Below are positions 1-64,000 of a stretch of 64,000 nt of DNA, piece after piece (within the stretch, counting starts at the first letter, position 1; each line of letters starts with the position of its first letter). The stretch lies in contig JAJXYN010000009.1 of assembly GCA_021780535.1 (NCBI GenBank), positions 224,360-288,359 on the forward strand. The letters are read 5' to 3'. The notes under the pieces are model-generated. The model saw nothing but the letters and a program-made list of their open reading frames with translations, did not search any database and was not told where the DNA came from. Source of the stretch: a bacterium. GTDB taxonomy: Bacteria; Patescibacteriota; Patescibacteriia; JAGPKW01. Both the position numbers and the translations under genes were made by a program.

Positions 1-171
1 GCACTAATAAATATACAACTTGATATCGTTATTCTATTTATTATACTAATATTAATTCCTATTATATTAAGTATAATAAAATTTATAATTGGAATGATAA
101 TAATATTTGGTAAAAGCAAGAATAAAATTACATTAGAAAATATAAAAGACAAAATTAAAATATTTGATTAG
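1..171 (+). CDS. Partial CDS (5' end outside window), hydrophobic C-terminus of a membrane protein
   Basis: Open frame from position 1 to TAG at 169-171 (…IILSIIKFIIGMIIIFGKSKNKITLENIKDKIKIFD*). A hairpin terminator follows. Confidence 0.3.
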   Translation, partial: ALINIQLDIVILFIILILIPIILSIIKFIIGMIIIFGKSKNKITLENIKDKIKIFD

Positions 172-180
172 ATTAAAAAT

Positions 181-219
181 AAAAAAATAGACCATAATTT
201 AAATTGTGGTCTATTTTTG
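181..219. terminator. Bidirectional rho-independent terminator hairpin
   Basis: agaccataattt / aaattgtggtct inverted repeat (11 of 12 bp), flanked by an A-run and a T-run, between convergent genes. Confidence 0.4.
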
Positions 220-231
220 TAATTGCTATTT

Positions 232-729
232 TTATTTAACAACTGGAGTAGTTGGAGTTGCTACGTTAGCTAATTTTGTTTCTAGATCTGATTTTGTTTT
301 ATTAAATTTAGCTATTCTAGTATCAATAATTTTTTCTTTACTAGCTTTTACAGAAGCTGATAATTTTGTATTAGCTTCATATGCAACTTTTTGATCTTGA
401 GCTGTTATTATTTCTTTATCAATTGCAGCAATTTTATTTTCTAACATTTTTTTTGTTTGAGCAGATGTATCTTTCTTGGTAGTAGTTGATTTTGCTGTTG
501 TTACTTTTTTAACATTTGCCTTTTTTGCTGTTGTTACTTTTTTAACATTTGCCTTTTTTGCTATTTTACTTACCACTTTTTTAATATCTGTCTTTGCTTT
601 TACTTTCACAACTGGAGTTACTGATGGTGATGTAGCAACTTGTTTTGTTGTTACTAAAGCAAAAGATTGAGAAGCTAACAAAGCTGTTGCAAATACTCCA
701 ACTAATGCTAATTTTGTTTGATTTTTCAT
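232..729 (-). CDS. Secreted Lys/Ala/Thr-rich protein with tandem KKANVKKVTTAK repeats
   Basis: N-terminal signal peptide (MKNQTKLALVGVFATALLASQSFA). The lysine-rich tail is encoded by a perfect 33-nt tandem DNA repeat at about 476-560. Confidence 0.5.
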   Translation of the reverse strand: MKNQTKLALVGVFATALLASQSFALVTTKQVATSPSVTPVVKVKAKTDIKKVVSKIAKKANVKKVTTAKKANVKKVTTAKSTTTKKDTSAQTKKMLENKIAAIDKEIITAQDQKVAYEANTKLSASVKASKEKIIDTRIAKFNKTKSDLETKLANVATPTTPVVK

Positions 730-842
730 ATTTTTATAATTAATTTTAATATTGGTTTTATTTTTATATTGTGATCGAATTTTAACGACCTTTTATTCTT
801 TCATGTTTTATTACGATATTTATAAAAATATGTTACATTATC

Positions 843-1934
843 TTATTTAATTTTGTTATTTTTATTATTTTTATTGAAAATATTTGGATTATTAATGATA
901 AATTCTGCATCTTTTAGATCTTTTTCTGCTGATTTACTGTTCCCGTTATTATATTTTACTTTTGAATCTATTAATTTATTTTCTATAATCATCATTATGT
1001 TTTCTGAGGCTTTTTCGCTAAAGCCCTTTTTTAATAAATTATTTTTTAAATCTATTTGTTTATTGTTTATATCTTCTATATATTTTTTAAAACTATCTTT
1101 ATTTACTGGATCTATAAATGAATTTTCTAAAATATCTGTTGTAAGATCTATTTTTATTTCTGAAAGATTTTTTGTATTGCTTGTATTTATTTTGGAATAT
1201 ATTGAATTAATTTGTTCCTTGTTTCTATAAGCAATATCTAAAGATCTAGATGTTGTATTTATAATATCTTTAATTTCTTTAGTATCTTGGTCATCATTTA
1301 TTGATGTGCTAGCTAAATTTTCTAAAACCTCTATTTCTCTATTGATTGTATTGTTAAATATATCTAGTGCTTGCTTTAGTTCATTAGGATTTTTTAATTT
1401 TTTTATTTCTAATATTGTTTTATCTTTTAAATTTTTTATATCCTTCATAGTTTCAGCTATTGCTGTCTTTGAATAAACTTTTGTATTTATTGATGTATTA
1501 ACTTCAGCAGCATAAACCGTGTTTATAAATAACGTGCTTGTTGTTGTGTTATTTTGTGCATCTTTTTTTATATTTTTACTTTGTATATTTTTTATTTCGT
1601 CTAATTTTTGGTTAATTAAATTATTGTAGTATTTAATTTTAGATAAATTAGAAACTTTTGTTGAAGATACTATATTTTGTAAATCTGTTTTTATTGGATA
1701 TAAATAATCACCCATCGTGATGTTTGAAGAATTTATTATATATGATGACGATACAAAAATGATAGCAAATGAAGACGCTGTTATTAATTCAACAAAAAAA
1801 ATCTTTCTATTTATTTTATGCTTTTTAATAGATAAAAATAATAACTTTATAAATAACTTAAAACTGCCAAATATACTCATTTTATATTTTGGCATATTAC
1901 CTAACATATATTTTAAATCTTTATTATTTTCCAT
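843..1934 (-). CDS. Putative anti-sigma factor / single-pass membrane coiled-coil protein co-transcribed with the ECF sigma
   Basis: Start overlaps the ECF sigma gene stop by 11 nt. One predicted transmembrane helix near residues 45-65. Asn/Lys-rich coiled-coil ectodomain. No recognisable catalytic motif. Confidence 0.4.
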   Translation of the reverse strand: MENNKDLKYMLGNMPKYKMSIFGSFKLFIKLLFLSIKKHKINRKIFFVELITASSFAIIFVSSSYIINSSNITMGDYLYPIKTDLQNIVSSTKVSNLSKIKYYNNLINQKLDEIKNIQSKNIKKDAQNNTTTSTLFINTVYAAEVNTSINTKVYSKTAIAETMKDIKNLKDKTILEIKKLKNPNELKQALDIFNNTINREIEVLENLASTSINDDQDTKEIKDIINTTSRSLDIAYRNKEQINSIYSKINTSNTKNLSEIKIDLTTDILENSFIDPVNKDSFKKYIEDINNKQIDLKNNLLKKGFSEKASENIMMIIENKLIDSKVKYNNGNSKSAEKDLKDAEFIINNPNIFNKNNKNNKIK

Positions 1935-2463
1935 TTTTATTATTTTCTTCTATTATTTTTTTCAATTTAGCAAGTGTTCTATGAACCATAACTCTTATCG
2001 TACCTTCTTTTTTGTTTAATAATTTTGATATTTCTTCATAATCTATGTCGTCTATAAATTTTAATACTATTATTTCTTTTTCTAACTTAGATAATTTATT
2101 AATAGACCCTAACAAATCTTCTTTTAAAATTTCATTATCTATTTTATATTCAAAATCTTCTTTGTAACTTAAATTTATATCTTCTTCTATATTATTATCT
2201 TCAGCTTCTAATAATGCATCTATTGATAAATCTTTTTTATCTTTTCTATAATAATCTACCAGATGATTATGTGCTATTCTATATATCCAAGGTCCAAATT
2301 CTTTTGTATTATCAAAAGAATCCACTCCATTTATTGCTTTTTCAAATACATCAGAAACTAAATCTTCTGACAGCTCTCTATTAAAGCCTGTCCTATAAAA
2401 AAAATAATTAAATATTTTATCCTTAAATTTATTATAATTTTTTAAAAAATCAAGTGAACTCAT
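1924..2463 (-). CDS. ECF-type RNA polymerase sigma-70 factor
   Basis: 179 aa. Region 2 motifs (FEKAINGVDSFD…WIYRIAHNHLVDYYR) and a region 4 helix-turn-helix (EGTIRVMVHRTLAKLKK). Confidence 0.8.
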   Translation of the reverse strand: MSSLDFLKNYNKFKDKIFNYFFYRTGFNRELSEDLVSDVFEKAINGVDSFDNTKEFGPWIYRIAHNHLVDYYRKDKKDLSIDALLEAEDNNIEEDINLSYKEDFEYKIDNEILKEDLLGSINKLSKLEKEIIVLKFIDDIDYEEISKLLNKKEGTIRVMVHRTLAKLKKIIEENNKNGK

Positions 2464-2505
2464 CTCATGTTTTTTATACGATATTAGTATTTTTTTGTTA
2501 CAAGT

Positions 2506-4179
2506 TTATTCTTTTTTAGAAAATATTCCTGGTATTATATTATAATTTATTTTTATTATTGCAATACCCATATTTATAAAACTAGATCCTTCTTTGTAAA
2601 TTATATATCTTGATTCCCATTTGGGATGAAATTTTTCCTTAAATAAACTTAATCCCTTGAAATTATAAATTGAATTTAGATTTTTATACATAAAATTAAA
2701 TAATTTTTCCATTGTTTTATCTTCTTTACTTTCTCCAACTAAATAAAATGGGCTTAAACCTAAATTAACATTTTTTATGTTTTTTGATTTTGCATAATTA
2801 AATAATTCTACAAATAAAAATTCCATTACCCCATTATTTTCAGAATTTATTTTTCTTCTCATTAGATCTACTCCTATTTCATTATTGTTTTTATTTTCTA
2901 TTATATTTAAAAATGCTTCAATATCTCCTTTTGAGTTTTCTACTGTTAAAAATGTTGTTGTCTTAATATATTCATCATTAATACATCCCATTGCAAATCC
3001 ACCATTTTCTTTATTGTTATGAGAAGATAACCAATCATTTGTTATGCTTTTTAATTTATGAATAAAATGATTTTCTATTGGGGGATTATATATTTTAAAT
3101 GAATAATTTTCTTTTATTTTTTTTACTATACTTCTTATTTTTTTATTTTCATGTCCTTCTAAAGTAAAATTTTCTGAATCTACTATTGCCTCTCTTCCTA
3201 TTTTAAAATTACTAAAATTAGCTTTTCTATAAGCGTCTAAATATTTATCAGATGCTTGATAAAAATAAACATTCCAATCATTTTTATTTCCAAATTCTAT
3301 AAATTCTTTTATATCATCTTCTATAAAAATCTCATCACCTATCGGATCACCTAAAACTAAACAACTTCTACCAGATGTTTTGTATGCTATTAATGAATTG
3401 TGATTTGTAAAAAAATAATTTTTATCACCTATTAAACAAAAACTAGATATTAAAAATTTAGATTTTGATTTTAATATTTCTGTTGCTTTTAATTTTTCTT
3501 GTTTGCTTGGTTTATTTTTTATTAATATTGGCTGAACAATTTTAAAAAATGAATACAAAGATAAGCTTACAAATAATATATCAAATGAAATTATAAATTT
3601 GTTATATTTTATGCCCTCTAAGCCTTTTATATTTGAATTCACCAGTATATTCACTACGGATTTTGAGCCATCAATTAAATTTAATTCCATATTGTGCCTT
3701 TCGTAAATGATATGCGACCCTATAAAACCGTAAACAAAAATTATAACCAAAGAAACAATAGCCCTTATTATACCATCTTTTATTGACGGTTTATCAGATA
3801 ATACATTGTAATACTTTCTATTTACAAATATCCAAGACATTAATATTAAGAAAAAAATTGCTTCTTCATAATCAAATCCTTTTATTAAATTAAGTATTGC
3901 CGATATCATAAAAATTATAAAAGCTAAATACCATGCAGTTTTTTTTCTTCTTAATAAATTAATAGATAAAAATATTAAAAATACACCAAAAAACATTGTT
4001 ATAAATTTTGCTCCACTTGATACATCGGTCGGGATAAAATTGTACAAGAATCCTAATCTTTCTTTGATTGATGGTGTTATTGATGAAAAAATATTTATCA
4101 AACCAGATATAATCGTTATTATACCTATTGAATCTATGTTTATTTTTTCAATAATATCTTTGTTTAAAGTATTTTTCAT
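2506..4179 (-). CDS. Polytopic membrane protein with a C-terminal cytoplasmic domain, MprF/LysX-like (DUF2156-type) candidate
   Basis: About 7 N-terminal transmembrane helices followed by a roughly 280-aa soluble domain (…LVLGDPIGDE…). The architecture resembles aminoacyl-phosphatidylglycerol synthases. The assignment is tentative. Confidence 0.35.
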   Translation of the reverse strand: MKNTLNKDIIEKINIDSIGIITIISGLINIFSSITPSIKERLGFLYNFIPTDVSSGAKFITMFFGVFLIFLSINLLRRKKTAWYLAFIIFMISAILNLIKGFDYEEAIFFLILMSWIFVNRKYYNVLSDKPSIKDGIIRAIVSLVIIFVYGFIGSHIIYERHNMELNLIDGSKSVVNILVNSNIKGLEGIKYNKFIISFDILFVSLSLYSFFKIVQPILIKNKPSKQEKLKATEILKSKSKFLISSFCLIGDKNYFFTNHNSLIAYKTSGRSCLVLGDPIGDEIFIEDDIKEFIEFGNKNDWNVYFYQASDKYLDAYRKANFSNFKIGREAIVDSENFTLEGHENKKIRSIVKKIKENYSFKIYNPPIENHFIHKLKSITNDWLSSHNNKENGGFAMGCINDEYIKTTTFLTVENSKGDIEAFLNIIENKNNNEIGVDLMRRKINSENNGVMEFLFVELFNYAKSKNIKNVNLGLSPFYLVGESKEDKTMEKLFNFMYKNLNSIYNFKGLSLFKEKFHPKWESRYIIYKEGSSFINMGIAIIKINYNIIPGIFSKKE

Positions 4180-4180
4180 A

Positions 4181-4531
4181 TTATTTATTTTGTTGCAATA
4201 TTAAACTACTTATCTCTATTGCGTCAATATCATGACTACTTAAAAATTTACCTCGTATATTTATACTATCTCCTTTTTCTAACTTTAATTTTTGTTTAAA
4301 AATAGTATTTTCTGAAATATTTATCTTCCATTTTACTCCATTATTATCTTTAACGTATAAATATTGCTCATCTTTTGTTATTTTTGTATCCTCTATAACT
4401 CCTTTTAAATAATAATTTTCGCCTATTGTTGTACCGTTAATCACGTTTTTATTTTTGAAATACAAAATAAATACAATTATAAAAATTATTAATACAATAA
4501 TTGATATGATTAATTTTATTTGTTTATTCAT
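4181..4531 (-). CDS. Small membrane-anchored protein (N-terminal transmembrane helix plus beta-rich domain)
   Basis: 116 aa with a hydrophobic N-terminus (LIISIIVLIIFIIVFILYF). Sits immediately downstream of the MprF-like gene. Confidence 0.4.
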   Translation of the reverse strand: MNKQIKLIISIIVLIIFIIVFILYFKNKNVINGTTIGENYYLKGVIEDTKITKDEQYLYVKDNNGVKWKINISENTIFKQKLKLEKGDSINIRGKFLSSHDIDAIEISSLILQQNK

Positions 4532-4670
4532 ATTTAAATATTATATAGTAATTTTATCATAATATTTTTACAATATAAAAAATAGCTACTTCTAGCCATT
4601 TATAATACTACGTGGCCTCCTAATGCAGAACTTCCTATTTTCTAAATTCACTTCACTCATTAAAAAAATG

Positions 4671-4745
4671 CGGTGCCGACGGTGAGAATCGAACTCACGA
4701 CGCCAGGCTCTTCAGGCCTGCGCTCTACCACTGAGCTACATCGGC
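4671..4745 (-). tRNA. tRNA-Phe (anticodon GAA)
   Basis: The reverse complement folds as a cloverleaf: acceptor GCCGATG/CGTCGGC, D-loop AGCTCAGTGGTAGAGC, anticodon loop CUGAAGA, T-loop GTTCGATTC. Confidence 0.85.
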
Positions 4746-4837
4746 TTTAATATGAATAACAATATAACAGATATTATAACTTTAGACAAGACTTATAATA
4801 AAAAACAGGGCTTTAATATTTTAGCCCTGCAATATGA

Positions 4838-5776
4838 CTATTTTAAGCCATAAAATTCACTCATTGTTACAAATTTATAACCATCTTTTATATATTTTGA
4901 TAATATCTCTCTTAAATATATCTTATTACCTTCTTGATCTTCATCACAATGCAGAACTAATACAAACTTGTTATTAAACTCTAACTTGACTGCATTATTA
5001 TATACAGTTTTAACTGTGGTTTTAGTGCCCCAATCACCACAACTAGTACCTATTGTCACAATATAGCCAAATTTTTCTTTTATTGCCTCATTATATTTTT
5101 TTGTAGTTGAAAAATATGGTGGCCTGAAAAATCTTACCGGTCCAGAGTAATATTTTTCTATTTCATTCTTGCATTTATTTATATTTTCTAAGGCTTTTTC
5201 TATTGAAATATCTACCATATTCACATGATCATATGTATGATTCGCTATCTCATGATTACTTGCAACAATTCTATCAAATGACTTCTTAAATCTAGTAATA
5301 TTTCTACCGACAATGAAGAATGTTGCTTTTATTTTATATTCATCAAGTATATCTAGTAATTTTTCAGTTCCCTTATGTGGTCCATCATCAAAACATAATG
5401 CTACTATTTTTTCCCCATTATTATTCAAATTTTTATTATTATTTGTTTTGCTTACTTGATTGATGGTTTTAATGTTTTTTGGTTTTTCTACTTGTGGCTG
5501 TATTTTTTTAAATACAACAGGTTTAACCATTTTTATTAATCCAGTATTGTAATCATATAAATTAAAACTTATAGGACTTGCATTTACATTATTATGTTCT
5601 TGAATAATATTATCTTCTGTTTTAACCAAAAGCCTTGACGATGTATTTTTATTAATAATTCTACTATCACTTTCAAATGATGCGGAATTACCACCTACTA
5701 CAAATACATAAAAAAATACTAAAAGAGTAATTCTTGGCATATTCACGACGAGCCCCCTTGTGAATTGTATAAACAA
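4838..5776 (-). CDS. Polysaccharide deacetylase (NodB-homology, PgdA-like), secreted or membrane-anchored
   Basis: Motifs ALCFDDGP and HTYDHVNM (His-His metal site). N-terminal hydrophobic segment. Confidence 0.85.
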   Translation of the reverse strand: MFIQFTRGLVVNMPRITLLVFFYVFVVGGNSASFESDSRIINKNTSSRLLVKTEDNIIQEHNNVNASPISFNLYDYNTGLIKMVKPVVFKKIQPQVEKPKNIKTINQVSKTNNNKNLNNNGEKIVALCFDDGPHKGTEKLLDILDEYKIKATFFIVGRNITRFKKSFDRIVASNHEIANHTYDHVNMVDISIEKALENINKCKNEIEKYYSGPVRFFRPPYFSTTKKYNEAIKEKFGYIVTIGTSCGDWGTKTTVKTVYNNAVKLEFNNKFVLVLHCDEDQEGNKIYLREILSKYIKDGYKFVTMSEFYGLK

Positions 5777-5830
5777 GCTACCAGATATTATAACAAATGT
5801 AAATAAAAAAGAGACATTAAGTCTCTAATT

Positions 5831-7342
5831 TTATTTTATTAATATATTACCCGTCATTTCTTTTGGAATATCAAGATTTAACATGTTTAATATTGTTGGT
5901 GCTATATCATTTAAATAGCCGATTTTATTTGCAAATGTTTTTCCTTTATATTCTTCGCCAAAAACTATAAATGGAACCGGATTTAACGAATGAGATGTTA
6001 TTGGCTGATTTGATATTGGATCAAATTTTTCTTCTGCATTTCCATGATCAGCTGTAATTATAACTGTTGCGTCGTGCTTTTTTGCTTCTTCTAATATTTT
6101 TCCTATAGCTACATCAACCGCTTCAACACCTTTAATTATTGCTTCCCAATTTCCAGTGTGACCAACCATATCGCAATTTACTAGATTTGTAGCTATAAAT
6201 GAATATTTTTCTTCGGAAATAGCTTTTACAACTTCAGAGCTTATTTCTTTAGCTTTCATTTCTGGTTTTTCATCATGAGTTTTTACATTCTTATTACTAT
6301 CTATCATAATCCTATCCTCTCCTTCTTCTGATTCATATTTTTGAGCATTGAAGAAAAAAGTTAAATGAACAAATTTTTCAGTTTCTGTAACTTTTAATTG
6401 TTTTAAATTATTTCTACTTATAACTTCTGATAATGTATTATTTATAATTTCTTTCCCAAATAAAGCTTCTATATCTATAGTTGTATCTTTATCATCAAAA
6501 TAATTTGTCATTGTAACAAATTTTAAATTTTGTATTTTTGCATCATATATCATTCTTGTTATCTGTACCGCTCTATCACTTCTAAAATTTGCAAATATTA
6601 ATCCGTCATTTTCTTTTATTTCATGTCCATTTTTTACAAATACTGGTTCTATAAATTCGTCTGTTATATTTTTTGAATATGAATTGCTTATAATTTCTTC
6701 TGCACTATTTTCTTCTATAAAATCTTTTTTTGTTATTGTGTTAAAATATTTTTCTGTACGATCCATATTTTTATCACGATCCATCGCAAAATATCTTCCT
6801 GATATTGATGATATTCTTACCTCAGCAAAATCAGATATATAATCTTCTATATCTTTTAAATACTCTATAGATGATCTTGGAAATGTATCTCTTCCATCTG
6901 TTATTAAGTGCAATGAGATTTTTTTAATATTATTATCTTCTGCAATTTTTATTAATGCTTTTATATGATTTGAATGTCCATGAACACCACCCGGACCAAG
7001 TATCCCCATTATATGAAATGTACTATTATTCTCATTGACATGTTTTATTGTTTTTAATAAAACTTCATTATCTTTTAATGTATTATTCTTTATTGAATTA
7101 TCTATTTTTAATAAATTTTGATAAATTATTCTCCCAGAACCAATTATAAGATGGTTTGCCTCAGATGTTCCCATTTGGCCATCTGGCAAACCTATATCTT
7201 CTCCAGAAGCTTTTAATAAACAGTTTGGATAATTATTATATAAATAATTTAAATTTGGAGTGTTAGCATTAGCTATTGCATTATATTCTTTTTTTGGGCT
7301 ATATCCCATTCCATCGCATATTATTAGTACTATTTGCTTCAT
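5831..7342 (-). CDS. gpmI: 2,3-bisphosphoglycerate-independent phosphoglycerate mutase
   Basis: 503 aa. LIICDGMGYS, GQMGTSEANHLIIGSGR and ADHGNAE motifs typical of iPGM. Confidence 0.9.
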   Translation of the reverse strand: MKQIVLIICDGMGYSPKKEYNAIANANTPNLNYLYNNYPNCLLKASGEDIGLPDGQMGTSEANHLIIGSGRIIYQNLLKIDNSIKNNTLKDNEVLLKTIKHVNENNSTFHIMGILGPGGVHGHSNHIKALIKIAEDNNIKKISLHLITDGRDTFPRSSIEYLKDIEDYISDFAEVRISSISGRYFAMDRDKNMDRTEKYFNTITKKDFIEENSAEEIISNSYSKNITDEFIEPVFVKNGHEIKENDGLIFANFRSDRAVQITRMIYDAKIQNLKFVTMTNYFDDKDTTIDIEALFGKEIINNTLSEVISRNNLKQLKVTETEKFVHLTFFFNAQKYESEEGEDRIMIDSNKNVKTHDEKPEMKAKEISSEVVKAISEEKYSFIATNLVNCDMVGHTGNWEAIIKGVEAVDVAIGKILEEAKKHDATVIITADHGNAEEKFDPISNQPITSHSLNPVPFIVFGEEYKGKTFANKIGYLNDIAPTILNMLNLDIPKEMTGNILIK

Positions 7343-7487
7343 ATTATCTCTATTTGTTATTTATTAATTTATGTACAATGATTCTATAATAAAAAATGAT
7401 GTATGGAAAGAGATGAAAAAAATAAATTCAAATTAAAAATTTTCTATGCTATTATATTGATATAAGTTTAAATTTTATTAGATAAAA

Positions 7488-10022
7488 ATGTCTATCAACG
7501 AAGACTACAAACAAAAATCTATAGATGATTTAATTAAAGAATTAAATTCCTCAAAAAAAGGATTATCTGACAACGAAGCTAAACTAAGAATAAAAAAATT
7601 TGGTTTTAATGAAATAAAAAAAAGTAAAAAAATAAATCCTGTTTTTAAATTTTTATCTTTTTTAATTGATCCTTTATCTATAATACTTATTATAGCTGCT
7701 TTAATATCTGGCGTTACTGGTAGTTTCAAAAATTTTATAGTTATTATTATAATGGTTTTTGTAAGTGGTTTATTAAAATTTTATCAAGAATTTAAATCAG
7801 GAAAAGCTGCCGAAGCTATAGCTAAAAAACTGGCTATAAAATCTACGGTTTTAAGAAACAAAGAAAAGCAAGAAGTACCATCTAAGGAAATAGTAACTGG
7901 TGATATTGTTTTTTTATCTGCTGGTGATATCGTCCCAGCTGATGGAAAGATAATTAATTGTGATGATTTTTTTGTGAACGAATCTTCTTTAACTGGTGAG
8001 AGTTTTCCTGTTGAAAAATCTATTGATGGTGAATATAAAAATTCTTTTATCTATTCTGCTTCTAATGTAATATCTGGCTATGCAACATATCTTGTTTTAA
8101 AAACTGGAAAAGATACAGAATATGGTAAAATTGCTGAAAAAATAAATACTAATGAACCGGCAACAGCCTTTGAAGTTGGAATTAAAAAATTTAGCTTTTT
8201 GATTTTAAAATTAATAGTTGGACTTGTTGCTATAATTTTTTTTATCAATACCATACAACACAAAAATGTGCTTGATTCTTTTGTTTTCGCTATTGCTGTT
8301 GCGGTTGGTGTCACGCCAGAATTATTATCTATGATTATGAGCGTTAATATGGCAAAGGGCTCTATTGCTATGTCTAAAAAAGGTGTTATTGTTAAAAAAC
8401 TTGATGCTATACCAGATTTTGGAAGTATGGATATTTTATGTACTGATAAAACTGGGACATTGACTCAGGATAAAATTAGTTTAGTAAAAAATTTAGATGT
8501 AAATGGAAACGAATCATTAAAAGTTTTTGAACTTGTATATATAAATGGTAATCTTGAAACTGGAATTAAAAATCTTTTAGATAGAGCTATTTTGGAATTT
8601 GGAGAAAAAGAAAAAATAAAAAGTTTGTCAGAAATTAAAAAAATTAAAAAAATAGATGAAATTCCTTATGATTTTTTTAGAAAAAGATCTTCTATAGTTT
8701 ATATTGAAAAGAAAAATAAATTAATGGTTACAAAAGGAGCTCCTGAAGAAATATTTAAAATATGCTCTTACTATTTAGAAAATGACAAGGAAAACAAGAT
8801 AACAAAAAAAGTATTAGATGGAACTAAAAAAATATATAATGATTTATGCGCACAGGGTTTTAGAGTTTTAGCAATAGCAAGTAAAGATGTTGACGATAAT
8901 AAAACAAAATATTTAGTGCATGAAGAATTGGGAATGACACTTGTTGGATTTATTGCTTTTTTTGATCCACCAAAGATTAGTGCAAAAAAAACTCTTATTT
9001 TTATGAGAAATAGTGGTATTGAAATTAAAATATTAACTGGTGATTCTCATCTTGTTACTAAAAAAGTTTGCGAAGAATTAGATATTCCAATAAAAGGTAT
9101 TATCACCGGCGATGAATTAGATATAAATAATATTAGTGATGAAGAGCTTGGCAGAAAAGCTTTAAATATAACTATCTTTGGGAGAATGTCACCATCTCAA
9201 AAAGAAAGAATTATAATAGCTCTTAAAAAAACTGGCGCTATTGTTGGATATATGGGTGATGGTATTAATGACGCCCCTGCATTAAAATCTGCCGATGTTG
9301 GTATTTCTGTTGATAATGGTACTGATATTGCTAAAGAAAGTTCTGATATTATATTGATGAAAAAAGGATTAAAAGAATTAATAGACGGAGTTATTGAGGG
9401 TAGAAAAACATTTGGGAATACTATGAAATATATAATGATGGGATTATCTTCTAATTTTGGAAATATGTTTTCTATGATAGCAGCGGCTATATATTTACCA
9501 TTTTTTCCAATGTTACCATCTCAAATATTAGTAAATAATTTTATTTATGATTTATCACAAATATCTATACCATCAGATAATGTTGATGAAGAATATTTAA
9601 ATAAACCAAAGAGATGGGATATAAAATTTATTAGAAAATTTACTTTTATATTTGGACCGATTAGTTCATTGTTTGATATTTTAACATTTATTTTACTATT
9701 TAATGTATTTCATTTAAAAAATTCTCAATTCCAAACTGGTTGGTTTATAGAATCTTTATTAACTCAAGTTTTAGTTATTTTTATAATAAGAACTAATAAA
9801 AATCCATTAAAATCTAAACCAAGTAAATATATAGTATTAAGTAGTTTATTAGCATTACTTATTGGATTTACATTAATATCTCCTTTGTTTGCTAAATATA
9901 TAGAATTTTCATTATTGCCTATAAATGTATTGTTATCAATTTTTGTTTTAGTGTTTATTTATTTAATCCTTGTGGAAATTATAAAAAAAGTTTTTTATAA
10001 GAAGATATATACTAATAATTAA
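7488..10022 (+). CDS. Cation-transporting P-type ATPase (MgtA / Ca2+-ATPase-like)
   Basis: 844 aa. Phosphorylation motif CTDKTGTLT, hinge GDGINDAPALKSADVGISV, about 10 transmembrane helices and an N-terminal LSDNEAKLRIKKFGFNEI cation-ATPase_N motif. Confidence 0.85.
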   Translation: MSINEDYKQKSIDDLIKELNSSKKGLSDNEAKLRIKKFGFNEIKKSKKINPVFKFLSFLIDPLSIILIIAALISGVTGSFKNFIVIIIMVFVSGLLKFYQEFKSGKAAEAIAKKLAIKSTVLRNKEKQEVPSKEIVTGDIVFLSAGDIVPADGKIINCDDFFVNESSLTGESFPVEKSIDGEYKNSFIYSASNVISGYATYLVLKTGKDTEYGKIAEKINTNEPATAFEVGIKKFSFLILKLIVGLVAIIFFINTIQHKNVLDSFVFAIAVAVGVTPELLSMIMSVNMAKGSIAMSKKGVIVKKLDAIPDFGSMDILCTDKTGTLTQDKISLVKNLDVNGNESLKVFELVYINGNLETGIKNLLDRAILEFGEKEKIKSLSEIKKIKKIDEIPYDFFRKRSSIVYIEKKNKLMVTKGAPEEIFKICSYYLENDKENKITKKVLDGTKKIYNDLCAQGFRVLAIASKDVDDNKTKYLVHEELGMTLVGFIAFFDPPKISAKKTLIFMRNSGIEIKILTGDSHLVTKKVCEELDIPIKGIITGDELDINNISDEELGRKALNITIFGRMSPSQKERIIIALKKTGAIVGYMGDGINDAPALKSADVGISVDNGTDIAKESSDIILMKKGLKELIDGVIEGRKTFGNTMKYIMMGLSSNFGNMFSMIAAAIYLPFFPMLPSQILVNNFIYDLSQISIPSDNVDEEYLNKPKRWDIKFIRKFTFIFGPISSLFDILTFILLFNVFHLKNSQFQTGWFIESLLTQVLVIFIIRTNKNPLKSKPSKYIVLSSLLALLIGFTLISPLFAKYIEFSLLPINVLLSIFVLVFIYLILVEIIKKVFYKKIYTNN

Positions 10023-10023
10023 T

Positions 10024-10066
10024 AAAAAAATAAGTATCGCATTTGTGCAATACTTATTTTTATTAT
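10024..10066. terminator. Bidirectional terminator between the P-type ATPase and typA
   Basis: Hairpin aagtatcgca-tttg-tgcaatactt, flanked by an A-run and a T-run. Confidence 0.5.
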
Positions 10067-11874
10067 TTAGTTAATCCTTTTCTAAATCTTGCTTCTTCAA
10101 CCTCACTTAGCCATACCTTTCTAATTCTGACTGATTTTGGAGTTATTTCTACTAATTCATCGTCATTTATATATTCAAGCGCAAGCTCTAATTCCATTGT
10201 TTTTGGAGTTTTAATACCTTCCATTCCACCGTCTCCTTTAGATCTCATATTTGATAATTGTTTAGTCTTACAAATATTTACCCTAATGTCACCTTCTCTA
10301 GTGTTTTGTCCAACAACTTGTCCTTCATATATTTCTACTCCTGGACCAAAAAATAATTGACCTCTATCTTGTATATTTGTAATACCATAATTACTTGTTG
10401 TACCAGATTCGTTTGCTACAAGAGATCCATTTGTTCTATCTTTCCAAGTAAATGTATCTTCTTCATATTCATAGAAAACTGAATTTAATATACCCGTACC
10501 TTTTGTATCTGTCATAAATTCGTTTTTATAACCAAACAAACCTTTTGTAGGAATTATAAATTCTAAATGAGCTATTCCTTTATCTATTGATAAATTTTGC
10601 AATAATCCATTTCTATTTCCTAGTTTTTCCATGACAGCTCCCTGGTAGGCTTCTGGGACTTCAACAAATACTTGATCAAATGGAACCATTTTTTTCCCAT
10701 CTATTTCTTTAACAATTACTTGTGGTCTAGAAACCTGCAATTCATATCCTTCTCTTCTTAATCTTTCCATAAATATAGCAAGATGTAATTCTCCTCTTCC
10801 AGAAACAATCCATTTACCATCTTCTGTATCTTCTATTTTTAAAGCCATATCTGTTTCAAGTTCTTTATATAATCTTTCTTTTAATTGCCTACTTGTAACA
10901 TATTTGCCTTCTTTACCCATAAATGGGGAATCATTAATTAAAAATGTAGTTTTAACTGATGGTTCATCTATATGTAATAATGGTAATGCTATTGGATTTG
11001 CTGGATCAGCTATTGTTTCTCCAATTGTAATTTCTGGGATACCTGATACTGCAACTATTTCTCCGGCTACAGCTTTTTCTACCTCTATTCTTTGTAGTCC
11101 ATCAAAAGACATGAGAGAAGTAATTCTAAATTTCTTCATCTTACCTTCTCTATTAATATGGGCAACTTCTTGTCCTTTTTTTATCTGACCATTATATATT
11201 CTACCTGTGGCTGTTCTTCCTAAGAAATTATCAGATGATATAAATGTTGATAATATTTGAAGTGGGGCATCAATATTTCCATCCGCCTCTGGTATTTCTT
11301 TTATTACCATATCAAACAATGGGGATACGTCTGTCATTTTTGACATATCTGGTTCTAAACCTGCTAATCCATTTCTTGCGGAAGCATAAATTATTGGAAA
11401 TTCTAAAGCGTCATCATCTGCACCTAGCTCCATAAATAATTCATAAACCTTATCTATAACGTAATTTATCCTTGCACCATCTTTATCTATTTTATTTATA
11501 ACAACAATAATTTTATGATGTAATTCTAATGCTTTTTTAAGAACAAATCTTGTTTGAGGCATTGGACCTTCTTTTGCATCAACTAATAATAAACATCCAT
11601 CTGCCATTTTTAAAACTCTCTCCACTTCTCCACCAAAATCAGCATGACCTGGTGTGTCTATAATATTAAATTTAACATCCTTCCACATTACTGAAGCATT
11701 TTTTGAGAAAATAGTAATACCTCTTTCTTTCTCTATATCGTTATTATCCATAATACAGATGGTATTTTCTTGATCTTTTGTAAACTTTGTTTTTGCTTGT
11801 CTTAAAAGAGCATCTACCAATGTTGTTTTACCATGATCAACGTGGGCTATGATAGCTATATTTCTTACTTTCAT
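10063..11874 (-). CDS. typA: Translational GTPase TypA/BipA
   Basis: 603 aa. NIAIIAHVDHGKTTLVDALL G1 motif, DTPGHADF, NKIDK, and the EF-G-like domain order. Confidence 0.9.
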   Translation of the reverse strand: MKVRNIAIIAHVDHGKTTLVDALLRQAKTKFTKDQENTICIMDNNDIEKERGITIFSKNASVMWKDVKFNIIDTPGHADFGGEVERVLKMADGCLLLVDAKEGPMPQTRFVLKKALELHHKIIVVINKIDKDGARINYVIDKVYELFMELGADDDALEFPIIYASARNGLAGLEPDMSKMTDVSPLFDMVIKEIPEADGNIDAPLQILSTFISSDNFLGRTATGRIYNGQIKKGQEVAHINREGKMKKFRITSLMSFDGLQRIEVEKAVAGEIVAVSGIPEITIGETIADPANPIALPLLHIDEPSVKTTFLINDSPFMGKEGKYVTSRQLKERLYKELETDMALKIEDTEDGKWIVSGRGELHLAIFMERLRREGYELQVSRPQVIVKEIDGKKMVPFDQVFVEVPEAYQGAVMEKLGNRNGLLQNLSIDKGIAHLEFIIPTKGLFGYKNEFMTDTKGTGILNSVFYEYEEDTFTWKDRTNGSLVANESGTTSNYGITNIQDRGQLFFGPGVEIYEGQVVGQNTREGDIRVNICKTKQLSNMRSKGDGGMEGIKTPKTMELELALEYINDDELVEITPKSVRIRKVWLSEVEEARFRKGLTK

Positions 11875-12130
11875 TATAGTTTTATTTAATTACATATTAA
11901 ATTAAATAATTGATAAATTCCCAGATGTTAAATTTTATAATTTTCTATCATCAAAATCCTAAATTTAAAAACTCGCTTCGATCAGACAGGTTTAAATTTT
12001 TAACGGATTTTAATTTCTGAAAATTTAATAAAATATTAACAATGTGAATTTATTAATTATTTAACCCTAATTTACTTACATAAAAAGTTCTATGATTCTA
12101 CTATTTTTTGCAAAAAATGTCAAATATTTG

Positions 12131-12164
12131 CTTAAAAATAAAATGGTGAGCTGATAGCTCACCG
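12131..12164 (-). terminator. Rho-independent terminator of the sigma factor gene
   Basis: Perfect 8-bp hairpin ggtgagct-gata-agctcacc, followed on the minus strand by a U-run. Confidence 0.55.
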
Positions 12165-12174
12165 CTTAAAAATG

Positions 12175-13074
12175 TTAATACATTAAATTCTGCAACACTT
12201 TATATGATCTTAATTTTCTTAATGTGCTTGTTTCTATTTGACGTATTCTTTCTCTTGTTACTCCAAATTTATCACCAACTTCTTCTAGTGTATGTTGTTT
12301 AAGACCATAAAGACCGAACCTCATGCCAATAATCAATCTTTCTCTATCTTCAAGCTCACACATCACATCCTTGATATGTTCTGAAATTAAATCATTTAAA
12401 TAAATATCTTCAATTTTCATAGATTTTTTGTCTTCTATAAATTCAATTAATGGCGTTTCATCTCCAGAACTTGCTCCAGCATCCAAAGATGACATTTCTT
12501 CTGCAGACCACAATAATAGATTTATTTTTTCACGAGACATTTTTGTAAATTGTAATATTTCTTGAATAGTTGGCTCTCTATTGAAACGTGTAGTTAATAT
12601 TCTTATATGACGCTTCAATTTAACAACTTCACCATATACATTTAGTGGCAATCTAGCAACCAATCCTCTTTCTGCTAAAGATTTCATTATTGACTGCTTT
12701 ATCCACCAAATGGCATACGTGGATAACCTGCAATCTTTTCCTAATTTAAATTTTTTTATAGCTTTTATAAGACCGATATTTCCTTCTTGAATTAAATCAG
12801 CAAAAGGCATTACTTTGCTTACATAATTTTTTGCCACAAAAACTACAAGCCGAGCACAAGATTCAAACAAGATTCTTTCTATGTTACTTATTTTTTCATT
12901 TAACACTTGTTTTTCCGACTCTTCTTTATAATTTTCTAATTTTTCTAATTCTAAAGATCTTAATTCTTTAAACAGAGTAATTTCTTCCTCTGCTGTTATG
13001 GTTTTAAACCTTCTAATACTTTTTAAATAAATATCTGCTTCCGATTCTGAGAAAATTTGGTCACGTCCAAGCAT
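12175..13074 (-). CDS. Sigma-70 family RNA polymerase sigma factor (RpoD-like paralog, group 2/3)
   Basis: 299 aa. Region 2 ([37 protein letters not shown]), region 3, and region 4 ([27 protein letters not shown]). Lacks the long region 1.1 of the second sigma at 19375. Confidence 0.8.
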   Translation of the reverse strand: MLGRDQIFSESEADIYLKSIRRFKTITAEEEITLFKELRSLELEKLENYKEESEKQVLNEKISNIERILFESCARLVVFVAKNYVSKVMPFADLIQEGNIGLIKAIKKFKLGKDCRLSTYAIWWIKQSIMKSLAERGLVARLPLNVYGEVVKLKRHIRILTTRFNREPTIQEILQFTKMSREKINLLLWSAEEMSSLDAGASSGDETPLIEFIEDKKSMKIEDIYLNDLISEHIKDVMCELEDRERLIIGMRFGLYGLKQHTLEEVGDKFGVTRERIRQIETSTLRKLRSYKVLQNLMY

Positions 13075-13164
13075 ATATATTATCCTCCTATATAAAATTT
13101 GAATGTTATAAAAAAGATATCAAGTTTATTTGATATTGGCAAATTCTTATGATAAAGTTTAGAT

Positions 13165-13812
13165 ATGTCTAAAAAAATTGTTATAAATAAAATTAAAGAA
13201 TTAAAAAAAGAAATATCTTCTTTAGTTGATATTAGGCTGTCTGATTTTAAAAAAAATATTACAAAAAATGATAATGAACTTTTTGTTGAATTGTGCTTTT
13301 GTATTATTGTCGCAAACAATTCTATAGAAAATGGTCTTAGAGCTTATAATTCTATTGGCTTAGATTTTTTAAAATTTGAAGAAAAGGAATTAAAAGAAAA
13401 ACTTAGAATAACCGCGAGAAGATTTTATAATAAGAGAGCTGAGTATATTATAGACGCTAGAAAAATTAAAAATGATTTATATAAAAAAATTAAAGAATTA
13501 AAGAATTTAGAAATTAAAGAATTAGATTTTAGAAATTGGTTAGCAGAAAACATAAAAGGATTCGGATTAAAAGAAGCTTCTCATTATATGAGAAATTTGG
13601 GATTTTTTAATTTTGCTATTCTTGATAGACATATTTTAAAATTTCTATACAAAAATGAAATTATAACAGAAATCCCAAAAACTATTACTAAAAAAAATTA
13701 TTTTGAAATTGAAAAAATTATTTTAGATCTGGCAGAAGATTTACATATGAGCATGGCTGAATTAGATGTTTATCTTTTTTATATAGATTCTGGAAGAATA
13801 TGCGAAAAATAA
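13165..13812 (+). CDS. HhH-GPD superfamily DNA glycosylase / AP lyase (Ogg2-type 8-oxoguanine glycosylase candidate)
   Basis: 215 aa. Helix-hairpin-helix GFGLKEASHYMRNLG followed by a catalytic Asp in DRHI. The size and motif spacing fit archaeal/thermophile-type Ogg. Confidence 0.55.
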   Translation: MSKKIVINKIKELKKEISSLVDIRLSDFKKNITKNDNELFVELCFCIIVANNSIENGLRAYNSIGLDFLKFEEKELKEKLRITARRFYNKRAEYIIDARKIKNDLYKKIKELKNLEIKELDFRNWLAENIKGFGLKEASHYMRNLGFFNFAILDRHILKFLYKNEIITEIPKTITKKNYFEIEKIILDLAEDLHMSMAELDVYLFYIDSGRICEK

Positions 13813-13847
13813 AAAACACAAATTATTTTTAATCTGTGTTTTTTATT
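13811..13847. terminator. Bidirectional terminator between the glycosylase and pyruvate kinase
   Basis: aacacaaatta-tttt-taatctgtgtt hairpin, flanked by an A-run and a T-run. Confidence 0.5.
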
Positions 13848-13851
13848 TATA

Positions 13852-15282
13852 TTAGATAGTAAACAATCTTATTGAATTATTAATATCTTTTATATTAAAA
13901 TGCATTCCTGAAATTATTAAAACATTTTCACCTTGTTTAATCATTTCTTTTTCTTTTAACTCTTCAATAATGCAATCCATTTTATCTCCTTTGTACTTAT
14001 TAAAATCAATAAATATTGGTTTTATTCCGTATGACATTGTTAATCTTTTTGAAATATTTATATTTTCTGTTACTGCTATTGTTGGGATTTTCAATCTATA
14101 CGATGATATAACTTTTGATGTAAATCCAGATTCTGTGAATACAATAATTTTATCTATGTTTATATTACTTTTGTCTTCAATCATAGCAACAGCTGTTCTA
14201 GCTAATAAATGAGACACTCCTATTGCCTCTGTTTCAGTGTCTGTTGGCTTAAGAGTTGGGGCAAATTCTTCATTATAATCAGCTATTTTAGCCATTGTTT
14301 CAACTGCTTTTACTGGATATTTTCCAGCAGCTGTTTCTCCTGATAACATAACTGCATCTGTTCCGTAAAGCACAGCATTTGAAACGTCTGTCGCCTCTGC
14401 TCTTGTTGGTCTTGAATTTTGACACATTGATTCTAACATTTGTGTAGCTGTAATAACAGTTTTGTTTGCTGCTCTACATTTTTCTACCATCTTTTTTTGT
14501 TCATTAGCTATTCTTTCTATTGGAATTTCTATACCTAAATCCCCTCTAGCTATCATAATAGCATCAGAAGCTTCTATAATTTCATCTATATTATTTAAAC
14601 CTTCCTGATTTTCTATTTTTGAAACTATCCAAGAATCAAGATTTCTTTTTGCCATTTCTTCTCTGGCTTTTATAACATCTTCTTTTGATCTACAAAAACT
14701 TATAGCTATAAAATCTGCTTTCATTTCTGCTGCTAAGTCTAGCTTATCAAAATCATCTTGAGTTAATGCTGGAATTTTTGATAATTTTTTATCTGGCAAA
14801 TTTAATCCTTTTCTATTTTTAACTAAACAATCTCCTTGAGCTTCTGCATAAACTCCATTTGAAGTTTTTTCTATTACTTTGAATTCATAAAAACCGTCAT
14901 CTATTAAAATAGAATCACCAACATTTAATTCTTCAAAAATTACACTGTGAGAAATTTTAACTGATTGGGCATCTGTTGTGCTAAAATCTGATCCAAAATG
15001 TAATTTATTGCCATTTTTAACTTCTATTGGAGCTTTATCTGTTGTATCAACTCTTATATCTGGCCCTTGAAGATCAAATAATATTCCAACATTTGCTCCT
15101 AATTTTTTTATAACTTCTTGAGCTCTTTCTACTTTTGGTCTATACATTTCAGCTGGCTCATGCTTCATATTAAATCTAAAAACATTAACACCTGCTTTTA
15201 CTAATGATTCTAATGTTTCAGAAGAATCTGAGGCTGGCCCTATTGTTGCAACTATTTTCGTTTTTCTATTTCCTAAGAACAT
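13852..15282 (-). CDS. pyk: Pyruvate kinase
   Basis: 476 aa. KTKIVATIGPAS N-terminus and the NMKHEP/barrel and C-terminal domain order of PK. Confidence 0.9.
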   Translation of the reverse strand: MFLGNRKTKIVATIGPASDSSETLESLVKAGVNVFRFNMKHEPAEMYRPKVERAQEVIKKLGANVGILFDLQGPDIRVDTTDKAPIEVKNGNKLHFGSDFSTTDAQSVKISHSVIFEELNVGDSILIDDGFYEFKVIEKTSNGVYAEAQGDCLVKNRKGLNLPDKKLSKIPALTQDDFDKLDLAAEMKADFIAISFCRSKEDVIKAREEMAKRNLDSWIVSKIENQEGLNNIDEIIEASDAIMIARGDLGIEIPIERIANEQKKMVEKCRAANKTVITATQMLESMCQNSRPTRAEATDVSNAVLYGTDAVMLSGETAAGKYPVKAVETMAKIADYNEEFAPTLKPTDTETEAIGVSHLLARTAVAMIEDKSNINIDKIIVFTESGFTSKVISSYRLKIPTIAVTENINISKRLTMSYGIKPIFIDFNKYKGDKMDCIIEELKEKEMIKQGENVLIISGMHFNIKDINNSIRLFTI

Positions 15283-15436
15283 ATATTTACTTTTTTATTA
15301 TTTTAACTTATTTATGTAGATATATTATGTTATATTATTTTTATAAAAAAATCAATTTGATATTTTATTATTGCTTATTTTCATGTTTTGTCTATAATAT
15401 TATTATATTATAATAATTATTAATTATACTCTTTAT

Positions 15437-16060
15437 ATGGATATGCAAAATAACAAATCAAAAACATTGATGATAATATTATCTATTTTTGGTGGAATAT
15501 TGCTTTTGGCTATAATATTTTTTGGATGGATATTTGGTGTAAAAAACAGCATTGTTACAAAAGAACAATCTGTTAATTCTTCTTGGGCTCAAGTTCAAAA
15601 TCAATATCAAAGAAGATATGATTTGATTCCAAACTTAGTAGAAACCGTTAAAGGATATGCTACTCAAGAAAAAGATACATTCACACAAGTTACCGAAGCT
15701 AGAAGTAAAGCTTCCTCATTCCAAATTACTCCAGAAGTATTAAATAACCCTGAATCTTTTCAAAAATTTCAGGCTATACAGGGTGAATTGAGCTCTGCTT
15801 TATCTAGACTTATGGCTGTATCAGAAAATTATCCTACACTTAAATCAAACGAGAATTTCTTGCAACTTCAATCTCAACTTGAAGGAACAGAAAACAGAAT
15901 CTCTGTTGAAAGAAATAGATATAATGAAACCATACAATCTTATAACACTTTTATTAAATTATTTCCTCAAAGTTTTGTAGCATCAATGTTTGGATTTGCT
16001 GAAAAACCTTATTTTGAAGCTGCTAGCAATGCTCAAAATGCTCCGAAGGTTCAATTCTAA
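15437..16060 (+). CDS. lemA: LemA family protein
   Basis: N-terminal transmembrane helix. WAQVQNQYQRRYDLIPNLVETVKGYA…FTQVTEAR LemA signature. Confidence 0.85.
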   Translation: MDMQNNKSKTLMIILSIFGGILLLAIIFFGWIFGVKNSIVTKEQSVNSSWAQVQNQYQRRYDLIPNLVETVKGYATQEKDTFTQVTEARSKASSFQITPEVLNNPESFQKFQAIQGELSSALSRLMAVSENYPTLKSNENFLQLQSQLEGTENRISVERNRYNETIQSYNTFIKLFPQSFVASMFGFAEKPYFEAASNAQNAPKVQF

Positions 16061-16070
16061 TAATAAAAAA

Positions 16071-16547
16071 ATGAAAAATAAAAAATCAATATTATTTATA
16101 TTAATGATTTTTGTAATGTTTTTTTTACAAGGATGCTCTTTTAATTTTAATAAAAAAACCAATACTAATAACAACAATAACCAAAACCAAACCATAAAAA
16201 CAACAAAAGAAATTGATTATGTAAAAGAAATTTCAAAAAATGAAAATACTAACAATGCGAGTGAATGTAATATTTATGTAGATAGAGTTAATACAGAAAT
16301 AGAACAATATAAAAAAAGAGTTAGTAAAACAACTACTGGAGCAAGCGAGGAGTTTAAACTTATAGGAATATTTAAATCTAAAACATTAAATAAATGTTTT
16401 TATGTTTTAGAAGATTCTTATACAAATAACAATAATAAGATGGTTGATTATATAATAAATAATGCTCAAGCTGAAGAAACTATAGATATATTTAATAATG
16501 TTGATTATAAATTTTTAAATGAAAGAATTGGTGAACTTCAAAAATAA
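16071..16547 (+). CDS. Lipoprotein (hypothetical)
   Basis: Start chosen at the ATG after the lemA stop, not the upstream overlapping Met of the ORF track. Lipobox FFLQGC after a hydrophobic segment. Asn-rich linker. Confidence 0.55.
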   Translation: MKNKKSILFILMIFVMFFLQGCSFNFNKKTNTNNNNNQNQTIKTTKEIDYVKEISKNENTNNASECNIYVDRVNTEIEQYKKRVSKTTTGASEEFKLIGIFKSKTLNKCFYVLEDSYTNNNNKMVDYIINNAQAEETIDIFNNVDYKFLNERIGELQK

Positions 16548-17268
16548 GAATAATAAAAAAAATAGAAAAATATTTTTGTTTTTCTCTTTTTTTATATTTT
16601 CTTTTTTTGTTTTTAAAAACTGTTTTGCTATAGAAATTCCAAAACTAAATAATTATGTAAACGATTTTACCAACACATTAAACCAGAGTCAGAAAAATGA
16701 ATTAGAACAACAACTTTCTGATTTTGATAAAAAAACAAGCAACCAAATAGTTTTTTTAATGATAAATTCTCTAAACAATGAAGATGTAATAGAAAATTAT
16801 TCATTAAAAGTTGCTGAATTAAATAAAATAGGTTCTAATGGGAAAGATAATGGCGTTTTATTTACGGTTATAAAAAATGATAAAAAATTAAGAATAGAAG
16901 TTGGTTATGGCCTTGAAGGATTTTTAACTGATGCTAAAAGTAGTTATATAATAAGAAATATTATTACCCCACAATTTAAAAATAATGATTATTATTCCGG
17001 AATTAAAAATGGCCTAAATGAAATAATAAAAGTTGCTTCTGATGCTAATTACTTAAACGACAAAATACAAAGCAATAACAATAATAATTCTACTAACCCT
17101 ATTTTTGGAATTTTAATAACTATATTTTTTGTTATATTGTTTATAAAATATCCTAATTTGTTTTTATTTTTATTATTTTCTGGTGGATTTAATGGCAGAA
17201 GTGGAAGAGGTGGATTTTCTGGTGGTGGAGGTGGATTTGGCGGAGGTGGATCTTCTGGTAGTTGGTAA
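16519..17268 (+). CDS. TPM-domain (TLP18.3/Psb32/MOLO-1, YgcG-like) membrane protein with a Gly-rich C-terminal tail
   Basis: DNGVLFTVIKNDKKLRIEVGYGLEGFLTD core TPM motif. Signal peptide and C-terminal transmembrane helix. Ends in GGFSGGGGGFGGGGSSGSW. Confidence 0.8.
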   Translation: MKELVNFKNKNNKKNRKIFLFFSFFIFSFFVFKNCFAIEIPKLNNYVNDFTNTLNQSQKNELEQQLSDFDKKTSNQIVFLMINSLNNEDVIENYSLKVAELNKIGSNGKDNGVLFTVIKNDKKLRIEVGYGLEGFLTDAKSSYIIRNIITPQFKNNDYYSGIKNGLNEIIKVASDANYLNDKIQSNNNNNSTNPIFGILITIFFVILFIKYPNLFLFLLFSGGFNGRSGRGGFSGGGGGFGGGGSSGSW

Positions 17269-17398
17269 ATTGTATAATATAAAACTAATAACAATATTTT
17301 ATTCTCTGTGTTCCGCTCAATTGGGATATTAATGGAGCTTCACAACGTTCAGAAAACATTGTTATTAGTTTTATAAATAATTATATATTTTAATAAAT

Positions 17399-17851
17399 AT
17401 GTTTCAAAAAAAAATTTATAAAATTTTATCCAAAGAAGATCTTAAAAAAATATCTTCCGAAATTAAAAAAGCTGAAGAAAATACATCTGCCGAGATTGTT
17501 GTTTCTATTAAAAACAAAGTTCCTTTTATTTTTAATAGAAATGTTTATAAATTTGCATTGTCTCTTTTTAAGTTTTATAAGGTTCACAAAACAAAAGATC
17601 GAACTGGAATATTAATTTTATTTGTACTTCAAAGTAAACAATTCCATATCATAGGAGATATTGGAATATATAAAAAAATTAATCAAAATGTTTGGGATAA
17701 TTTATCTTCATCAATATCAAATCATATTAAAGAAAAAAGTTTATTAGATGGAATATTGCTCTCTATAAAACTAGTCAGCAAACTTGTTGATTATGATATT
17801 CCAAAAAAAAATGATGACAAAAATGAAATATCTGATAATGTAAGATTTTAA
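17399..17851 (+). CDS. Second TPM-domain protein (short, likely cytoplasmic)
   Basis: SAEIVVSIKN…DRTGILILFVLQSKQFHIIGDIGI matches the TPM fold pattern. LemA followed by two TPM genes is a common arrangement. Confidence 0.6.
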   Translation: MFQKKIYKILSKEDLKKISSEIKKAEENTSAEIVVSIKNKVPFIFNRNVYKFALSLFKFYKVHKTKDRTGILILFVLQSKQFHIIGDIGIYKKINQNVWDNLSSSISNHIKEKSLLDGILLSIKLVSKLVDYDIPKKNDDKNEISDNVRF

Positions 17852-17907
17852 TAAAAATAAAAAAGTGGTCGCTTTATTTGGTGTCCACTTTTTATAATTA
17901 CTTTTTA

Positions 17908-19263
17908 TTAATTTATATTTAATTCATCTCCTATTTTTGGTTGAAATGTTTTAAACCCAAAATTATTTTTTATTGCTTTTGCTAAGGCATCTCCTTTTTC
18001 TTTTTCTCCATGAATAACAATTACTTCTTCTAGCATATTCTTATCAAAATTAGAAAGCCAAGAAATAGTTTGTGGTTCATCTGCATGTGCAGAATATCCA
18101 CCTATAGCATCAACTGTTAAATTAACATTAAATTCTCTATCTTCTATCTCAACAATTTTTTCTCCATCAAATATTTTTCTTCCAAGTGTGCCTATTGCCT
18201 GATAGCCAACAAATATTAAAAAGTTTTTTGGATCTTCTATGTATTGTTTTAAATGTTTTGTAATTCTACCGCCAGTACACATACCAGACCCTGCTATAAC
18301 TATTTTTGGGCCTTTGACAGAATTTATTCTCTTTGATTCATCCACAGTATTAGTCATTACCAACCCTTGAAAATCAAATATATCATCTCCTGATTTTATT
18401 ATAGACATAGTTTCTTTATCATACAAATATTCATAATTTTTAAATACTCCTGTAATTTTATTTGCGAGTGGACTATCTATAAAAACTGGCAATGGCACTA
18501 TCTCACCATGCTCTACCATATTATTTAATTCATACATTATTTCTTGTGTTCTTTCTAATGCAAACGATGGAATTAATAATGTACTTTCTTTATTGAAAAC
18601 ATTAAAAACCGCCTGTTTTAATTTTTTTAATCTTATTTCTTTACTCTCATGAGTGATGCCACCATAGGTTGATTCAATAAAAACATAATTTGCTTCTTTT
18701 ATAATATCTGGCATTTTTAATATTGGAGATGGATAATTCCCAAGATCTCCAGAGAAAACCATTTTTTTATTTTCTATAAAAATTTCTATTGCTGCTGATC
18801 CTAGAATATGGCCAGCATCGTTGAATCTAAATTTTACAGAATCAAATTCTTTCAATTCTCCATATTCAACCGTTTCAAATAAACTAACACAGTTCATCGC
18901 ATCTTCTAATTCATATATTGGCCTTTCTCCTGTTTTAAAATATTTGTCCAATATCAAGTTTGCTGCATCCTCAAATAGCAATTTACATATATCTCTTGTT
19001 GGTCTTGTAGAAAATATTTTACCTCTAAAACCTTGTCTATATAATTTTGGTAATAATCCGGAATGATCTAAATGAGAATGTGTTAAAAATAATGCCTGTA
19101 TATTTTTTGGATTAAAATCAAAATCTTTGTAATTAATTTTTTCTAAATTTGGATCTCCTTGAAACAAACCGCAATCAACTAAAAATTGACTACCAGAATT
19201 TGTAATTATTTGATAACAAGATCCTGTTACTTCCTGAGCCGCACCATGAAATATTATTTTCAT
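17908..19263 (-). CDS. MBL-fold beta-CASP family (RNA-metabolising) metallo-hydrolase
   Basis: 451 aa. HSHLDHSG (HxHxDH) motif, MBL N-terminal domain, and beta-CASP-like and C-terminal regions. Confidence 0.65.
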   Translation of the reverse strand: MKIIFHGAAQEVTGSCYQIITNSGSQFLVDCGLFQGDPNLEKINYKDFDFNPKNIQALFLTHSHLDHSGLLPKLYRQGFRGKIFSTRPTRDICKLLFEDAANLILDKYFKTGERPIYELEDAMNCVSLFETVEYGELKEFDSVKFRFNDAGHILGSAAIEIFIENKKMVFSGDLGNYPSPILKMPDIIKEANYVFIESTYGGITHESKEIRLKKLKQAVFNVFNKESTLLIPSFALERTQEIMYELNNMVEHGEIVPLPVFIDSPLANKITGVFKNYEYLYDKETMSIIKSGDDIFDFQGLVMTNTVDESKRINSVKGPKIVIAGSGMCTGGRITKHLKQYIEDPKNFLIFVGYQAIGTLGRKIFDGEKIVEIEDREFNVNLTVDAIGGYSAHADEPQTISWLSNFDKNMLEEVIVIHGEKEKGDALAKAIKNNFGFKTFQPKIGDELNIN

Positions 19264-19317
19264 AATTTCTGTTTAATTATTATCGTTTTAGTATTATAGC
19301 AAAATATAGAATAATAA

Positions 19318-19352
19318 TAAACGAAAAGAGATGCGATAAAACACATCTCTTT
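19318..19352 (-). terminator. Terminator downstream of rpoD
   Basis: aagagatg-cgataaaaca-catctctt hairpin. Confidence 0.45.
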
Positions 19353-19374
19353 ATTCACTAAGCTCGTTAATTCT

Positions 19375-20679
19375 CTAATAATCTTCTACTTTTGTGATTT
19401 TATGGCTCTTTCTTATTTTTTCTAATGCTTTTGCTTCAATTTGTCTTATACGCTCTCTTGTTACTCCAAACTCTTGGCCAACTTCTTCAAGCGTGTGAGT
19501 AACTCCATCTGTAAGACCAAATCTCATTTCTAATATCTTCTTTTCCCTTGGCTGTAATTCATCTATTATTTCTGCTATATAATTTTTCAAAAGCTCTAAT
19601 TGTACTATTCTAGAAGGAGATTTTGTTTGTTTATCTTCAATAAAATCAGCTAAAGTACTTTCTTTATCATCAGATTTATTACTTATAGATGTTTCTATTG
19701 AAACTGTATCTTGAGAAATATCTATAACGTGTCTAATTTTTTTAATATCTTCATTCATTTCTGCTGCCAATTCTTCTGGTAATGGCTCTCTCCCTAACTC
19801 TTGAAGTAATTTTCTTTGTACTTGTTGAAATTTATTAATTGTTTCAACCATGTGAACTGGAATCCTTATAGTTCTTGATTGATCTGCTAATGCTCTTGTA
19901 ATTGCCTGTCTAATCCACCATGTAGCATATGTAGAAAACTTATAACCTCTTTTATAATCAAATTTTTCTACAGCTCTAAAAAGACCAATGTTACCTTCTT
20001 GTATTAAATCAAGTAAAGATAATTTTCTACCAGTAAATTTTTTTGCGATAGAAACAACTAGTCTAAGATTTGCTTCTATAAGTTTTTGTTTTGCAAGCCT
20101 TTCTCCTTTATCTTTTCTTTTAGCTAAAGCCATTTCTTCTGAAAATGTTAAAAGAGCTACACTACCTATTTCTCTTAAATACATTTGTATAGAATCTGAA
20201 GAAACTAATTCTGCTTCTAATTTTTTTAGTAGTGGGATTTCAATATCTGACTCATTTTTTACCTTTTTTGTTTTCGTTTTTTTAGTATCTTTAACATTAC
20301 TCTTTGGTTCTTCTTTTTTAATCCTTGCTGTCCCAAATATTGCTTCTGTTGTTTCTATAAGTTCTACTCCTAAAATATCTAAAACATCTAAGAATCTTTC
20401 AAATTCTTTTATACAATTTTCTATGTTAGACATAGAATAAAGTATCTCATCTTCTGTTATAAAACCTCTTGTTTTACCTTTTTGAATAAGATTTTTTGCT
20501 TCTTGTTTTACCCAATACGTGTTTTCAGAATCTATATCTTCTATATTTATTTTGGCAAATTTCATGTCGCCAATTATATCATCAATAGCATCTTCTTGAG
20601 CATTTGTTTCTAACAAATCTTCTTCCTGCTCTAGATCAATAGAGTTTTTATAAGATAAATCTGTTACTATTTTCGGCAT
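19375..20679 (-). CDS. rpoD: Primary RNA polymerase sigma factor RpoD/SigA
   Basis: 434 aa with acidic region 1.1. Regions 2.1-2.4 ([40 protein letters not shown]), 3 and 4.2 ([23 protein letters not shown]). Lies downstream of dnaG. Confidence 0.9.
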
Positions 20680-20774
20680 TTAATTATAGTTTAAATTTAT
20701 TAAATTTATTAAATTTTTAAACTCTAATATTTTTATCAATTAATTTATAGTATTAATTCACAAAAATATTTTAT

Positions 20775-22610
20775 TTAATTGTTATTGCTTGAGATTTTTT
20801 TAAATTGATTTAATTTATCAATTAAAATATTTTGCAATTTTATTATCTCTTCTTTGTTGTTTTCTTTTTCTGCTATCTCTATATTACGTTTGATTTGTTT
20901 TAATTCTTTATTTATAAGATTTTTATATAATTTAAGAATATTGGATTTAATATCTTTTTTTATATCTTTTAAACTAAAAAATTGGTCAGAAAAAAACTTC
21001 TCACCTAACATAGTAAGATAGCTGATATAATCGCTATTTTTTGAATCATTTGCGAATAGATATTCTAAAATATTATCTATTTTGTTATTGTAACACGCTT
21101 TTATATTAGTCGCAATAGATTTTATGTCCTCATGTTCAAATATATCTAGATTTATTTTTTCTAAAATTTCTATAAAATTTTGATTAACTAATATTGCTGA
21201 AATTAAAAACTCTTCGGTTTTTCTTATAGGATCATCTTCTTTAATTTTTGATTCTTCTTTTTTTATCTCTATTTTTTTTGATGGTGTAAATGTTGCTTTA
21301 TTGTTTTTATTTTGTATTATTAAAAGCTCTTCTTTTAATGTTCTTTCATCTAAATCTGTGATTTTTGATAAATTTTTTATCCAGACATTCTTTTCTATTT
21401 GCGAATTTATTTTACTGAGCTTTACTAAAAATGGCGTTATTAAATCTTTTATTTCTTTTGGTTTTGAGGATATTAATGAATCTTGATTTATTTTTTCATG
21501 TAATTTATTAAAGTAGTATTCTAAATATGGGGTTGCTTCACTTATTGCGTTAGTCCATTTTTCTAAGTCATTTTTTATACATTCGTCTGGATCTTTATAT
21601 CCAGTATTTTCTAAACTTATTACTTTAAGATTTATTTCATTTTCTAATGCTGCATCTATTGCTCTTTCTGCTGCATTTTGCCCTGCTAAATCTGAATCAA
21701 AACAAAAGCAAATAGTATTACTAAATCTTTTTAATGTCTTTATGTGAATTTCTGTTAATGCTGTTCCGGAAGATGCTACTACATTTTCACTTCCTACTTG
21801 ATGACAAGATATGCAGTCCATTTGCCCCTCTACAACTATAGAACAATCATTTCTTCTTATACTTTCTTTTGCAAAATTTAAACCAAAAATAACACTACTT
21901 TTGTCATAAAGTTCTGTTTGTGGTGAATTTATATATTTTGGCTCATCTTTATTATTATCTATTTGTCTTGCTGTAAAAGCTACAATATTTCCTGATATAT
22001 TAAAAATTGGATACATTATTCTCCCTCTAAATCTATCATAATATTTTCCTGAATTGTTTTTTATTATAAGGCCTGTTAAAAATATATCCTCGTCATTATA
22101 TTTTTTTGATTTTAAAAAATCATATAAACCATTCCAAAGATTTAACGAATATCCTAATTTAAATTTTACAATTGTTTCTTCTTCTAACCCTCTATTTTTG
22201 AGATATTCTAAAGCTTTTTTCCCTTGCTCTTTCTCTGTTAAAATATAATTATAATATTGTGCTGCTAAGTTTGATATTTCTTGCAATAATTCTTTTCTTG
22301 TTTTTTGGATTATATCTTCTTTTTCAAATTTTAATTCTACATTTGCTTTTTTAGCTAAAATTTTTAAAGCTTCTTTAAAATCTATATTTTCAAGCTTCAT
22401 AAGAAATTTAAACACATCACCACCTTCTCCACACCCAAAACAATGAAATATTTGTTTGTTTTGTGATGCCATGAATGATGGTGATTTTTCGTTATGAAAT
22501 GGGCATAATCCTTTATACGTTCCTCCACCAGCTTGCTTTAGAGTTACATATTCTGAAATTATGTCTATTATATCTAGCTTTGATTTTATTTCTTCAACTT
22601 GATTGTTCAT
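20775..22610 (-). CDS. dnaG: DNA primase
   Basis: 611 aa. CHC2 zinc finger CPFHNEKSPSF…HCFGCGEGGD, TOPRIM (VVEGQMDCIS) and a C-terminal helicase-interaction region. Confidence 0.9.
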   Translation of the reverse strand: MNNQVEEIKSKLDIIDIISEYVTLKQAGGGTYKGLCPFHNEKSPSFMASQNKQIFHCFGCGEGGDVFKFLMKLENIDFKEALKILAKKANVELKFEKEDIIQKTRKELLQEISNLAAQYYNYILTEKEQGKKALEYLKNRGLEEETIVKFKLGYSLNLWNGLYDFLKSKKYNDEDIFLTGLIIKNNSGKYYDRFRGRIMYPIFNISGNIVAFTARQIDNNKDEPKYINSPQTELYDKSSVIFGLNFAKESIRRNDCSIVVEGQMDCISCHQVGSENVVASSGTALTEIHIKTLKRFSNTICFCFDSDLAGQNAAERAIDAALENEINLKVISLENTGYKDPDECIKNDLEKWTNAISEATPYLEYYFNKLHEKINQDSLISSKPKEIKDLITPFLVKLSKINSQIEKNVWIKNLSKITDLDERTLKEELLIIQNKNNKATFTPSKKIEIKKEESKIKEDDPIRKTEEFLISAILVNQNFIEILEKINLDIFEHEDIKSIATNIKACYNNKIDNILEYLFANDSKNSDYISYLTMLGEKFFSDQFFSLKDIKKDIKSNILKLYKNLINKELKQIKRNIEIAEKENNKEEIIKLQNILIDKLNQFKKISSNNN

Positions 22611-22685
22611 TATTTATATTTAACCATTTCATAGACAAAAATAAAAGACCCGCTCTTGCACAAAATGTGCAGAACGAGTCGTTTG

Positions 22686-23147
22686 TCATGCTGAAACTGT
22701 TAATCTTTCCTCTCTTGAAGTCCCTGGAGGAAAATAATTGTTTATAGTATATTCGGCTACTTGTTCATCTCCTATTTTGTTTAAAATAAAGAAGAATTTA
22801 ACTGCATTAAATATGTCATCATGGACTCTTTCTGATTCATTCCATTTTTTTTCATCTATTAAATTAATAACTGACTTGTCTTGTGAGATAAACTCTGAAA
22901 AAAAATCAATATAACCAAGAAACATTCTTTCGTCTTTCCATTCTCTACTTTCAAGGGTTCTTACCCATATTAATCTATATGTTTTTCTAAAAAGAGCCGT
23001 TCTTGCCATAAAAGTAATATTGTCATCACCTGTTGCAAAATGACAATGTTTTTTGATAAACTTTTTTTCATGACCTGTAAATATCTTGAGTCCAGTTACA
23101 GAACACGGGTCAAGATATTCTCTAACGCTAAGTCTTTGCTGTTTCAT
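22686..23147 (-). CDS. Hypothetical protein (153 aa) immediately upstream of dnaG
   Basis: ORF only, no recognised motif. Relatively GC-rich codons compared with its neighbours. Confidence 0.4.
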   Translation of the reverse strand: MKQQRLSVREYLDPCSVTGLKIFTGHEKKFIKKHCHFATGDDNITFMARTALFRKTYRLIWVRTLESREWKDERMFLGYIDFFSEFISQDKSVINLIDEKKWNESERVHDDIFNAVKFFFILNKIGDEQVAEYTINNYFPPGTSREERLTVSA

Positions 23148-23332
23148 ATAAATATCCCTCCCTTAGAAAAATAATCTTCTGCTTATGTTTTATTTATTAA
23201 AAGCTTATATTCTTTTATAAAACACAAACAGAAAATTGTTTATTTACTTTATTGTTAATTTACTATATATTATGTTTATACTATACCATTTTTTTACTAA
23301 AAAGTAAATAATTATCCACAATTAACCCTTAT

Positions 23333-23409
23333 GCATCCTTAGCTCAATTGGATAGAGCATCTGGCTTCGAACCAGGGGGTTGCAGGTTCGAGTCCTGCAG
23401 GGTGCACCA
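23333..23409 (+). tRNA. tRNA-Arg (anticodon TCG), CCA encoded
   Basis: GCATCCTTAGCTCAATTGGATAGAGCATCTGGCTTCGAACCAGGGGGTTGCAGGTTCGAGTCCTGCAGGGTGCACCA gives a cloverleaf with anticodon loop CTTCGAA. Confidence 0.85.
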
Positions 23410-23427
23410 AAATAAATAAAAAAGTAA

Positions 23428-23688
23428 TTATCTGCTTTTTAAATTATCCCATTTGAAGAAAATGGTATTCTTTCCTATTAATAATCCTATTATAACAAAA
23501 CAAACAAATCCCATAACTAATGTGTCTTTTGAATTAATATTTGTATAATTAAGCAATATTATTAAAACTGAAACCATAAAAACTTTCCCGGAATATATCG
23601 CGATTTCTCTTGTTACTATATAACCACTTATATCATCACCTTTATCTGCTTCTTTTTTGTACCAATAAGATTCATATGGGGTCTTCAT
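23428..23688 (-). CDS. Small 2-transmembrane membrane protein, possibly a detached C-terminal fragment of the upstream MFS gene
   Basis: 86 aa with two hydrophobic helices. Lies 32 nt downstream of the MFS-like ORF on the same strand. Confidence 0.35.
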   Translation of the reverse strand: MKTPYESYWYKKEADKGDDISGYIVTREIAIYSGKVFMVSVLIILLNYTNINSKDTLVMGFVCFVIIGLLIGKNTIFFKWDNLKSR

Positions 23689-23720
23689 TATTGATTCTGA
23701 TATATTTTGATAAACAATTG

Positions 23721-24644
23721 CTAAAAAACATTTACATTACTAATGGCAAACAATTTTAAAAGCCATCCAAATCCATAGAGAAATGAACCTGTTTTTAATA
23801 AATTATGGTCTTTATCTTGATCTGACAATTTACCTATTATTAAATTTATAAAAAATGTTGCTATCAGTGTTAATGAAGTAAAACCACCTAGTATTGTAAA
23901 ATTTTTATTAAATATCAAGACTATAATTATGGGCCATATTATTAATGAAAAAACTGTTTCACATCCTTCTAAAAAGTGAATGAAAAAATCCTTAACACGT
24001 TCTTTTGAAAAACATTGTATAAATGTTCCTATATATGAATAAGAATAATATAATTTTACATTTAATATTTTTATAAGTGGAAATAATGATAATAAATAAA
24101 AAAATGTTGTAACAATAAACAATCCGGTAAACCCAAAAAAATTTATTATTAAACCTCCAACAAATGGTAAAAATATATTTAACAAACTAAGAATTGATCT
24201 TATAATACCTATTTCAAATCCTCTGTTTTCATTTGTAGTGTTTAATGCTAAATCTATTCTAAATGGTATTCTAAAAAGTATTCTTGATAGTGTTAAAAAT
24301 ACTATATTTACAAACATCCATAAATATAAATTTTGTTCCCAAAATATAAATGATATATTACTTAATGATAAAAATATACTTCCTATTATTATAGATCTTT
24401 TCAACCCCAATAGAGATACCATTTTACCTCCCAATGGAAGTATCAATACCATTGCAATAGATGATATCAAAAAATAAGCTAATGTCATTTTTAATGACTT
24501 TCCAAATTGTAAATAAACAAAAAAAGTACTAAACATGCCAAGCATATTAGAACCTATGTTTCTTGTTTCATATGAAAGAAACAGTAAGAAAAAGTTATTT
24601 TCTTGTTTTGAAATCAATGATTTGATACTATTAATAAAGTCCAT
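23721..24644 (-). CDS. MFS-type transporter, N-terminal portion (apparently truncated at 307 aa)
   Basis: About 8 transmembrane helices. Loop 2-3 motif PLGGKMVSLLGLKRSIIIG resembles the MFS G-x3-D/G-R-x-G-R-R motif. Too short for a 12-transmembrane MFS. Confidence 0.5.
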   Translation of the reverse strand: MDFINSIKSLISKQENNFFLLFLSYETRNIGSNMLGMFSTFFVYLQFGKSLKMTLAYFLISSIAMVLILPLGGKMVSLLGLKRSIIIGSIFLSLSNISFIFWEQNLYLWMFVNIVFLTLSRILFRIPFRIDLALNTTNENRGFEIGIIRSILSLLNIFLPFVGGLIINFFGFTGLFIVTTFFYLLSLFPLIKILNVKLYYSYSYIGTFIQCFSKERVKDFFIHFLEGCETVFSLIIWPIIIVLIFNKNFTILGGFTSLTLIATFFINLIIGKLSDQDKDHNLLKTGSFLYGFGWLLKLFAISNVNVF

Positions 24645-24692
24645 AGTTTAAAATATCGTATTATCTTACATATAAATATAACCTATTATACC

Positions 24693-25985
24693 ATGAATTT
24701 TTTAAAGAAAAATGCTGGGAAGATATTAATATTCATCCTATCCTTAATCCCAATAATTTTTTGGGCAACAACTTACGATCTGCAAACAAAGTTTAATACA
24801 ATAAGCTCTACCTTTATATCTCTTACTCAATTATCTGGATTAGTCGGTTTTGTTTTATTTGCTGTAAATATAATAATAGGAATGAGATCAAAAATACTTG
24901 AAAAGTTTTTTAATTCTATTCCTGATATTTATAAACTGCACAGATTTTTAGGAATATCATCTTTTGTTTTATTATCTCTTCACCCACTTTTTATTATTAT
25001 AAATTATTTATCTTTTTCAATTAAATTTGCTGTTGATTATATTTTTTCTTTTACTGATTTAAGTTTGTCTTTAGGAAAAATTTCACTAATTGCAATGTTT
25101 TTTATCATATTAACGACAATATTTTTAAAAATAAAATATGACACATGGAAAATAATCCATAAAATTTTATCATTTTCTTTTTTTATTGGATTTTTTCATG
25201 TATTAGTTGTAAATAGCACTGTATCAAGAAATATGGGATTACGATATTACTTGCTTTTTTTAGGCACAATTACTGCTTCACTTGCTATATATAAAATTAT
25301 TTTTAATATAAATTTAGCAAAAATTTATAAATACTTGGTTGTTAATATAAAATTTATAAACAATAATTCTATGGAAATAGAATTATCTCCCATTGATAAA
25401 AAAATATATTTCAAACCAGGCCAATTTGTCTTTATAAAAATTAATCAAGAAAAATTAGATGAAGAACATCCTTTTTCTATATCATCAGGAGTTAATGAAA
25501 AAAATTTAAAAATTACTGTTAAAAATCTTGGAGATTATACTTTAGATTTAAGAAATAAATTAAAAATGAATTCTATAGTTAGCATAGATGGCCCTTATGG
25601 TGATTTTTATACTGATAATAAAAAAGATAAAATATTTATAGCTGGCGGAATAGGAATTACACCATTTTTAAGTATATTAAAAGCTGAAAGAACAAAAAAT
25701 AATATTACATTATTTTTTTGTGCTAAAGATAAAAGCGAATCAGAACTTATTAATGACATAAAACAAACACAAGATATTCATCCAAATTTAAATATAATTG
25801 AAATATATTCCTCAATAAGAGATCGTATTTCTATTAAAGATATTAAAAGCGTCCCAAATTTTGAAAATTCTGATATTTTTATTTGTGCGTCAAGCGTTAT
25901 GATGAATGATATTAAAAATCAACTTATAAATAATGGGTTTGATAAAAAAAATATTTACTTTGAAGATTTTAGTTTTAAAAAATAA
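24693..25985 (+). CDS. NOX/ferric-reductase-like flavocytochrome (FRD transmembrane domain plus FAD and NAD(P)H-binding domains)
   Basis: Two His pairs spaced 13 residues apart in transmembrane helices (HRFLGISSFVLLSLH, HKILSFSFFIGFFH) for bis-heme. HPFSISS FAD motif. GGIGITPF NAD(P)H motif. Confidence 0.8.
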   Translation: MNFLKKNAGKILIFILSLIPIIFWATTYDLQTKFNTISSTFISLTQLSGLVGFVLFAVNIIIGMRSKILEKFFNSIPDIYKLHRFLGISSFVLLSLHPLFIIINYLSFSIKFAVDYIFSFTDLSLSLGKISLIAMFFIILTTIFLKIKYDTWKIIHKILSFSFFIGFFHVLVVNSTVSRNMGLRYYLLFLGTITASLAIYKIIFNINLAKIYKYLVVNIKFINNNSMEIELSPIDKKIYFKPGQFVFIKINQEKLDEEHPFSISSGVNEKNLKITVKNLGDYTLDLRNKLKMNSIVSIDGPYGDFYTDNKKDKIFIAGGIGITPFLSILKAERTKNNITLFFCAKDKSESELINDIKQTQDIHPNLNIIEIYSSIRDRISIKDIKSVPNFENSDIFICASSVMMNDIKNQLINNGFDKKNIYFEDFSFKK

Positions 25986-26053
25986 TTTTGAGTAAATTTA
26001 TAAAATAAATAATCGTATTAAAAATATAGACTTAATTAAGTATTAATAATTTT

Positions 26054-26551
26054 ATGGAAACAAAAAATATTGTTGTAGCTAGCGTTGTTGGAGTTGCTGC
26101 TGTAAGTTTTATTGGATGGCAAATCTCAAATAGTAAGAGCTATCAACCATCACAACAAAATAATTCGTTATCAACTACTACTAATACTGACAGTGGCCAA
26201 AATAATATTACTACCCCAACTGTTACTAGTACAAATAATCAAAACAATTCTACTTCATATAAAGATGGTAGTTATTCTGCAGATGGCTCTTATTTAGTTT
26301 CTGATAAACAAGAAACTATTAAACTGTTATTAGATATATCTAATAACAAAATAACATCTGCTAGTATCACACCTATTAACGTTAGCCATGATAGTCAATT
26401 TTATATCAATATGTTTCAACAAGGATTCACTTCTTTGGTTGTAGGAAAAAATATAGATGACGTAAATTTAACTGTTGTAAATGGTGCATCTTTAACTCCT
26501 AACGGCTTTAACGAAGCTTTAAATGCTATAAAATTACAAGCTAAAAACTAA
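26054..26551 (+). CDS. Membrane-anchored extracytoplasmic FMN-binding domain protein (flavinylation substrate candidate)
   Basis: N-terminal transmembrane helix, Ser/Thr/Asn-rich linker, and a C-terminal FMN_bind-like domain with VVNGASLTPNGFNEALNAI (the [S/T]GA[S/T] flavinylation-type motif). Confidence 0.6.
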   Translation: METKNIVVASVVGVAAVSFIGWQISNSKSYQPSQQNNSLSTTTNTDSGQNNITTPTVTSTNNQNNSTSYKDGSYSADGSYLVSDKQETIKLLLDISNNKITSASITPINVSHDSQFYINMFQQGFTSLVVGKNIDDVNLTVVNGASLTPNGFNEALNAIKLQAKN

Positions 26552-26554
26552 CTA

Positions 26555-27430
26555 ATGAAAAAATTTGAATTTGATTCTATTGGATCTCATTTTGAAATAT
26601 CTATTTACGATAATATTGATGATGTTTTTTTTGAACAAATAAAATCTGACATACTTGCTTGGATAAATGATTTTGATAATAAATACTCTAGATTCAAAGA
26701 TTCTTCTGTTGTTTCTTTTTTAAACAATAAAATTGGAGTATTTTCTGTAAGAGATGATTTTTCAGAAATAATGACTTGGTATTTTAAATTGTATAAATTA
26801 TCTAACCACAAATTTACTCCACTTATAGGATCTATGTTAGATGATCTTGGTTATGATAAAAATTATACCTTAATACCAAAGGATAAAATTAATAATATAT
26901 CTGATTTATATGAATCAATAAAAATTTTAGATAAAAATAAAATAGAAATAATAAAACCAGTTAATTTAGATTTTGGTGGAGTTGGAAAAGGATATTGCGT
27001 TGATGTTATAAAAAGTAAACTAGAAAAATATAATATAAAAAAATTTATAGTTAATGGTGCTGGAGATATTTTTTATAAAACAAATGATACTGAATCAATA
27101 ATTTCTGGACTTGAAAATCCTAATAATTTTTCTCAAATAATAGGAACTATAAACATTAAAAATCAATCTATTTGTGCATCTTCTGGAAGTAGAAGAAAAT
27201 GGGATAAATATCATCATATAATAGATCCTGACTTAAAAAAACAAAATGACGAAATAGTTGCTACCTGGGTAATAGCAGAGAATACCTTGATAGCAGATAC
27301 AATAGCTACATGTTTATTTATGTGCTCACCAGAAAATTTTCAAAATGATTTTAAATTTGAATACTGTATATTAAATAAAGATATGAAGATAAAAAAGTCA
27401 AATGGATTTGATGCTAAATTTTATCAATAA
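26555..27430 (+). CDS. apbE: FAD:protein FMN transferase ApbE
   Basis: GGVGKGYCVD (ApbE GG[IV][AG]KGY) and SSGSRRKWDKYHHIIDP C-terminal motif. Confidence 0.8.
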   Translation: MKKFEFDSIGSHFEISIYDNIDDVFFEQIKSDILAWINDFDNKYSRFKDSSVVSFLNNKIGVFSVRDDFSEIMTWYFKLYKLSNHKFTPLIGSMLDDLGYDKNYTLIPKDKINNISDLYESIKILDKNKIEIIKPVNLDFGGVGKGYCVDVIKSKLEKYNIKKFIVNGAGDIFYKTNDTESIISGLENPNNFSQIIGTINIKNQSICASSGSRRKWDKYHHIIDPDLKKQNDEIVATWVIAENTLIADTIATCLFMCSPENFQNDFKFEYCILNKDMKIKKSNGFDAKFYQ

Positions 27431-27444
27431 CTATGATAACTAAA

Positions 27445-27469
27445 CTATTGCTTTTTTTATAAAATAGTA
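27445..27469 (+). promoter_or_regulatory. Conserved 25-nt upstream motif ctattgctttttttataaaatagta (copy 1), a promoter -10 plus operator-like sequence
   Basis: Identical 25-mer at 27880-27904, the same distance (about 40 nt) upstream of paralog 2. Contains TATAAAAT and the small inverted repeat CTATT…AATAG. Confidence 0.45.
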
Positions 27470-27507
27470 TTAAGTTTATACAAATACTTTTAAATGGAGG
27501 TCTAAAT

Positions 27508-27756
27508 ATGTATATAGAAGTTACGGAAACCAAATTTTATAGCATCATTACAAAATTAGAACAAGCCGGTATCTCCTTTATTAGAAATGATGACCCAAAA
27601 AATGGTACCGCTATATTTATATATAAAAAAAATGGGAAAGATAAAGTTATTGCTAGAATACATGTAGAAAATTTTAGTGATCCAAAAGAAATATGGAAAA
27701 GAATATATCAAATAGATAATATATTTTTTAAAGAACTTGAAATTCCTATAGATTAA
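27508..27756 (+). CDS. Small paralog-family protein 1 (82 aa)
   Basis: GGAGG ribosome-binding site. Shares a core with the next two genes (T/D-A-I-I/F-I-Y-K-K-N-G…R-V-I-A-R-I-H). Confidence 0.55.
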   Translation: MYIEVTETKFYSIITKLEQAGISFIRNDDPKNGTAIFIYKKNGKDKVIARIHVENFSDPKEIWKRIYQIDNIFFKELEIPID

Positions 27757-27764
27757 TATTATTA

Positions 27765-27845
27765 TAGCTCTATAATTGATATGAATAGAGCTATTTTCCG
27801 CCAACACAATCATTAATAAGCAAAAAGTGTTAGCGGATTTTTATT
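27765..27845 (+). terminator. Tandem hairpin terminators after paralog 1
   Basis: tagctctat/atagagcta (9 bp) followed by ccgccaacac/gtgttagcgg (9 of 10 bp) and a T-run. Confidence 0.5.
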
Positions 27846-27945
27846 TTATAATAACCATAAAAAAATATTGTATCTATTACTATTGCTTTTTTTATAAAAT
27901 AGTAATATAAATTATAATACAACAAGTTATTTTGGAGGTTATAAC

Positions 27946-28230
27946 ATGCTTATAGACGTTACAGAGGCTCAGTTTCGTAGTTTTATCGATGAATTGGATA
28001 AAAAATTTCGTGAGAATGGAAAAATCCTAACAATGGACGATGATTTTAAAAATGATACAGCCATTATATTCTGTTATGCAAAAAATGGTATAAATAGAAT
28101 TGCTGCTCGAGAATACGTGAAAAATCCTACTGATCTAAAAATAGAATGGACAAAGGGATACGAAATAAATGATAAATTATTTGATGAATTTAATATTTCA
28201 ATAGAAGGCTTTCAGATTCTTACACGGTAG
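27946..28230 (+). CDS. Small paralog-family protein 2 (94 aa)
   Basis: MLIDVTEAQFRSFIDEL…TAIIFCYAKNGINRIAAREYV is homologous to the proteins encoded at 27508 and 28369. GGAGG ribosome-binding site. Confidence 0.55.
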   Translation: MLIDVTEAQFRSFIDELDKKFRENGKILTMDDDFKNDTAIIFCYAKNGINRIAAREYVKNPTDLKIEWTKGYEINDKLFDEFNISIEGFQILTR

Positions 28231-28244
28231 AATATTAAAATTAC

Positions 28245-28288
28245 CCTAGCTAGACCAAATTCACTCGTTTAGCTAGGTTTTTTATTTA
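28245..28288 (+). terminator. Rho-independent terminator after paralog 2
   Basis: cctagcta…tagctagg 8-bp stem followed by tttttattt. Confidence 0.55.
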
Positions 28289-28368
28289 TAAACAATAATT
28301 AACCTTGATTTTTTTCACAAAACAAGATTAAATTAACATAAACTACTTTTAATAAAGGGGGTTATTAA

Positions 28369-28644
28369 TTGTATATAGATATTACGCCAAACCAATTTAT
28401 TGACCTTATCAAGATACTGGCCGTTAGAATAAAAGAAAATGGAGCATCTCTTGAAAGGCATGGTGATCACAAAGATGGTATAATTATATTTATTTATAAA
28501 AAACATAATATGACAAGAGTTATTGCTAGAATACATAAATATAACCCGAATAAACAAAATAAAAATTTGGAGAAAATATATCAAATAGATGATAGGTTGT
28601 TTAAATATTCTATTATTTCTACTGAAGATATGAAAACTTTTTAA
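28369..28644 (+). CDS. Small paralog-family protein 3 (91 aa, TTG start)
   Basis: MYIDITPNQFIDLIK…GIIIFIYKKHNMTRVIARIH. GGGGG ribosome-binding site upstream. The start codon is TTG. Confidence 0.5.
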   Translation: MYIDITPNQFIDLIKILAVRIKENGASLERHGDHKDGIIIFIYKKHNMTRVIARIHKYNPNKQNKNLEKIYQIDDRLFKYSIISTEDMKTF

Positions 28645-28779
28645 ATAATAATATTTATTTCTATTAAGTAGAATACTTAATAAGTGTTTTATAATTATGA
28701 TGTTATTTTGACATAAATTATAAAATGTTGTATTTATTTATATAACAACTTTAGTCAGTCTAATAAATAGGGGGATTTT

Positions 28780-29076
28780 ATGAAGAAAAGAGCCACGGCA
28801 AAAATTATATTTAAAACACTAAATGAGGCTTTAGAGGCAAAAAATAATGGCGATACTGATCTTTTGTTAAAATTAAGAAAAAAGGCTATTGGTTATCAAT
28901 GGGATATACTTAGACAAGCTGAAGAAGCTCAAAAACTTGGCAATAATGCTATTGCTAACGAATTAATGTCTATTATTGATAAATCAAAAATTATTACTAT
29001 TAGTACTTTTCCAAAAAATATCCAGAACGAATTAAAAGAAGTAATTGAAATATGCGAAGCATCTAGAAATTCTTGA
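28780..29076 (+). CDS. Hypothetical small alpha-helical protein (98 aa)
   Basis: Strong ribosome-binding site (agggggattttatg). A terminator follows. Confidence 0.45.
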   Translation: MKKRATAKIIFKTLNEALEAKNNGDTDLLLKLRKKAIGYQWDILRQAEEAQKLGNNAIANELMSIIDKSKIITISTFPKNIQNELKEVIEICEASRNS

Positions 29077-29093
29077 TTTTCTAGACAGATGAT

Positions 29094-29125
29094 AATCCGC
29101 TAAAAATATGGCGGATTTTTTATTA
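29094..29125. terminator. Terminator hairpin aatccgc…gcggatt followed by a T-run
   Basis: 7-bp stem and a U6 tract. Sits between convergent genes. Confidence 0.5.
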
Positions 29126-29179
29126 ATTAAATTAAAAATAGGAACCACATATATAGTGGCCCCTATTATTTTCTTATTA

Positions 29180-29953
29180 TCAGAATGTGGTTACAGCTAC
29201 CCCCGGACGCAGAAATTCACCATATTTCTTGTAAATCGCGTCACAGGTTCCATCTTTTTTGAGAGCTTCAAATGCATCAATCCATTTTTGCACAATAGCT
29301 TTATCTGTTGTTTTAGAAAAAGCTATCCAAAGTTGAGCCCTCAAAAAAACAAACTGTTGCTTAACATCACTTGGTTTAGCCTCAACATCAGCAAGTTGGT
29401 TTGATGATCCAACTACTGACAAAACTACTAGGTCAGTCCTGTTGTTGAGCATTTTTTTCAAACTTGTTACATAGTCTGCTGACCTATCGAGATTTGAAAA
29501 ACCTGCACTGGTAAGAAACTGATCCCTGACGTCATTTAGAACAACGCCAATTTTTGCTACATTCTTAGCATCTTCCAATGATTTGATAGACAATTTAGAA
29601 TCTGCTCTTGAATAAAGAGCATAATTATTCTCCGTTAGCGGTCCAACCCATTGAAACAATGGATTTCTGGCCTTATTGCGGGCCATGCTAAAAAGAACCA
29701 CATTAGGAGAATCACTTTGTATCAAACCATAGCCTCTAGCCCATGGAGCAACTTCTATTGGATCTGTATTCCCAACACGTTTTTGAATCGCTTGGACCAG
29801 TTCCACGGAAAGACCCTTGAGGTTTTTATTTGCATCAGTGAATTGAAATGGAGCATTTTCTTCGCAATAAATGCTGAGAGTCTGCGAGTAGCCAAAAACT
29901 GTGACTACTCCAAAAAAAAGCAGAGCAAGAACCATCCTCGTTTGCAACTTCAC
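29180..29953 (-). CDS. Periplasmic/extracellular solute-binding protein, family 3 (SBP_bac_3)
   Basis: 257 aa. Signal peptide, type 2 periplasmic-binding fold pattern. Noticeably higher GC codon usage than its neighbours. Confidence 0.7.
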   Translation of the reverse strand: MKLQTRMVLALLFFGVVTVFGYSQTLSIYCEENAPFQFTDANKNLKGLSVELVQAIQKRVGNTDPIEVAPWARGYGLIQSDSPNVVLFSMARNKARNPLFQWVGPLTENNYALYSRADSKLSIKSLEDAKNVAKIGVVLNDVRDQFLTSAGFSNLDRSADYVTSLKKMLNNRTDLVVLSVVGSSNQLADVEAKPSDVKQQFVFLRAQLWIAFSKTTDKAIVQKWIDAFEALKKDGTCDAIYKKYGEFLRPGVAVTTF

Positions 29954-30047
29954 AATAAACCATCCTTGTAAAAGAAAAATATATCTGCAAAAAACAGATA
30001 TGATGTATGGTAGTGTAATTAAAAAATAATGTCAATTGAATAATTAA

Positions 30048-30090
30048 AATAAAAAGTGGTTCAAGTTTTGGTTGAACCACCAATTTTTTG
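30048..30090. terminator. Bidirectional terminator downstream of the MCP gene
   Basis: gtggttcaa-gttttgg-ttgaaccac hairpin, flanked by an A-run and a T-run. Confidence 0.5.
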
Positions 30091-31806
30091 TTAAGACACT
30101 TCCCTTGTTTTAAAAACACTGAGGGCTATATTTGCTTCTTGAGAAATTTCTCTATTTTTTATACTCATATCAGAAATACTTGATATTGCAATATTTACTT
30201 CTTGAGTTCCAATTGTAATTTCCTCCATTGATCCACGAACTTCTGCAGATATTTCATTCAATGCCTTTATCTCCATTGTTATTTTTTCATTAAGTTTCAT
30301 AATGCTGTTAGCACTTTCTCTTACTGAAACAGAACTTTCATTTATCCCACTCAAATTTTCCAAAATTTGAGTGGAACCAGTAGTTTGTTCCTCCATTGCT
30401 GTATAAATTTGCTTTTCCAACACTGTTGTTGCTTTTAAACGATCTGTAACTATTTCAAAAGCTTTTTCTGCATCACTACTTGCTGTTGCAGTATCTTTTA
30501 TTGAACTTGCGATTTCTCTTAACATTGATTTAGTTTCTCTTGATTGTTTTGATGATTTCTCGGCGAGTTTTCTTATTTCATCTGCAACCACAGAAAATCC
30601 CTTACCTGAATCACCAGCGTGCGCAGCTTCAATGGCTGCATTCATAGCAAGAAGATTTGTTTGACTTGCAATATTTGCAATTATAACATTTGTTTCTTCT
30701 AGCCTTTCTGAATTTTGTGTTATTTTTGTAACGGTTTCTTTTACTCTATCAAGTTGTTTTTTGCCGTTTTCTGATGCAGATAATAATCCTTGATATTCTC
30801 TACTAAGATTTCCTACTATACCTGAAACCGCCTTAATATTTGCTACCATCTCTTCTATCGCAGAAGAAGATCCTTGAATGTGTTTAAACTGTTCTTCAAT
30901 GCGTTTAAAAAGTGTAGTAACATTTACATTCACCGCTTTAATAGTTTCTGCAGTGACATCTGAAGCATCTGATTGTTTATCAATTTCTTTTTTAATTGAT
31001 GAAATATTGGCAGTTATCTCATTAATAGAAGAAGCTGTTTCAATAGAACTGGCACTAAGACTATCACTAATATTTAAAAGCTTAGTAAATGATGTACGAG
31101 TTTTATTAATTATTAAAGAAAGTTTACCTTGAAAAATATTAAAAGAATTTGAAAGATCAGAAATTTCATTACTCCCTCTTATTGGGAGATCTTTTGTTAA
31201 ATCTCCTTCTCCTTTAGAAATTTCATGCATATTCCCATTAATAGCTGATATTGGTTTTATCACAATAATTGTTATAAGAAAATATACAAGAAAAGACATA
31301 ACTATACACATAACCAAAATCTGAATTATTATTGCATTAATTTCTTTTTTAAGAGATTCATTTATATATTCTGTTGTATATCTAACAAATAGAGTCCCTA
31401 TTGTTTTATCTTCGTGAATAATAGATTTCTCTATCTCTAATTCATTAACCTTTTTTGGCATAGAACCTGGCTCAAGTTCTATTATCTTTCCAGACTTATC
31501 TTTTATAAGACCTGCAAAAAAGGTTTTTTTATCATCATTCAACAATACATATATTCCAACTACAAGTTGTTCCCCCATCTCTGATTGTATTATTGCTTTT
31601 GCTGTTTCTGCGTTAAAATCCCATACACTTTCTGATACTGTTAATGCTAAACGAGTTTTTGTAGCACTAAGAGATGAATTTAGTCTGTTAACCAATTCTG
31701 TCCTTCTTTCCTGAAATTGAAAAAAACCAAAAATAGAAAAAATAAATATAATAAAAGAAACAGAAACTGTTATAAATAATCTACTAATTGATTTAGTGTG
31801 CTTCAT
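30091..31806 (-). CDS. Methyl-accepting chemotaxis protein
   Basis: 571 aa. Transmembrane helix 1, periplasmic sensor, transmembrane helix 2, HAMP and an MCP signalling domain ([32 protein letters not shown]). Confidence 0.9.
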
Positions 31807-31961
31807 GGTTTCCCTCCTATAAACAGAAACTTGTTAACGTTATATTATCCTTGCCAATATAAAAAGTCAATTCATATAATACATTTTAATAAAAAATAAT
31901 TATTTACAAAAACTACAAACTACATTAATCTTATAAAGACAATTTACAAAGGAGGATTAGA

Positions 31962-33074
31962 ATGATAAATATATTCGCTATAATAATGAAAAATAAAAAA
32001 ATATTTAAGGCTACAAATTTTTTTATGAATATATTATACGAAGAAAGATTAAGAAATAAATTATACATTCATGCTGTAATAATCACAATTATTGCACTAT
32101 CTATAGAGGTAGTAACTTTTTTACTACAATCTCCTAAAGATGTGTTGCCATATTTTATTAGATTATTGTTTATTTTTTTATTTGTTTTAATAATTTATAT
32201 TGCTAAAAGTAAAAAAATATATTTTATATTTTCATTTAATATGGCTATATTTTGTTTACTCGTGTACCTTTGGTTTCCGTCTGGTGGCATAAAAAGCATA
32301 ACAATGTTATTTATGTTTATGAATTTAATAATATCATGGCTATTTTTTTCAACAAATAAATTAAAAATCATTACATCAACATTATTACATATTGTAGCTA
32401 TATATTTCATGATTTTTACAGAATTATATCATCCAGAATGGGTAACAAATAAATTTCCAACAACGGAAAGCCTTTTACATTATTGGCTATCAGAAGTGTT
32501 TATTGGTTTTATTGTTGTTATTGGCTTTCTTGGTCCATTATTTAGAGAATCTCTTAAATATATTGAATCTAAAGAAGCTGAAATAGCAGAAGTAAAAAAA
32601 CTCGCACAGTACGATCCATTAACCAGTGCATTAACTAGATCATATATAGTAACACTTATGATTGCTGGCCAAAACGATAATCATCATAAATACACTTTAG
32701 CTTTTGTTGATTTGGATAAATTTAAACTAGTTAATGATAAACATGGGCATCTTATTGGTGATGAATTATTAATAATAATTGTGGCCTTTTTTAAGAAACA
32801 CCTTAGAGATGGTGATTGTGTTGCTAGGTGGGGTGGAGATGAATTTTTGATATTATTTAAAGATACAAATCCTAATATTGCATATCAAAGAATGGATGAT
32901 ATTAGAATGAAAATTTCAAAAGAAGAGTGGACTTCAAAAAAATTACACATCACAATTAGTGTTGGTATTGCAGAAATGGAAAGAAATAAGAATATTCAAG
33001 ATATTATTAAAAAAGCTGATGAAAATCTTTATCAATCAAAAGAAAATGGTAGAAATAGAGTATCTATGTTGTAA
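31962..33074 (+). CDS. Membrane-bound diguanylate cyclase (GGDEF)
   Basis: N-terminal 6-7 transmembrane helices. C-terminal GGDEF domain with an RWGGDEFLILF active site and an upstream DLDKFKLVND inhibitory-site-like region. Confidence 0.85.
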   Translation: MINIFAIIMKNKKIFKATNFFMNILYEERLRNKLYIHAVIITIIALSIEVVTFLLQSPKDVLPYFIRLLFIFLFVLIIYIAKSKKIYFIFSFNMAIFCLLVYLWFPSGGIKSITMLFMFMNLIISWLFFSTNKLKIITSTLLHIVAIYFMIFTELYHPEWVTNKFPTTESLLHYWLSEVFIGFIVVIGFLGPLFRESLKYIESKEAEIAEVKKLAQYDPLTSALTRSYIVTLMIAGQNDNHHKYTLAFVDLDKFKLVNDKHGHLIGDELLIIIVAFFKKHLRDGDCVARWGGDEFLILFKDTNPNIAYQRMDDIRMKISKEEWTSKKLHITISVGIAEMERNKNIQDIIKKADENLYQSKENGRNRVSML

Positions 33075-33446
33075 ATACGTTTCAACAACTCTGGCTAACA
33101 TGAAAGTGTTAGCCTTATTTTATTTATATTTATTTAGAATAATAATATAGGTTTATATTATTTTTTATAATTTATTTTTCAAATTTTTCAATATTATGAT
33201 ATTGTTTTTGTATATTTAATTCAATTTCTTATGGGTACAAAAAAATATGCAGTGTTAGTGCATATTTTAAAGCTGGCACCATTCTGGCACACAAATTTTT
33301 AGACTTGCTTTACTCGTCAAAATTTGGAGCTCGTTTGTAGAGGACGTTAGAACTAATTTAGCTAATATACACCAGTAGTTCTCACTATATTGATATTATT
33401 TTATATTAAAGTAAAATTATAGTTATTAGATAAATAATTATAAAAT

Positions 33447-34868
33447 ATGGACAATGAAGAATTATTAGACAAAATACTTCAAGATAAAATTGAGAATGAA
33501 ATAATAGAATTCAAGGAAGCTAAAAATAATTTTGATTTAGATGATTTAGGAAAATATTTTTCTGCATTAAGCAATGAAGCTAATTTAAATAACGCAAACA
33601 ATGCGTATCTTGTATTTGGTATTGATGATAATAAAAAAATAGTTGGGACAACTTGGAAAGATAGTGAAAAGGAAATAAATAAATTAAAAATGTTTATTTC
33701 TGAACATACTGCTAATTCAATTACATTTGAAAATATAATAGTAATAACAAAAGATAAAAAGAGGGTTTTGATATTTGAAATATCTCCAACACCAATAGGA
33801 ATACCAATGTCTTGGAAGGGGCATTTTTATGGCAGAAATGGAGAAAGTTTAGTCCCATTAAATATTGATAAAATAGAAAAAATTAGAAAACAAACAAAAA
33901 TATCATTTGAAAAAGAGATATCAACTGATAATCTAACGGAGGATGAAGTTCTTGGATTACTTGATTATTCAAAATATTTTAGTTTATTAAGCTTCCCCAC
34001 ACCTAAAACAAGAGAAGGCATAACAAGAAAATTGATTGATGATGGTTTTGTTGTTAGAGATGGAAATAGTTTTAAGATAAAAAATTTAGGAGCTATCCTT
34101 TTAGCTAATAATTTAAATGATTTTGAAAAAGTAAAAAGAAAAAAAATAAGAATTATATTATATAAAGGAAAAAATAAAATTGAAACAATAAGAGAAATAG
34201 AGATACAAAAAGGTTATGCTGTTGGTTTTACTGATATAGTTAACAATATAAACACTATATTACCGTCTAATGAAGAGATTTCAAAATTTTTAAGAACAGA
34301 AAAAAAGATGTATCCAGAAATAGCCATAAGAGAATTACTAGCAAACTCATTAGTGCATCAGGATTTCACAGTAACAGGAACAGCACCTATGATTGAAATA
34401 TTTGATGATAGAATAGAGATAACAAACCCAGGAAGTCCCTTAATAGATATAAATAGATTTATAGACCACCATCCACAATCTAGAAATGAAGGCGTTGCCA
34501 ATATAATGAGAATGATAAATATTTGTGAAGAAAGAGGTAGTGGAATAGATAAAGTAATAGCCAGTATAGAGGTATATCAATTACCACCATTAAAAATAGA
34601 AAAATATGAAAATTTTACAAAAGTGATACTCTATTCTGATAAAAGATTATCTTATATGGACAAGAATGATAAAATAAGAGCTTGCTATCAACACTGTTGT
34701 TTAAAGTATGTTGGTAACGAAATAATGACAAATGCCACATTAAGAGAGAGACTTGGAATAAAAAGTGAAAACTATTCTACCGTTTCTAGAATAATAAGAG
34801 ATACTATAGAACAGGGCTTAATAAAAGAATATAAAAATAAGGAATATATACCATTTTGGGCTTCTTGA
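33447..34868 (+). CDS. AlbA_2 (Schlafen-like divergent AAA) plus HATPase_c_4 domain protein, a putative ATP-dependent DNA-binding/defence-associated protein
   Basis: IEFKEAKNNFD…ALSNEANLN…AYLVFGIDDNKKIVG N-terminal AlbA_2 pattern. C-terminal AIRELLANSLVHQDF…IEITNPG HATPase_c_4 pattern plus a wHTH. Confidence 0.7.
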   Translation: MDNEELLDKILQDKIENEIIEFKEAKNNFDLDDLGKYFSALSNEANLNNANNAYLVFGIDDNKKIVGTTWKDSEKEINKLKMFISEHTANSITFENIIVITKDKKRVLIFEISPTPIGIPMSWKGHFYGRNGESLVPLNIDKIEKIRKQTKISFEKEISTDNLTEDEVLGLLDYSKYFSLLSFPTPKTREGITRKLIDDGFVVRDGNSFKIKNLGAILLANNLNDFEKVKRKKIRIILYKGKNKIETIREIEIQKGYAVGFTDIVNNINTILPSNEEISKFLRTEKKMYPEIAIRELLANSLVHQDFTVTGTAPMIEIFDDRIEITNPGSPLIDINRFIDHHPQSRNEGVANIMRMINICEERGSGIDKVIASIEVYQLPPLKIEKYENFTKVILYSDKRLSYMDKNDKIRACYQHCCLKYVGNEIMTNATLRERLGIKSENYSTVSRIIRDTIEQGLIKEYKNKEYIPFWAS

Positions 34869-34904
34869 TGTGATTTTATATATAACAATATAAAACAATA
34901 TAAA

Positions 34905-34932
34905 AAAAATATGCTAATTTTAGCATATTTTT
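34905..34932. terminator. Bidirectional terminator (perfect 12-bp hairpin aaaaatatgcta/tagcatattttt)
   Basis: Lies between the convergent AlbA_2 gene and the defence operon. Confidence 0.5.
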
Positions 34933-34984
34933 TATGTGACTGGAATGTGATTTTAATAAATTATTATCTAAAATAAGGTATTTT

Positions 34985-35446
34985 TTATTTAAACTCATTA
35001 ACAATAAATTTATGTATATTTTTATCTTTTATTTTTCTTAAATATTTTAATAGCAAATCATAAGCTTTGTGTTCTTTATTCTTAGACCAAACAATATTAT
35101 TATCCTCTCTTATTATATCTGAACTTAAAAAGTTTTTTAAAACATCTAAATCTGAGAAATAAGGCACTATGAGTTTATCAAATACTGTATTGTAGTGAGC
35201 ACCCCAACTACACTCTATAAAATGTTTTAGTAACTTTTCTGAATTGTAATTTACTATACATTTTAGAGCTAATTTATCTGCATAGATACAATCAGAATAT
35301 AACACTAAAAAATCATCATCTTTCCCTAATAGTTTTATTATACTACTAAAACTAAAACCACAATTTAGACAACCATTTTCAGTGTCTTGCAAAGTAATTT
35401 TTGTATCACATTTTGGACAAATTAAATATTTTTCAAAAATACCCAT
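34985..35446 (-). CDS. Zn-ribbon protein (last gene of the R-M-linked operon)
   Basis: N-terminal CPKC…(17)…CLNC zinc ribbon. 153 aa. 10-nt gap to the upstream gene. Confidence 0.45.
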   Translation of the reverse strand: MGIFEKYLICPKCDTKITLQDTENGCLNCGFSFSSIIKLLGKDDDFLVLYSDCIYADKLALKCIVNYNSEKLLKHFIECSWGAHYNTVFDKLIVPYFSDLDVLKNFLSSDIIREDNNIVWSKNKEHKAYDLLLKYLRKIKDKNIHKFIVNEFK

Positions 35447-35456
35447 TTTTATTAAA

Positions 35457-35741
35457 TTATTTTATTGGACTAAATATATCTTTTTGTTTTTTATATTGTT
35501 GTTCTTGGATAGCTTCTAAACTTTTTTCCATTATCTTCTTTCTATAAGCTAGTATCTCTTCTCTATAAAAAAGAAAGTAATTTAGTTTAGCATTTTTAGA
35601 ATAATCTGCTAATTGTTCTAAGTCATTAGCTAAAGCCTCTATTCTTTTTACTGTTTTTTCTGCTTTTTTTATTATTATATCCTGCTTCTTTAGAAATACT
35701 TTTTCATTTTTTTCTATTTGGTCAAATCTTCTTGGTGGCAT
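35457..35741 (-). CDS. Small coiled-coil protein (94 aa) in the R-M-linked operon
   Basis: Heptad-rich, Lys/Glu-rich. 18 nt after the nuclease-like gene. Confidence 0.4.
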   Translation of the reverse strand: MPPRRFDQIEKNEKVFLKKQDIIIKKAEKTVKRIEALANDLEQLADYSKNAKLNYFLFYREEILAYRKKIMEKSLEAIQEQQYKKQKDIFSPIK

Positions 35742-35759
35742 ATTCTTTTATTATTATAA

Positions 35760-37229
35760 TTATATATTATTTAAATAATTCAATATCTTAACCATAGCAA
35801 GCGTATCAAGATGACAATAAGTAGTTAAATCCTTATGTATTTTATCTCTATCTTCCTGAGTAAATCTTTCTTCTAATATCATCTCTCTCCAACTATTTGA
35901 AGCCGTCATTCCTTCTTTAATATTAAGCTCTTTGTATGATAATTCTGGAACAAGTATTGGGAGAACTTTTTTAATAGACCAACTTCCGTGAAATCTTCCG
36001 TCTACATAATAAGCATCGTGGAATATGTCCATTAAATCAAATACTCTTTCATTTACATTTAACAAGAAATTATTGTAATTAGGATATCTTTCAGCCATTT
36101 CTCTATTACAACCCATTTCAAAAGATTTATTCCATACAATTACGCTCCCATTATCATCTTTTATTATTTCTTTTAATGTTTTAACTAAATCTATAGAAGG
36201 GTCAGTATTTTCTTTTCCTAGAAATTCAAAATGTTCTAATTCTGAATATGGGGTTTGTTGTATGTGTAATGAATATTGAAATACAACTCTTTGGTATGGC
36301 TTATATCCATTAAACATAGGAATAGCTGGGTTTAAAGTTTCGTAATCAAGAAAATATAAAGGATATTTTAATTTAGATAATTCTTCCTTTATTTTATCTT
36401 TCTCTATATGAGGTTTTCCTGTATTTAAACTCTCTACATAGTATTTCTTTAAATCATTTGTAAGATAACTATCAGGTATATCTTTAGCGTGTATTATTCC
36501 TTCATCAATTAAATTCATTAACTTATTCTCTCTGAATTGAAAGTTATAAATACTATCATCAGGAATATCTTTTTGGCAGTAATCTATAAAATTACAAGTT
36601 TCTGGATTTTTACATTGAGAAAGTATTTCAACATTAAGTTCTTCTTTAAATGTAAGAACTTCTTTTAATTTACTTATTTCATTTTTAACTTCTTCTAGTT
36701 TTTCTATAACTTCTATAGTCTTGTTTTCAATACTAAAATATTGATTTATATCTATTTCACCATTTCTAATATATTGATTATTAACGTGAACTACATAAGT
36801 TTCACCAATACTTAATCCTTGTTTTTCTAATACAATCTTTTGAAAAGCTAAATCTTTAATATGTTGTTTATCTACTTCTGTAGTAGCTTTAATTTCATAT
36901 ATATCAAACTTATTTGTTTCGTTATTAAATTTTAATATATCAGAACGACAATATAACTCATCAACAATAAAAGTGGCTTGATGAATGATTTTAGCACCTT
37001 CTTTAATATATTTTTCTGTTTCTAAGCTACCTTGAAGTTTATCCTCTGTAATTATCTTATCTTTACTATCAAATAACTTATATGCGAGAGTTTCAACTTG
37101 ATATCCTTCTTCTATTTTAAGTTGTTCATTTTTATCTGGAGGTAATACTAAATCTGGTCTATTGATAAATAGCCAAGCAAATTTAGGACATTGTATAAAA
37201 CGTAGATAGTCGGATTTTGTTATTAACAT
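35760..37229 (-). CDS. Nuclease-like protein with an N-terminal Cas4-like PD-(D/E)xK module and a C-terminal FLDYET-bearing domain (recalled as DUF2779)
   Basis: MLITKSDYLRFIQCPKFAWL N-terminus. D…D…EIK motif (VDELYCRSD…IYEIKATT). Cys cluster CKNPETCNFIDYC. C-terminal YFLDYET…VVFQYSLH…VWNKSFE (DEDD/RNase-H-like). The start abuts the res stop (37229/37230). Confidence 0.5.
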   Translation of the reverse strand: MLITKSDYLRFIQCPKFAWLFINRPDLVLPPDKNEQLKIEEGYQVETLAYKLFDSKDKIITEDKLQGSLETEKYIKEGAKIIHQATFIVDELYCRSDILKFNNETNKFDIYEIKATTEVDKQHIKDLAFQKIVLEKQGLSIGETYVVHVNNQYIRNGEIDINQYFSIENKTIEVIEKLEEVKNEISKLKEVLTFKEELNVEILSQCKNPETCNFIDYCQKDIPDDSIYNFQFRENKLMNLIDEGIIHAKDIPDSYLTNDLKKYYVESLNTGKPHIEKDKIKEELSKLKYPLYFLDYETLNPAIPMFNGYKPYQRVVFQYSLHIQQTPYSELEHFEFLGKENTDPSIDLVKTLKEIIKDDNGSVIVWNKSFEMGCNREMAERYPNYNNFLLNVNERVFDLMDIFHDAYYVDGRFHGSWSIKKVLPILVPELSYKELNIKEGMTASNSWREMILEERFTQEDRDKIHKDLTTYCHLDTLAMVKILNYLNNI

Positions 37230-39473
37230 TTAGTTTAAACTTATAAGATTGCCGTTACTAACTTCATATACATCATTTGTGTTTAATTTAAATAATCTAC
37301 CGTTTTCTTTTGGTATAACTATACCACCAAATAATTTATTATTTCCAGCTTCTTTTATATATTCCTGTAGGGCTTCTGCTTTTAACTTTGTTTCTAATTG
37401 TTCTGCTGTTATTCCTTCTTTTGTATCAAAAATACCAATTCTTTCATCTTTATATTTTACTATAAAATCTGGATAAAAACCTTTTAGCTCATTATTCATT
37501 TTATAAGTTATTCCAAAAAATATTTTATTTCCTTGTCCATTTTTAAACCACCACTCAATCTCACTACTTTGTTCCAAATAATTATTTATAAAGTCATTTT
37601 CAGTTTTCCATTTATTATCTAAAAAACAAGGACTTAATATACATTTATCAAAATTGTTTTCATTAAACGTATCTGGGTATGATAAATATTCCGGTACGTT
37701 AAATATTGTTTCAATAGGTTCTTTTATTTTTATTTCTCTTGATTTTATATATTCATCTTTTGATTTATTTATTAAATCTATAAAAAAACTCTGATTTGTT
37801 AATACGATACTTTGTATATCTAATCTACTTTTATTTTGTTCTTCAAATCCAAGATATTTTTCAAAAAGTTCATATATTGATTGCTCTAATATCCCAGTAG
37901 ACCTAGATTGTTGAAATGGAGCACATAAAGAGCTTAAAAATGAGTAAAATAATACTTTTACATATGAATATGATTGTTTAAATTCTTCTTTTTTATCACC
38001 ACTCAAAAAGATTTTGTTATCTATTTCATCTATATTTGAAAATCCTAAATTTGTTATAATTTTTGTATTTAGTTCTTTATTAAAATCAATAAATTTATTT
38101 GCTATGTTTATGTTTTCTTTACTTTTTTCTATATCATAAAATCCATTTATTTTATTAAAAAACTCTTTATGTAAAAATGGTCTAAATTCTAACTTTAAAT
38201 CATTGTAATCAATTCTAGGTAAATAGTATGATTTTAGATTTATGTTTGAGTATAAATTTTTTCTTTTTGCTTCTTTTCTTTTTATGTATTCTTGGGCAAC
38301 ACCTTCAGCAATAGAAATATTTTCTATATTTGTATATAAATAAGCTTTATTTAAATCTTCATTTTGGTAATGCTTTAGTTCTGGCATTCTCATTATTCTA
38401 CCAACTGTTTGTATTTCAAAAATTTGACTTCCTGTTTCTCTGAATTTAATTAAAATTTGAGCCCTTGGACAATCCCAACCAGTCGCTATTGCTTGTTTAA
38501 AGATTAAAGCATCTATAATACTGCTATTTCTATCTATTTCTTCTAAATTCACTTTATCTTCTGAAAGCCACAAAGATAATCTTTTATTTTCTTCTGTTAT
38601 ATTAAATTTATTTTTTAAAATATCTTTAATTTCATCAATTTTTTGTTTGTCTAAATCACTTAAAGTACTCTTTTCATTTGGTAATTGAATTAAAATAAGA
38701 GGATTTATATTAGAATTATTTTTTAAATATAAATCTTTTAAATATTTTTGTTTTTTAATAGCTTCCTCTATTATTGCTTCATCTATAATTAAATTTCTAT
38801 CATTTTTTAACTCTGGATTTATAATAACTTCTTTTTTTATCATTTGTTCATCAATAACATCCTGTAATTCTACGTCAACATTCGGGTTTTCTTCTGGTGT
38901 TGCGGAAATATCTATTTGTAGTTTTGGTTGAATAATTTCATCTATTATTTTTTTACTATCTATCGTCATATGTAAATGACTTTCGTCTATAATAAGAATA
39001 ATTGTTCTACCTTCATCTTTTGCGTTTGTTATAAAATTTTTTAAATTTCTGTTATATTCATTATCCGCCATAAAAATATTAGTATAATCACCAGATTGTA
39101 TACCTTTTTCAGGATTATCCTGTTTTGCTTTATTTCTTATTTTTTCCCAATTTATAAAAAGTATCTCATTTTGTTTTAATATATTATCTTGGACATCTTC
39201 TAAATTTGAAAACTTAAAAACACCATTATTTATTATAGATTGAAGTCTATTTTTACTTTGATTATGTAATTCGTGTATAGATAACCAAACAAAGCTAAAA
39301 TTACCTTGTATTTCTTTAGTAAATCTTTCTAGATATTTTGCTATCATAACTGTTTTTCCAGAGCCGGTAGGAGCTTTAAATACTATTTTTCTGTTATCAT
39401 TTTTATTTAAAAATTTCACAGTCTCTTCAAAAAGTTCGTTTATAGCTTTTATTTGATAATTTTTTAATTCCAT
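37230..39473 (-). CDS. res: Type III restriction enzyme, Res subunit
   Basis: 747 aa. SF2 helicase motifs (KAPTGSGKT, LIIDESHL, TVGRIMRMP) and a C-terminal PD…(D/E)xK (YPDFIV…IFDTKEG). Directly downstream of mod. Confidence 0.8.
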   Translation of the reverse strand: MELKNYQIKAINELFEETVKFLNKNDNRKIVFKAPTGSGKTVMIAKYLERFTKEIQGNFSFVWLSIHELHNQSKNRLQSIINNGVFKFSNLEDVQDNILKQNEILFINWEKIRNKAKQDNPEKGIQSGDYTNIFMADNEYNRNLKNFITNAKDEGRTIILIIDESHLHMTIDSKKIIDEIIQPKLQIDISATPEENPNVDVELQDVIDEQMIKKEVIINPELKNDRNLIIDEAIIEEAIKKQKYLKDLYLKNNSNINPLILIQLPNEKSTLSDLDKQKIDEIKDILKNKFNITEENKRLSLWLSEDKVNLEEIDRNSSIIDALIFKQAIATGWDCPRAQILIKFRETGSQIFEIQTVGRIMRMPELKHYQNEDLNKAYLYTNIENISIAEGVAQEYIKRKEAKRKNLYSNINLKSYYLPRIDYNDLKLEFRPFLHKEFFNKINGFYDIEKSKENINIANKFIDFNKELNTKIITNLGFSNIDEIDNKIFLSGDKKEEFKQSYSYVKVLFYSFLSSLCAPFQQSRSTGILEQSIYELFEKYLGFEEQNKSRLDIQSIVLTNQSFFIDLINKSKDEYIKSREIKIKEPIETIFNVPEYLSYPDTFNENNFDKCILSPCFLDNKWKTENDFINNYLEQSSEIEWWFKNGQGNKIFFGITYKMNNELKGFYPDFIVKYKDERIGIFDTKEGITAEQLETKLKAEALQEYIKEAGNNKLFGGIVIPKENGRLFKLNTNDVYEVSNGNLISLN

Positions 39474-39476
39474 ATT

Positions 39477-41195
39477 TTAAAAATTAAATATCTTCTTATA
39501 TGTTTCTAGTATTGGGTCTGGTATATCTTCCAATTCCAAATTCAAATTTAAATGTTCCAATTCTTGTTTAAAATTTATTTTTGATGGAGAAAATATATAC
39601 ATTTTAATCTTCTTATGTTCTAATTTTAATAAGTCTTTTTTAAATTCATCAAACATAAATAAATCAAATAAAATAGCTAGATAGATATCTTTATTTTGAT
39701 AAATTTTTATCATTTTTCCATTTTTTACAACACTAAAACAATCCTCTTTTAAACAAAGAATTTCTGTTGACCTATTAACCATTTTTTTTCTTAAGTCATC
39801 TGTTATTTTATCTAAATTTATAAAATCTGTTTTTAAATATTTTAGATTTCCTTTGAGGGCTTTTATTGTTTTGCCCTTTTTGTTTTTATAGCCCTCTATT
39901 ACTTTTTTTATTCTTAAATAACATATATCTTCGCATATTTTATGTTCAGATTTTTCATCGCCATTATTTGTACATAGTATAAATTTTCTATTCCCATTAT
40001 CTTCATTATTTAATTCCAAAACAGCTTGTCCCGTTGTTCCTGAACCAGCAAAAAAATCTAAAACAGTTATGTTATTATTTTTATTTGTAATTGAAATTAA
40101 ATGTTTAATAAGTTCTTTTGGTTTAGAAAAAGGAAAATCAATATCTAGTTTAATAAGTTCTTTTGAGCCCATAGAGTTTGGCATATCAATAAAAGTAAGT
40201 GGCTTCATACCAGCTTCTTGTCTTTCGTGTAAATAAATTTTTGTGTAAACATTCCATATAGACCTTTTACCACTCTCATCTATTAAAGGAGATGTTTTTG
40301 TTTTTAGAAAAACAACTCTATTTTCTTCTAATTTTGATTTAAATGTAGATGGTATCCATCTAAACATTTTATTTTCAAAAGGAGTTGTAACCTTTGTTCC
40401 GTCTGGGCACTCTATAAAATATCTCTGATTTGGACGTTTATCTAGACTTGGCATATATAAAGATACTAAATTATATTTTCCTCTATCATCTGAATATTTA
40501 AATAATTTTATATATTCAGAACTTTCTTGAGCTTCAGCATCGTTAAATTCTTCTAATAAATCTATATTTTTTGCATAACAAAGAATGTAATCTGTTGAGG
40601 GAGAAAAAAATCTACCCTTATTACTTGTTTCTTTTTGTTTTCTAACTACATTTGCTAAAAAATTTTGTTCTCCAAATATTTCATCGCATAATATCTTTAA
40701 TTGATACAATTCATCATCTCCAATTGAAATAAATATAACCCCATTATTATTTAGAAGTTCCTTAGCTAATTTCAATCTTTTATTCATAAAAGATAACCAC
40801 TTAGAATGTCTAAATCTATCTTCTTTATCAACAAATACATCATTATAAATGAAATCTTTATTCCCAGTATTGTATGGTGGGTCAATATATATAACATCTA
40901 TTTTTTCTTTATGTGTATAGCTTAACACAGACAAAGAATGATAATTATCTCCTTCTATAAGTATGTTCATACTATCATTTATATCAGATATTACATCATT
41001 ATAATTATCTTTTTTCTTCTCACTTAAAACAGGAAGGGATATTTCAGATTGTTTTTCAAAAATCTCTTTTTTATCTTCCCATATTAAACCATACCTCTTA
41101 TTTTTTTTAACAGTTTTTATTTGTTTTTTTAACTTTTCTATCTCATTTAATAATTCTTGTTCTTTTTGATTGTTTTGCATAAAAAAATCGGACAC
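39477..41195 (-). CDS. mod: Type III R-M DNA methyltransferase, Mod subunit (N6-adenine, beta class)
   Basis: DPPY motif IV (IYIDPPYNTG) before the C-terminal motif I (FFAGSGTTGQA). GTG start at 41195, with an alternative ATG at 41180. Confidence 0.8.
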   Translation of the reverse strand: MSDFFMQNNQKEQELLNEIEKLKKQIKTVKKNKRYGLIWEDKKEIFEKQSEISLPVLSEKKKDNYNDVISDINDSMNILIEGDNYHSLSVLSYTHKEKIDVIYIDPPYNTGNKDFIYNDVFVDKEDRFRHSKWLSFMNKRLKLAKELLNNNGVIFISIGDDELYQLKILCDEIFGEQNFLANVVRKQKETSNKGRFFSPSTDYILCYAKNIDLLEEFNDAEAQESSEYIKLFKYSDDRGKYNLVSLYMPSLDKRPNQRYFIECPDGTKVTTPFENKMFRWIPSTFKSKLEENRVVFLKTKTSPLIDESGKRSIWNVYTKIYLHERQEAGMKPLTFIDMPNSMGSKELIKLDIDFPFSKPKELIKHLISITNKNNNITVLDFFAGSGTTGQAVLELNNEDNGNRKFILCTNNGDEKSEHKICEDICYLRIKKVIEGYKNKKGKTIKALKGNLKYLKTDFINLDKITDDLRKKMVNRSTEILCLKEDCFSVVKNGKMIKIYQNKDIYLAILFDLFMFDEFKKDLLKLEHKKIKMYIFSPSKINFKQELEHLNLNLELEDIPDPILETYKKIFNF

Positions 41196-41400
41196 CTGAC
41201 TAGTTAGCTTGCGAAGCTACATAGTGGTATCCGAGAGACGCCACTTATGATTTAACCGTCAGATGCCCGATTATCTTCATAAATGGCGAATATATGTATT
41301 AAAAAATACAAAATAAACAAAAAACAATTATCTGTAATAATTGCAGTATTCTCTCGGATATTAAATTGTAGCTTCGCATTATCTAATATAACCTTAATAT
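41189..41400. repeat. GC-rich structured element with nested long-range inverted repeats
   Basis: Arms tgcgaagctaca…tatccgagaga (41210-41238) and tctctcggata…tgtagcttcgca (41350-41378). Inner pair cgccacttatga (41239-41250) with tcataaatggcg (41277-41288). Pair cggacacctgac (41189-41200) with ccgtcagatgcccg (41256-41269). Confidence 0.45.
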
Positions 41401-41544
41401 AACAAAAAAACAAGGCGATGCTATAACAAAATGTCTTTCTTTGTTTTTTATTATATTATTGAGCAACACTTCAATATATGTGTTGAAAAATGTGATATTT
41501 TAGAATAAGATAAAAGTAATATTTATATTTAAATTAAGATTAAA

Positions 41545-42642
41545 ATGGAAGAATTATTTAAAAATTTGAAACCTTACTCAAAAATAACCTTTTACAATGA
41601 TACAACGCCATTAGAATACGACTGTTTTGATTTAATTTTTGACTTATATCACGATTTTTATTCTTTAAATAGAGACACTACTTATACACTTAAAAAAAGT
41701 TTTGTATTTGATGATGATGAATTTAATAAAATTAAAATATTTTTAGAAGAATTAAAAAATGCTAATATTATTGATAGTTTTTCTGAAGAAAAAACAGCTC
41801 TTAAACCAAAAGATGATGATGATATAATAATGTGGCTGAATAGTAAATTCGATATAAAAATATTATTTACACCAAAAATAGAAGGATTTGATTTACTTGG
41901 CTATATTGCAGAAAAAAATAAATTAAATATCTACGGGGATAAAATACAAAAACAAAAGATATCTAAGATGATTTTATCTAAATTCGAAGAATACCAAAAT
42001 AATGAGTTATTTTTTGATTTGTATTATAGTGATGAATGGAATAATTCTGAAGATATAGAAAAATATTTAGATGGTTCATATTCTGATTACGAAAAGATAA
42101 ACGCATTTAAAACACTAAGAAATCTAGAGAATGATAAAATAATACAAATAAAAGAAACTTCCGTATTAAGAGAATATGGAAATAAAATAATTATAGCAAA
42201 TGTAAAAATAAAAATATTGGAAACAGATAAGCTTTATAATGCGAGCTATGATAAATCTAAAAAAGAAATTACTACTGATAAAGAAATAAACACTGAACAA
42301 TTTCTATATACCTACAATAAACAAAAGAAAAATGGCTCGCTTGTTTTAAAAAGCTTTGGGGAATACGTTAATTTTACAGGAAGAAGGAGCGCAATATTTC
42401 TATTTTTTTACAAAAAAAGAAATGAAAATAAATTTTTTGATTACAAAGAACTAAATTTATTTCTAAAAGAAAATGATTTTGAAGAAATAAAATCCGATGG
42501 CTTAAACAAAGACATTAAAACAGTTAATAAAATTATAAATGTTTTAACAAACAATGAATTAAAAGAAATAATACTTATAGATAAAGAGAAAAATGAAAAA
42601 GACGCTGATATAAATGTTTATAAATTTAATAACCTAAAATAG
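41545..42642 (+). CDS. Hypothetical protein (365 aa), first gene of the element
   Basis: ORF only. Asp/Glu/Lys-rich with no recognised motif. Confidence 0.45.
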   Translation: MEELFKNLKPYSKITFYNDTTPLEYDCFDLIFDLYHDFYSLNRDTTYTLKKSFVFDDDEFNKIKIFLEELKNANIIDSFSEEKTALKPKDDDDIIMWLNSKFDIKILFTPKIEGFDLLGYIAEKNKLNIYGDKIQKQKISKMILSKFEEYQNNELFFDLYYSDEWNNSEDIEKYLDGSYSDYEKINAFKTLRNLENDKIIQIKETSVLREYGNKIIIANVKIKILETDKLYNASYDKSKKEITTDKEINTEQFLYTYNKQKKNGSLVLKSFGEYVNFTGRRSAIFLFFYKKRNENKFFDYKELNLFLKENDFEEIKSDGLNKDIKTVNKIINVLTNNELKEIILIDKEKNEKDADINVYKFNNLK

Positions 42643-42860
42643 TCGGATTTATACTCGGATTTTTTAAAAAATAGCTAATATATGGCTATTTTTTATTTGA
42701 ATATTTTTATTTTTCATAAGTATATCGTATTTTATGTCGTTGTTAATAAATCACCAAAACCGAGAATAGTAGCATATTTTAAGTTATGAAATAATACAAA
42801 ATGAAAATATTTTCTAAACAACAAACTGCAGTTTGAATATTTAATAATAAAAATAAAATT

Positions 42861-43112
42861 ATGTTCAAATATTTAAAAGAAAACGATTTTTTTACAACTC
42901 CAGACATTTGTCTTGGGGCTACAATATTGTATTTTGGATACAAAATAGAATGTGTTGAAAATAAAAACAACAAAACACACTTCTCTTTTAGAAGAGATAA
43001 AAAACTAGATGATTTAATACAAGACCATTTAAATCATTTATTAAAGGTTGAGCCTATGATGTTTTTTGAAAAAACAAAAGAACTTAAAAAAAGAATACAT
43101 TTTGGTATATGA
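42861..43112 (+). CDS. DUF5659-like small protein
   Basis: FFTTPDICLGATILYFGYKIECVEN…THFSF…LKVEPMMFFEKTKELKKRIH matches the remembered DUF5659 pattern (F-T-D-L-L-A…G…F-F…E-P…L-K). Confidence 0.45.
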   Translation: MFKYLKENDFFTTPDICLGATILYFGYKIECVENKNNKTHFSFRRDKKLDDLIQDHLNHLLKVEPMMFFEKTKELKKRIHFGI

Positions 43113-43264
43113 ATTTAAAAGAAAAAGACATTAAAGAATTCCAAAGGCTTTATAAAGAAGAATTTGGAGAAGAATTGGATTTTGAAGAAGCAAAAAAACA
43201 ATGTGACGACTTCCTTGAATTTATGGTTTTATTCTTCAAACCAAAAAATCTTATAAAATATTAA
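43109..43264 (+). CDS. Small acidic ORF (51 aa), ATGA-overlapped with the upstream gene
   Basis: MNLKEKDIKEFQRLYKEEFGEELDFEEAKKQCDDFLEFMVLFFKPKNLIKY. Translationally coupled position. Below the ORF-track cutoff. Confidence 0.3.
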   Translation: MNLKEKDIKEFQRLYKEEFGEELDFEEAKKQCDDFLEFMVLFFKPKNLIKY

Positions 43265-43280
43265 AATTAACATTAAAAAT

Positions 43281-44567
43281 ATGGAAAATATAGAGAGCGT
43301 TTTAAGTTCTGTTGATGAAGTTTTTGAAAAAGAGCAAAAAGAGCAAATCAATAAATTTAAAGAAAAGTTTAAAGAATTAAATGCTGAAAATCTAAAAAGT
43401 ACTTTAGGTCTAACAATTAAAAAGGATAATGAAAATAAGATAATAACTTTCTTATGCCAATTATCATCTTACACAGAAGATAACCAATTTAATATTATAT
43501 TTAACGCCCCCTCTTCTAGTGGTAAATCATATATACCAACAGAGATAGCAAAACTTTTCCCAAGCGAAGATGTAATGGAAGTTGCTTATTGTTCTCCAAC
43601 AGCTTTTTTTCACGATAGTGGTGTATACAATGAAGAAAGAAAAAGTATAGATATGGATTTATCTAAAAAAATACTTATATTTTTAGACCAGCCACACGCT
43701 CAATTATTAGAAAGATTAAGACCTTTGTTGTCTCACGATAAAAAAGAAATACTTGTTAAAATATCTGATAAAACTGGCAAGGGCGGTTTAAAAACAAGGA
43801 ATATTTATATAAAGGGCTTTCCATCTGTAATATTTTGTTCTGCTAATACAAATATAGACGAACAAGAAAGTACTAGGTCTATATTATTATCACCTGAAAT
43901 AAATCAAGAAAAATTAAGAGAAAGTATCTTGGAAAAAATAAAATATGAAACAAATAAGGATACTTATAAAGATTTTATAAATCAAAATCAAGAAAGAATT
44001 TTATTAAAGGAAAGAATTTTAGAAATTAAAAAACTAAATATAAAGGATATAAAAATAGCAGATGAAGAACTTATTATAGGATTATTTTTTAAGGGTAAAA
44101 AAATATTAAAACCAAGACACCAAAGAGATATAGCTAGATTTATATCAATAATAAAATCATTTGCTTTATTAAATTGTTTCTATAGAGAGAAAAGTGGTGA
44201 TGACATAATAGCTAGTTATGATGATATAGAAAGTGCTATGAACATATGGCAAGTTGTTTCTGAAAGCCAGGAATATAATATCTCTCCTTATTTGTATGGT
44301 TTTTATAAAGAGATAATACTCCCATTGTTTTTAAGTAAAAACAAAAGAGGTATTTTAAGAAAAGAAGTTTTGCAAAAATATTTTGAAGTTTATGAAAAGA
44401 ATATACCAGATTGGCAATTAAGACAAAGTATTCTGCCAGCTCTTGAAAACTCTGGTTTAATATATCAAGAACAAGACGAAACAAATAAAAGAAAAATTCT
44501 TATTTACTGCTCCGAAAGAGAAAACAAAGAAATAATTGATTTAAGCAAAAACGAAATAACAATATAG
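43281..44567 (+). CDS. P-loop NTPase (element replication/primase-helicase-like)
   Basis: Walker A FNAPSSSGKSY and Walker B-like ILIFLDQ. 428 aa. Sits in the mobile element. Confidence 0.45.
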   Translation: MENIESVLSSVDEVFEKEQKEQINKFKEKFKELNAENLKSTLGLTIKKDNENKIITFLCQLSSYTEDNQFNIIFNAPSSSGKSYIPTEIAKLFPSEDVMEVAYCSPTAFFHDSGVYNEERKSIDMDLSKKILIFLDQPHAQLLERLRPLLSHDKKEILVKISDKTGKGGLKTRNIYIKGFPSVIFCSANTNIDEQESTRSILLSPEINQEKLRESILEKIKYETNKDTYKDFINQNQERILLKERILEIKKLNIKDIKIADEELIIGLFFKGKKILKPRHQRDIARFISIIKSFALLNCFYREKSGDDIIASYDDIESAMNIWQVVSESQEYNISPYLYGFYKEIILPLFLSKNKRGILRKEVLQKYFEVYEKNIPDWQLRQSILPALENSGLIYQEQDETNKRKILIYCSERENKEIIDLSKNEITI

Positions 44568-44604
44568 TGAGTTGCACTATATGTAATTTATAAATAATAA
44601 AAAT

Positions 44605-45255
44605 ATGAGTAAAAAACTTAAAATATTAAAAAAAGATAGAGACAGAGTTGTAAAAAGAATATCAGAAGATTATACAAACGAAGATATTGTAAATATATCA
44701 ATTTTAAATTCTACCACTTGGTTAAAAAGAGATAATCTTATAGAAGAGTTAAAAACGGATTTATCAGAATTACAATTATTAAAAAAAGAAAATAAAGACA
44801 CTTCAGAATTTGAAGAAAAAATAAAAGATAAGATGGAAAAGATATCTCTTGTTAATAGTAATAAATCCAGTCACGCTTTTATAGAGGGCGTGTCTGTGAG
44901 GTATAGAGGTTATGCTATAAAAATGAAAGAGGATTTAATAAAAGAATATGATGCAAAAACGTTGATAGAATTTTCTCTAATAGAACAAATAGTAAGTTCT
45001 AATATAAAGTTTATTGCCTGTTCAAAAAAAATGATAGAAGCTTCTGAATTTGATTACTTTGGAAATGATAGAAATAATTTTTTAAAATTTTTATCTATAG
45101 AAAAAGATAGAGCTTTTAGACAGTTTATTTCTGGAACACAAGCATTGCAACAATTAAAACAACCTTCATTGAATATTAAAATAAACACTAAAAATGCTTT
45201 TATAGCTCAAAATCAGCAATTAAACAGTAATTCAGAAAACAATGATACCAAATAA
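44605..45255 (+). CDS. Hypothetical protein (216 aa)
   Basis: ORF. Overlaps the next gene by 14 nt. Confidence 0.4.
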   Translation: MSKKLKILKKDRDRVVKRISEDYTNEDIVNISILNSTTWLKRDNLIEELKTDLSELQLLKKENKDTSEFEEKIKDKMEKISLVNSNKSSHAFIEGVSVRYRGYAIKMKEDLIKEYDAKTLIEFSLIEQIVSSNIKFIACSKKMIEASEFDYFGNDRNNFLKFLSIEKDRAFRQFISGTQALQQLKQPSLNIKINTKNAFIAQNQQLNSNSENNDTK

Positions 45256-45565
45256 TTTCGACAAGTTTTTAGTAAGTCAATGTCAAAAGCTTGATATAAA
45301 AAATCTAGTTAAGTCAATACAGGAAGAGCTTTTAAGAGATTTAATATTAAAATCTGAAATAAATTTTGAGGATGTAAATATAGAGTTTTCTTATTCCAAG
45401 ACTGGCTTTGATGGTTCTAGGTTATGGTTAAAATGCCCTATATGTAGTCATAATATAAGAATAATTTATAAAACACCTAATAATTTTATAGGTTGTAGAA
45501 AATGTTTAAACTTAGACTATGAAAGTCATATATATAAAAAAATAAAAAATAAAATATGGGATTAA
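45242..45565 (+). CDS. Small Zn-finger protein (107 aa)
   Basis: CPIC…(18)…CRKC motif. Confidence 0.4.
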   Translation: MIPNNFDKFLVSQCQKLDIKNLVKSIQEELLRDLILKSEINFEDVNIEFSYSKTGFDGSRLWLKCPICSHNIRIIYKTPNNFIGCRKCLNLDYESHIYKKIKNKIWD

Positions 45566-45864
45566 GTATAGATGGTAAAAATATAGAACAAAATATACAT
45601 TTTAACTGGAATTGTTTAGATAATTTTATAAAGTGGTGTAGCACGAAAAACATACCATTATTATTTCCTGATTGGGACGGAACAAATGCCAATAAAATAA
45701 TTGATTTAAGAAATAAGAAATCACAAAGAAAATTAAAGAAAAAATTGTATGTGGTAGAAAAATTTATAACAAATGAAATAGATTATAATTTGTTTATTCT
45801 TATTAAGTATTATATATTTTTAAAAAATCAATTAGATAATAATGGATTTATAGAATATTCTTAA
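45556..45864 (+). CDS. Hypothetical protein (102 aa)
   Basis: ORF. Overlaps the previous gene by 10 nt. Confidence 0.35.
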   Translation: MGLSIDGKNIEQNIHFNWNCLDNFIKWCSTKNIPLLFPDWDGTNANKIIDLRNKKSQRKLKKKLYVVEKFITNEIDYNLFILIKYYIFLKNQLDNNGFIEYS

Positions 45865-45874
45865 CTTAAAATAT

Positions 45875-46015
45875 ATGATTTCAGAAAAAAACTTACAAAA
45901 ATTTATGGATTTATACGAAAAAGAATACGGGGTTAAATTAACAAGACAGGAGGCGTTCAATCTTTTCTCAAGGTTTGTAAACATAGTAAGAATTGTATAT
46001 GAAACAAAGGATTAA
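45875..46015 (+). CDS. Small ORF (46 aa) upstream of the recombinase (excisionase/RDF-like candidate)
   Basis: MISEKNLQKFMDLYEKEYGVKLTRQEAFNLFSRFVNIVRIVYETKD. Position suggests a directionality factor. Speculative. Confidence 0.25.
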   Translation: MISEKNLQKFMDLYEKEYGVKLTRQEAFNLFSRFVNIVRIVYETKD

Positions 46016-46115
46016 CAAATCAATAAAAGTATTATAAAATGATTATATTGACCCAACTTAATATTTTCTATGAAAGAGACTTTTTATAATGTCTATCTTT
46101 GTTATCGTCTATATA

Positions 46116-46170
46116 GGACAGTTCTGCCGATAATTCTTTCATAGGAATGTTGGGTCAATCAGGACTGTCC
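46116..46170. other. Candidate recombination (att-like) site: ggacagt…(40 nt)…gactgtcc inverted repeat
   Basis: Imperfect inverted-repeat arms GGACAGT / ACTGTCC, interleaved with a second pair ttgacccaac (46048-46057) / gttgggtcaa (46149-46158). About 35 nt upstream of the serine recombinase start. Confidence 0.35.
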
Positions 46171-46204
46171 TTTTAGATTTAATAAAATTAACATTAAAAA
46201 AAAT

Positions 46205-47827
46205 ATGATAAAAGAAAATAGAAATTTAAAATATGCTATATATCTTCGTAAATCAACTGATAGTGAAGATAGACAAGTTCAGTCAATAGAAGACCAAGAA
46301 AAAGAAATAAATATTTTAGTAGAAAGAGAAGGAATTAAAAAAGAAAATATAATAGAAATCTTCAAAGAAAGTAAATCTGCCAAAAAACCTGGGAGAGAAG
46401 AATTCAATAGAATGATGTGTTTAATAAAAGAAGGCAAAATTGATAGTGTTATGTGTTGGAAATTAAATCGTTTAGCAAGAAATCCTATCGATGGTGGCGA
46501 AATTCAATGGTTACTACAACAAAATATAATTAAATCAATATTAACAAATGAAAGAGAATACCTTCCAACTGACAATGTTCTTATGATGGCAGTTGAATTG
46601 GGAATGGCAAATCAATTTGTATTAGACTTAAGTAAAGATGTTAAAAGAGGAATGAGGGGTAAAGTAGAAAAAGGCTGGAGACCAATGAGAGCTCCCATTG
46701 GATATATAAACGACAAAGCTGGTAATAAAGGAGAGAAAAAGATTTTTAGAGATGAAACTAGATTTGATATAGTGAGAAAGTGTTGGGAGCTTTTATTTAC
46801 AAGAAAATATACAGTACCAGAAATTACAGAAATAGCTAATGAAACATATGGTTTAAGAGACTATAAAGGTGAGAAAATAAATAATAGCACCTTTTATAAG
46901 ATATTTAGAAATACTTTTTATTATGGAGAGTTTAGTTATTGTGGCGAAGTGTATCAAGGAAAACACGAACCAATGATAACAAAAACAGAATTTGAATACG
47001 CTCAAGATATTTTAAGTGGTAGTAAACATAATAAAAGACCAAAAACAAAAAATCTCCCATACAATGGAATTATTACTTGTGGCGAATGTGGCTGTTATAT
47101 TACATCAGAAGAGAAAATAAAATATGTTAAGTCAGAAAATAAAGTCAAAAATTATGTATATAATAAATGTTGTAGTAATAATAGATGTTTTAAATGTTCT
47201 CAGAAGCCAATAAAATATGAAGAATTGTCTGAACAAGTTAAAAAATACCTAGAAACAATAAAGATAACTGATAAATTTTTTAATTTTGCCCTAATGGTTT
47301 TCAAAGAAAGAAATATGGTAGAAGAAGAAAATAGAAATAGTATCATAAGAAACTTACAATCAAATCATACGGAGGTTATAAAAAAGATAGATAACTTAAT
47401 AAATTTATTTGTATCTCAAAATAATCAAAATAGAGAGCTTTTAAGTGAAGATGAATATATTTCTCAAAAATCATTTCTTGCTAAAGAAAAAATAAGAATA
47501 GAACAACAAATAAAGGATATTATGGAAGAAACATCAACTCAAGATAAAAGATTTGATGACGAAATAAACTTTGTTCATACAGAAATAGAAATGTTTGATA
47601 ATGGGAGTTATGAAAAAAGAACTCAAATATTAAGAAAAATGGGAGAAAGCTTTATTTTAAAGGATGGAATGCTTGATATACAATTAAAAAAAGTATTTCT
47701 AACATTCACTACTTACCAGTCAGAGTATAAAAAGAGAGAAATAGAACTAAGCAATATAAGAAATTTCAGCGAATTTAAAACAAAAAAAGAAGCTGATGCT
47801 TCTTTTCGTTCTATCTGGAGCGGGTAA
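46205..47827 (+). CDS. Large serine recombinase (integrase)
   Basis: N-terminal resolvase domain (AIYLRKSTDSEDRQ…LNRLARN), recombinase domain and Cys-rich zinc ribbon (CGECGCYIT…C…C). 540 aa. Confidence 0.85.
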   Translation: MIKENRNLKYAIYLRKSTDSEDRQVQSIEDQEKEINILVEREGIKKENIIEIFKESKSAKKPGREEFNRMMCLIKEGKIDSVMCWKLNRLARNPIDGGEIQWLLQQNIIKSILTNEREYLPTDNVLMMAVELGMANQFVLDLSKDVKRGMRGKVEKGWRPMRAPIGYINDKAGNKGEKKIFRDETRFDIVRKCWELLFTRKYTVPEITEIANETYGLRDYKGEKINNSTFYKIFRNTFYYGEFSYCGEVYQGKHEPMITKTEFEYAQDILSGSKHNKRPKTKNLPYNGIITCGECGCYITSEEKIKYVKSENKVKNYVYNKCCSNNRCFKCSQKPIKYEELSEQVKKYLETIKITDKFFNFALMVFKERNMVEEENRNSIIRNLQSNHTEVIKKIDNLINLFVSQNNQNRELLSEDEYISQKSFLAKEKIRIEQQIKDIMEETSTQDKRFDDEINFVHTEIEMFDNGSYEKRTQILRKMGESFILKDGMLDIQLKKVFLTFTTYQSEYKKREIELSNIRNFSEFKTKKEADASFRSIWSG

Positions 47828-47890
47828 GGAGAATCGGACTCCCCTCTTCAGCTTGGAAGGCTGACATAATAGCCACTATACGATACCCGC
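47816..47890 (-). tRNA. tRNA-Gly (anticodon TCC), CCA encoded, with an atypical T-loop (C at position 55)
   Basis: Reverse complement GCGGGTATCGTATAGTGGCTATTATGTCAGCCTTCCAAGCTGAAGAGGGGAGTCCGATTCTCCTTACCCGCTCCA. 7-bp acceptor stem and anticodon stem TCAGC/GCTGA. The 3' 12 nt overlap the recombinase stop. Confidence 0.65.
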
Positions 47891-48017
47891 GATTGCTTAC
47901 GAAATATATAATATCAAATATTTCTAATATAATCAAGATCAAGCTTTGTTATGCTAATTTATGACTTGCTGAAATTTATATTCCGAGTATCCGATAAGGT
48001 GGTTATACTATCATCTT

Positions 48018-48653
48018 TCAACCTCTAAACTTCTCATATAAATCTTTCAACGCACAATCATTATTACCCACTCTCCCAGTCTTACAACATTCTCTCCCAT
48101 GTTGAATTATTAAATATGTGTATTTATTCCATAATTTTTTGTCCAATATTTTCATTAATTCTAGTTCTCCTTTTTTTGCATCATTTCTATCTTTTATTAA
48201 TCCTAGACAATAATTTAATCTTAACATGTGCGTATCTACTGCTATTCCTGAATTTATTCCATATACTGTTGATAATATTATATTCGCTGTTTTTCTTCCT
48301 ACTCCATTTAATTCTACTAATTCTTCCATATTGCTTGGGACTTTCCTGTTATACTTTTGTTTTATAATCTTGCATGTTGTGAGTATGTTTTTTGATTTTG
48401 TATTATAAAGCCCTATTGATTTTATATCTTTTTTGAATTCTTCTATGTTGCAATTACAATAATCTTCTATGGTTTTATATTTTTTAAATAATTTTTCTGT
48501 TACTTTGTTTACCATCTTATCGGTACATTGTGCTGATAATATTACGGCTATTAATAATTCTAATGGGTTAGAATAATTTAAAGCTATTTTCTGTTCTCCG
48601 TACAATATTTTTAACCTTTTATATACTTCTTTTATTTTTTCTTTTTTTGTCAT
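48018..48653 (-). CDS. nth: Endonuclease III
   Basis: HhH LNGVGRKTANIIL, catalytic Lys/Asp region and a C-terminal Cys cluster (CCKTGRVGNNDC). Confidence 0.9.
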   Translation of the reverse strand: MTKKEKIKEVYKRLKILYGEQKIALNYSNPLELLIAVILSAQCTDKMVNKVTEKLFKKYKTIEDYCNCNIEEFKKDIKSIGLYNTKSKNILTTCKIIKQKYNRKVPSNMEELVELNGVGRKTANIILSTVYGINSGIAVDTHMLRLNYCLGLIKDRNDAKKGELELMKILDKKLWNKYTYLIIQHGRECCKTGRVGNNDCALKDLYEKFRG

Positions 48654-48822
48654 AATTATTATTTATTCTATATATTAACATGAAACTAAATATTAATTAA
48701 TATTTTTTATTATTGGGTTTTCCTCATGTTATTATTTATGAATCTACACTATAATAGTATCTATTAGTTCCTTGTGTTTATTGTCTTATTTATATAGTAT
48801 AGGAAATAAATAATATGAAGAA

Positions 48823-49707
48823 ATGAATTTTATATTTAACGCCTTTTCTAACCTATTCAAACTTATTGAATGGATATTAAAAAAAACATACAAAATCATT
48901 AGGGTTTTAGGATTTTTTGTTTTTACTTTTGTTTTTTTGATTTTTGGATGGATTATATTTTTTCTTATATATAAACTACTTATAGCTAGAATATTAAAAA
49001 ATAAAGAAACTAGAATTGTTAATAAATTTTTTTATGATTGCATAGTATTTTTTATAAAATCTTTTTTAGATACATTTGTGGAAGTGAAAATATGGGGCAA
49101 AAAAAATATATCAAAAGATACTTCAAAGTTATTTATATCAAATCATTTTTCTTCTACTGATCCTTTATTTATGTTTGGTTTTATAAAAGATAGAATCCAT
49201 ATGGTTATTGGACCAGCCTATGATATTCCTGTATTAAAAAATTTTTTAAGAGTACTTGAACAAATAGATGCTACAGAAAATAATAGAAAAAATGTTGTTT
49301 CTAATTCTATAGAATATATAAAAAGAAATGAATCTGTATATATATTTCCAGAAGGAGACTTAAACAACCAACAAGATTTTTTAAATTTTTATCATGGTGC
49401 TGCTAAGATATATATAGAATCTAATGGTATTGCACCAATAATTCCAATAGGGATAGTTGCATCTAAAAAAGATGTTAAAGAATTTAAATTATTTAATATA
49501 AAATCTAAAAAAAATAATAAAACATATAAAAGTTTAAATGTTTTATCTGGTAGATATCTTATTAATATTGGTGAACCTTTAGAATTTCAAGAACTTTTGA
49601 ATAGTGATAAATCTTATGAAGATAAATGTAATCAAATAACTACATTTATAAAAAAATATGTTAAGGAGCTTGTTGATGAAGCTAAATTTGATAAATTTTG
49701 GAATTAA
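48823..49707 (+). CDS. 1-acyl-sn-glycerol-3-phosphate acyltransferase family (PlsC-like)
   Basis: ISNHFSSTDP (H-x4-D) and FPEGDL acyltransferase motifs. N-terminal transmembrane helix. Confidence 0.75.
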   Translation: MNFIFNAFSNLFKLIEWILKKTYKIIRVLGFFVFTFVFLIFGWIIFFLIYKLLIARILKNKETRIVNKFFYDCIVFFIKSFLDTFVEVKIWGKKNISKDTSKLFISNHFSSTDPLFMFGFIKDRIHMVIGPAYDIPVLKNFLRVLEQIDATENNRKNVVSNSIEYIKRNESVYIFPEGDLNNQQDFLNFYHGAAKIYIESNGIAPIIPIGIVASKKDVKEFKLFNIKSKKNNKTYKSLNVLSGRYLINIGEPLEFQELLNSDKSYEDKCNQITTFIKKYVKELVDEAKFDKFWN

Positions 49708-50198
49708 TTCAAATAAATATTTTCTTTATTTGAATCTGATAATATATTTGTTCCCTTTCCATCTGCAGCTAATATTAGGCTTTTATTGAATACTAATTCT
49801 GTTGTTTTTATTTCTTGATTCTTTATTTTAAATTTCATAGTAAATAACTCCCCTTTCCCTACAAATCCATCTGTTGAACCCCCCGCAAAATATATATATC
49901 CTTTAGAATTTGAATACCTTGGGGATTTCATCCAAAGATTAAAGATAGAATTATTATAATATTCTATTCCCACTATTTCCAAATCTTTATTATTAAAATT
50001 TATAGTTGATTGCCCAGCATTAACTATAGAACTTGAATTTACGTTTAACGAAACTTCTATAATTCCTTTTTTTTCATTAATACTTTGATTTAAATAAAAA
50101 TTAGCACTTTCAGCGTTTGCAATATTACAAAATAACAATCCAAACATAAATGGAATAGCTAAAAACAATATATTATTAGATATTGTTATTTTTTTCAT
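49704..50198 (-). CDS. Secreted beta-rich protein, paralog of the N-terminal domain encoded at 50176..51204 (cohesin-like candidate)
   Basis: Signal peptide. LWMKSPRYSNSKGYIYFAGGSTDGF aligns with FWVKSPRIQGNKIFFSGITPGGF of its neighbour. Confidence 0.4.
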   Translation of the reverse strand: MKKITISNNILFLAIPFMFGLLFCNIANAESANFYLNQSINEKKGIIEVSLNVNSSSIVNAGQSTINFNNKDLEIVGIEYYNNSIFNLWMKSPRYSNSKGYIYFAGGSTDGFVGKGELFTMKFKIKNQEIKTTELVFNKSLILAADGKGTNILSDSNKENIYLN

Positions 50199-51204
50199 TT
50201 TTTAATTTATTTCTTCTATTTAAATACGCATTTAGAAGTATTAACACAAAAACTATAAAAAGTAAAGAGATAATTATAACATTATAATTAATAACTGCTT
50301 TTTTTTCATTAATTATAAATGGCCCTATTTTTTCAATTCTATAATTACCAGCTAAATCAACAGCCTTTACTTGTATTTCTTTTGTTAAATCTTGAAATTG
50401 TAATACATAAGGACTTTCTGCTCTTTTAAATGCTTCATCACCTTCTTTAACTTCATAATAATCTATTCCTGAATCTTTATCTTGTGCATTAAATATTATA
50501 GAAAATTTTCCATTACCTATTTTACTATCTTTTATTATTTTTACCGTAAATTCTTCTGGTCTTGTTGTATCTTCTGGATTAACTTTATCTGTGTTGTTAA
50601 TAGAATTATCAATCGGTTTATCTACTACTGGCGTTTGATTATTTACTGGCTGGTTATCAGTATTAGTTGGTGGATTTGCTGTATTATCTTTATTCGTTAC
50701 TGGCTGATTATTATTAGATGAATTGTTATTTGTATTTACAATTTCTAATAATAAATTTTTTATTTTAAATTTATCCTCTGTTGCATTACCATCATTCAAT
50801 AAAAATTTACTATTACTATCTATTTCTATACTTGTGATGCCTGGCTGCTTTGCAACAAATAAAGCAGAGAATATTTTTCCATTTTCTCCATTAAAGCCAC
50901 CTGGTGTTATCCCTGAAAAAAATATTTTATTACCTTGTATTCTTGGACTTTTTACCCAAAAAGCCACAGTAGAGTTACCTTTATAAATTTTTTGTAATTC
51001 TAAAAAATTACTATCAAAAGATAAAGACGATTCAAAAGCATTTATATTAGAGTTTTCTGTATTTATTAAAAAATCTACTCTAAAAACCTCACTAGTTGAA
51101 AGTTTATTACTTGTGGAATTTAAATAAACTGTTGAAGCATTAACATTAAACCCCAACAAAAAAATTGCAAATATAAGTGTTTGTAAAATAATTTTTTTTA
51201 TCAT
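50176..51204 (-). CDS. Two-domain secreted protein with an Asn/Pro/Thr-rich linker and a C-terminal transmembrane anchor (scaffoldin-like candidate)
   Basis: Signal peptide. Domain 1 is homologous to the protein encoded at 49704. NQPVTNKDNTANPPTNTDNQPV linker. C-terminal hydrophobic helix plus basic tail. Confidence 0.4.
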   Translation of the reverse strand: MIKKIILQTLIFAIFLLGFNVNASTVYLNSTSNKLSTSEVFRVDFLINTENSNINAFESSLSFDSNFLELQKIYKGNSTVAFWVKSPRIQGNKIFFSGITPGGFNGENGKIFSALFVAKQPGITSIEIDSNSKFLLNDGNATEDKFKIKNLLLEIVNTNNNSSNNNQPVTNKDNTANPPTNTDNQPVNNQTPVVDKPIDNSINNTDKVNPEDTTRPEEFTVKIIKDSKIGNGKFSIIFNAQDKDSGIDYYEVKEGDEAFKRAESPYVLQFQDLTKEIQVKAVDLAGNYRIEKIGPFIINEKKAVINYNVIIISLLFIVFVLILLNAYLNRRNKLKNEKNNNI

Positions 51205-51212
51205 TTGTTTGA

Positions 51213-52199
51213 TTAATCACCTGTCCAATTATATGCCATTATAGAAAAATCTTTAATATCTATAATACCATCATTATTAAAATCTCCTTCTTTATAGTCA
51301 CTAGCTAACCAATGGAACAAAAGTATTGAAAAATCTATTAAATCAACATTACCATCTCCATTTAAATCACACTTTACCTTATAGTTATTATAATTTTCTG
51401 AATTTTTAATTTTATCATTTGAAATTAATATATTAATATCAATATTTTTACTTGAACCCACAATAGTATCGCTTAATAAATTTTTTGAATATAAAACATA
51501 ATTACCTTCTAATAAATCCTTTGTGTCAAATTGATATATATAATACCCTTGTTTGTTTGTTTTTATGGTATTTAATATTTTTTCTGTATTATCTTTTTTG
51601 TTTTGTAAGAATATTTGAACATCTGATTCTGATAAACCATAGCCATCTATATTAATATTCTCTCCTTTTTTAACTTCATTTACACTAGAGCTGATAGTTG
51701 GGGAAACATAAACATCTGTTACGGATATATAACTTCCCGGATTTAAGCTAACATTGAAATTTACTAAATTTGTTGTTGTTTTATTTTTAGTTTCTGACGT
51801 AACACTAAAAGAATAATCACCATGATAAAAACCATATATACTTTGAGAAAAATTCCCATTATCATCTGATTTAGCATATATTAAAATTTTTCCATCTTTT
51901 AAAATTTTAATTTTTGCATTAGGGATTGTCCTTCCTTGTATAAATATTACAGAGGAAGCAAGATTAACTTTTGAATGAGGCCCTTCATTATCATCTGTTG
52001 GGGATGTACAATCTGGATCTGCTGGATAATCAATTAGACCATCTCCATCATTATCTCTTCCATCCATACATTGTGGTACATATATTATTTTTAATGAAAA
52101 TTGTGGATTTGCTGCAAATGTTTGCTTATTAAAAAACAATGAGATTATAAAAATAATCAATGATGTTGTAAAAAAATTAAAAAATTTTTTATTAACCAT
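51213..52199 (-). CDS. Secreted dockerin-domain protein
   Basis: Two Ca-binding dockerin repeats (DLNGDGNVDLIDFSILL and DFNNDGIIDIKDFSIMA) at the C-terminus. N-terminal DNDGDGLIDYPADPDC. Signal peptide. Confidence 0.65.
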   Translation of the reverse strand: MVNKKFFNFFTTSLIIFIISLFFNKQTFAANPQFSLKIIYVPQCMDGRDNDGDGLIDYPADPDCTSPTDDNEGPHSKVNLASSVIFIQGRTIPNAKIKILKDGKILIYAKSDDNGNFSQSIYGFYHGDYSFSVTSETKNKTTTNLVNFNVSLNPGSYISVTDVYVSPTISSSVNEVKKGENINIDGYGLSESDVQIFLQNKKDNTEKILNTIKTNKQGYYIYQFDTKDLLEGNYVLYSKNLLSDTIVGSSKNIDINILISNDKIKNSENYNNYKVKCDLNGDGNVDLIDFSILLFHWLASDYKEGDFNNDGIIDIKDFSIMAYNWTGD

Positions 52200-52287
52200 C
52201 TTAATTTATACCTTAATTTAAATTAATATTTTATCTGTTAATTATATCATTTTAGATTTTTTATTTATAATAATTATCCACAAAAAT

Positions 52288-52314
52288 AAATATCACGCGA
52301 AGTGCGTGATATTT
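52288..52314 (-). terminator. Terminator of the giant surface protein gene
   Basis: Perfect 11-bp hairpin aaatatcacgc-gaagt-gcgtgatattt, 10 nt after the stop. Confidence 0.55.
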
Positions 52315-52324
52315 ATAAGAAAAA

Positions 52325-55300
52325 TCAATTACCTATTACTGTAAGTGTCATATTTATTGAATACTCTCCACTTCTCTGACTTGCTGGAATTGATTGTAAT
52401 ATTGATACACCCATAATATCCCAATAAGAATTTGTTTGAGTTGCCGATGAAGATGACGCTATAGTAAGTGAATTTTGAGTGCCCTCAATAAAAGATGATG
52501 GACTTGAAAGAACTATACCCGTTGAAGTACCTCCTGGTTTTGGTGTGATAGAGGCAAATGAAGGATCTATAGACATTTGCCCACCTATAGTGTCCGGATC
52601 TGGTCCATCTTTTGCATCTGGTGTGGGGTCATTAAAATCATAACTATCTGTTCCGTCTGACCAAAAAGCAGTTTCTCCATATGATGCTGATAATGATACT
52701 GTCCATAAAGGATTAGCTGTTGAATTTGTTATTCTAATTTTTTGATTATCAAATCCAAATATACCTTGAGAACTTGAACTTGAATAACTAAATGTCCTTG
52801 GGTCCAAACTAAATATTGGATTCGTTATGGAATTTCCATTATTATCCACTATATCTATTGATAAAACACCAGATACTATAGAAACTTCTGGATAATTTGA
52901 GTATGTTTGTATATCTGTACCATCCACATTTACAACTTTAAAACAAAATGTTTTTCCTACCCCTGCATTATTATCAAATAAAGCAAAGTCCCATTTACCA
53001 TATTCTCCTATATTTAAATCACTCATGGAATTTGAAAAATCTCCGATTTCATTATATGTTTGATTTTTAATAGTAGCACCAATTTCATAAGGATCAGAAA
53101 GATTGCTTGTTAAAGCTACTCCACTGGAAACACTTGGATTATCTTTTAGCGCTATTGCCGTTGTCCTTGTTAAAACTGAATATGGGTATTGTGGATTACT
53201 ACATGTACCTGTCCCTTTTTCTGCAAATTGTAATTTAAAAAATCCTTCGTTTTGTAATATTTTGTTTTTAGAAACAGACATTAATAATCTTAATCTAAAA
53301 TCAGACAATGGTTCAATAGATCCTGCTATGTTTTGTTCTGCTATTCCATTTCCAACATCTGACGAATCTGTGTTTTTAAATAGTTTATAAGAGGCTAGAT
53401 TATAATATGGGCTTGTATTAACTGAAACCATAGGATAATTAGTATAATTATCTAATACTTCACCAGTAGATTTAACTAATCTAAAATAATAATTATTACC
53501 TGTAGCGTTTTTAGGGATTAAAGAAAAATCATATTCTCCAACATCATTATTTAATAAATTATTTATATTATTTATTGTTGGATTTTGTTCTGAATAAGAT
53601 TCTTTTTTTGTTGATGTAGATAATAATGTATTACCTATAACACTATCTGAATTAACTAAATTATTATCATAAAATTCCCATTCCTGATTTAAACCAACAC
53701 CATTCCAAGGACCTACTAATGATTTTGAATACTGTAAGACAAATGAAGTAGAGCTTGCTTTAAGTTCTGATAAATTATTTTTTATATTTATTCTTAATCT
53801 TAGTGGATTATTTTTTGAATCAGACAACCCTACTTGATTTTCATTAGCTATTGCCGTTACTGGGTCTATTGCATTTGTATTTGAATACCATCTATAAGAA
53901 TTTTGTGTTAAAGAATTCCCTATAGTTAATTTGGCATAATTTAAATATTCTTCAAAATCAGATCCTTCTGCTCTTATTAATTTAAAATAATATGTTGATT
54001 TTTCTGCGTTTTTTGAATTTAAAGGAAAATCATATTCTCCAGACTGATCTACTTGAATTATGTTTGGATTCAAATCTATTGGGTTTACTTCTGAATACAA
54101 TTCACCAACATTAGAATTAGACAATAACATTTGTGATATTATTGCTGATTGATTTATATTAACCGAATCATAAAATTCCCAGTCTTCTTTAGTCTCAACC
54201 GTATTTAAAGATGTTGTGGGACCGACAGAAACTAATTTAATTAATTTAAAATAATTAAATTTTCCGACCGACAAAATATCCCCACCATTAGATAAAACAT
54301 AAATACCCACATCTTGAACATTAGAAGCATTTGCTATTGTCACGGAATTCATTGCTGAAAAATTTATGCAGTCAATAGAATATGTTGCAGTAAAAACTGT
54401 CCCTTGTTTTTTAATTCTCAAACAATGCGGCCAGGTTGGAGTAACTGTTGGCGAATATAATGTATCTAAATAACCATTATTATTACTATCCCAAGCTGAA
54501 AGAAATGCTGTATTAATATTATCAACATTAACAAAATACCCATTATTTGGTTGTGTTTTTGTAATATCATTTTTAACCATAAGACCCATATTTTCTGAAG
54601 GACTTACATTATCCTGAGAAATACATCTTAAAGTAGCCTCAAAATCTCCATCTATATTATCTTGGTACACTGTTGAATAATCATCTACTGGAGTAACACC
54701 CGTAGCTTCCCATGTATCAACACCTCCAGAATTTATATTTAATGTACCATTTGATTCTGAAAAACTTGTTCCAGAAACTTTATCATTATCAAACGTTTTC
54801 CAATCTGATCTTATTGCCCCACCACTAAAATCATCATAAACTGCATATATATTATTTAAATTTGTTGGTGGGTTTACTGCATTTGGATTACCATAATACA
54901 CATAATAGTCACCTGTTGTTGATGAATTTGTATTTACTGCAATGTCAGACATGAGTCTAAATTGTATATTAGAAGATGTAGAAAACCAATTATCTGCTAT
55001 TCTGTCTAATTCATAATTTTCACCAGTACTTTTTTGAAAAACTACTCTAATATCATCACCACTTGTTTGAGCAATTTGTGTGTTCATTGTGAATGACACC
55101 GTTAGTCCACTTGGCAGTAATGAGTGACTTGTCCCAAAATTTATCTTTTGTCTTTTTGAATAATAATTATTCCACCATTTTGCACCAACACTAGGATTTG
55201 AAACTGTTTTCCATGGACCATTTATACTCATTTTTGAATATTGTAAAATGAAACCTTTTGAAGTAAGTGCTTCATTTTTTGCTTGAACGTTTAATCTTAA

Positions 55301-57235
55301 TCTTGCTAAATCATTTTCATTTATAAAAGATTCTGAATTTTCTTGAGCTAATGAAATTGTTGGTGTTATTAGATCATTGTTTGCATACCATCTGTAATAG
55401 TTTTGAACCAAATGACTTCCAACCAACATTTCTGGATAATTTAAATAGCTACTCAATTCTTTATTATCTGTTGCATTAAATAATCTCAAACAATAATCAC
55501 CATCCAAAATGGTGCTAGAAATTTTAATACTATATTCTAGTTCCGTGTATCCATTGTTTAATAAAGCTATTTGACTACTAGTATTTGTTGTATCCATACC
55601 TCTGCCTGATGTAAATGTGTATGCTTCTGGATTATCAAATATTGGCAACGTTAAATCTTGATCTATATATTGGGTTGAATCTGACATAACAATATTTGAA
55701 GCATCTGGTATATCTTTCCATGTTGTAGTGCTTAAACAACTACCCCCCGTTTTTGACCCATATTGTATTTTTAAACCTTTACCAGCTGTTGTATCTGATT
55801 CTCCAGTATTTGAAATTGCAAATCTAATTCTATAATTTATATTTTTTGTTATTAATGGTGGGTTTTCATTATAATTCGTTGTTAACCAACCATTGTTATC
55901 ATTTAATGCTTTTGTATCATCTCTCCATTTGTATTTATATTGATTCAATGTTGGTTGTGGCGTGTATTGTATATTTTTAAAATTAAGACCTTGAGCCCAT
56001 GTTGCAAAATTATAACTAGTCCCTGTTGGATAATATTCTCTTTGCAATGTGATTGTTGTATTTGCAGAATATCTAGATGAAAAAATACCAGCTGGATAAT
56101 TATTTGTATTATTATTCATACTTGAATAAGCCGTTGACATTCTACAAGTTGTATTTGGATTTGATGTGGTTGTTATAGCAGCAGTTTTAGAACCACCCCC
56201 AGAATTTGTTTTAAATTTATAATCTACTGATAAATTTGGATGGCTAAATACATATATATCAAATGATTTAATTGCTCCTGATATTTGAGAGCCCATGGCT
56301 ACTGTTGTTTCTGATGTATTTTGTGCAACCCCATTTCCTAGCGTTATTATTGTACCGAGTGAACCATTACCAAGTGCTGCTGCTTGTGAATATCCAGATC
56401 CGTACACCCAAGTATTAGCTCTTGTGGCTGAAGATATTGTTGCTGTATTATATGCTGCCGTTGTATTTGAACCACTTGCACCATTTGAACCAGATATAGC
56501 AACTCTTTGCACATTCCAAGCACTTCCCCACTCTATCGCGTAAACAGTACTTGTTGCTAATGACAAAATACCATCATTATTACTATTATATCTTTCCCAA
56601 TTTATCGTATTTGTCCCTGTTGGATAAAGTCTTAGCCAACCTGCATTATAATAACCAGAATTTGCGGCGCTATCTTCTATATTTGTTCCAGAACCTAACC
56701 CCCCACCAAATATAGAAACTTTATTAATATTAGTCCATGGGGTAATGGAAGATGTTGTTCCTGACTGTAATCTAGTTGTTGTATTTGTATATCTTGGAGT
56801 TGATAAATCTAATATATCTAATGTCTTAAATCCATTATTTGTACAATCAACTAAACACTCAACTACTGTCACCACACCAACCCAACTTGATGAACCTACT
56901 GCATATCTTTTTAGTTCTACCGATGTTGTACTTCCTGTTGTTGGTAAACTTTTATTTGCTCCTAATGGTAATTTTGATATTTTTACATAACTGTTTGTGG
57001 GACTTTTTATGACATTCCCACTTTCAGCTCCTCGTATTAGAATAAAATGATCTGGAGATAATGGATTATTTAAAGTCAAATTATATGTAGTGCCAGTAAA
57101 ACCTGTTGTTATATTATATTCTGTAACTCTAAAAACATCACTAGCAGAGACATTACGTGATACAAAAAAACAACCTAAAACAAGGCTTCCTAATAAAACT
57201 TTTTTAAAAATATTCCCCAAACTCCTTGGATTCAT
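52325..57235 (-). CDS. Giant (1636 aa) Thr/Ser/Asn-rich secreted surface protein with four internal repeat modules and a WxL-like C-terminal domain
   Basis: Signal peptide. Repeats sharing NYP…YRWY…RLRL…LQYS. The C-terminal roughly 110 aa are homologous to the C-terminus of the 210-aa protein encoded at 58714 (GQMSIDPS…YWDIMGVSILQSIPA…EYSINMTLTV). Confidence 0.7.
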   Translation of the reverse strand: MNPRSLGNIFKKVLLGSLVLGCFFVSRNVSASDVFRVTEYNITTGFTGTTYNLTLNNPLSPDHFILIRGAESGNVIKSPTNSYVKISKLPLGANKSLPTTGSTTSVELKRYAVGSSSWVGVVTVVECLVDCTNNGFKTLDILDLSTPRYTNTTTRLQSGTTSSITPWTNINKVSIFGGGLGSGTNIEDSAANSGYYNAGWLRLYPTGTNTINWERYNSNNDGILSLATSTVYAIEWGSAWNVQRVAISGSNGASGSNTTAAYNTATISSATRANTWVYGSGYSQAAALGNGSLGTIITLGNGVAQNTSETTVAMGSQISGAIKSFDIYVFSHPNLSVDYKFKTNSGGGSKTAAITTTSNPNTTCRMSTAYSSMNNNTNNYPAGIFSSRYSANTTITLQREYYPTGTSYNFATWAQGLNFKNIQYTPQPTLNQYKYKWRDDTKALNDNNGWLTTNYNENPPLITKNINYRIRFAISNTGESDTTAGKGLKIQYGSKTGGSCLSTTTWKDIPDASNIVMSDSTQYIDQDLTLPIFDNPEAYTFTSGRGMDTTNTSSQIALLNNGYTELEYSIKISSTILDGDYCLRLFNATDNKELSSYLNYPEMLVGSHLVQNYYRWYANNDLITPTISLAQENSESFINENDLARLRLNVQAKNEALTSKGFILQYSKMSINGPWKTVSNPSVGAKWWNNYYSKRQKINFGTSHSLLPSGLTVSFTMNTQIAQTSGDDIRVVFQKSTGENYELDRIADNWFSTSSNIQFRLMSDIAVNTNSSTTGDYYVYYGNPNAVNPPTNLNNIYAVYDDFSGGAIRSDWKTFDNDKVSGTSFSESNGTLNINSGGVDTWEATGVTPVDDYSTVYQDNIDGDFEATLRCISQDNVSPSENMGLMVKNDITKTQPNNGYFVNVDNINTAFLSAWDSNNNGYLDTLYSPTVTPTWPHCLRIKKQGTVFTATYSIDCINFSAMNSVTIANASNVQDVGIYVLSNGGDILSVGKFNYFKLIKLVSVGPTTSLNTVETKEDWEFYDSVNINQSAIISQMLLSNSNVGELYSEVNPIDLNPNIIQVDQSGEYDFPLNSKNAEKSTYYFKLIRAEGSDFEEYLNYAKLTIGNSLTQNSYRWYSNTNAIDPVTAIANENQVGLSDSKNNPLRLRINIKNNLSELKASSTSFVLQYSKSLVGPWNGVGLNQEWEFYDNNLVNSDSVIGNTLLSTSTKKESYSEQNPTINNINNLLNNDVGEYDFSLIPKNATGNNYYFRLVKSTGEVLDNYTNYPMVSVNTSPYYNLASYKLFKNTDSSDVGNGIAEQNIAGSIEPLSDFRLRLLMSVSKNKILQNEGFFKLQFAEKGTGTCSNPQYPYSVLTRTTAIALKDNPSVSSGVALTSNLSDPYEIGATIKNQTYNEIGDFSNSMSDLNIGEYGKWDFALFDNNAGVGKTFCFKVVNVDGTDIQTYSNYPEVSIVSGVLSIDIVDNNGNSITNPIFSLDPRTFSYSSSSSQGIFGFDNQKIRITNSTANPLWTVSLSASYGETAFWSDGTDSYDFNDPTPDAKDGPDPDTIGGQMSIDPSFASITPKPGGTSTGIVLSSPSSFIEGTQNSLTIASSSSATQTNSYWDIMGVSILQSIPASQRSGEYSINMTLTVIGN

Positions 57236-57352
57236 TAAAATATTTTATAATTTATTAATAATATTATAGCATAAATAAATAAATAATATATATACACAAA
57301 AACATAAAAAAGAGACTACTATCTAAAAGTAAACCTCTTTTTTTAATTTAAA

Positions 57353-58597
57353 TTATTTAGTTTTTTTCTTTTTTGTTAATTTCTTTTTTGGTGAAGTTAT
57401 TGATTTAACTTTATTTATCATAGAAATTCTTTTTTTATTATAATCTTCCTCTAGATCATCTGGTACTTTAATTTCGTCTTTTGAATCTACCATATATGGC
57501 GCTTTTATTTTGTTAACACTTGCTAACAATTTCCAATTAACTTCATATTTCTCTGCTAATACTTTTATATTTGTAGCTCTTGCAACTGTATGTTTTTTCC
57601 ATGTTCCTATCCAATTTTGTCTTTTCTTCCATATAGACAAAAGATAGATATTAAATGTTATAAATAATAATATAATAATTTCAAACATTAAACCTTTTGC
57701 TGTTGGAAATGAAAAAAATGATATTTCTTTTTCCGATTCTAATATTTTTAATTTGCTTTCATCTTTTAGATCTCCTTTAATGTTTGGATTATATTTTGCC
57801 ACTAATCTAGCTGTATAAAATCCTCCCCAAAAAGGTTTTGGTAATTCAAAATTCCAAACCGATGTTTCTCCTCTCAATACAATAAATTCTCCACCTACTG
57901 TTTTATGAGTTATTCCTAATATATTTTTTACGATTACATTTACATCTGTATTCACTGAAACATTACCACTATTTTTGATTGATGAATTAAACACAAAAGA
58001 TCCATCTTGTTTATTTGATATTTCAAATTTACCCAAAGATATTTTTTTAATCAAATCACCTGGAATTGTTATAGAAACCCTTACCCCGGTTCTTATAGAT
58101 AATTGTATTCCTGATTTTTTATTATTTTTATCAACTGTATCATCTTTTTTTTCTTGAATTAAAAAACATCCATCATGTTCACCAGAATCTGTTTTGGCTG
58201 GAATAGAAATTGTAAAAGGTATAATTTCATTTGTTCCGGGATCTAATTCTACTTCATTTTTATCTAACTTAATCCAAGATCCTACTTCTATCTTGTTTTC
58301 ACCAAATTGCTTACAAGCAAAGCCACCATCTGTTGATGATACGGAATCAGCTGCATATACTGAAAATGTTTTTTTAACTTTTGTGTTATTAATCACCATT
58401 AGACCATCTCTTTTACTTGAACCTAAATCTATATCATATGAAAAAGCGCTATCACTTTTTCTAACTGTTCCATTTTCTAAATCTGCTGGCCTTAATCCAA
58501 AACCACCATATTCAAAGGCTTTTACTGTTGGTATTAAAAAACTAGAAACAAGAAAAACCAATAAAAACGACGATGTTAAATACCTTTTATTTATCAT
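57353..58597 (-). CDS. Cell-surface protein with a C-terminal transmembrane anchor (CscA/DUF916-like candidate) followed by a LysM-like tail
   Basis: Signal peptide, beta-rich ectodomain, transmembrane helix (IIILLFITFNIYLLSIW), then HTVARATNIKVLAEKYEVNWKLLASVNKIKAPYMVDSKDEIKVP (LysM pattern) and a poly-Lys end. Confidence 0.45.
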   Translation of the reverse strand: MINKRYLTSSFLLVFLVSSFLIPTVKAFEYGGFGLRPADLENGTVRKSDSAFSYDIDLGSSKRDGLMVINNTKVKKTFSVYAADSVSSTDGGFACKQFGENKIEVGSWIKLDKNEVELDPGTNEIIPFTISIPAKTDSGEHDGCFLIQEKKDDTVDKNNKKSGIQLSIRTGVRVSITIPGDLIKKISLGKFEISNKQDGSFVFNSSIKNSGNVSVNTDVNVIVKNILGITHKTVGGEFIVLRGETSVWNFELPKPFWGGFYTARLVAKYNPNIKGDLKDESKLKILESEKEISFFSFPTAKGLMFEIIILLFITFNIYLLSIWKKRQNWIGTWKKHTVARATNIKVLAEKYEVNWKLLASVNKIKAPYMVDSKDEIKVPDDLEEDYNKKRISMINKVKSITSPKKKLTKKKKTK

Positions 58598-58713
58598 AAT
58601 TTAATTTAATTACTAAATAATAATATAAGAAATATTGATTATAATTATATCATGAATATATTTTTTAGAAAACAAAAAAGAATGGTTTAAACACCATTCT
58701 TTTTAATAAATAA

Positions 58714-59346
58714 TTATTTAGCAACAACTGAAATTGTCATTGGTAAAGAATAATCTGCTGCTGTTTGCATAGCTGGGATTGTTTGTGTTAATGCAACACC
58801 TTGCAACGTCCAATCTCCAATTTTAGCAGAAGTAGCATCAGCATCTAATAATGTAATAGAAGCTACAGTTGAAGAAAAATTACTTGCTGAACCTTTTACA
58901 ACGCCTGTATTTGCAGCTGTTGATTTACCATGAGTCAATACTCCAACTGAAGGATCAATTGCTAATTGACCACTAGTAGCTACATCATTTTTATAATCAA
59001 AATTAACAGTATTACCAGCGTCTTGCCATTTTGCAGCAGTTGCAGCTATTGATGTTGTCCAACCATTAGGAGCAGCATCAGGGTTTGATACTAAAATTTG
59101 CTGTGTTGGAGAACCTAAAGTAGCTGTAGAAGTTTCAGATACCATGCTTGCAGTAACAGGAGCAAAGGCAATAGCAGGAGCAGCTATCGTAGCATAAGTA
59201 CCATCCACAATATCAACCGCTAAAGTACCTGGATTAATTTTTAAAGTAAATTGAGCCATATTAGAAGCAAGAACAACTCCAGCAACTAATACCATTCCTG
59301 TCATAGCTAAAGCAGGAATACTTATTTTTCTAAATGATTTTGACAT
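58714..59346 (-). CDS. WxL-domain-like small surface protein (CscB-like)
   Basis: Signal peptide. Ala/Thr-rich. The C-terminus carries WTTSI and DWTLQGVALTQTIPA…DYSLPMTISVV, a two-motif WxL-type domain shared with the giant protein. Confidence 0.5.
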   Translation of the reverse strand: MSKSFRKISIPALAMTGMVLVAGVVLASNMAQFTLKINPGTLAVDIVDGTYATIAAPAIAFAPVTASMVSETSTATLGSPTQQILVSNPDAAPNGWTTSIAATAAKWQDAGNTVNFDYKNDVATSGQLAIDPSVGVLTHGKSTAANTGVVKGSASNFSSTVASITLLDADATSAKIGDWTLQGVALTQTIPAMQTAADYSLPMTISVVAK

Positions 59347-59514
59347 TTTTGTTTTGTTTAAAAACTTAATTAAATAAAATATATTTTGGTTTGGTTTATA
59401 TATTAGTTATATTATAACACAATTATTAATATATGCACTTACTTTCCACCTGTGGATAAGTTGTTGGTGTATAAAAAATAACCAACCAGCATATTACTGA
59501 TTGGCTAGACTTCG

Positions 59515-60546
59515 TCAATATCCTACGAATTGACGGTAATCATTTTGATCAACAGACCAAAGTTTCATATTCGGGACACCATCCCGCCCTTTGTATTTTT
59601 CAAAAAGATTTTGATATATTTCAATTAGCTTTTGGTTTCTTGCAACAGTTACTACATCTTCTCCATAATTTATTATAAATTTTGCACTTTTAACATCCTC
59701 CTTCTTTTTTGCATAACCAGCGAGATACTCTTTTCCGTTTATTGCGGCTGTTACATTGTTGTAGGCCATTGCAATAAAAAACGGACTTTCATTTTTATAA
59801 TAATCCCTTAAATAATCCCATTTATTTCCAACAAAATCCGTAGAGTAATCAATGTTCATAGCATCTTCTATTCTTATTTTATCGTTAGCATTATACCCAA
59901 TATTGATTTGGGCTGCGCCAAACGATGCTTCCCCTTTATATAAATACCACTTTCCATTACCATTAAAATACTTTACATATACATCAAATGCTTTTCTCTG
60001 AGTATTCCAAGCTTGTTTAACATTTGAAATACTTCCATTACTTTTTCCAAAATATAAAGATTCTTCATTGATTTTGGTTTCAACCCAAAGCTGAGCACTA
60101 AGTAGAGATGCTGGAATACTGTATTTATATTGTGCTTTCAGAATTGGAGAAATAAATCTCTCCGGAGTCCCATTAATTGGGTCCGCAGAAAAATCCTCAA
60201 ACTTTAGACTTTTGAGTGGTTTATGTAGCTCCTCGTTCCACTTTATGATAGCTTCATTGAGTGAATTTGTTTCATTAACAAAAACTAATTGCATTGTTAA
60301 CGTATTTATTTCAGCTGTTTTTTCACTTGCTGTTTTATAATACTTAACAAACAAAATGGAAGAAATAGAAAATGCAATAAACAAAGAAATGGCTATGATT
60401 ATAAATCTATTTTTTGAATATCTTGTCTTTTGATGTTCTGTGTACATTTTGTCGGCGTGTTGTATCCACGTAGAAAAGTCCATACTCATATCATCAGAAA
60501 GTTCTATTTCACTCATAACATCCTCCCAGATGTCTTCATGAACCAA
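59515..60546 (-). CDS. Membrane-anchored lytic transglycosylase-like (SLT/lysozyme-like) protein
   Basis: N-terminal transmembrane helix. AQLWVETKINEES (E-S region), GAAQIN and AMAYNNVTAAINGKEY (AYNxG) motifs. Confidence 0.45.
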   Translation of the reverse strand: MVHEDIWEDVMSEIELSDDMSMDFSTWIQHADKMYTEHQKTRYSKNRFIIIAISLFIAFSISSILFVKYYKTASEKTAEINTLTMQLVFVNETNSLNEAIIKWNEELHKPLKSLKFEDFSADPINGTPERFISPILKAQYKYSIPASLLSAQLWVETKINEESLYFGKSNGSISNVKQAWNTQRKAFDVYVKYFNGNGKWYLYKGEASFGAAQINIGYNANDKIRIEDAMNIDYSTDFVGNKWDYLRDYYKNESPFFIAMAYNNVTAAINGKEYLAGYAKKKEDVKSAKFIINYGEDVVTVARNQKLIEIYQNLFEKYKGRDGVPNMKLWSVDQNDYRQFVGY

Positions 60547-60603
60547 TATTTAGCTCATAAAGAGTTTGATGTAAATTATCATAAAATTGACTGTATGTCA
60601 ATC

Positions 60604-62376
60604 TTATTTTTTAATAGAATATTGCTTTCCGAATAATAAATCATTGTATATAATTGAGAAATTTGAAAGTTGGGATGTTGATAAAATAGAATTAAAAGAA
60701 TTTGATAATTTTACATACTCTGGTGTTGTTTTATCCACATATAATGGTCTAATATTATTTAATTCTTCTATATTAAATAAATCTAACAATGTATCTTTTG
60801 TTTCTACTCCTATTTTATTTAATATTTGTTCCCCAAATCTAAACATGTTTACATGCCCAACATTTTCTATTTTATTTTTATTGATGAATATTAATGGCGT
60901 TGAATGAAGAGTTAATTCATTTAATGTGTTTGTTTTTTTATAAACTTCTTGATTCATTCCTAAAAATGGTAAATGATCACCTGTTATTATTATTATAGAA
61001 TTTTGATCATTTTTTCTTATTTTATCAACAAATTCTGAAATTTCTTTTGTTGAATAATAAATGGAATTTGAATAATTATTTATCCAATCATTGTTTATAT
61101 TATTTGTTATAATGTGTGGCCTTTTGCTATTTAATGAATATGGTATATGTGTTGACAATGTCATATAATAATTAAATTTTGGTTTACTATTATTATTATT
61201 TTTATTAGCTAGATCATATGCTTGATTTAAAAATGATTGATCTGATAATTTACCATCATTAAGATCGTCCATATTAAAATCATTTAAAGAAAAATAATTT
61301 TTAAATCCTATTTTTTTATAAGCATTTGTTCTATTAAAAAAATTCGCATAATCTGGGTGAAATGCATTTGTTTCGTACCCTAATTCCGACAATATGTTTG
61401 GAAGGCATGCTAAATTATTTTTTAACTCAGTCTGGAATACTACACTATTATTTAAAACTGGAATGCCACACAATAATTCAAACTCTGGATCAGCTGTCTT
61501 ACCTTCAAACGTTGGGCTTACTAAAAAATTATCTTTGGATTGATTTCTTAAATCTCTAAAATCTTTATAAAAAGGATCTTGAGAATAACTTGAATTATTT
61601 AATAATTTCGGATCCCACAATGACTCCACTAAAATAAAATAAATATTTGGAAGTGGCTTTAAAGAAGAAGCAATTGTAGATGAAAATGGATAAGAAGATA
61701 AAATTTTATTTTTACCAATAGAATTTAACGCATCCTCTACTGTTTGTTGTTTTGGAATTTCTTTTTTATTATCTGATCTTATGTATTGGTCTATAAAATA
61801 CATAAACGGTCCTTCGTGTTTATAATTTTCTTGTTGATTCCAAAATAAATATGACACATCTGCTTTATTTATTATAGAATCATACTGCTTTGAAAATATA
61901 TTTAAAGAAATTATAAACAACATTAATATTATAAATAATACCAATCCTGATTTTCTAAATTTAAAATTTAAAATTAATACGAGTACTATTATAGATAAAG
62001 CAATAATTATAAGTACTACAAATATTGGGTTAATCATCCATATAGCTATTATCGCTTCTTTTGCTGAAAATACATCATCCATTATTATTGGTGCTCCAAA
62101 AAAAGCAGTTTTTATTGAGTCTGATACTTGTATAGTAAGTAATATTATAAATTGTATTATTAAAAATATATTTATTTTTTTAGAAAATAAAAATAATATA
62201 TAGCTGATAAATACAAAAAAAATAATATCTGAGATTATATATATTGAACTTAATAAATTTAATTTAAAAAAAATAATATTTATTAAATTTATTATTATAT
62301 AAAAAAATATTCCAGAGATTATTGGTGTAAAATAGAATATTTTTGTTTTAATTATTTCTAAATTTATTTTATTCAT
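60604..62376 (-). CDS. LtaS-like sulfatase-family membrane phosphotransferase (lipoteichoic acid synthase family)
   Basis: 5 N-terminal transmembrane helices and an extracellular alkaline-phosphatase-superfamily domain (ILVESLWDP, FEGKTADPEFELLCGIP, GDHLPF). Confidence 0.75.
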   Translation of the reverse strand: MNKINLEIIKTKIFYFTPIISGIFFYIIINLINIIFFKLNLLSSIYIISDIIFFVFISYILFLFSKKINIFLIIQFIILLTIQVSDSIKTAFFGAPIIMDDVFSAKEAIIAIWMINPIFVVLIIIALSIIVLVLILNFKFRKSGLVLFIILMLFIISLNIFSKQYDSIINKADVSYLFWNQQENYKHEGPFMYFIDQYIRSDNKKEIPKQQTVEDALNSIGKNKILSSYPFSSTIASSLKPLPNIYFILVESLWDPKLLNNSSYSQDPFYKDFRDLRNQSKDNFLVSPTFEGKTADPEFELLCGIPVLNNSVVFQTELKNNLACLPNILSELGYETNAFHPDYANFFNRTNAYKKIGFKNYFSLNDFNMDDLNDGKLSDQSFLNQAYDLANKNNNNSKPKFNYYMTLSTHIPYSLNSKRPHIITNNINNDWINNYSNSIYYSTKEISEFVDKIRKNDQNSIIIITGDHLPFLGMNQEVYKKTNTLNELTLHSTPLIFINKNKIENVGHVNMFRFGEQILNKIGVETKDTLLDLFNIEELNNIRPLYVDKTTPEYVKLSNSFNSILSTSQLSNFSIIYNDLLFGKQYSIKK

Positions 62377-62486
62377 GAAGAAAGTATAATATAAAAATAG
62401 ATATATGGAAATATGGAAAATTTAAATATAAAAAAATAGGTTCCAGATATACATCTGAAACCTACAATAAACAGATAGACTTGAGA

Positions 62487-63014
62487 TTATCCTGCTATTA
62501 CTGTAATTTGTTTTATAACAAAGTCTGTAATTGCATAGGCCGCAGCTATAATAGCTATACCAATCATTCCTGATGTCATAAGCTTTCTTGCTGAACCAAT
62601 TTTTGTTGGATCTCCTTTTGAAATCATCCATTGTATTCCACCCCAAATAATGAAAATAAGAGCTACAGTTCCAGATATTCCAAGTATTACTTTAATAACA
62701 TTTCCTATTATTACTGGAACAGATGTTGTTGTATTTAATCCACCAGAACCAGCTAATGATGCTGCCGAATTAGTAGAACCTGATGTATTTAAGTTGTCAT
62801 ATTTAGAAACAGCTGAACAAGTAGCGGCACCAGTATCAGTAGCGCATGTACAAGAAAAACCCGTACCAGAAGTTACACAAGTTGTTGTACTACCAGATCC
62901 ACAATTACCCGCGCTTGATCCACATGTTACCGTATCTGCAAACACAGATGATGTTGACATTACTAGCACTGAAAATATCGCAATAAATATTGAGCTTAAT
63001 AAAAATTTTTTCAT
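62487..63014 (-). CDS. Small secreted/membrane protein with VirB2/TrbC-like topology, copy A (Cys/Thr/Gly-rich variable ectodomain)
   Basis: Signal peptide. Variable region CGSSAGNCGSGSTTTCVTSG…. The conserved C-terminal two-helix core VPVIIGNVIKVILGISGTVALIFIIWGGIQWMISKGDPTKIGSARKLMTSGMIGIAIIAAAYAITDFV is identical to copy B. Confidence 0.45.
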   Translation of the reverse strand: MKKFLLSSIFIAIFSVLVMSTSSVFADTVTCGSSAGNCGSGSTTTCVTSGTGFSCTCATDTGAATCSAVSKYDNLNTSGSTNSAASLAGSGGLNTTTSVPVIIGNVIKVILGISGTVALIFIIWGGIQWMISKGDPTKIGSARKLMTSGMIGIAIIAAAYAITDFVIKQITVIAG

Positions 63015-63298
63015 TTTGATTAGTTAAAAAATTATTTAATTTTTGTTATTTTTATATTTTATCACAAAAAAATAAAATATGGAAATATTGACACATGGGG
63101 ATATGTTAACTACCCTGCTATTACTGTAATTTGTTTTATAACAAAGTCTGTAATTGCATAGGCCGCAGCTATAATAGCTATACCAATCATTCCTGATGTC
63201 ATAAGCTTTCTTGCTGAACCAATTTTTGTTGGATCTCCTTTTGAAATCATCCATTGTATTCCACCCCAAATAATGAAAATAAGAGCTACAGTTCCAGA
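62490..63298 (-). repeat. Direct repeat: the 3' roughly 185 nt of the two tandem pilin-like genes are nucleotide-identical (62490-62675 and 63113-63298)
   Basis: Read directly: ctgctattactgtaatttgttttataacaaagtctg…gagctacagttccaga is the same in both copies. Upstream parts diverge completely. Confidence 0.8.
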
Positions 63299-63637
63299 CA
63301 CACCAAGTATTACTTTTATTACTGAGCCTATTATTGCTGGAACAGAAGTACTAGAAAGACCTGCTTGATCACTAACTGTTTCTAGTCCTGCTCCAAATGG
63401 CTTTTTGCAAGAACAACTTCCAAGAGCACCATCTCTTGAACACATTGTACCACCAGTACAATCATCACCACATAAACTTCCCTTATCTGAAGGAATTGTT
63501 CCCGTTTGGTCAATTACGCAACCACCCGCCGCATAAGCACATGCTGCACAGACTGATGCATTAACTTTATTATTACTTACGAAAATAATAATAATTGTAA
63601 AAACACTCACAAACAATAACTTAAATATATTTTTCAT
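63110..63637 (-). CDS. Small secreted/membrane protein with VirB2/TrbC-like topology, copy B
   Basis: Signal peptide. Different Cys-rich ectodomain (CAACAYAAGGCVIDQTG…CGDDCTGGTMCSRDGALGSCSCKK). Identical C-terminal core. Confidence 0.45.
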   Translation of the reverse strand: MKNIFKLLFVSVFTIIIIFVSNNKVNASVCAACAYAAGGCVIDQTGTIPSDKGSLCGDDCTGGTMCSRDGALGSCSCKKPFGAGLETVSDQAGLSSTSVPAIIGSVIKVILGVSGTVALIFIIWGGIQWMISKGDPTKIGSARKLMTSGMIGIAIIAAAYAITDFVIKQITVIAG

Positions 63638-63672
63638 TTTGGTTTTTAATATTAATATTATAATTATAACAC

Positions 63673-64000
63673 TTAGTTTCTAAACATTCTATATATTTTA
63701 TTTATTTCTACTATTTCTATATTTGTATTTAATTTTTTTGATTTCTCTAATATTATATCCTTATAATCTTTTTGTTCACGAATGTATTTTTCTGAGAGAT
63801 GATAAAGAATTAAAGATGAGAACAAATTAGAATTTAATGAGTTGGATGAAAATTTTTTAACTAAAGATTCTAAATCAGTGTGAGCAGCATCACATTCAGC
63901 TTTAGTTAAAAAAGTACATTCATGCATCAATATCTCCGTCTGTCCTATTTTTTCTAAATCAACTGGAAGAGAATCTCCACAATAAGTTACATATTTATAA
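63673..64000 (-). CDS. Hypothetical protein, probably 5'-truncated by the window end
   Basis: The frame stays open upstream of the annotated Met (…GDSLPVDLEKIGQTEILMHECTFLTKAECDAAHTDLE…) through position 64000. Confidence 0.3.
   Translation of the reverse strand, partial: YKYVTYCGDSLPVDLEKIGQTEILMHECTFLTKAECDAAHTDLESLVKKFSSNSLNSNLFSSLILYHLSEKYIREQKDYKDIILEKSKKLNTNIEIVEINKIYRMFRN

Follow-up and report, generated by a model that had tools for sequence, protein, structure and literature searches.

Three consecutive genes in a genome of the Patescibacteria (CPR) probably form a minimal one-way transmembrane electron-transfer unit, whose most likely function is to pass electrons from NAD(P)H via FAD and two haems to an FMN tethered outside the cytoplasm. 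The genes encode a NOX-like flavocytochrome, a small FMN_bind-type protein and an ApbE-family FMN transferase. Since this architecture has already been published as the MsrQ-like system (Méheust et al. 2021, eLife, PMC8238504), the cluster adds a further example, in a Patescibacteria genome, to a catalogued type and does not define a new one.

The cluster lies in a window of 64 kb, i.e., the whole stretch of DNA that was analysed; the taxonomic placement of its host was derived from RpoD relatives of known name. A first-pass annotation of the sequence had placed three consecutive genes at 24693-27430, and we found ORFs with exactly these boundaries on the + strand:

24693..25985, + strand: ORF 1, NOX-like (SpNOX-type) flavocytochrome, 430 aa (Pfam, PDB match, conserved residues)
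26054..26551, + strand: ORF 2, membrane-tethered FMN_bind-fold protein, 165 aa (sub-threshold Pfam score, homologues, 8p2a, AlphaFold)
26489..26491, + strand: codon of Ser146 in ORF 2, predicted FMN acceptor in a V-N-G-A-S-L-T motif (translation, conservation, alignment to 8p2a)
26555..27430, + strand: ORF 3, ApbE-family FAD:protein FMN transferase, 291 aa (Pfam, motifs)

The genes are tightly spaced, with gaps of 68 bp between the NOX-like and FMN_bind genes and of 3 bp between the FMN_bind and ApbE genes, which speaks for a common unit. All three ORFs end in TAA. The FMN_bind and ApbE ORFs share a reading frame with one codon between them. A read-through fusion of the two, or an alternative genetic code, was considered and rejected: the intervening stop is TAA, TGA also serves as a stop elsewhere in the window, and the frame relation is not kept in the related loci L001, L005, L007 and L009. 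A scan of the locus (22-25% GC) for promoters and terminators was uninformative, yielding fewer promoter-like sites than shuffled sequences. An MFS transporter gene adjoins the cluster in divergent orientation, an arrangement also seen in L005, and the region as a whole is variable and island-like.

Domain content and cofactor-binding residues

Pfam identified three domains in ORF 1, namely Ferric_reduct (residues 49-166, E 4.6e-14), FAD_binding_8 (residues 213-303, E 1.8e-12) and NAD_binding_1 (PF00175; residues 315-406, 24.5 bits against a cut-off of 22), while NAD_binding_6, the NAD(P)H-domain family named in the first-pass annotation, scored under its cut-off. The protein has six hydrophobic segments, as do SpNOX-like flavocytochromes. 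The only histidines within its first 215 residues are H83/H97 on TM3 (i+14) and H156/H169 on TM5 (i+13), and all four are invariant among 30 homologues, a pattern that matches the paired TM3 and TM5 haem ligands expected of a bis-haem protein of this kind. Also invariant in these homologues are H259-P260-F261, G318-G319, G321, P324, C398 and F426, and within the GGIGITP motif, conservation of I320, I322 and T323 is 90% or higher. The FAD motif (H259-P260-F261-S262; HPFS) and the NAD(P)H motif (G318-P324) are thus those of an FNR-like domain. The top PDB match is the NOX of Streptococcus pneumoniae (8qt6/8qq7; E 1e-35, residues 53-429); the two dehydrogenase domains align, with F426 as the C-terminal aromatic residue. 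Judged from its sequence, ORF 1 is a bis-haem ferric-reductase domain joined to a predicted cytoplasmic FAD/NAD(P)H-binding dehydrogenase domain, in agreement with the bis-haem NOX-type flavocytochrome proposed by the first-pass annotation.

The 165-aa product of ORF 2 consists of a TM anchor (aa 6-24), a linker rich in S, T, N and Q (~aa 25-68) and an FMN_bind domain (aa 70-165). The full-length protein had no Pfam match, and its C-terminal 97 aa reached 19.2 bits on FMN_bind (PF04205), below the gathering cut-off of 22. However, 15 of its 36 homologues match FMN_bind (E < 0.01), and the family profile matches the FMN-binding domain of PDB entry 8p2a with an E of 0.007 and with the motifs in register. 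An AlphaFold model has a pLDDT above 90 across residues 70-165 and predicts the FMN_bind fold, i.e., a three-stranded sheet with helices and a flavinylation loop before the last helix. This loop carries the sequence V-V-N-G-A-S146-L-T148. Owing to the asparagine at its first position, the motif is NGAS and not strictly [S/T]GA[S/T], which, together with the sub-cut-off Pfam score, counts against the proposed unit; across the family, this position is A, S, N or G. All 36 homologues retain both S146 and T148, and in the alignment to the flavinylated domain of 8p2a, S146 falls on the SGAT threonine. Ser146 is therefore the predicted FMN acceptor residue. Of the initial description of this protein, the anchor, the predicted fold and a conserved Thr/Ser acceptor (here Ser) stood, with the motif deviating at its first position and the FMN_bind score below the Pfam cut-off.

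The identity of ORF 3 as an ApbE was confirmed by Pfam (E 4.4e-38, 131.8 bits against a cut-off of 25.6), the match covering residues 10-261 and profile positions 2-250. Its motifs GGVGKGY, YHHIIDP and ADTIAT align to those of Thermotoga maritima TM1553 and Vibrio cholerae ApbE and conform to the family patterns GGxxKG, HxxDP and ADxxxT. Taken together, the gene identities with their intact catalytic and cofactor residues, the FMN_bind fold and the invariant acceptor serine favour the unit.

Relation to known systems and gene neighbourhoods

MsrQ-like systems are operationally defined by a PF01794 gene within five genes of a gene for ApbE or an FMN-binding domain (Méheust 2021). Here, Ferric_reduct is found in ORF 1 and ApbE is encoded two genes downstream; ORF 1 also bears the C-terminal PF00175 domain that marks the majority subclass on the membrane protein. 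Of the 1797 clusters of PF01794, apbE and FMN_bind listed in the published survey, 1437 include an NAD-binding domain, and its authors put forward the same pathway from NAD(P)H to extracytosolic FMN (PMC8238504). The first-pass reading of the locus, in which an ApbE-dependent redox module goes together with a NOX-like oxidoreductase, thus matches a published class. This class is mostly found in Actinobacteria, and extracytosolic flavinylation is strikingly under-represented in CPR (PMC8238504). Our cluster departs from it in its CPR host and in its FMN_bind protein, which belongs to a subfamily that usually accompanies NqrB-like proteins, has an NGAS motif with Ser and scores below the Pfam cut-off.

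With NQR/RNF-like clusters (Méheust 2021; Huang et al. 2024, mSystems, PMC11334425) the window shares this FMN_bind subfamily, an ApbE lacking a signal peptide and a membrane partner with a cytoplasmic FAD/NAD-binding domain. Their membrane domain, however, is haem-free and NqrB/RnfD-like, whereas that of ORF 1 is a bis-haem ferric-reductase domain; the PF03116 domain fused to an NAD-binding domain that typifies these clusters is absent, as the window contains no NqrB-like ORF. ORF 1 resembles SpNOX (8qq7, 8qt6; PMC11564096, PMC11031084) in domain order, His spacing (i+14/i+13), FAD and NAD(P)H motifs and C-terminal aromatic, at an identity of ~25-30% (28% in tblastn matches to Streptococcus loci) and with a longer TM3-TM4 loop. 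Unlike the window, the Streptococcus loci (L034, L035, L037, L055) have no ApbE or FMN_bind neighbour. In SpNOX the outer haem is solvent-exposed and proteins are reduced directly, and the authors suggested a protein acceptor (PMC11564096, PMC11031084), all of which favours the proposed unit. CPR clusters of pFre and a cytochrome b5-like protein (bioRxiv 10.1101/2021.11.17.468889) combine the same NOX-like/pFre family with a small partner, encoded directly downstream, in which a linker joins an N-terminal TM anchor to one redox cofactor domain. Their cofactor is a haem in a cytochrome b5 fold, whereas covalent FMN is predicted here, so that an extra maturation gene, apbE, would be required. 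Finally, in the NqrC/RnfG and Listeria PplA-FmnB systems ApbE/FmnB is a secreted lipoprotein, unlike the signal-less ApbE of the window, and electrons come from quinones or multi-subunit complexes instead of one NOX-like polypeptide.

Metagenome loci were collected by a scan queried with the FMN_bind alignment; the same kind of scan with the window ApbE as single query gave no confirmed relatives. The FMN_bind-ApbE pair is kept in 72 of 80 loci, and in all 38 loci of at least 5 kb. Its usual partner is an NqrB-like protein with NAD_binding_1 (27 of the 38 long loci), an NAD(P)H-dependent membrane protein that is not homologous to the NOX-like one. The presence of the same FMN_bind subfamily beside a non-homologous partner fits a generic role as electron acceptor at the outer face and is in line with the proposed unit. 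NOX-like partners of this subfamily are rare (the window, L060 and L142), and only one of the 80 metagenome loci combines it with an FRD protein, which weighs against the unit. In its favour, the triad has independent occurrences in L060 and L142 that differ in gene order: NOX-ApbE-FMN_bind with overlapping genes in the Kerfeldbacteria locus L060, and FMN_bind-ApbE-FRD in L142. Actinobacteria and Chloroflexi loci have NOX-FMN_bind-ApbE, the order of the window. Among 80 genome loci of FRD-FAD-NAD relatives, 16, including L060, have an ApbE and/or FMN_bind gene within 6 kb. Moreover, the gene directly downstream of close NOX homologues more often encodes a cytochrome b5-like protein with a similar anchor, which also speaks for the unit.

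In the closest relatives, the triad is incomplete or missing. L005, which carries the closest pair (ApbE 72% identical), lacks a NOX gene in the interval from the MFS gene to FMN_bind; L091, with the closest NOX homologue (50% identical), has neither ApbE nor FMN_bind beside it; and in L094, at 89% RpoD identity, the entire segment is absent and the MFS gene is retained. The co-conservation check proposed in the first-pass annotation was thus passed only in part: it held for the FMN_bind-ApbE pair and for the recurrence of the triad, but not for the NOX-like gene in these three loci, each of which counts against the unit.

An alternative explanation is that two modules adjoin by chance, the NOX-like protein acting alone like SpNOX on O2 or another acceptor and the FMN_bind-ApbE pair serving another, unlinked membrane partner or a soluble function. 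We regard this as unlikely, albeit deserving serious consideration. Beyond the separate occurrence of the halves in L005 and L091, it would account for the 64 of 80 NOX-like loci with neither ApbE nor FMN_bind within 6 kb, for the 11 of 38 long FMN_bind-ApbE loci that have no recognisable membrane partner nearby, for the 68-bp gap before FMN_bind compared to 3 bp after it, and for the island-like variability of the region. It does not readily explain why the triad recurs in different orders in L060 and L142 and again in Actinobacteria and Chloroflexi, or why 1797 such clusters were published (PMC8238504). Furthermore, a flavoprotein tethered on the outside has to be supplied with electrons across the membrane, and no alternative partner, be it an NqrB-like or a cytochrome b5 membrane protein, is encoded in the whole 64-kb window.

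It is improbable, in our judgement, that the cluster is an assimilatory ferric or metal reductase feeding a transporter rather than a general electron outlet. MsrQ-like and NQR/RNF-like clusters have been linked to VIT1 iron transporters (PMC8238504), a Nramp gene follows the FMN_bind and NqrB-like pair in L008, and the divergent MFS transporter adjoins the cluster in both the window and L005. [quoted passage not shown] With regard to the general outlet, we identified no terminal acceptor or reductase gene near the cluster, which counts against the proposed unit.

Membrane topology and the site of flavinylation

The N-terminal anchor of the 165-aa protein looks uncleaved and has no lipobox, and its flanking charges are ambiguous (+1 on each side), a point against the unit. 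Within the family, a lipoprotein signal including the lipobox Cys occurs in 20 of 36 members and a positive-inside bias in nearly all others, so the FMN_bind domain is predicted to lie outside. The window ApbE, in turn, has no signal peptide, TM or hydrophobic segment, as would mark a secreted protein or lipoprotein, and none of the ApbEs from 70 related loci has a signal peptide. The ORF cannot be extended upstream, since the preceding ORF closes with its TAA one codon ahead of the ATG. The idea that a longer ApbE hides a signal peptide was likewise rejected, the stop-to-stop ORF being too short here and in the 70 related loci. Tat export of a pre-flavinylated lipoprotein found no support as a general answer: an RR n-region occurs only in some Microbacterium members and is absent from most.

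ApbE is thus predicted to be cytoplasmic and the acceptor domain to be outside, a consistent mismatch that speaks against the proposed unit. Without a signal peptide on ApbE, the step of extracytosolic flavinylation is not straightforward. A cytosolic ApbE acting on a cytosolic substrate is known from the fumarate reductase of Klebsiella pneumoniae. An N-out/C-in 165-aa protein that is flavinylated by cytosolic ApbE and either feeds electrons to the dehydrogenase domain or regulates it would agree with this precedent, with the signal-less ApbEs and with the ambiguous charges, but is very improbable given the lipoboxes and positive-inside bias of the family, a linker typical of surface-exposed tethers, and a NOX-like protein whose own cytoplasmic FAD/NAD(P)H module leaves no obvious role for a cytoplasmic FMN carrier.

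Proposed electron path and implications

Starting from the observed domain content, cofactor-binding residues, fold, topology signals and recurrent gene linkage, we infer the haem-to-FMN transfer, the electron direction, the final acceptor and the site of flavinylation. In the proposed unit, cytoplasmic NAD(P)H would reduce the FAD of the NOX-like dehydrogenase domain, and two b-type haems (H83/H156 and H97/H169) would carry the electrons across the membrane. The exposed outer haem would then reduce the FMN that ApbE had attached covalently, from FAD, to Ser146. The 165-aa protein would be held at the outer face of the membrane by its N-terminal helix and flexible linker. The tethered flavin could finally pass electrons to an external acceptor, candidates being Fe(III), O2, free flavins and a substrate on the cell surface or of the host. 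For a fermentative Patescibacteria cell, such a unit may serve as an NAD(P)+-regenerating or iron-reducing outlet.

To our knowledge, the MsrQ-like cluster type, although catalogued, has never been biochemically characterised. The window holds a compact three-gene version of it in an organism thought to lack respiratory chains, which makes the cluster a candidate route for an obligate fermenter or episymbiont to shed reducing equivalents or to reduce surface iron. A cytosolic-looking ApbE beside an exported substrate would, if real, alter the view of how this class matures; we know of no description of cytoplasmic flavinylation before translocation for extracytosolic flavoproteins. For the SpNOX-type NOX enzymes of bacteria, whose natural electron acceptor is still sought (PMC11564096), the 165-aa protein also offers a concrete candidate for a protein acceptor.

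As a broader and decidedly speculative proposal, CPR/DPANN NOX-like proteins might be general NAD(P)H-driven outlets to interchangeable surface-tethered small proteins, with ApbE flavinylating the exported substrate in the cytoplasm prior to translocation. The partner may then be cytochrome b5-like in most lineages and a covalently flavinylated FMN_bind protein here. If true, such outlets would name the long-sought class of protein acceptors of SpNOX-type bacterial NOX, and pre-export flavinylation, if true for the whole FMN_bind subfamily, would mean that FAD export is no longer needed.

Three consecutive genes and their products

The first-pass annotation had placed three consecutive genes at 24693-27430, and the plus-strand open reading frames (ORFs) agree exactly with it:

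24693-25985, + strand, NOX-like protein gene (ORF 1), 430 aa
26054-26551, + strand, FMN_bind-type protein gene (ORF 2), 165 aa
26555-27430, + strand, ApbE gene (ORF 3), 291 aa

The genes are separated by 68 bp (NOX-like/FMN_bind) and 3 bp (FMN_bind/ApbE), all end in TAA and lie in very AT-rich DNA (GC 22-25% around the cluster). The standard genetic code suits the window, as TGA terminates 5 of 37 long ORFs and little is gained by TGA read-through. A read-through fusion of FMN_bind and ApbE was ruled out, the in-frame arrangement of the window not being kept in other loci. The NCBI contig DAIEHF010000006.1 (GCA_027355865.1) is 99.95% identical to the window. Judging from RpoD, whose named relatives at 62-65% identity are Patescibacteria (Parcubacteria, Komeilibacteria, Kerfeldbacteria), the host is a candidate-phyla-radiation (CPR) bacterium.

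ORF 1 comprises Ferric_reduct (49-166), FAD_binding_8 (213-303) and NAD_binding_1 (315-406) Pfam domains, and among solved structures it best matches SpNOX, the NADPH oxidase of Streptococcus pneumoniae (8qt6/8qq7; E 1e-35, residues 53-429). A hydropathy scan yields six transmembrane (TM) segments. The sole histidines within residues 1-215, H83 and H97 (TM3, i+14) and H156 and H169 (TM5, i+13), do not vary across an alignment of 30 homologues; equally invariant are the FAD motif H259-P260-F261, C398, the C-terminal F426 and, in the nucleotide-binding motif GGIGITP (G318-P324), G318, G319, G321 and P324, with I320, I322 and T323 at least 90% conserved. Since domains, TM segments, haem histidines and cofactor motifs are all present, ORF 1 appears from its sequence complete for a working bis-haem, FAD/NAD(P)H-dependent transmembrane electron carrier. 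The flavocytochrome assignment, with His pairs, FAD and NAD(P)H domains, is thus borne out, as is the ApbE FMN transferase proposed for ORF 3, which scores 131.8 bits against a Pfam cut-off of 25.6 and whose GGVGKGY, YHHIIDP and ADTIAT motifs line up with T. maritima TM1553 and V. cholerae ApbE.

The complete 165-aa ORF 2 protein gave no Pfam match, and its C-terminal 97 residues alone reach 19.2 bits for FMN_bind, under the cut-off of 22. Support for an FMN_bind domain despite this score comes from its 64 homologues (15 of the 36 aligned match FMN_bind at E < 0.01), from a family profile match to 8p2a, a flavinylated FMN-binding domain solved by crystallography (E 0.007), which sets V-S-G-A-T-Y-T-S opposite the family's V-a-G-s-S-L-T-S, and from an alignment-based AlphaFold model with pLDDT > 90 at residues 70-165 (strand-strand-strand-helix-loop-helix). 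The motif in ORF 2 reads V-V-N-G-A-S146-L-T148. S146, the predicted acceptor, and T148 are invariant throughout the family; the motif departs from the [S/T]GA[S/T] form named at first pass in its first position, which is Asn instead of the canonical Ser or Thr.

One hydrophobic helix (residues 6-24) and an S/T/N/Q-rich linker precede the domain. The charges flanking this anchor give an ambiguous topology signal; because a lipoprotein lipobox occurs in 20 of the 36 family members, and the N-terminal flank is more positive in almost all of the remainder, the domain is predicted to lie outside the membrane. ORF 3 starts at position 2 of the ApbE Pfam profile, contains no hydrophobic segment and cannot be extended upstream. 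This is no annotation accident, as ApbEs adjoining ORF 2-type FMN_bind genes leave no space for a signal peptide in 70/70 metagenome loci, nor do those of actinobacterial and Chloroflexi NOX-FMN_bind-ApbE loci. Those extracytosolic ApbE/FmnB enzymes that have been characterised are secreted as lipoproteins; other known ApbEs are cytosolic and modify substrates that are cytosolic too. A cytosolic-looking ApbE adjoining a predicted exported substrate is the sole feature that the reading proposed below does not account for.

Gene neighbourhoods in other genomes

The FMN_bind-ApbE pair was present in 9/10 loci of the initial look-ups and in 72/80 loci of a metagenome scan (38/38 where the locus spans at least 5 kb). 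As its membrane partner, this FMN_bind subfamily usually has a single ~500-aa protein in which an NqrB/RnfD-like domain is combined with FAD- and NAD-binding domains (27/38 long loci). That partner corresponds to the published NQR/RNF-like system, whereas the window has the ferric-reductase type, found beside the subfamily in only one of the 80 metagenome loci (L142). At one locus (L008:5001-8473), an FMN_bind and NqrB-like-NAD pair without ApbE alongside precedes a gene for an Nramp metal transporter; at another (L007:5001-7036), a DsbB-like protein follows the FMN_bind-ApbE pair. These neighbours hint at differing downstream uses of one type of tethered flavoprotein.

Seen from ORF 1, an ApbE and/or FMN_bind gene lies within 6 kb of FRD-FAD-NAD relatives at 16/80 genome loci. 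Most are from Actinomycetes or Chloroflexi, with a canonical VSGATYTS domain between the NOX gene and ApbE. Another CPR lineage is represented by Kerfeldbacteria (L060), with overlapping genes in the order NOX-ApbE-FMN_bind and an FMN_bind that belongs to the ORF 2 subfamily. One locus is archaeal (L013:5094-7472, uncultured archaeon CAIKWG010000005.1), in the order ApbE, NOX-like gene, 84-aa ORF. In this ORF a TM anchor leads into a Pro-rich linker whose last residues are PPVRTTGAS-stop; a bare [S/T]GA[S/T]-like motif thus closes the protein, without an FMN_bind domain. As a tRNA-like sequence comes next, this does not look like a domain lost to a frameshift, and it may be a minimal flavinylation tag.

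The recurrent downstream gene of close CPR and DPANN NOX homologues (at least 10 loci) encodes a TM-anchored cytochrome b5-like protein. It lies directly 3' of the NOX-like gene at L092:2945-4766 and at L011, L012, L018, L026, L030, L036, L039 and L078. A 2021 preprint (bioRxiv 10.1101/2021.11.17.468889) already reported this association in CPR and stated that it was not seen outside them. Loci with this arrangement come from CPR, DPANN and, in several cases, gammaproteobacteria, and the proteobacterial ones (Porticoccaceae, Marinimicrobium, Cellvibrionaceae, Accumulibacter) suggest that it is wider than CPR.

A probable island or variable region around the cluster

The cluster lies in a segment that differs between close relatives:

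23428-24644, - strand, MFS transporter gene, divergent from the cluster, split into 307-aa and 86-aa ORFs
24645-47890, segment absent from L094, containing the triad, SBP_bac_3, a methyl-accepting chemotaxis protein (MCP), a GGDEF protein, SLFN/AlbA_2, DUF2779 and a ResIII helicase with N6/N4 DNA methylase
27508-27756, 27946-28230 and 28369-28644, + strand, a tandem run of three small paralogous ORFs (82, 94 and 91 aa), directly 3' of ApbE
46205-47827, large serine recombinase at the end of the segment, abutting tRNA-Gly
47816-47890, tRNA-Gly, adjoining the recombinase

MCP and GGDEF genes are unusual in Patescibacteria. The small ORFs show 40-43% identity to the first one and no Pfam match. 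The MFS split reflects a 1-nt deletion around 23722 relative to DAIEHF010000006.1, where the gene is intact (405 aa), and stems from either an error in the assembly or a frameshift at the strain level; the sole other indel is a 9-bp insertion at 20691-20699.

Gene order in the relative L094 (RpoD 89% identical) follows that of the window as far as the MFS gene and resumes at ~47812, so that 24645-47815 (~23 kb) is missing as a whole; the segment has the appearance of a genomic island or a variable region. L005 (ApbE 72% identical), the closest FMN_bind-ApbE locus, carries MFS, FMN_bind, ApbE and a further FMN_bind, and the NOX gene is lacking behind MFS. This further paralogue (L005:3698-4156, 152 aa) lies directly after ApbE and has its own signal-like N-terminus; the contig stops 28 bp past it, placing any membrane partner further on outside the view. 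In L091 (NOX-like protein 50% identical), the neighbouring genes are unrelated, with neither ApbE nor FMN_bind beside the NOX gene. Co-conservation in relatives, the check named at first pass, thus holds for the FMN_bind-ApbE pair across the loci scanned and fails for the triad in these three nearest relatives. The main rival explanation treats the NOX gene as unconnected with the FMN_bind-ApbE pair, the two merely lying side by side in a variable region. It draws on this pattern, and we consider it rather unlikely.

Proposed electron pathway and relation to the MsrQ-like class

We regard it as more probable than not that the three genes form one functional unit. Cytoplasmic NAD(P)H would reduce the FAD of the NOX-like protein, its two haems would carry electrons through the membrane, and the outer haem would pass them to covalent FMN on the tethered extracytoplasmic domain and from there to a further, external acceptor. 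Next to the cluster there is no gene for VIT1, Nramp, P19 or a reductase. Méheust et al. (PMC8238504) put forward this same pathway for MsrQ-like systems, and it is the most economical reading here. Two patterns, counted as independent, support a tethered acceptor: a single FMN_bind subfamily serves two NAD(P)H-dependent membrane modules that are not homologous to each other, and a single NOX-like family has one or the other of two unrelated partners, each with one cofactor and both built in the same way from anchor, linker and redox domain. The tethered-FMN reading also agrees with structural work on SpNOX (PMC11564096, PMC11031084), in which the outer haem is highly exposed, proteins are reduced directly and no O2 site could be made out convincingly; that work suggests that there is a protein acceptor.

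By operational definition, the cluster belongs to the published MsrQ-like class (1797 examples, 1437 with an NAD-binding domain; PMC8238504), into which the proposed ApbE-dependent module paired with a NOX-like enzyme fits. The literature examined gave no biochemical characterisation of this class. Extracytosolic flavinylation was strikingly under-represented in CPR in that survey, partly because predicted signal peptides were required. Taken together, the cluster makes three modest additions: a CPR host for an MsrQ-like cluster, a hybrid make-up joining an NQR/RNF-like-type FMN_bind/ApbE pair to a CPR-type NOX, and a whole family's ApbE without signal peptide.

Follow-up and report, generated by a model that had tools for sequence, protein, structure and literature searches.

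Three small, diverged genes lie side by side on the forward strand of a 64,000-nt window (the whole stretch of DNA analysed) from an uncultured bacterium of ~26% G+C, probably of the Patescibacteria/CPR (candidate phyla radiation) to judge by the names of homologs of its ApbE, and the first two share an identical 25-nt sequence upstream. What do these genes encode, and what keeps the shared sequence the same? The genes, c1, c2 and c3, occupy positions 27508-27756 (82 aa, ATG start), 27946-28230 (94 aa, ATG start) and 28369-28644 (91 aa, TTG start). A Shine-Dalgarno sequence could be read ahead of each, GGAGG at 27496-27500 and 27934-27938 for c1 and c2 and GGGGG at 28357-28361 for c3, with the spacing to the start codon being exactly 7 nt in all three. 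Pairwise protein identity is 43% for c1/c2, 39-40% for c1/c3 and 34-38% for c2/c3, and the three-way alignment contains 19 invariant columns. Tblastn inside the window linked the three with E values of 3e-13 to 3e-11 and found no fourth copy in the 64,000 nt. Their coding DNA is 56-63% identical (63% for c1/c2), and dN/dS between paralogs ranges from 0.38 to 0.81, with c1/c3 at ~0.8. The three small tandem paralogs described in the original prediction, each with its own Shine-Dalgarno sequence, prove to be genuine and to have diverged from a single gene.

The locus is also found in four metagenome contigs from three ENA samples, which are 98.7-99.4% identical and show the same gene order and intact ORFs, with ~10 nonsynonymous and 7 synonymous differences in the ORFs. 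Both copies of the 25-nt sequence are unchanged in these strain variants, which is uninformative at ~1% divergence. Because independent assemblies agree in order, ORFs and 25-mers, misassembly is excluded.

Searches for relatives returned very little. A c1-c3 profile run against 5.8 billion protein clusters (word-indexed) recovered only the three proteins themselves, and 1.84 billion representatives searched exhaustively with a HMMER profile yielded nothing more. Nothing meaningful came from a scan of viral contigs with the c1-c3 alignment, from tblastn against phage and plasmid records or from PDB sequence searches, and scans of c1, c2, c3 and the adjoining gene orf4 with Pfam, NCBIfam, PADLOC and PHROGs gave no match above threshold. 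Among the weaker matches, c1 resembled DUF5659 (PF18903) over residues 11-44 only (14.2 bits, E 0.041, below the gathering threshold of 23.6), and Pfam found no such match in c2 or c3; a literature search on DUF5659 gave nothing relevant. Residues 3-55 of c1 aligned weakly with positions 9-61 of the 86 in phrog_10741 (E 0.0044, 18.4 bits), which did not match c2 or c3, and phrog_6041 was weaker (E 0.11). These phage-family profile matches of c1 span helix 1 to strand 3. In PADLOC-DB, we found one weak partial match, between c1 and a 359-position homing-endonuclease model (E 0.012, 13 bits), and none for c2, c3 or orf4, which does not make up a defence system. As far as sequence searches of these collections reach, c1-c3 is a species-restricted tandem paralog family, seen in no other organism.

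The array is located between two convergent conserved blocks, and its base composition is native. Upstream is a flavinylation operon (ferric-reductase-like, FMN-binding-like, ApbE); downstream are orf4, an SBP_bac_3 protein and an MCP. In the nearest ApbE-carrying contigs found (identity 72%, 68% and 52%), the array genes are absent downstream of apbE. The adjoining orf4 (28780-29076, forward strand, 98 aa) is unrelated to c1-c3 and is itself an orphan, recovering only itself from the 5.8 billion word-indexed clusters. It looks helical, its PDB sequence search returned designed helical-repeat proteins only, and a promoter-like site (TTGACA-17-TATTTA) precedes it at ~28709-28737. A prophage context for the array was rejected, since no phage genes adjoin it and the only recombinase (46205-47827) is 18 kb away.

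Two consecutive hairpins follow c1 at 27764-27848 (27764-27794 and 27797-27837, with a U-rich stretch after the second), consistent with one or more intrinsic terminators; they fold at -23.1 kcal/mol (z -4.9), and none of 200 shuffles folds as well. After c2, a stem of 11 bp runs into UUUUUU at 28245-28283, a predicted intrinsic terminator with a centroid energy of -15.2 kcal/mol (z -4.9). The hairpin after c3 (28668-28692) is built of A and U only and is no better than shuffled sequence (-8.6 kcal/mol, z -0.88). Thus the proposal that each copy has hairpin terminators of its own holds for c1 and c2 and fails for c3, and because the c3 hairpin is not convincing as a terminator, read-through from c3 into orf4 is possible. 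A strong intrinsic terminator at 29094-29117 (z -3.1), also reported by the terminator scan, follows orf4 and closes a four-gene orphan islet. Only tRNAs reached the gathering score in an Rfam search of the whole window, and between 27300 and 29300 the sole match at E <= 1 fell on the orf4 terminator (25.8 bits; gathering score 48). The three copies can also be aligned along the length of their upstream regions, which argues that the duplicated unit was the whole expression cassette.

The shared 25-mer, CTATTGCTTTTTTTATAAAATAGTA, occurs exactly twice in the window, at 27445-27469 and 27880-27904, and its 3' end lies 38 nt from the start codon of c1 and 41 nt from that of c2, bearing out the predicted distance of about 40 nt. 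No further match was found in the window with up to three mismatches allowed (0.01 expected by chance). The full near-identical block covers 28 of 29 nt (27444-27472 versus 27879-27907), for which we estimate a chance of ~0.01 allowing for all positions; this is far above background, because the coding DNA of c1 and c2 is so much less alike. Each copy holds a -35-like TTGCTT (27448-27453 and 27883-27888) and most of a 17-nt spacer, and is followed by a candidate -10 read from the sequence, TAAGTT at 27471-27476 for c1 and TATAAA at 27906-27911 for c2. Ahead of c3, upstream alignment and motif search identified a diverged homolog of the motif at 28298-28334, with TTGATT at 28305-28310, a T7 run and a candidate -10, T(T)AAAT(T), at 28328-28334. 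Assigned by eye, the geometries are TTGCTT-N17-TAAGTT, TTGCTT-N17-TATAAA and TTGATT-N17/18-T(T)AAAT(T), and the distance from the end of the candidate -10 element to the start codon is 31 nt for c1 and 34 nt for both c2 and c3.

The 25-mer is thus most likely the promoter of c1 and c2, judged by the position of these putative elements. A consensus promoter scan reported just an alternative for c2 (TTTATA-16-TATAAT, 27891-27918) and did not list the TTGCTT-based promoters, and its count for the region equals that of shuffles; the -10 of c1 matches only three of six consensus positions, and that of c2 fails the T6 rule. Each of the three regions also contains a dyad. That of copy 1 (27444-27468) is ACTATT-N13-AATAGT, that of copy 2 is extended to 10 bp (27875-27907), and the c3 upstream region has its own, TTAAcCTTG...CAAGaTTAA. 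As hairpins, the dyad of copy 1 is not significant (z -0.16) and that of copy 2 reaches -7.0 kcal/mol (z -3.15); the fold of the c3 motif region has z -2.07. The dyad is a possible operator. Both the promoter-like position and the dyad support the idea that a regulatory element was retained ahead of diverging coding parts.

The core of the motif is found elsewhere. Seventeen of the 18 bases of TTGnTTTTTTTATAAAA recur upstream of the housekeeping gene pyk (pyruvate kinase) in the same window, where TTGATTTTTTTATAAAA sits 56-73 nt upstream of the gene, and the motif class TTGNTTTTTTTNNNAAAA has 8 matches versus 3.4 expected. A 23-mer search of metagenome and viral contigs hit three unrelated contigs. 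One match lies inside an MmeI-like gene; another, of the exact 23-mer, is found 48 nt upstream of hisS in a metagenome contig, where it forms a textbook promoter, TTGCTT-17-TGTATAAT. We put all three down to chance or to a generic promoter-like shape. The same core at pyk and hisS indicates that the motif is a generic strong-promoter shape with putative family-specific dyad arms. The original prediction had read the 25-mer as a promoter/operator and had named its occurrence upstream of unrelated genes among the findings that would refute its reading. Part of it does occur there, the core at pyk and the 23-mer at hisS, so that the core is not specific to the family, and the motif is mainly a good promoter.

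A generic promoter requires just two hexamers, which leaves an identity of 25-29 nt unexplained, so either an operator or a gene-conversion event must be added. In the second case the identity would reflect history and not selection, one promoter having recently been overwritten in a short gene conversion or exchanged for a copy of the other, which would imply nothing beyond an ordinary promoter. The 25-mer is common to only two of the three copies, the c3 version has diverged at about the rate of the coding DNA and the core has a generic shape, all of which favour such an event. The identity nevertheless ends abruptly at both edges of the 29-nt block, with flanks that are unalignable or poorly aligned, while gene-conversion tracts are normally longer than this and require flanking homology. 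We consider this history unlikely, although it is the most serious of the alternatives.

AlphaFold (AF2) gave a confident beta-alpha-beta4(-alpha) fold. The c1 model, built from an alignment of three sequences, has a pLDDT of 83, with strands at residues 2-5, 24-29, 34-41, 44-54 and 64-70 and helices at 7-19 and 71-77, and the c3 model (pLDDT 78) has the same order of strands and helices. The hydrophobic core is invariant, as are the aromatic and basic sheet residues F37, Y39, K41, R50 and Y67 (c1 numbering), whereas the net charge has diverged widely, the pI being 6.6 for c1, 4.8 for c2 and 9.5 for c3. No catalytic motifs were seen in c1-c3. Because core and sheet residues are fixed while charge has shifted so far, the models suggest that c1-c3 are probably small binding proteins.

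Comparison with PDB structures gave no convincing match. Weak structural matches included the TBP-like proteins YwmB and BDI_3606 and the AFT2 DNA-binding domain, and the beta-alpha-beta4-alpha topology of the TBP-like fold (YwmB 2fpn, BDI_3606 4jhy, RNase HIII N-terminal domain 3vn5) resembles that predicted for c1-c3. In a Foldseek search of small phage proteins (BFVD), matches reached TM 0.5-0.73, with probability up to 1.0 and E from 1.8e-3 to 1e-2. These proteins, A0A2I7QXW5, UPI001E787706, F1D167 (Vibrio phage ICP1 ORF45) and A0A646QWR1 (Roseobacter phage CRP-5), are like the c1-c3 models in size (66-98 aa) and alpha+beta fold, but their sequence identity to c1-c3 is just 9-17% and the array is without phage context. 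The BFVD phage proteins, phrog_10741 and DUF5659 are all uncharacterised, so the resemblance transfers no mechanism to c1-c3. Since the nearest structural neighbours are uncharacterised phage proteins of 70-80 aa, we tentatively suggest that c1-c3 may be small proteins of the phage-pool type, which would act by binding a cellular partner and modulating it. This guess draws on the absence of catalytic motifs and on a structural resemblance that is weak (Foldseek E about 1e-3).

Together, these data point to an account that we favour with about even confidence, in which triplicated cassettes carry a small alpha+beta orphan family. A complete monocistronic expression cassette would have been triplicated in tandem, each unit comprising a sigma-70-type promoter, a strong Shine-Dalgarno sequence at a fixed 7 nt and an ORF of 82-94 aa, with intrinsic terminators of their own for c1 and c2. 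As a core promoter the 25-mer would be kept identical, and its dyad may let it serve as an operator too; it would drive c1 and c2 independently and probably strongly, with the diverged version serving c3. The products would be small soluble alpha+beta proteins acting as binding modules and not as enzymes.

Among the other alternatives, the proteins could be autoregulatory, binding as TBP-like dimers to the A/T-rich dyad that covers their own -35 and spacer, with c1 and c2 sharing one operator and c3 having co-evolved with another, in line with the earlier suggestion of regulators with variable specificity. In favour of this, all three promoters have a dyad in the same position, c3 with arms of its own, the identity takes in all 25-29 nt and not only the hexamers, the aromatic and basic residues of beta3-beta5 are invariant, and the topology is TBP-like with the weak matches to YwmB, BDI_3606 and the AFT2 domain. 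We regard this as improbable. A broader version seems equally improbable to us, in which lineage-born proteins, or phage-captured ones diverged beyond recognition, are sheet-surface binders of their own promoter dyad or of another nucleic-acid or protein target, and the 25-bp promoter-operator couples expression of c1 and c2. If true, it would add a new class to the small regulators or inhibitors, one specific to a bacterium of the candidate phyla radiation.

Tandem arrays of immunity genes are known, such as EsaG/DUF600 downstream of EsaD in Staphylococcus and the SUKH/Imm families. In common with the immunity arrays of polymorphic-toxin systems, c1-c3 are small cytoplasmic paralogs that stand in tandem and have diverged, their core being conserved and their surface variable. 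They might represent an orphan immunity array, belonging to a polymorphic-toxin system or to a bacteriocin system, in which every paralog would counter its own variant of a competitor's toxin. Unlike such arrays, they have no adjoining toxin and occur in one species only, and c1 and c2 appear to be transcribed separately, each having a promoter-like site and a terminator of its own. The genes follow the flavinylation operon and not a toxin gene. Pfam scans of window proteins matched none of them to a toxin or secretion-system family. One of those scanned, the 1636-aa ORF at 52325-57235, was rejected as a nearby polymorphic toxin, since no toxin domain was found in it and the locus around it is of the WxL surface-protein type. 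There was no match to Imm, SUKH or any other immunity family (Pfam, NCBIfam, E <= 1), and immunity families are normally widespread, whereas c1-c3 have no homolog in the collections searched. The immunity reading is therefore slightly less probable still than autoregulation, and the earlier assignment to an immunity, defence, anti-defence or regulator family found no support, with nothing significant in Pfam, NCBIfam, PADLOC or PHROGs.

A further parallel may lie in taxonomically restricted tandem families, as tandem-duplicated orphan gene families are common in candidate-phyla-radiation genomes. The likeness is in short proteins, local duplication, the lack of homologs outside the species, the native base composition and the place between two convergent conserved blocks; the array differs in that the c1/c2 promoter block is kept base for base and the structure predictions are confident. 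These two features argue for a maintained function and not for the noise of gene birth. The remaining alternative, that c1-c3 have no function as genes, being either open frames that A/T-rich DNA offers by chance or pseudogenes in decay, draws on the lack of homologs and known domains, on antisense "shadow" ORFs of similar length at 27556-27813 and 28333-28584 and on the fairly high dN/dS of c1/c3, but is very improbable and already largely refuted, as the proteins align with a conserved hydrophobic pattern despite the divergence of their DNA, Shine-Dalgarno spacing is identical and terminators are present, AF2 gives c1 and c3 the same confident fold from very shallow alignments, every strain variant keeps the ORFs intact, and at 26% G+C, where stops are frequent, at least 82 open codons would arise by chance at ~6e-4 per start by our calculation.

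At present, the triplicated cassettes of our favoured account are just another cluster of hypothetical proteins, clear in its anatomy and lacking a testable tie to a known pathway. If a defined partner is found, the locus would be a compact case of an orphan gene whose birth, fixation and diversification went by way of duplicated cassettes, in an uncultured bacterium with a small genome, and of a promoter held constant while the charge of the product shifts from acidic to basic. It would also open a first way into the function of a fold seen repeatedly in small, uncharacterised phage proteins.

Three small ORFs, c1, c2 and c3, are arranged head-to-tail on the plus strand. c1 (27508-27756; 82 aa) and c2 (27946-28230; 94 aa) start with ATG and are preceded by GGAGG Shine-Dalgarno (SD) sequences at 27496-27500 and 27934-27938, and c3 (28369-28644; 91 aa) starts with TTG and has GGGGG at 28357-28361; in all three, the SD-to-start spacing is exactly 7 nt. 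Full-length alignment of the proteins gave 34-43% identity with 19 invariant columns. Within the window, tblastn returned their mutual matches (E 3e-13 to 3e-11) and no fourth paralog, and the coding DNA of c1 and c2 is only 63% identical. These results bear out the original prediction of three small tandem paralogs, each with its own ribosome-binding site. The same gene order, intact ORFs and both copies of an upstream 25-mer, unchanged, recur on four short metagenome contigs, which come from three ENA samples and share 98.7-99.4% identity with the window; since these contigs are independent, an assembly artefact is excluded. Antisense ORFs overlap c1 and c3 (27556-27813 and 28333-28584, minus strand; 85 and 83 aa); they were rejected as genes, their I/F/Y/K/N-rich composition being the usual one for shadow ORFs where DNA is A/T-rich. 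The array is real and cleanly organised.

The 25-mer, CTATTGCTTTTTTTATAAAATAGTA, was found exactly at 27445-27469 and 27880-27904, as had been noted for copies 1 and 2, within a block identical at 28/29 nt; no further copy exists in the window with up to three mismatches allowed (0.01 expected by chance). The 80-90 nt before the start codons of c1, c2 and c3 are mutually alignable, and c3 is preceded at the equivalent position by a form of the motif that has diverged, ACCTTGATTTTTTTCACAAAACAAG. Judged from these alignments, the duplicated unit is the whole cassette, beyond the ORF alone. Hexamers assigned by eye gave candidate sigma-70-type promoters of common geometry on the plus strand: TTGCTT (27448-27453), N17 and TAAGTT ending 31 nt from the start codon in c1; TTGCTT (27883-27888), N17 and TATAAA ending 34 nt from it in c2; and TTGATT (28305-28310), N17/18 and T(T)AAAT(T), also ending at 34 nt, in c3. 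An alternative register, TTTATA-N15/16 followed by TATACA (c1) or TATAAT (c2), fits about equally well, and a consensus promoter scan reported that register alone, and for c2 only. In either register the 25-mer would span the -35 region and spacer of the predicted promoters. RNA folding revealed two strong terminator hairpins after c1 (z -4.9) and a terminator with an 11-bp stem and U6 after c2 (z -4.9), whereas c3 is followed by a weak A/U hairpin only (z -0.9), the next strong terminator lying 3' of the adjoining orf4. The proposal that each copy has its own terminator thus holds for c1 and c2 and fails for c3.

A promoter alone needs no 25-29 identical bases, which points to an overlapping operator or a short conversion event. 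The part of the motif specific to c1 and c2 is a dyad, ACTATT-N13-AATAGT, with two matches against 0.18 expected. It is lengthened to 10 bp in copy 2 (hairpin z -3.15), c3 carries its own dyad at the equivalent position (z -2.07), and the copy-1 hairpin is no more stable than those of shuffled sequence (z -0.16). Gene conversion, instead of selection, might have produced the identical 25-mers and would be compatible with our main account; because c1/c2 identity drops abruptly at both block edges, we regard conversion as less likely than an overlapping operator, and as unlikely overall. The anatomy that we consider likely is one of three independently transcribed cassettes, in which the 25-mer would form the core of the promoter and probably overlap an operator.

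The core of the motif, TTGnTTTTTTTATAAAA, also occurs 56-73 nt upstream of the pyruvate kinase gene (minus strand, 15355-15338; 17/18 identical). This site before pyk (13852-15282), read at 15333-15355 (minus strand) as TTGATTTTTTTATAAAAATAATA, is a near-copy of the 25-mer core and suggests a recurrent TTGnT7ATAAAA promoter architecture in this genome. The motif class has 8 matches in the window versus 3.4 expected, and three unrelated metagenome contigs of 30-42% G+C (L010, L011 and L012/L013) contain the exact 23-mer, CTATTGCTTTTTTTATAAAATAG; one of the three is also listed as a viral contig. In L011, the 23-mer (2607-2629) lies 48 nt upstream of hisS (histidyl-tRNA synthetase gene) and would form a textbook TTGCTT-17-TGTATAAT, a perfect extended -10 promoter. 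In another of the three contigs, the 23-mer falls inside an MmeI-like gene and was judged a chance match. Because we estimate that roughly 0.4-2 matches are expected by chance, the exact 23-mers are probably coincidence or convergence. Given the recurrence of the core at pyk, in the motif class, at hisS and in the other 23-mer contigs, the motif appears mostly not private to the family and largely a generically good promoter shape. Of the proposed retained promoter/operator, the promoter is reasonable, but the motif itself is largely generic.

When 5.8 billion protein clusters were searched with a profile, and 1.84 billion representatives exhaustively with HMMER and no word index, only c1-c3 themselves came back. 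Searches of viral contigs, of phage and plasmid records and of PDB sequences yielded no relatives. Pfam, NCBIfam, PADLOC and PHROGs gave sub-threshold matches only, all to c1 and all in the region from its first helix through strand 3 (DUF5659, E 0.041; phrog_10741, E 0.0044; phrog_6041, E 0.11; a homing-endonuclease model, E 0.012). No sequence-based test that we ran placed the proteins in DUF5659, PHROG, PADLOC or Imm families. By these searches, c1-c3 are orphans; the unrelated orf4 (28780-29076; 98 aa) is an orphan as well.

AlphaFold2, from alignments of only 3 (c1) and 8 (c3) sequences, gave one common arrangement (c1, pLDDT 83, pTM 0.71; c3, pLDDT 78), with a predicted order of strand, long helix, four antiparallel strands and short C-terminal helix. 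This is the element order of the TBP-like fold, a likeness that is topological only. Foldseek found no PDB match below E 0.019; among the structure libraries searched, BFVD gave the best matches, to uncharacterised phage proteins of 66-98 aa (E 1.8e-3 to 1e-2, TM 0.73 at most), and the likeness to such small phage orphans is again topological only. Signal peptides and transmembrane segments are absent from c1-c3, which have pI values of 6.6, 4.8 and 9.5, respectively. Invariant residues are mostly core hydrophobics, together with F37, Y39, K41, R50 and Y67 on strands 3-5, several of which would share one sheet face, judging from residue alternation. We tentatively propose that c1-c3 may be small proteins of phage-pool type that have no enzymatic role and would act as binding modules for a cellular partner. 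They might instead be autoregulators that bind the dyads, a reading weakened by the acidic c2 and by the motif core at pyk, and one we hold to be improbable.

The array has 23-27% G+C, equal to the genome's 26%, and so c1-c3 and orf4 form a native-looking 1.7-kb islet of four orphans. Upstream of it is an extracytosolic flavinylation operon (24693-27430), whose products are a ferric-reductase-like/FAD/NAD protein, a secreted FMN-binding-like protein of 165 aa and ApbE; on its other side is a convergent SBP_bac_3 gene. This solute-binding gene (29180-29953, minus strand; 34-39% G+C versus ~26% for the window) was possibly acquired horizontally, and it shares with the islet a bidirectional terminator region (29094-29167). 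The FMN-binding-like gene and apbE are adjacent on the related contigs fetched, some labelled Daviesbacteria, and all named homologues of ApbE (40-50% identity) are from Patescibacteria/CPR lineages, so that, judged by this one gene, the source organism is probably a CPR bacterium. Downstream of apbE, homologues of c1-c3 and orf4 are missing from the contigs with the closest ApbE (72%, 68% and 52% identity); in one, the place holds a terminator and a convergent gene, and in the closest, L014, a duplicated FMN-binding gene flanks apbE on both sides. Compared with MAG GCA_027355865.1 (contig DAIEHF010000006.1), the window has three changes only, none in the array. At ~23722, an A-run inside an MFS transporter gene is one base shorter in the window (ORF of 307 versus 405 aa; frameshift or assembly error), and a 9-nt TTAAATTTA duplication lies at 20691-20699 between rpoD and dnaG.

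Further downstream, in a defence-like block (33447-41195), genes for a type III restriction subunit (37230-39473) and a DNA methylase (39477-41195) are accompanied by those for a Schlafen/AlbA_2 and HATPase_c_4 protein, an orphan of 153 aa and a DUF2779 protein. The region 41545-47890 is probably a mobile element integrated at a tRNA: its large serine recombinase (46205-47827), preceded by five ORFs without Pfam or PHROG function, shares ~12 nt with tRNA-Gly (47816-47890, minus strand). Within 52325-58597 (minus strand), a 1636-aa ORF, whose sole Pfam domain is a weak DUF1349 match, adjoins a WxL-interacting-protein (WxLIP_PGBD) gene; we rejected it as a polymorphic toxin, the locus looking like a Gram-positive-type surface-protein locus. 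The suggested immunity or defence role drew no positive evidence: no polymorphic toxin among the window proteins scanned, no Imm family match, no PADLOC match above threshold, and no relatives were found, which makes an orphan immunity array very doubtful.

Paralog dN/dS values were 0.38, 0.49 and 0.81, with dS near-saturated. Strains differ by about 10 nonsynonymous and 7 synonymous changes, clustered in the c2 C-terminus and two c3 loops, some near contig ends where they may be errors. Constraint thus estimated is moderate to relaxed, with frames intact, a pattern compatible with functional, fast-evolving genes and short of proof of positive selection. That c1-c3 are not genes at all is scarcely credible.

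Restricted families arising by local duplication are frequent in poorly sampled lineages with distant sequenced neighbours. The array resembles this ordinary phenomenon, in which a gene family confined to one taxon grows by local duplication. Here the best non-self ApbE is only 72% identical. That genes of an under-sampled CPR lineage should be orphans is no surprise by itself.

What the first reader, a model, noticed from the sequence alone, without database searches (positions are those of the whole stretch)
34985..41195. Type III R-M operon extended by a dual-nuclease (Cas4-like plus FLDYET-bearing C-terminal domain, recalled as DUF2779) gene and two small genes: candidate composite defence system
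Five co-directional genes with 0-18 nt spacers: mod, res, the nuclease-like gene, a coiled-coil gene and a Zn-ribbon gene. The mod to res gap is 3 nt, and res to the nuclease-like gene is directly abutting. A hairpin terminator appears only after the last gene. The third gene has a PD-(D/E)xK/Cas4-like N-terminus with a Cys cluster and a C-terminal FLDYET…QYSLH module that resembles a 3'-5' exonuclease. Such a nuclease coupled into a Type III operon is not part of the canonical Mod/Res system. It could be an accessory effector (for example a backup degradase or anti-anti-restriction function), or an unnamed defence system riding on the R-M system.
Basis: partly seen in the sequence, partly recalled or inferred. 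Interest (0 to 1): 0.75.

Follow-up and report, generated by a model that had tools for sequence, protein, structure and literature searches.

The report
Restriction operon with add-on double nuclease
A mobile Type III restriction-modification operon carries an extra gene for a two-headed DNA exonuclease (Cas4-like plus DEDD-type) that turns up beside several kinds of restriction enzyme in other bacteria, so it is probably a swappable helper nuclease and not part of a fixed five-gene system.

Summary
Five co-directional minus-strand genes (mod, res, a 489-aa Cas4-like + DUF2779 protein, a 94-aa and a 153-aa protein) are separated by 3, 0, 18 and 10 nt. The only hairpin terminator follows the last gene.

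- Both nuclease sites of the 489-aa protein are intact, and its predicted fold matches Cas4 and DEDD 3'-5' exonucleases.
- The link to Type III R-M recurs: Mod+Res lies within 1.7 kb of the homologous gene in 6 of 80 species-representative genomes, and again in metagenome and IMG/VR loci. Two of those genomes and the closest homologue's locus share the window's gene order.
- The nuclease is not specific to Type III. It also follows GmrSD, Type IIG, MTES_1575, OLD and AAA_13 genes, often on serine-recombinase elements, and most family members have no restriction neighbour.
- The three closest relatives of this R-M that I sampled lack it.
- The two small genes are not conserved partners.
- Res has its own intact nuclease motif.

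The Cas4+DEDD architecture was described in 2014 and 2026. Cas4-family nucleases beside Type III R-M were reported in 2017 as UvrD-Cas4 fusions.

Best reading: a modular DNA-end-processing exonuclease co-expressed with a mobile restriction system integrated at tRNA-Gly. This is a new variant of a known theme, of moderate interest.

The parts
39477..41195 (-). mod: Type III (beta-class N6-adenine) DNA methyltransferase. The likely true start is the ATG at 41180 (567 aa).
   Evidence: Pfam N6_N4_Mtase 8e-38. PADLOC MTase_III 2.5e-89. DPPY and FAGSGTT motifs are visible in the translation. The public gene call gives 567 aa. No simple-sequence repeat is present.
37230..39473 (-). res: Type III restriction subunit (747 aa), an SF2 helicase-like motor with its own C-terminal PD-DxK nuclease.
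   Evidence: Pfam ResIII 4.7e-19. PADLOC REase_III 7e-18. Conserved in at least 95% of 41 homologues: Walker A P35-T41, D163-E164-S165, Q355-R362, and P668-D669...D683-x-K685.
36555..37229 (-). Nuclease gene, N-terminal Cas4-like PD-(D/E)xK domain (about residues 1-225) with a four-Cys cluster.
35760..36377 (-). Nuclease gene, C-terminal DUF2779 domain (about residues 285-489), an RNase H-fold DEDDy-type 3'-5' exonuclease.
35457..35741 (-). 94-aa K/E-rich helical protein. It is lineage-specific and its function is unknown.
   Evidence: No Pfam, NCBIfam, PADLOC or PHROG hit. There is no homologue in any fetched locus outside its own genome. The ORF fills the gap between genes 3 and 5 with 18-nt and 10-nt spacers.
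34985..35446 (-). 153-aa protein with an N-terminal CxxC...CxxC Zn-ribbon and a conserved helical domain (motif HFIECxWGAxYN). It belongs to a small family not tied to R-M or DUF2779.
34900..34933 (-). Intrinsic-terminator-like hairpin (13-bp AU-rich stem plus U run) between the convergent 153-aa gene and the Schlafen-like gene.
   Evidence: Sequence. Fold dG -14.3 kcal/mol, z -2.57.
41545..47890 (+). Divergently transcribed backbone of the integrative element that carries the operon: small genes of unknown function, a large serine recombinase (46205-47827), and the tRNA-Gly(tcc) gene (47816-47890, minus strand) whose 3' end the recombinase ORF overlaps.
   Evidence: Resolvase and Recombinase domains. 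tRNA-Gly. Relatives of this Mod/Res pair also sit beside large serine recombinases. Serine recombinases lie within 10 kb of many DUF2779 genes.

Best explanation
The region is a complete Type III restriction-modification system, with its own Mod and its own helicase-nuclease Res. It is carried on a serine-recombinase integrative element inserted at tRNA-Gly.

An ancillary dual exonuclease gene has been appended to the operon and is probably translationally coupled to res. The protein combines a Cas4-type [Fe-S] PD-(D/E)xK nuclease (5'-3' polarity in characterised Cas4 proteins) with a DEDDy 3'-5' exonuclease.

I infer the following mechanism. After Res makes its single double-strand cut in unmethylated invading DNA, this protein attacks the new ends on both strands. 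A repairable break then becomes irreversible degradation, or is otherwise end-processed. RecBCD/AddAB does this job after restriction in model bacteria.

The same nuclease is a swappable module that different mobile restriction cassettes (Type III, GmrSD, Type IIG and others) have picked up repeatedly. The 94-aa and 153-aa genes are lineage-specific passengers or regulators that are co-transcribed here. They are not conserved system components.

Shown: gene content, intact active sites, fold, operon layout, and recurrent juxtaposition with restriction genes. Inferred: enzymatic polarity, action on restriction-generated ends, and any contribution to defence.
For: - Tight operon: gaps of 3, 0, 18 and 10 nt and a single terminal hairpin.
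- Both catalytic centres are invariant across 36 homologues. The model is confident (pLDDT 93.7), and each half matches Cas4/MGME1/Dna2 or DEDD exonucleases.
- Type III Mod+Res lies within 1.7 kb of the homologous gene in 6 of 80 species-representative loci (L018, L020, L026, L034, L035, L058). L018 and L026 have the same order and strand as the window, with 2-nt and 16-nt gaps. The closest homologue (about 60% identity, L003) lies downstream of a different Type III system.
- An independent sample repeats the pattern: L094, L097, L117/118, L139, L151 and L152.
- The R-M systems involved belong to different subfamilies (Res of 747, 883, 974 and 1012 aa). The R-M-linked nucleases are scattered through the family, and their nearest relatives at 67-94% identity are not R-M-linked. 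The juxtaposition therefore arose repeatedly.
- Proximity test for Type III systems: 6 of 7 in the genome loci lie within 2 kb, against 20% expected for uniform placement in +/-10 kb (P = 4e-4). All samples pooled give 8 of 16 (P = 0.007).
- The same gene directly follows other DNA-cutting defence genes: GmrSD with gaps of -2 to 31 nt in at least 9 loci, MTES_1575, OLD and AAA_13. In plasmids of cultured bacteria it follows a PD-(D/E)XK nuclease with a WYL gene next, or sits among NERD, AAA and dGTPase genes.
- The upstream neighbour is co-directional in 66 of 78 loci and within 60 nt in 48 of 78. This is the typical position of a distal accessory gene.
- Published precedent: UvrD-Cas4 fusions occur most commonly in Type III Mod/Res loci together with Schlafen-like ATPases and were interpreted as ancillary (PMC5704561). 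A Schlafen AlbA_2/HATPase_c_4 gene abuts this operon.
Against: - There is no experimental evidence for any member of PF11074 (PMC13621843).
- About two thirds of the sampled family members have no detected restriction-type neighbour. Some follow housekeeping genes such as sigma-70, signal peptidase or MgtE.
- The three closest relatives of this Mod/Res pair that I examined lack the nuclease. Res keeps its own nuclease, so R-M function does not require the extra gene.
- Orientations vary between loci: same strand downstream, upstream, convergent and divergent. This fits island co-residence as well as it fits functional coupling.
- A distant family member is quasi-essential in a minimal Mycoplasma, which points to a housekeeping role for at least part of the family.
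- My enrichment estimate lacks a measured genome-wide background. Several partner families (GmrSD, OLD, AAA_13, MTES_1575) were identified because they were adjacent, which is an ascertainment bias.
Confidence: 0.45

Rival explanations
1. Co-travelling but functionally independent. The Cas4-DUF2779 protein is a self-sufficient repair or recombination nuclease (or a stand-alone defence nuclease). It lies next to restriction genes only because both are typical cargo of the same integrative elements and defence islands.
For: - Most family members have no restriction neighbour, and some are in housekeeping contexts.
- Near-identical nucleases (93-94% identity: L034, L035, L037, L071) keep their position while the neighbouring defence genes differ (Type III in L034 and L035, Type IIG in L071). 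This looks like an insertion hot spot beside a resident gene.
- Serine recombinases and ParB-methyltransferases are frequent neighbours.
- A distant Mycoplasma homologue is quasi-essential.
- Solo-Cas4 genes were reported to evolve mainly vertically.
Against: - Operonic embedding directly downstream of unrelated DNA-cutting enzymes, with gaps of 0-31 nt, recurs in many lineages.
- The window gene abuts the res stop codon.
- The window protein and its closest homologue both follow Type III systems that are not closely related to each other.
Confidence: 0.3
2. Element-serving function. The nuclease works for the mobile element itself, for example in recombination or replication of the excised element, exclusion of competing elements, or counter-defence. 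It does not work for the host's restriction pathway.
For: - The operon sits on a serine-recombinase element at tRNA-Gly.
- A recurrent cassette of GmrSD, Cas4-DUF2779, ParB-methyltransferase, methyltransferase and serine recombinase appears in genomes, metagenomes and IMG/VR contigs (L016, L109, L092).
- ParB-methyltransferases are typical of phages and plasmids (my own knowledge).
- Full-length homologues occur on plasmids.
Against: - Only 16 loci were found in 2.9 million viral contigs.
- There are no PHROG matches.
- Many members lie on long chromosomal contigs with no recombinase within 10 kb.
- Relatives of this element carry Mod/Res without the nuclease.
Confidence: 0.12
3. One reading: mod, res, the nuclease and the two small genes form one obligate five-component composite defence system.
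For: The five genes are co-directional, tightly spaced and share one terminator. The array is identical in a first assembly of the same organism, and a second, truncated contig carries it as far as the start of the 94-aa gene.
Against: - The 94-aa protein has no detectable homologue elsewhere in the fetched loci. The 153-aa family occurs without R-M or DUF2779 neighbours.
- Other Mod-Res-nuclease arrays have different downstream genes, or none (L018, L026, L003).
- PADLOC has no system model that matches genes 3-5 as a set.
Confidence: 0.06

Closest known systems
PF11074/DUF2779 family of Cas4 + DEDD(h/y) fusion proteins (RNase H-like clade F.17 in Majorek et al. 2014, PMC3985635; MMSYN1_0389 of JCVI-syn3.0, PMC13621843)
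   Same: Same two-domain architecture, same conserved D/E/K and DEDD-Y catalytic residues, and the same status as experimentally uncharacterised.
   Different: - The window protein is the compact 489-aa form that keeps all four Cys. The Mycoplasma protein has only two.
- The window protein falls far below the NCBIfam UU173_fam cut-off (64.9 against 225 bits).
- The published descriptions do not report linkage to Type III, GmrSD or Type IIG restriction genes or to serine-recombinase elements.
UvrD-Cas4-like fusions (pfam12705) in Type III Mod/Res loci, and solo-Cas4 next to R-M in DPANN archaea (Hudaiberdiev et al. 2017, PMC5704561)
   Same: A Cas4-family nuclease acts as a non-core, ancillary gene in Type III R-M neighbourhoods. 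Schlafen-like ATPase genes and WYL regulators lie nearby. There is a patchy association with several defence contexts.
   Different: The partner domain here is a DEDD 3'-5' exonuclease, not an SF1 helicase. The Cas4 subfamily is different, and the restriction partners are broader (GmrSD, Type IIG, MTES_1575).
Canonical Type III R-M systems (EcoP1I/EcoP15I type)
   Same: The order is mod then res. Mod is a beta-class N6-adenine methyltransferase. Res has an SF2 motor and a C-terminal PD-(D/E)xK nuclease.
   Different: Res is short (747 aa). Three extra genes are co-transcribed downstream. The system rides on a serine-recombinase integrative element.
CRISPR adaptation nucleases: Cas4 (5' end/PAM-side trimming) and the Cas2-DEDDh or DnaQ 3'-5' trimmers
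   Different: There is no cas1 or cas2 in or flanking the operon and no CRISPR-like repeat array anywhere in the window. The two activities are fused in one polypeptide.
RecBCD/AddAB degradation of restricted DNA (functional analogue only)
   Same: The proposed role is exonucleolytic destruction or processing of DNA ends made by restriction enzymes. The Cas4 domain is homologous to the RecB/AddB nuclease domains.
   Different: There is no helicase domain, no Chi-recognition apparatus and only a single polypeptide. The activity is untested.

Membership tests
Type III restriction-modification system | Mod subunit: beta-class N6-adenine DNA methyltransferase (N6_N4_Mtase with DPPY and FxGxG motifs) | tested here: met
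   Pfam PF01555 8e-38 and PADLOC MTase_III 2.5e-89. IDPPY and FAGSGTT motifs are in the translation.
Type III restriction-modification system | Res subunit: SF2 helicase-like ATPase motifs plus a C-terminal PD-(D/E)xK endonuclease motif | tested here: met
   ResIII 4.7e-19 and REase_III 7e-18. Walker A, DES(H), QTVGRxxR and PD...DxK are conserved in at least 95% of 41 homologues.
Type III restriction-modification system | mod immediately upstream of res in one operon | tested here: met
   The gap is 3 nt.
Type III restriction-modification system | ATP-dependent cleavage that requires two inversely oriented unmethylated sites | not testable with these tools
   This is a biochemical property.
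PF11074 / DUF2779 | Match to the Pfam model above the gathering score | tested here: met
   141.5 bits against a cut-off of 23.3, covering the full model 1-126.
PF11074 / DUF2779 | DEDD(h/y) acidic residues and an RNase H-like exonuclease fold | tested here: met
Cas4 family (PD-(D/E)xK with Fe-S cluster) | D...ExK catalytic motif and four cluster-binding cysteines (one N-terminal, three C-terminal) | tested here: met
Cas4 family (CRISPR-associated sense) | Encoded with cas1/cas2 or beside a CRISPR array | tested here: not met
   There are no cas domains in the flanking genes and no CRISPR-like direct-repeat array in the 64-kb window. It is a solo-Cas4-type gene.
NCBIfam UU173 family (Mollicutes DUF2779 proteins such as MMSYN1_0389) | Score above the curated cut-off | tested here: not met
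   64.9 bits against a cut-off of 225, and only the C-terminal 229 residues align.
UvrD-Cas4 ancillary nuclease of Type III loci (pfam12705 branch) | SF1 UvrD-like helicase fused to the Cas4-like nuclease | tested here: not met
   No helicase domain is found in the 489-aa protein. The C-terminal half is a DEDD exonuclease.
Any named multi-gene defence system in PADLOC-DB v2.0.0 | Genes 3-5 match component models of a described system | tested here: not met
   Only the generic Cas4 model hits gene 3, and nothing hits genes 4 and 5.

The most novel reading that the evidence does not exclude
Cas4-DUF2779 proteins are a general, portable 'post-restriction degradase'. This dual-polarity exonuclease module would be recruited repeatedly by mobile restriction cassettes (Type III, GmrSD, Type IIG, MTES_1575, OLD) to finish off cleaved invader DNA. 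It would effectively stand in for RecBCD/AddAB, especially in small-genome bacteria such as Patescibacteria, and would spread on serine-recombinase elements.
Probability: 0.3. Interest if true: 0.65.

Novelty: new variant of a known kind. Interest (0 to 1): 0.45.

Why it matters
PF11074 is a large, widespread and wholly uncharacterised nuclease family. One search returned more than 4,000 homologues, and the family is abundant in Patescibacteria.

If the family potentiates restriction by destroying cleaved DNA ends, that would assign it a function. It would also explain how restriction cassettes stay effective in hosts with minimal repair machinery. It would add a reusable accessory-effector class to R-M biology, alongside the UvrD-Cas4 fusions noted in 2017.

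The window offers a compact construct, mod-res with or without one gene, that makes the idea directly testable. If the adjacency instead reflects only co-residence on mobile islands, the finding is an ordinary R-M island with passengers.

Tried and rejected
- CRISPR-adaptation role. Rejected: there are no cas genes in or flanking the operon and no repeat array in the window.
- The nuclease replaces a missing Res nuclease. Rejected: Res keeps a conserved PD...DxK motif.
- Conserved partners downstream of DUF2779 genes. Clustering 550 neighbours from 78 of the 80 loci found no family in more than 8 loci and none fixed at position +1.
- Prophage origin of the element. There are no PHROG matches, and the family is rare in IMG/VR.
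- att direct repeats for the element. None were found. This is expected for serine recombinases, so the left boundary is undefined.
- Phase-variable repeats in mod. None found.
- Sequence-level link of the 489-aa family to any solved structure. A profile search of the PDB found nothing even at E 10. Only fold comparison worked.
- Host identification. Exact-cluster look-ups returned no organism names. The record is an unnamed MAG (GCA_027355865.1).
- Finding more members of the window/L003 subclade. The metagenome scan found nothing closer than 46% identity.
Full report
WHAT IS THERE.

The window carries five co-directional minus-strand ORFs at the stated coordinates. They are mod (39477-41195), res (37230-39473), a 489-aa gene (35760-37229), a 94-aa gene (35457-35741) and a 153-aa gene (34985-35446). 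The spacers are 3, 0, 18 and 10 nt. The res stop codon TAA is followed directly by the ATG of the 489-aa gene.

A 13-bp AU-rich hairpin followed by a U run lies about 50 nt beyond the last stop codon (dG -14.3 kcal/mol, z -2.6). The consensus scan found no minus-strand terminator-like site within the operon.

The same array is present in one public assembly of the same uncultured organism. A second assembly has a short contig that carries it as far as the start of the 94-aa gene. The public gene call starts mod at the ATG at 41180.

THE R-M PAIR.

Mod is a Type III-type N6_N4 methyltransferase (Pfam 8e-38, PADLOC MTase_III 2.5e-89). Res has ResIII/REase_III matches. In an alignment of 41 homologues, Res conserves the Walker A, DExH-like and motif VI elements. 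It also conserves a C-terminal P668-D669...D683-x-K685 nuclease motif. The R-M system is therefore complete on its own.

The closest Res relatives are 45-48% identical and come mostly from Patescibacteria-like metagenomes. I examined three of them. In the two where both flanks are visible, Mod/Res sits beside a large serine recombinase. None of the three has a DUF2779 gene downstream.

In the window, the divergent upstream block (41545-47827) ends in a 540-aa serine recombinase. Its ORF overlaps the 3' end of tRNA-Gly(tcc). The operon is therefore cargo of an integrative element.

THE 489-AA PROTEIN.

Pfam DUF2779 matches residues 292-418 (2.2e-41). The PADLOC Cas4 model matches residues 2-220 (1.1e-7).

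Across 36 homologues of 43-60% identity, two sets of residues are invariant:
- The Cas4 signature: C14, D97, E112-x-K114, Q130, C206, C212 and C218.
- The DEDD-Y signature: D295-x-E297, E371, D398 and Y471-x3-D475.

This architecture is not new. Majorek et al. 2014 placed DUF2779 in the 3'-5' exonuclease clade and noted its fusion to DUF83/Cas4. A 2026 paper on JCVI-syn3.0 described the same fusion in MMSYN1_0389 and stressed that the family is uncharacterised.

IS THE LINK TO TYPE III R-M REAL?

The closest homologue (about 60% identity, metagenome loci L003 and L004) also lies downstream of a Type III system. That system is a different one: its Mod is 32% identical, its Res is 1012 aa with an RE_endonuc domain, and SNF2 and DUF4391 genes precede it.

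In 80 species-representative genome loci (1.32 Mb in total), Mod+Res pairs lie within 1.7 kb of the nuclease gene in six:
- L018 (Staskawiczbacteria) has Mod-Res-nuclease on one strand with a 2-nt Res-nuclease gap.
- L026 (Lentisphaerae) has the same order with a 16-nt gap, followed by an OLD-family nuclease.
- L020 has the nuclease upstream of Mod-Res.
- L034 and L035 are convergent.
- L058 is divergent.

A second, independent sample of 49 metagenome loci and 16 IMG/VR loci gave further cases: L094, L097, L117/118, L139, L151 and L152.

The R-M-linked nucleases are scattered through the family. Apart from the window/L003 pair, their nearest relatives (67-94% identity) are not R-M-linked. The juxtaposition therefore arose repeatedly.

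Within the +/-10 kb loci, Type III systems cluster next to the nuclease gene. In the genome loci, 6 of 7 lie within 2 kb, against 20% expected for uniform placement (P = 4e-4). Pooling all samples gives 8 of 16 (P = 0.007).

From my own knowledge of how common Type III systems are, one system per roughly 160 kb of flanking sequence is well over tenfold above genomic background. I could not measure that background here.

BUT THE PARTNER IS NOT FIXED.

Clustering the neighbours showed no universal partner. The recurrent neighbours are:
- GmrSD Type IV enzymes: 9 of 80 loci, with 7 directly upstream and co-directional, and 6 more in the replicate sample.
- Eco57I/MmeI-type Type IIG enzymes: 7 loci.
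- MTES_1575 helicase-nucleases: 4 loci.
- OLD: 3 loci.
- AAA_13: 2 loci.
- Single cases of SMODS and PIN-TPR proteins.
- ParB-methyltransferases: 16 loci.
- Large serine recombinases: 10 loci.

Twenty-eight of the 80 loci hold at least one restriction- or defence-type gene. The remainder include housekeeping neighbours such as sigma-70, signal peptidase and MgtE.

The upstream neighbour is co-directional in 66 of 78 loci and within 60 nt in 48. This is the position of a distal accessory gene.

Plasmids of cultured Aliarcobacter and Selenomonas show the same habit. One has a PD-(D/E)XK nuclease, then DUF2779, then a WYL gene. Others place it among NERD, AAA, DEAD-helicase and dGTPase genes.

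Only 16 loci were found in 2.9 million viral contigs.

THE TWO SMALL GENES.

The 94-aa K/E-rich protein has no family match and no homologue in any fetched locus.

The 153-aa protein belongs to a real but sparse family of about 50 distant homologues. Members have a Zn-ribbon and a conserved domain with the motif HFIECxWGAxYN. Its model is confident (pLDDT 91) but has no informative structural match. Its homologues lie in unrelated mobile-element or defence-island contexts, without DUF2779 or Type III genes.

Neither gene is a conserved component of a system.

INTERPRETATION.

The best-supported reading has three parts:
- A self-sufficient, mobile Type III R-M system has acquired a dual-polarity exonuclease as a co-expressed ancillary gene.
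- The exonuclease is a promiscuous module, recruited by several kinds of DNA-cutting defence enzymes.
- Its most economical role is to process or destroy the DNA ends those enzymes create (inference; confidence 0.45).

Three rivals remain:
- Mere co-residence of an independent repair or defence nuclease with restriction cargo (0.30).
- A function that serves the mobile element (0.12).

There is a published precedent. Hudaiberdiev et al. 2017 found UvrD-Cas4 fusions most commonly in Type III Mod/Res loci together with Schlafen-like ATPases, and called their role ancillary. They also noted solo-Cas4 enrichment in CPR and DPANN genomes, with R-M adjacency in DPANN. A Schlafen AlbA_2/HATPase_c_4 gene abuts this operon.

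I found no paper in the searchable library that links PF11074 to restriction systems. PADLOC v2 has no system model that contains it.

VERDICT.

- Observation: confirmed.
- Interpretation: partly supported.
- Novelty: a new variant of a known theme, namely Cas4-family ancillary nucleases in restriction loci.
- Interest: moderate (0.45). The value lies mainly in a clean, testable hypothesis for a large uncharacterised nuclease family.

Noticed in passing
window 46205-47890: A 540-aa large serine recombinase ORF overlaps by 12 nt the 3' end of tRNA-Gly(tcc) (47816-47890, minus strand). The block 41545-47827, together with the R-M operon, looks like an integrative element inserted at the tRNA. 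No att repeats were found, and the left boundary is undefined.
   Followed up: partly
window 33447-34868 (+): A Schlafen AlbA_2 + HATPase_c_4 protein (473 aa) lies convergent with the operon and shares its terminator region. The same kind of gene was reported beside Type III/UvrD-Cas4 loci (PMC5704561).
   Followed up: partly
L016 2197-11314; L109; L092: A recurrent cassette of GmrSD, Cas4-DUF2779, ParB-N6_N4 methyltransferase, a second methyltransferase and a large serine recombinase appears in a genome MAG, a metagenome contig and an IMG/VR contig. It looks like a conserved mobile element of Patescibacteria-like organisms.
   Followed up: partly
window 34985-35446 (-); alignment A3: The 153-aa protein defines a small unannotated family (Zn-ribbon plus a helical domain with the motif HFIECxWGAxYN). 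It has a confident AF2 model but no Pfam match and no informative fold match.
   Followed up: yes
window 41180-41195: The mod start is ambiguous. The mechanical ORF begins at GTG 41195 (572 aa), while the public annotation uses ATG 41180 (567 aa).
   Followed up: partly
L188 (Aliarcobacter faecis plasmid pAFAEC) 1-13992; L189 5911-9340: In plasmids of cultured bacteria the DUF2779 gene sits in long co-directional clusters. One runs DUF87 ATPase, DUF6602, AAA protein, hypothetical, DUF2779, 1307-aa DEAD/DEAH helicase, dGTPase. Another runs PD-(D/E)XK nuclease, DUF2779, WYL protein. These may be uncharacterised defence clusters.
   Followed up: no
L026 10227-12038: An OLD-family (AAA_15 + TOPRIM) nuclease gene overlaps the 3' end of the DUF2779 gene directly after a Mod-Res-DUF2779 array. 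This gives a four-gene nuclease-rich operon in a Lentisphaerae MAG.
   Followed up: no
window 35760-39473 against the rest of the window: Res and the dual nuclease both have their closest relatives (48-60% identity at most) in Patescibacteria-type metagenomes. The surrounding genome encodes chemotaxis (MCP) and GGDEF proteins, which are unlike a CPR organism. This suggests the cassette was transferred horizontally. The base composition (about 25% GC) does not distinguish it from the host.
   Followed up: partly
window 43281-44567 (+): A 428-aa element gene with a Walker-A-like NAPSSSGKS motif has no family assignment. Its only matches are a weak hit to a PHROG of unknown function and a weak MarR-like C-terminal hit.
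   Followed up: no

Follow-up and report, generated by a model that had tools for sequence, protein, structure and literature searches.

The window, by which we mean the whole 64-kb stretch of DNA analysed here, carries a minus-strand type III mod-res operon, with a DUF2779/Cas4-like gene next after res. Directly upstream of mod lies an element of about 200 nt made up of nested inverted repeats, and the last base of a U7 tract at its mod-proximal end immediately precedes the mod AUG. Because the U7 tract abuts the AUG, there is no space for a separate mod promoter, and transcription of mod must therefore cross the element. On the far side of the element, an A/T-rich hairpin overlaps the left copy of the best candidate for a direct repeat flanking the neighbouring island (41398-41422 vs 47776-47800). 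A serine recombinase gene is found 5 kb from the element, at the end of the island. The 90%-identical nth contig (L173) was considered as an island-free version of the site and rejected, as the recombinase is present there too. The features of the locus, including those of the predicted leader described below, are collected in Table 1.

Table 1. Genes and predicted features at the mod locus (window coordinates)
Feature	Position	Strand	Remarks
DUF2779/Cas4-like gene	35760-37229		next after res
res	37230-39473	-	downstream of mod in the mod-res operon
mod, type III DNA methyltransferase gene	39477-41180	-	567 aa; AUG 41180-41178
Segment X' GUCAGGUGUCCGA plus U7 tract	41188-41200 plus 41181-41187	-	mod translation initiation region
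Alternative terminator-like hairpin	41188-41234	-	19 bp in three segments; -22.1 kcal/mol; ends directly at U7
3' arms of P2 and P1 (region 2)	41210-41238	-	alternative partner is the next segment, giving the terminator-like hairpin
P4 hairpin	41239-41288	-	12-bp stem (41277-41288 with 41239-41250, one G-U), 26-nt loop; stacks directly on P2
Segment X in the P4 loop	41258-41277	-	complementary to the 20 nt just 5' of the mod AUG
Multiloop interior	41289-41349	-	AT-rich, two short A/U-rich hairpins; predicted fold and composition
P2 5' arm UAUCCGAGAGA	41350-41360	-	partner 41228-41238; proposed antiterminator
P1 5' arm UGCGAAGCUACA	41367-41378	-	partner 41210-41221; pair probability >0.99
Promoter-like site for mod	41378-41405	-	TTGTTA (41405-41400), 16 nt, GATAAT (41383-41378); consensus scan
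Alternative -10 box TATATT	41390-41385	-	6 nt ahead of the start of the outer helix
A/T-rich hairpin flanked by A- and T-runs	41395-41458	.	upstream of the mod promoter; outside the leader fold

The first-pass annotation had described three inverted-repeat pairs in a GC-rich element of an otherwise AT-rich intergenic region. A repeat search of the window bore out the three pairs and their nesting, over 41181-41378. The 29-nt outer arms (41210-41238 and 41350-41378) are present, with 24 of 29 positions complementary rather than the 23 counted earlier, and their perfect cores are indeed of 12 bp (41210-41221 with 41367-41378) and 11 bp (41228-41238 with 41350-41360). The element can thus be described as a 29-bp inverted repeat (IR) enclosing a 111-bp spacer. 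In the inner pair (41239-41250 with 41277-41288), 11 of 12 positions are Watson-Crick on the plus strand, and all 12 pair on the minus strand if one G-U is included. The third pair also exists (41187-41200 with 41258-41271), but its second arm lies 2 nt from the position first assigned to it (41256-41269); the pair can be extended to 41181-41200 with 41258-41277. As for composition, the GC content is 0.38-0.41 at 41150-41300 against 0.16-0.30 in the flanks and a background of about 24%. The description as GC-rich holds for the 5' half and the arms only, however, since the interior (41289-41349) is AT-rich.

Both strands of the element fold far better than expected by chance. The MFE was -66.4 kcal/mol for the plus strand and -69.8 kcal/mol for the minus strand, against -32.9 +/- 4.1 and -40.0 +/- 4.2 kcal/mol for shuffled sequences (z of -8.2 and -7.1), and none of 200 shuffles was as low on either strand. 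In the window, the mod-sense (minus) strand is favoured (-74.9 vs -67.1 kcal/mol), and three G-U pairs on this strand, in the inner hairpin and in the pairing of X with X' (X:X'), are C-A mismatches on the plus strand. Counter to this preference, two G-U pairs of the extended outer helix favour the plus strand. On the minus strand, P1 and P2 together make up an outer helix of 23 bp, with a predicted energy of -37.1 kcal/mol as a duplex, and X:X' consists of 14 contiguous pairs, two of them G-U, with -24.6 kcal/mol when extended. Three layers of complementarity meet on the 20 nt that precede the mod AUG, and X' with the U7 tract (41181-41200) provides the 3' strand in both alternative helices. 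The segment before the T-run scores -23.0 for a long-range partner (shuffles, -11.8 +/- 2.3), and the score for sequestration of the start region has a z of -4.8.

When the 5' arms were removed in silico, the MFE structure became a hairpin of -22 kcal/mol ending at U7-AUG. In silico, this part of the locus is laid out as an attenuator would be: a hairpin is followed by a U-tract, 5' of the regulated gene, and this hairpin and the predicted outer helix are mutually exclusive, as both need the 5' strand of the hairpin. A simple terminator scan misses the hairpin because its stem carries internal loops. At equilibrium, the closed state is more stable than the terminator state by 12.6 kcal/mol, and switching would therefore require some additional factor. 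A non-pseudoknotted X:X' pairing was also considered as an equilibrium alternative and rejected, as it came out less stable by 12.7 kcal/mol in the window and by 1-24 kcal/mol in the other leaders described below.

We are inclined, at somewhat better than even odds, to view the element as a transcribed, cis-acting 5' leader of about 200 nt that belongs to the mod-res operon, with the outer helix as an antiterminator and anti-sequestrator of the mod start. Transcription would most likely begin at, or a few bases inside, the outer helix, and in the resulting RNA P1 and P2 would close a multiloop bearing P4. Instead of the 5' arms, the 3' arms of the outer helix could pair with the following 13-20 nt, which end in U7-AUG. 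The alternative hairpin formed in this way would abut the U-tract, resembling an intrinsic terminator, and would bury the mod start region as well; the start-proximal stretch could also pair with segment X in the P4 loop. Because the 3' arms are shared between the outer helix and the terminator-like hairpin, the outer helix would act against both termination and sequestration. With the 5' arm paired, mod-res would be read through and the start region would be open; with the 5' arm blocked or removed, the terminator or the start-sequestering helix would form and the operon would be off. Candidates for the agent that blocks or removes the 5' arm are an antisense RNA, a ribosome, a protein or processing by a nuclease. 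Shine-Dalgarno motifs are rare in this organism (9 of 49 ORFs), with the GC-rich start region of mod as the exception, so that structure is a plausible gate on initiation.

Matches to promoter consensus sequences around the element do not exceed the number expected by chance. These matches include the promoter-like site for mod and a plus-strand, antisense promoter at 41314-41341 with a hairpin downstream. A 26-codon ORF that opens at the first base of P1 and runs over the 5' arm was considered as a leader peptide and rejected; comparable ORFs are not conserved elsewhere.

Structured regions also occur upstream of other mod homologs. With z-scores from mononucleotide shuffles, and with structured defined as z<=-4 within 250 nt upstream of mod, 37 of 143 mod-homolog loci had a structured upstream region as compared to 5 of 98 control genes. 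CPR/Patescibacteria and Bacteroidales are among the sources of these leaders. For 35 of the 37, folding is more stable on the mod-sense strand, by a mean margin of 13.6 kcal/mol, and the G-U pairs number 375 vs 199. A run of at least five T residues, preceded by a segment with a strong upstream long-range partner that encloses the 3' arms of the outer helix, was found in 28/37 structured but in 3/74 unstructured loci, and sequestration of the start region (z<=-3) in 7/37 and 1/74, respectively. The architecture common to these leaders and the window consists of a -10 box just ahead of the long outer helix, a segment inside the helix that is complementary to the sequence following the 3' arm, and then a U-run. 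Extended -10 boxes lie 6-9 nt ahead of the outer helix at four loci (L011, L018, L021 and L033). Deletion of the 5' arm in silico increased pairing beside the U-run in all 11 CPR-type leaders, and in the CPR leaders the sequence of the 5' arm recurs at the AUG.

One of the leader subfamilies covaries heavily. In the Paceibacterota/Parcubacteria subfamily, double changes were seen at 28 of 57 pairs, and 90.6% of cells were paired as opposed to 34-44% when the partners were slid; compensatory changes were also present in X:X' and in the AUG-side copy of the 5' arm. The Bacteroidales leaders have a conserved, G-U-rich core of about 95 nt between hypervariable outer arms. Covariance models R1 and R2 connect two CPR subfamilies, and the cores of different leader subfamilies are unrelated in sequence. 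No Rfam 15 family was matched by the window element (gathering threshold; local matches had E>1), and only three tRNAs were detected in the window. At both gathering and permissive thresholds, neither the element nor the leaders of 19 related loci had an Rfam family, the only hits in the window and these loci being tRNAs and an unrelated LOOT RNA. For type III mod genes, neither Rfam 15 nor a full-text literature search turned up a structured leader acting in cis.

No sequence homolog of the window element was found among 172 related loci or in phage, plasmid and viral collections. Model R2 gave no match to the window at E<=10 and a best score of 4.5 bits with filters off, and R1 likewise provided no link to it. 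The link between the window and the other leaders is therefore one of position and architecture only. The window has the architecture of the R2 family: a -10 box, the outer helix, X:X' enclosing the 3' arms, a U-run and an adjacent mod AUG, all on the sense strand. It is like the CPR leaders (Paceibacterota, Parcubacteria and Saccharibacteria; alignment A4, model R2) and the Bacteroidales leaders (alignment A2) in position, strand, -10 box, X:X' and U-run, but in most of those the U-run is 35-105 nt from the AUG, whereas in the window it abuts the AUG. The closest Mod homologs (59-64% identity; L083-L088 and L169-L172) are mostly without such a leader, which is present in L085 and weakly in L083; at the others RadC or a small HTH gene abuts mod upstream, or the contig ends. 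A metagenome scan with the Mod alignment was dominated by the generic YIDPPYNT motif and retrieved few close relatives. That an HTH gene occupies the position of the leader suggests that the two are interchangeable control modules. Tentatively, and at somewhat less than an even chance, the window element may belong to a class of structured 5' leaders, widespread and undescribed, by which type III R-M operons are gated in CPR/Patescibacteria, Bacteroidales and further phyla. Antitermination and anti-sequestration would be the task of the arm at the very 5' end of the transcript, which a cis-antisense RNA might titrate in the manner of pT181-type attenuation, and the leader would apparently be exchangeable with small HTH controller genes.

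A leader could also respond to a ligand or protein, if a factor such as Mod, Res or a metabolite (SAM, for example) bound the folded core and chose between the closed and the terminator or sequestered state. The conserved Bacteroidales core inside its hypervariable arms does resemble a binding platform, and the overall layout is like that of a riboswitch, with an expression platform and a U-run after the closing helix. The AT-rich interior of the window element, however, is not detectably conserved in any other leader, as a riboswitch core should be; the subfamily cores are unrelated in sequence, so that no common ligand pocket is evident, and no Rfam riboswitch was matched. We consider such sensing unlikely. 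An idiosyncratic palindromic spacer appears unlikely as well; the element would then be a stable hairpin without a part in regulation, and would at most stabilise the 5' end of the mod mRNA or be left over from a local duplication. This reading would agree with the occurrence of the element at a single locus, with no sequence homolog, and with the closest Mod relatives managing without it, but it does not account for z-scores of -7 to -8, for the convergence of three layers of complementarity just before the AUG, or for the same layout in 28 of the 37 structured mod leaders of other phyla, with their strand bias and covariation.

Two further explanations place the function of the element in the DNA. 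A segment flanked by a 29-bp IR, with a 111-bp spacer, immediately 5' of a gene of a class prone to phase variation could be an inverton, flipped by a serine recombinase to switch mod on or off, and the recombinase 5 kb away has a weaker match to DNA invertases. Nevertheless, that protein is of the 540-aa integrase type, at the end of the island. Pairing is nested throughout the element and extends beyond the IR to the mod start, neither of which an inverton needs, and the G-U strand bias across the leaders indicates RNA rather than DNA, where no strand should be preferred. Moreover, no pair of related loci has the interior in inverted orientation, and the promoter-like matches inside the element do not exceed chance. 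An inverton is thus very improbable. Hardly any weight is left for the first-pass suggestions of a MITE-like insertion or of a terminal or att region of the adjacent island. Terminal inverted repeats are present (29-nt arms, 83% complementary), the 6-nt flanks TTAGCT (41204-41209) and TTATCT (41379-41384), compared as a candidate target-site duplication, agree at 5 of 6 positions, and the island is near; such agreement between flanks is indistinguishable from chance in AT-rich DNA. BLASTN or pattern searches of the 64-kb window, the 172 related loci and the phage, plasmid and viral collections gave no second copy, and complementarity of the interior to the pre-existing mod start (13-20 nt before the ATG) is not expected of an inserted MITE. 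The resemblance to the 3' end of tRNA-Gly, noted earlier in favour of an att site, is a real match of 10/13, but 9 such matches occur in the window where 11.1 are expected, and it lies on the strand opposite to that of the tRNA gene. In addition, the candidate repeat flanking the island lies beyond the limits of the element, genomes without this island also have mod homologs preceded by leaders that share the architecture, and the first ORF of the island and the serine recombinase, examined as a means of defining the island ends, have no relatives in viral contigs. Of the three ideas first put forward, that of a structured RNA is the one favoured, not as a free-standing ncRNA or a part of the island but as a cis-acting leader of mod.

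The predicted cis-acting leader has counterparts among known systems. The pT181 repC and pIP501/pAMbeta1 repR leaders are attenuators of transcription of plasmid rep genes, controlled by antisense RNAs. In these leaders, segments 1 and 2 form the pre-emptor or antiterminator, segments 2 and 3 form a terminator whose U-tract is just 5' of the start codon, and blocking of segment 1 leads to termination. In silico, the window leader has the same three-segment layout. It differs in that a countertranscript is hinted at only by the consensus-match plus-strand promoter and the hairpin downstream, in preceding an R-M operon rather than a replication gene, and in the extra loop-to-start pairing X:X'. 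As in the expression platforms of riboswitches and classical attenuators, the closing helix and a helix that terminates or sequesters the start are alternatives, and a U-run comes right after the latter, but the window leader has no conserved ligand core, Rfam match or conserved leader peptide. Long-range fold-back control of translation is known from the fbi and tac elements of hok mRNA and from fold-back inhibition in IS10. There, 5'-terminal and start-proximal segments compete for one strand, which is reminiscent of the CPR leaders, where the 5' arm is repeated at the AUG; in the window, in contrast, the predicted partners of the start region are a hairpin loop and the 3' arms, not the end of the transcript.

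R-M systems must balance methylase against nuclease both on entering a new host and later. Their known regulators are C proteins, autorepression by the methyltransferase and antisense RNAs (EcoRI and Eco29kI), to which phase variation of repeat tracts is added in type III systems. Control of M and R expression is presumably the purpose of the window leader as well, but the known regulators are protein- or trans-RNA-based and mainly of type II systems, whereas the window has a predicted cis leader in a type III system. To our knowledge, there are hardly any examples of regulatory RNAs in CPR bacteria. About a quarter of the 143 homologous loci have a leader and none of these is in Rfam, which makes the alignments ready material for new RNA families, and their recurrence also offers a simple, testable design around the 5' arm and termination at the U-tract. 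If the proposed role is correct, an RNA leader with alternative pairings that gates the whole mod-res operon would be an extra layer of control, the first described for type III systems, and one present in the CPR.

All three inverted-repeat pairs proposed in the first-pass annotation were found, by sequence reading and with a repeat finder (40700-41900), directly upstream of the minus-strand mod gene. The 29-nt arms of the outer pair (41210-41238 and 41350-41378) are complementary at 24 of 29 positions and contain two helices, P1 and P2, set apart by a symmetrical internal loop with 6 nt on each side. The element had also been called GC-rich, which holds for 41150-41300 (0.38-0.41 versus a background of about 0.24) but not for its interior at 41289-41349, which is AT-rich. 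When folded as RNA, the 221 nt gave -66.4 kcal/mol for the plus strand and -69.8 kcal/mol for the minus strand, as against -32.9 +/- 4.1 and -40.0 +/- 4.2 kcal/mol for dinucleotide shuffles (z = -8.2 and -7.1). The nested inverted repeats are real, and chance is ruled out.

Coordinates of the features discussed (in the window unless a locus, L, is named)
Feature	Position	Strand	Remark
mod, type III methyltransferase	39477-41180	minus	left of element
res, type III restriction subunit	37230-39473	minus	left of element
DUF2779 protein	35760-37229	minus	after res, same orientation; weak Cas4-like N-terminal match
Large serine recombinase, 540 aa	46205-47827	plus	
tRNA-Gly(UCC)	47816-47890	minus	
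P1, outer helix	41210-41221 / 41367-41378		perfect 12-bp helix
P2, outer helix	41228-41238 / 41350-41360		perfect 11-bp helix
P4, inner pair	41239-41250 / 41277-41288		
X' / X, third pair	41187-41200 / 41258-41271		extendable to 41181-41200 / 41258-41277
Leader group, mostly Bacteroidales	L034, L043, L045, L047-L049, L051, L063, L069, L079		~280 nt upstream of mod
HTH_17/MerR-type gene, 65 aa	L169 1301-1498; also L170, L171 5' ends		adjoins mod; Mod 63-64% identity

To the right of the element, the plus strand carries a block of small ORFs without known function, with the serine recombinase at its end, and a mobile origin of the repeats had been considered. No Rfam family matched the element, and searches of the window, of phage, plasmid and viral-contig collections and of the 172 fetched loci found no second copy, which leaves a MITE unsupported. 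A resemblance to tRNA-Gly had suggested an att site; however, this 10/13 match is one of 9 in the window, where 11.1 are expected, and the tRNA is encoded on the other strand, which makes an attL/attR relation impossible. The island itself appears to be inserted at or beside the 3' end of tRNA-Gly(UCC), since the last 12 nt of the recombinase ORF (to 47827) overlap the 3' end of this opposite-strand gene. The same junction is present in L173, a contig of a relative with an nth gene at least 90% identical. The best direct repeat between the island flanks (41398-41422 and 47776-47800) is imperfect (21/25), flanks the block of ~6.4 kb with the recombinase at its end, and was equalled by 3 of 500 shuffles and 7 of 493 random genomic windows. 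Its two copies may be the island ends; the structured element would then fall on the mod side, beyond the island. The left copy shares bases with the -35 region of a putative mod promoter. No relatives of the island proteins were found in viral contigs and the contig of a close relative likewise carries the island, so that an empty site was not obtained.

We then folded the 250 nt upstream of the mod start in loci with Mod homologs (80 from species-representative genomes, 80 from metagenomes, plus the closest homologs, 59-64% identical), none of which shares sequence with the element. At z <= -4, the upstream region was structured in 37 of 143 mod loci, versus 5 of 98 other genes of the same loci with intergenic upstream regions. 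Among the structured loci are those of Paceibacterota, Parcubacteria, Saccharibacteria and Gracilibacteria, a compact group of ten that are for the most part from Bacteroidales MAGs (one is binned as Staphylococcus and two are unclassified), and members of Paludibacteraceae, Prevotella and Victivallales. The mod-sense strand folded better than its complement in 35 of the 37, by a mean of 13.6 kcal/mol (4.1 kcal/mol only in unstructured loci), with 375 predicted G-U pairs versus 199. Both biases point to RNA of the mod-sense strand rather than a DNA palindrome, and no inverted-orientation matches were found between any two loci. Thus, the element is most likely the mod leader RNA on the minus strand, and the initial reading as a structured ncRNA was right in this more specific form.

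The leaders share a layout. In those of the CPR, an outer helix of 13-20 bp begins 6-9 nt after a -10 box, which is often TG-extended; the sequence of the helix varies by locus while pairing is preserved. The 3' arm is followed by X', complementary to an interior segment X, and then by a T5-T7 run; this arrangement was found in 28 of 37 structured versus 3 of 74 unstructured loci. X:X' duplexes reach -16 to -26 kcal/mol, versus about -10 to -16 with shuffled X' (window score, -23.0 versus -11.8 +/- 2.3). Several CPR groups carry a copy of the 5' arm at the start codon of mod; across four lineages the copied sequences are GTCTACCC, TGTTCACCTA, TGTCGCC and GTCACAA. The start region is complementary to the leader (z <= -3) in 7 of 37 structured versus 1 of 74 unstructured loci (window, -24.8 kcal/mol, z -4.8). 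The mostly Bacteroidales group has a nearly invariant, G-U-rich core of ~95 nt inside arms that differ wholly between near-identical loci and are still complementary; GATACCCAC..TTTTTT and a conserved GTCGC..GCGAC hairpin follow downstream. This group looks like an undescribed RNA family. Rfam gave no match for the structured mod leaders, even at permissive thresholds. On the metagenome contig L095, a LOOT RNA (RF03000, 86.8 bits; 691-817) precedes a mod homolog by ~150 nt.

Covariation in CPR leaders supports the pairing. A covariance model of L011, L018 and L085 recovered L021 and L033 (E about 1e-5), and the resulting five-sequence alignment showed both-sided changes in 28 of 57 pairs, with 90.6% of cells paired versus 34-44% with slid partners; these values were reached by 0 of 500 shuffles, in an alignment that is fitted to the model and leans towards structure. 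X:X' also changes in a compensatory manner, from U-A to C-G (L011 versus L085) and from A-U to G-C (L021 versus L033). No homolog of the window's element was detectable, and two covariance models from CPR mod leaders, R1 and R2, gave it no score; its place in a leader family is therefore one of position and architecture only.

In the window, a U7 tract (41187-41181, minus strand) runs to the base just before the mod AUG (41180-41178). Shine-Dalgarno-like 4-mers precede only 9 of the 49 ORFs of at least 120 aa, and translation in this organism seems to start on A/U-rich leaders without structure. As the regions upstream of other genes are almost pure A/T, the structured, GC-rich mod start is exceptional here and is a plausible control point. 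The mod-sense RNA from 41378 to 41175 has an MFE of -69.5 kcal/mol, and P1, P2 and P4 each have a pair probability above 0.99. Upon in silico removal of the 5' arms, the 3' arms find a new partner in the segment behind them, giving a 19-bp hairpin (41234-41188, -22.1 kcal/mol) whose end falls exactly at U7-AUG. The 20 nt before the mod start are also complementary to the P4 loop (X:X', -24.6 kcal/mol), in a helix with two G-U pairs; the other strand would have mismatches in their place. Because the 3' arms are shared, the outer helix (-37.1 kcal/mol) is in competition with a helix that resembles a terminator and buries the start. Deletion of the 5' arm raised pairing next to the U run from 3-9 to 10-13 pairs in all 11 CPR-type leaders, the window's included.

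We infer transcription, termination and a trigger for a leader switch in which the 5' arm of this cis-acting leader would serve as both antiterminator and anti-sequestrator: with the 5' arm paired the operon would be on, and with the arm blocked or lost it would be off. In the window's leader the off state lies 12.6 kcal/mol above the on state, so some driving factor would be needed. Attenuation is antisense-controlled in rep leaders of the pT181/pIP501 type, with which the layout agrees. Possibly, a countertranscript over the 5' arms could start at a plus-strand, TG-extended promoter-like site inside the leader (41314-41341) and stop downstream at an A/T-rich hairpin with a T6 run behind it (41395-41458); this step is speculative, as promoter-like matches in the region are not above chance. 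A 26-codon ORF, MRSYNLISERILQLLQIIVFCLFCIF (41299-41379, minus strand), starts with an AUG where the 5' arm of P1 begins and spans both 5' arms. It is a possible leaderless leader peptide, but ORFs like it are not conserved in other leaders.

A DUF2779 gene also follows res in the locus L088, so that this type III system may include the Cas4-like protein as a third component. Most of the closest Mod relatives have no leader, and a small HTH_17 gene, which may encode a C-protein-like controller, or RadC adjoins mod instead; the control modules in front of mod thus seem interchangeable in this clade. No earlier description of such leaders was found in the literature, coverage of which was incomplete. 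The element would be a leader of the attenuator type, in a gene setting for which none is described, and the interest of the pattern is that it recurs across phyla.
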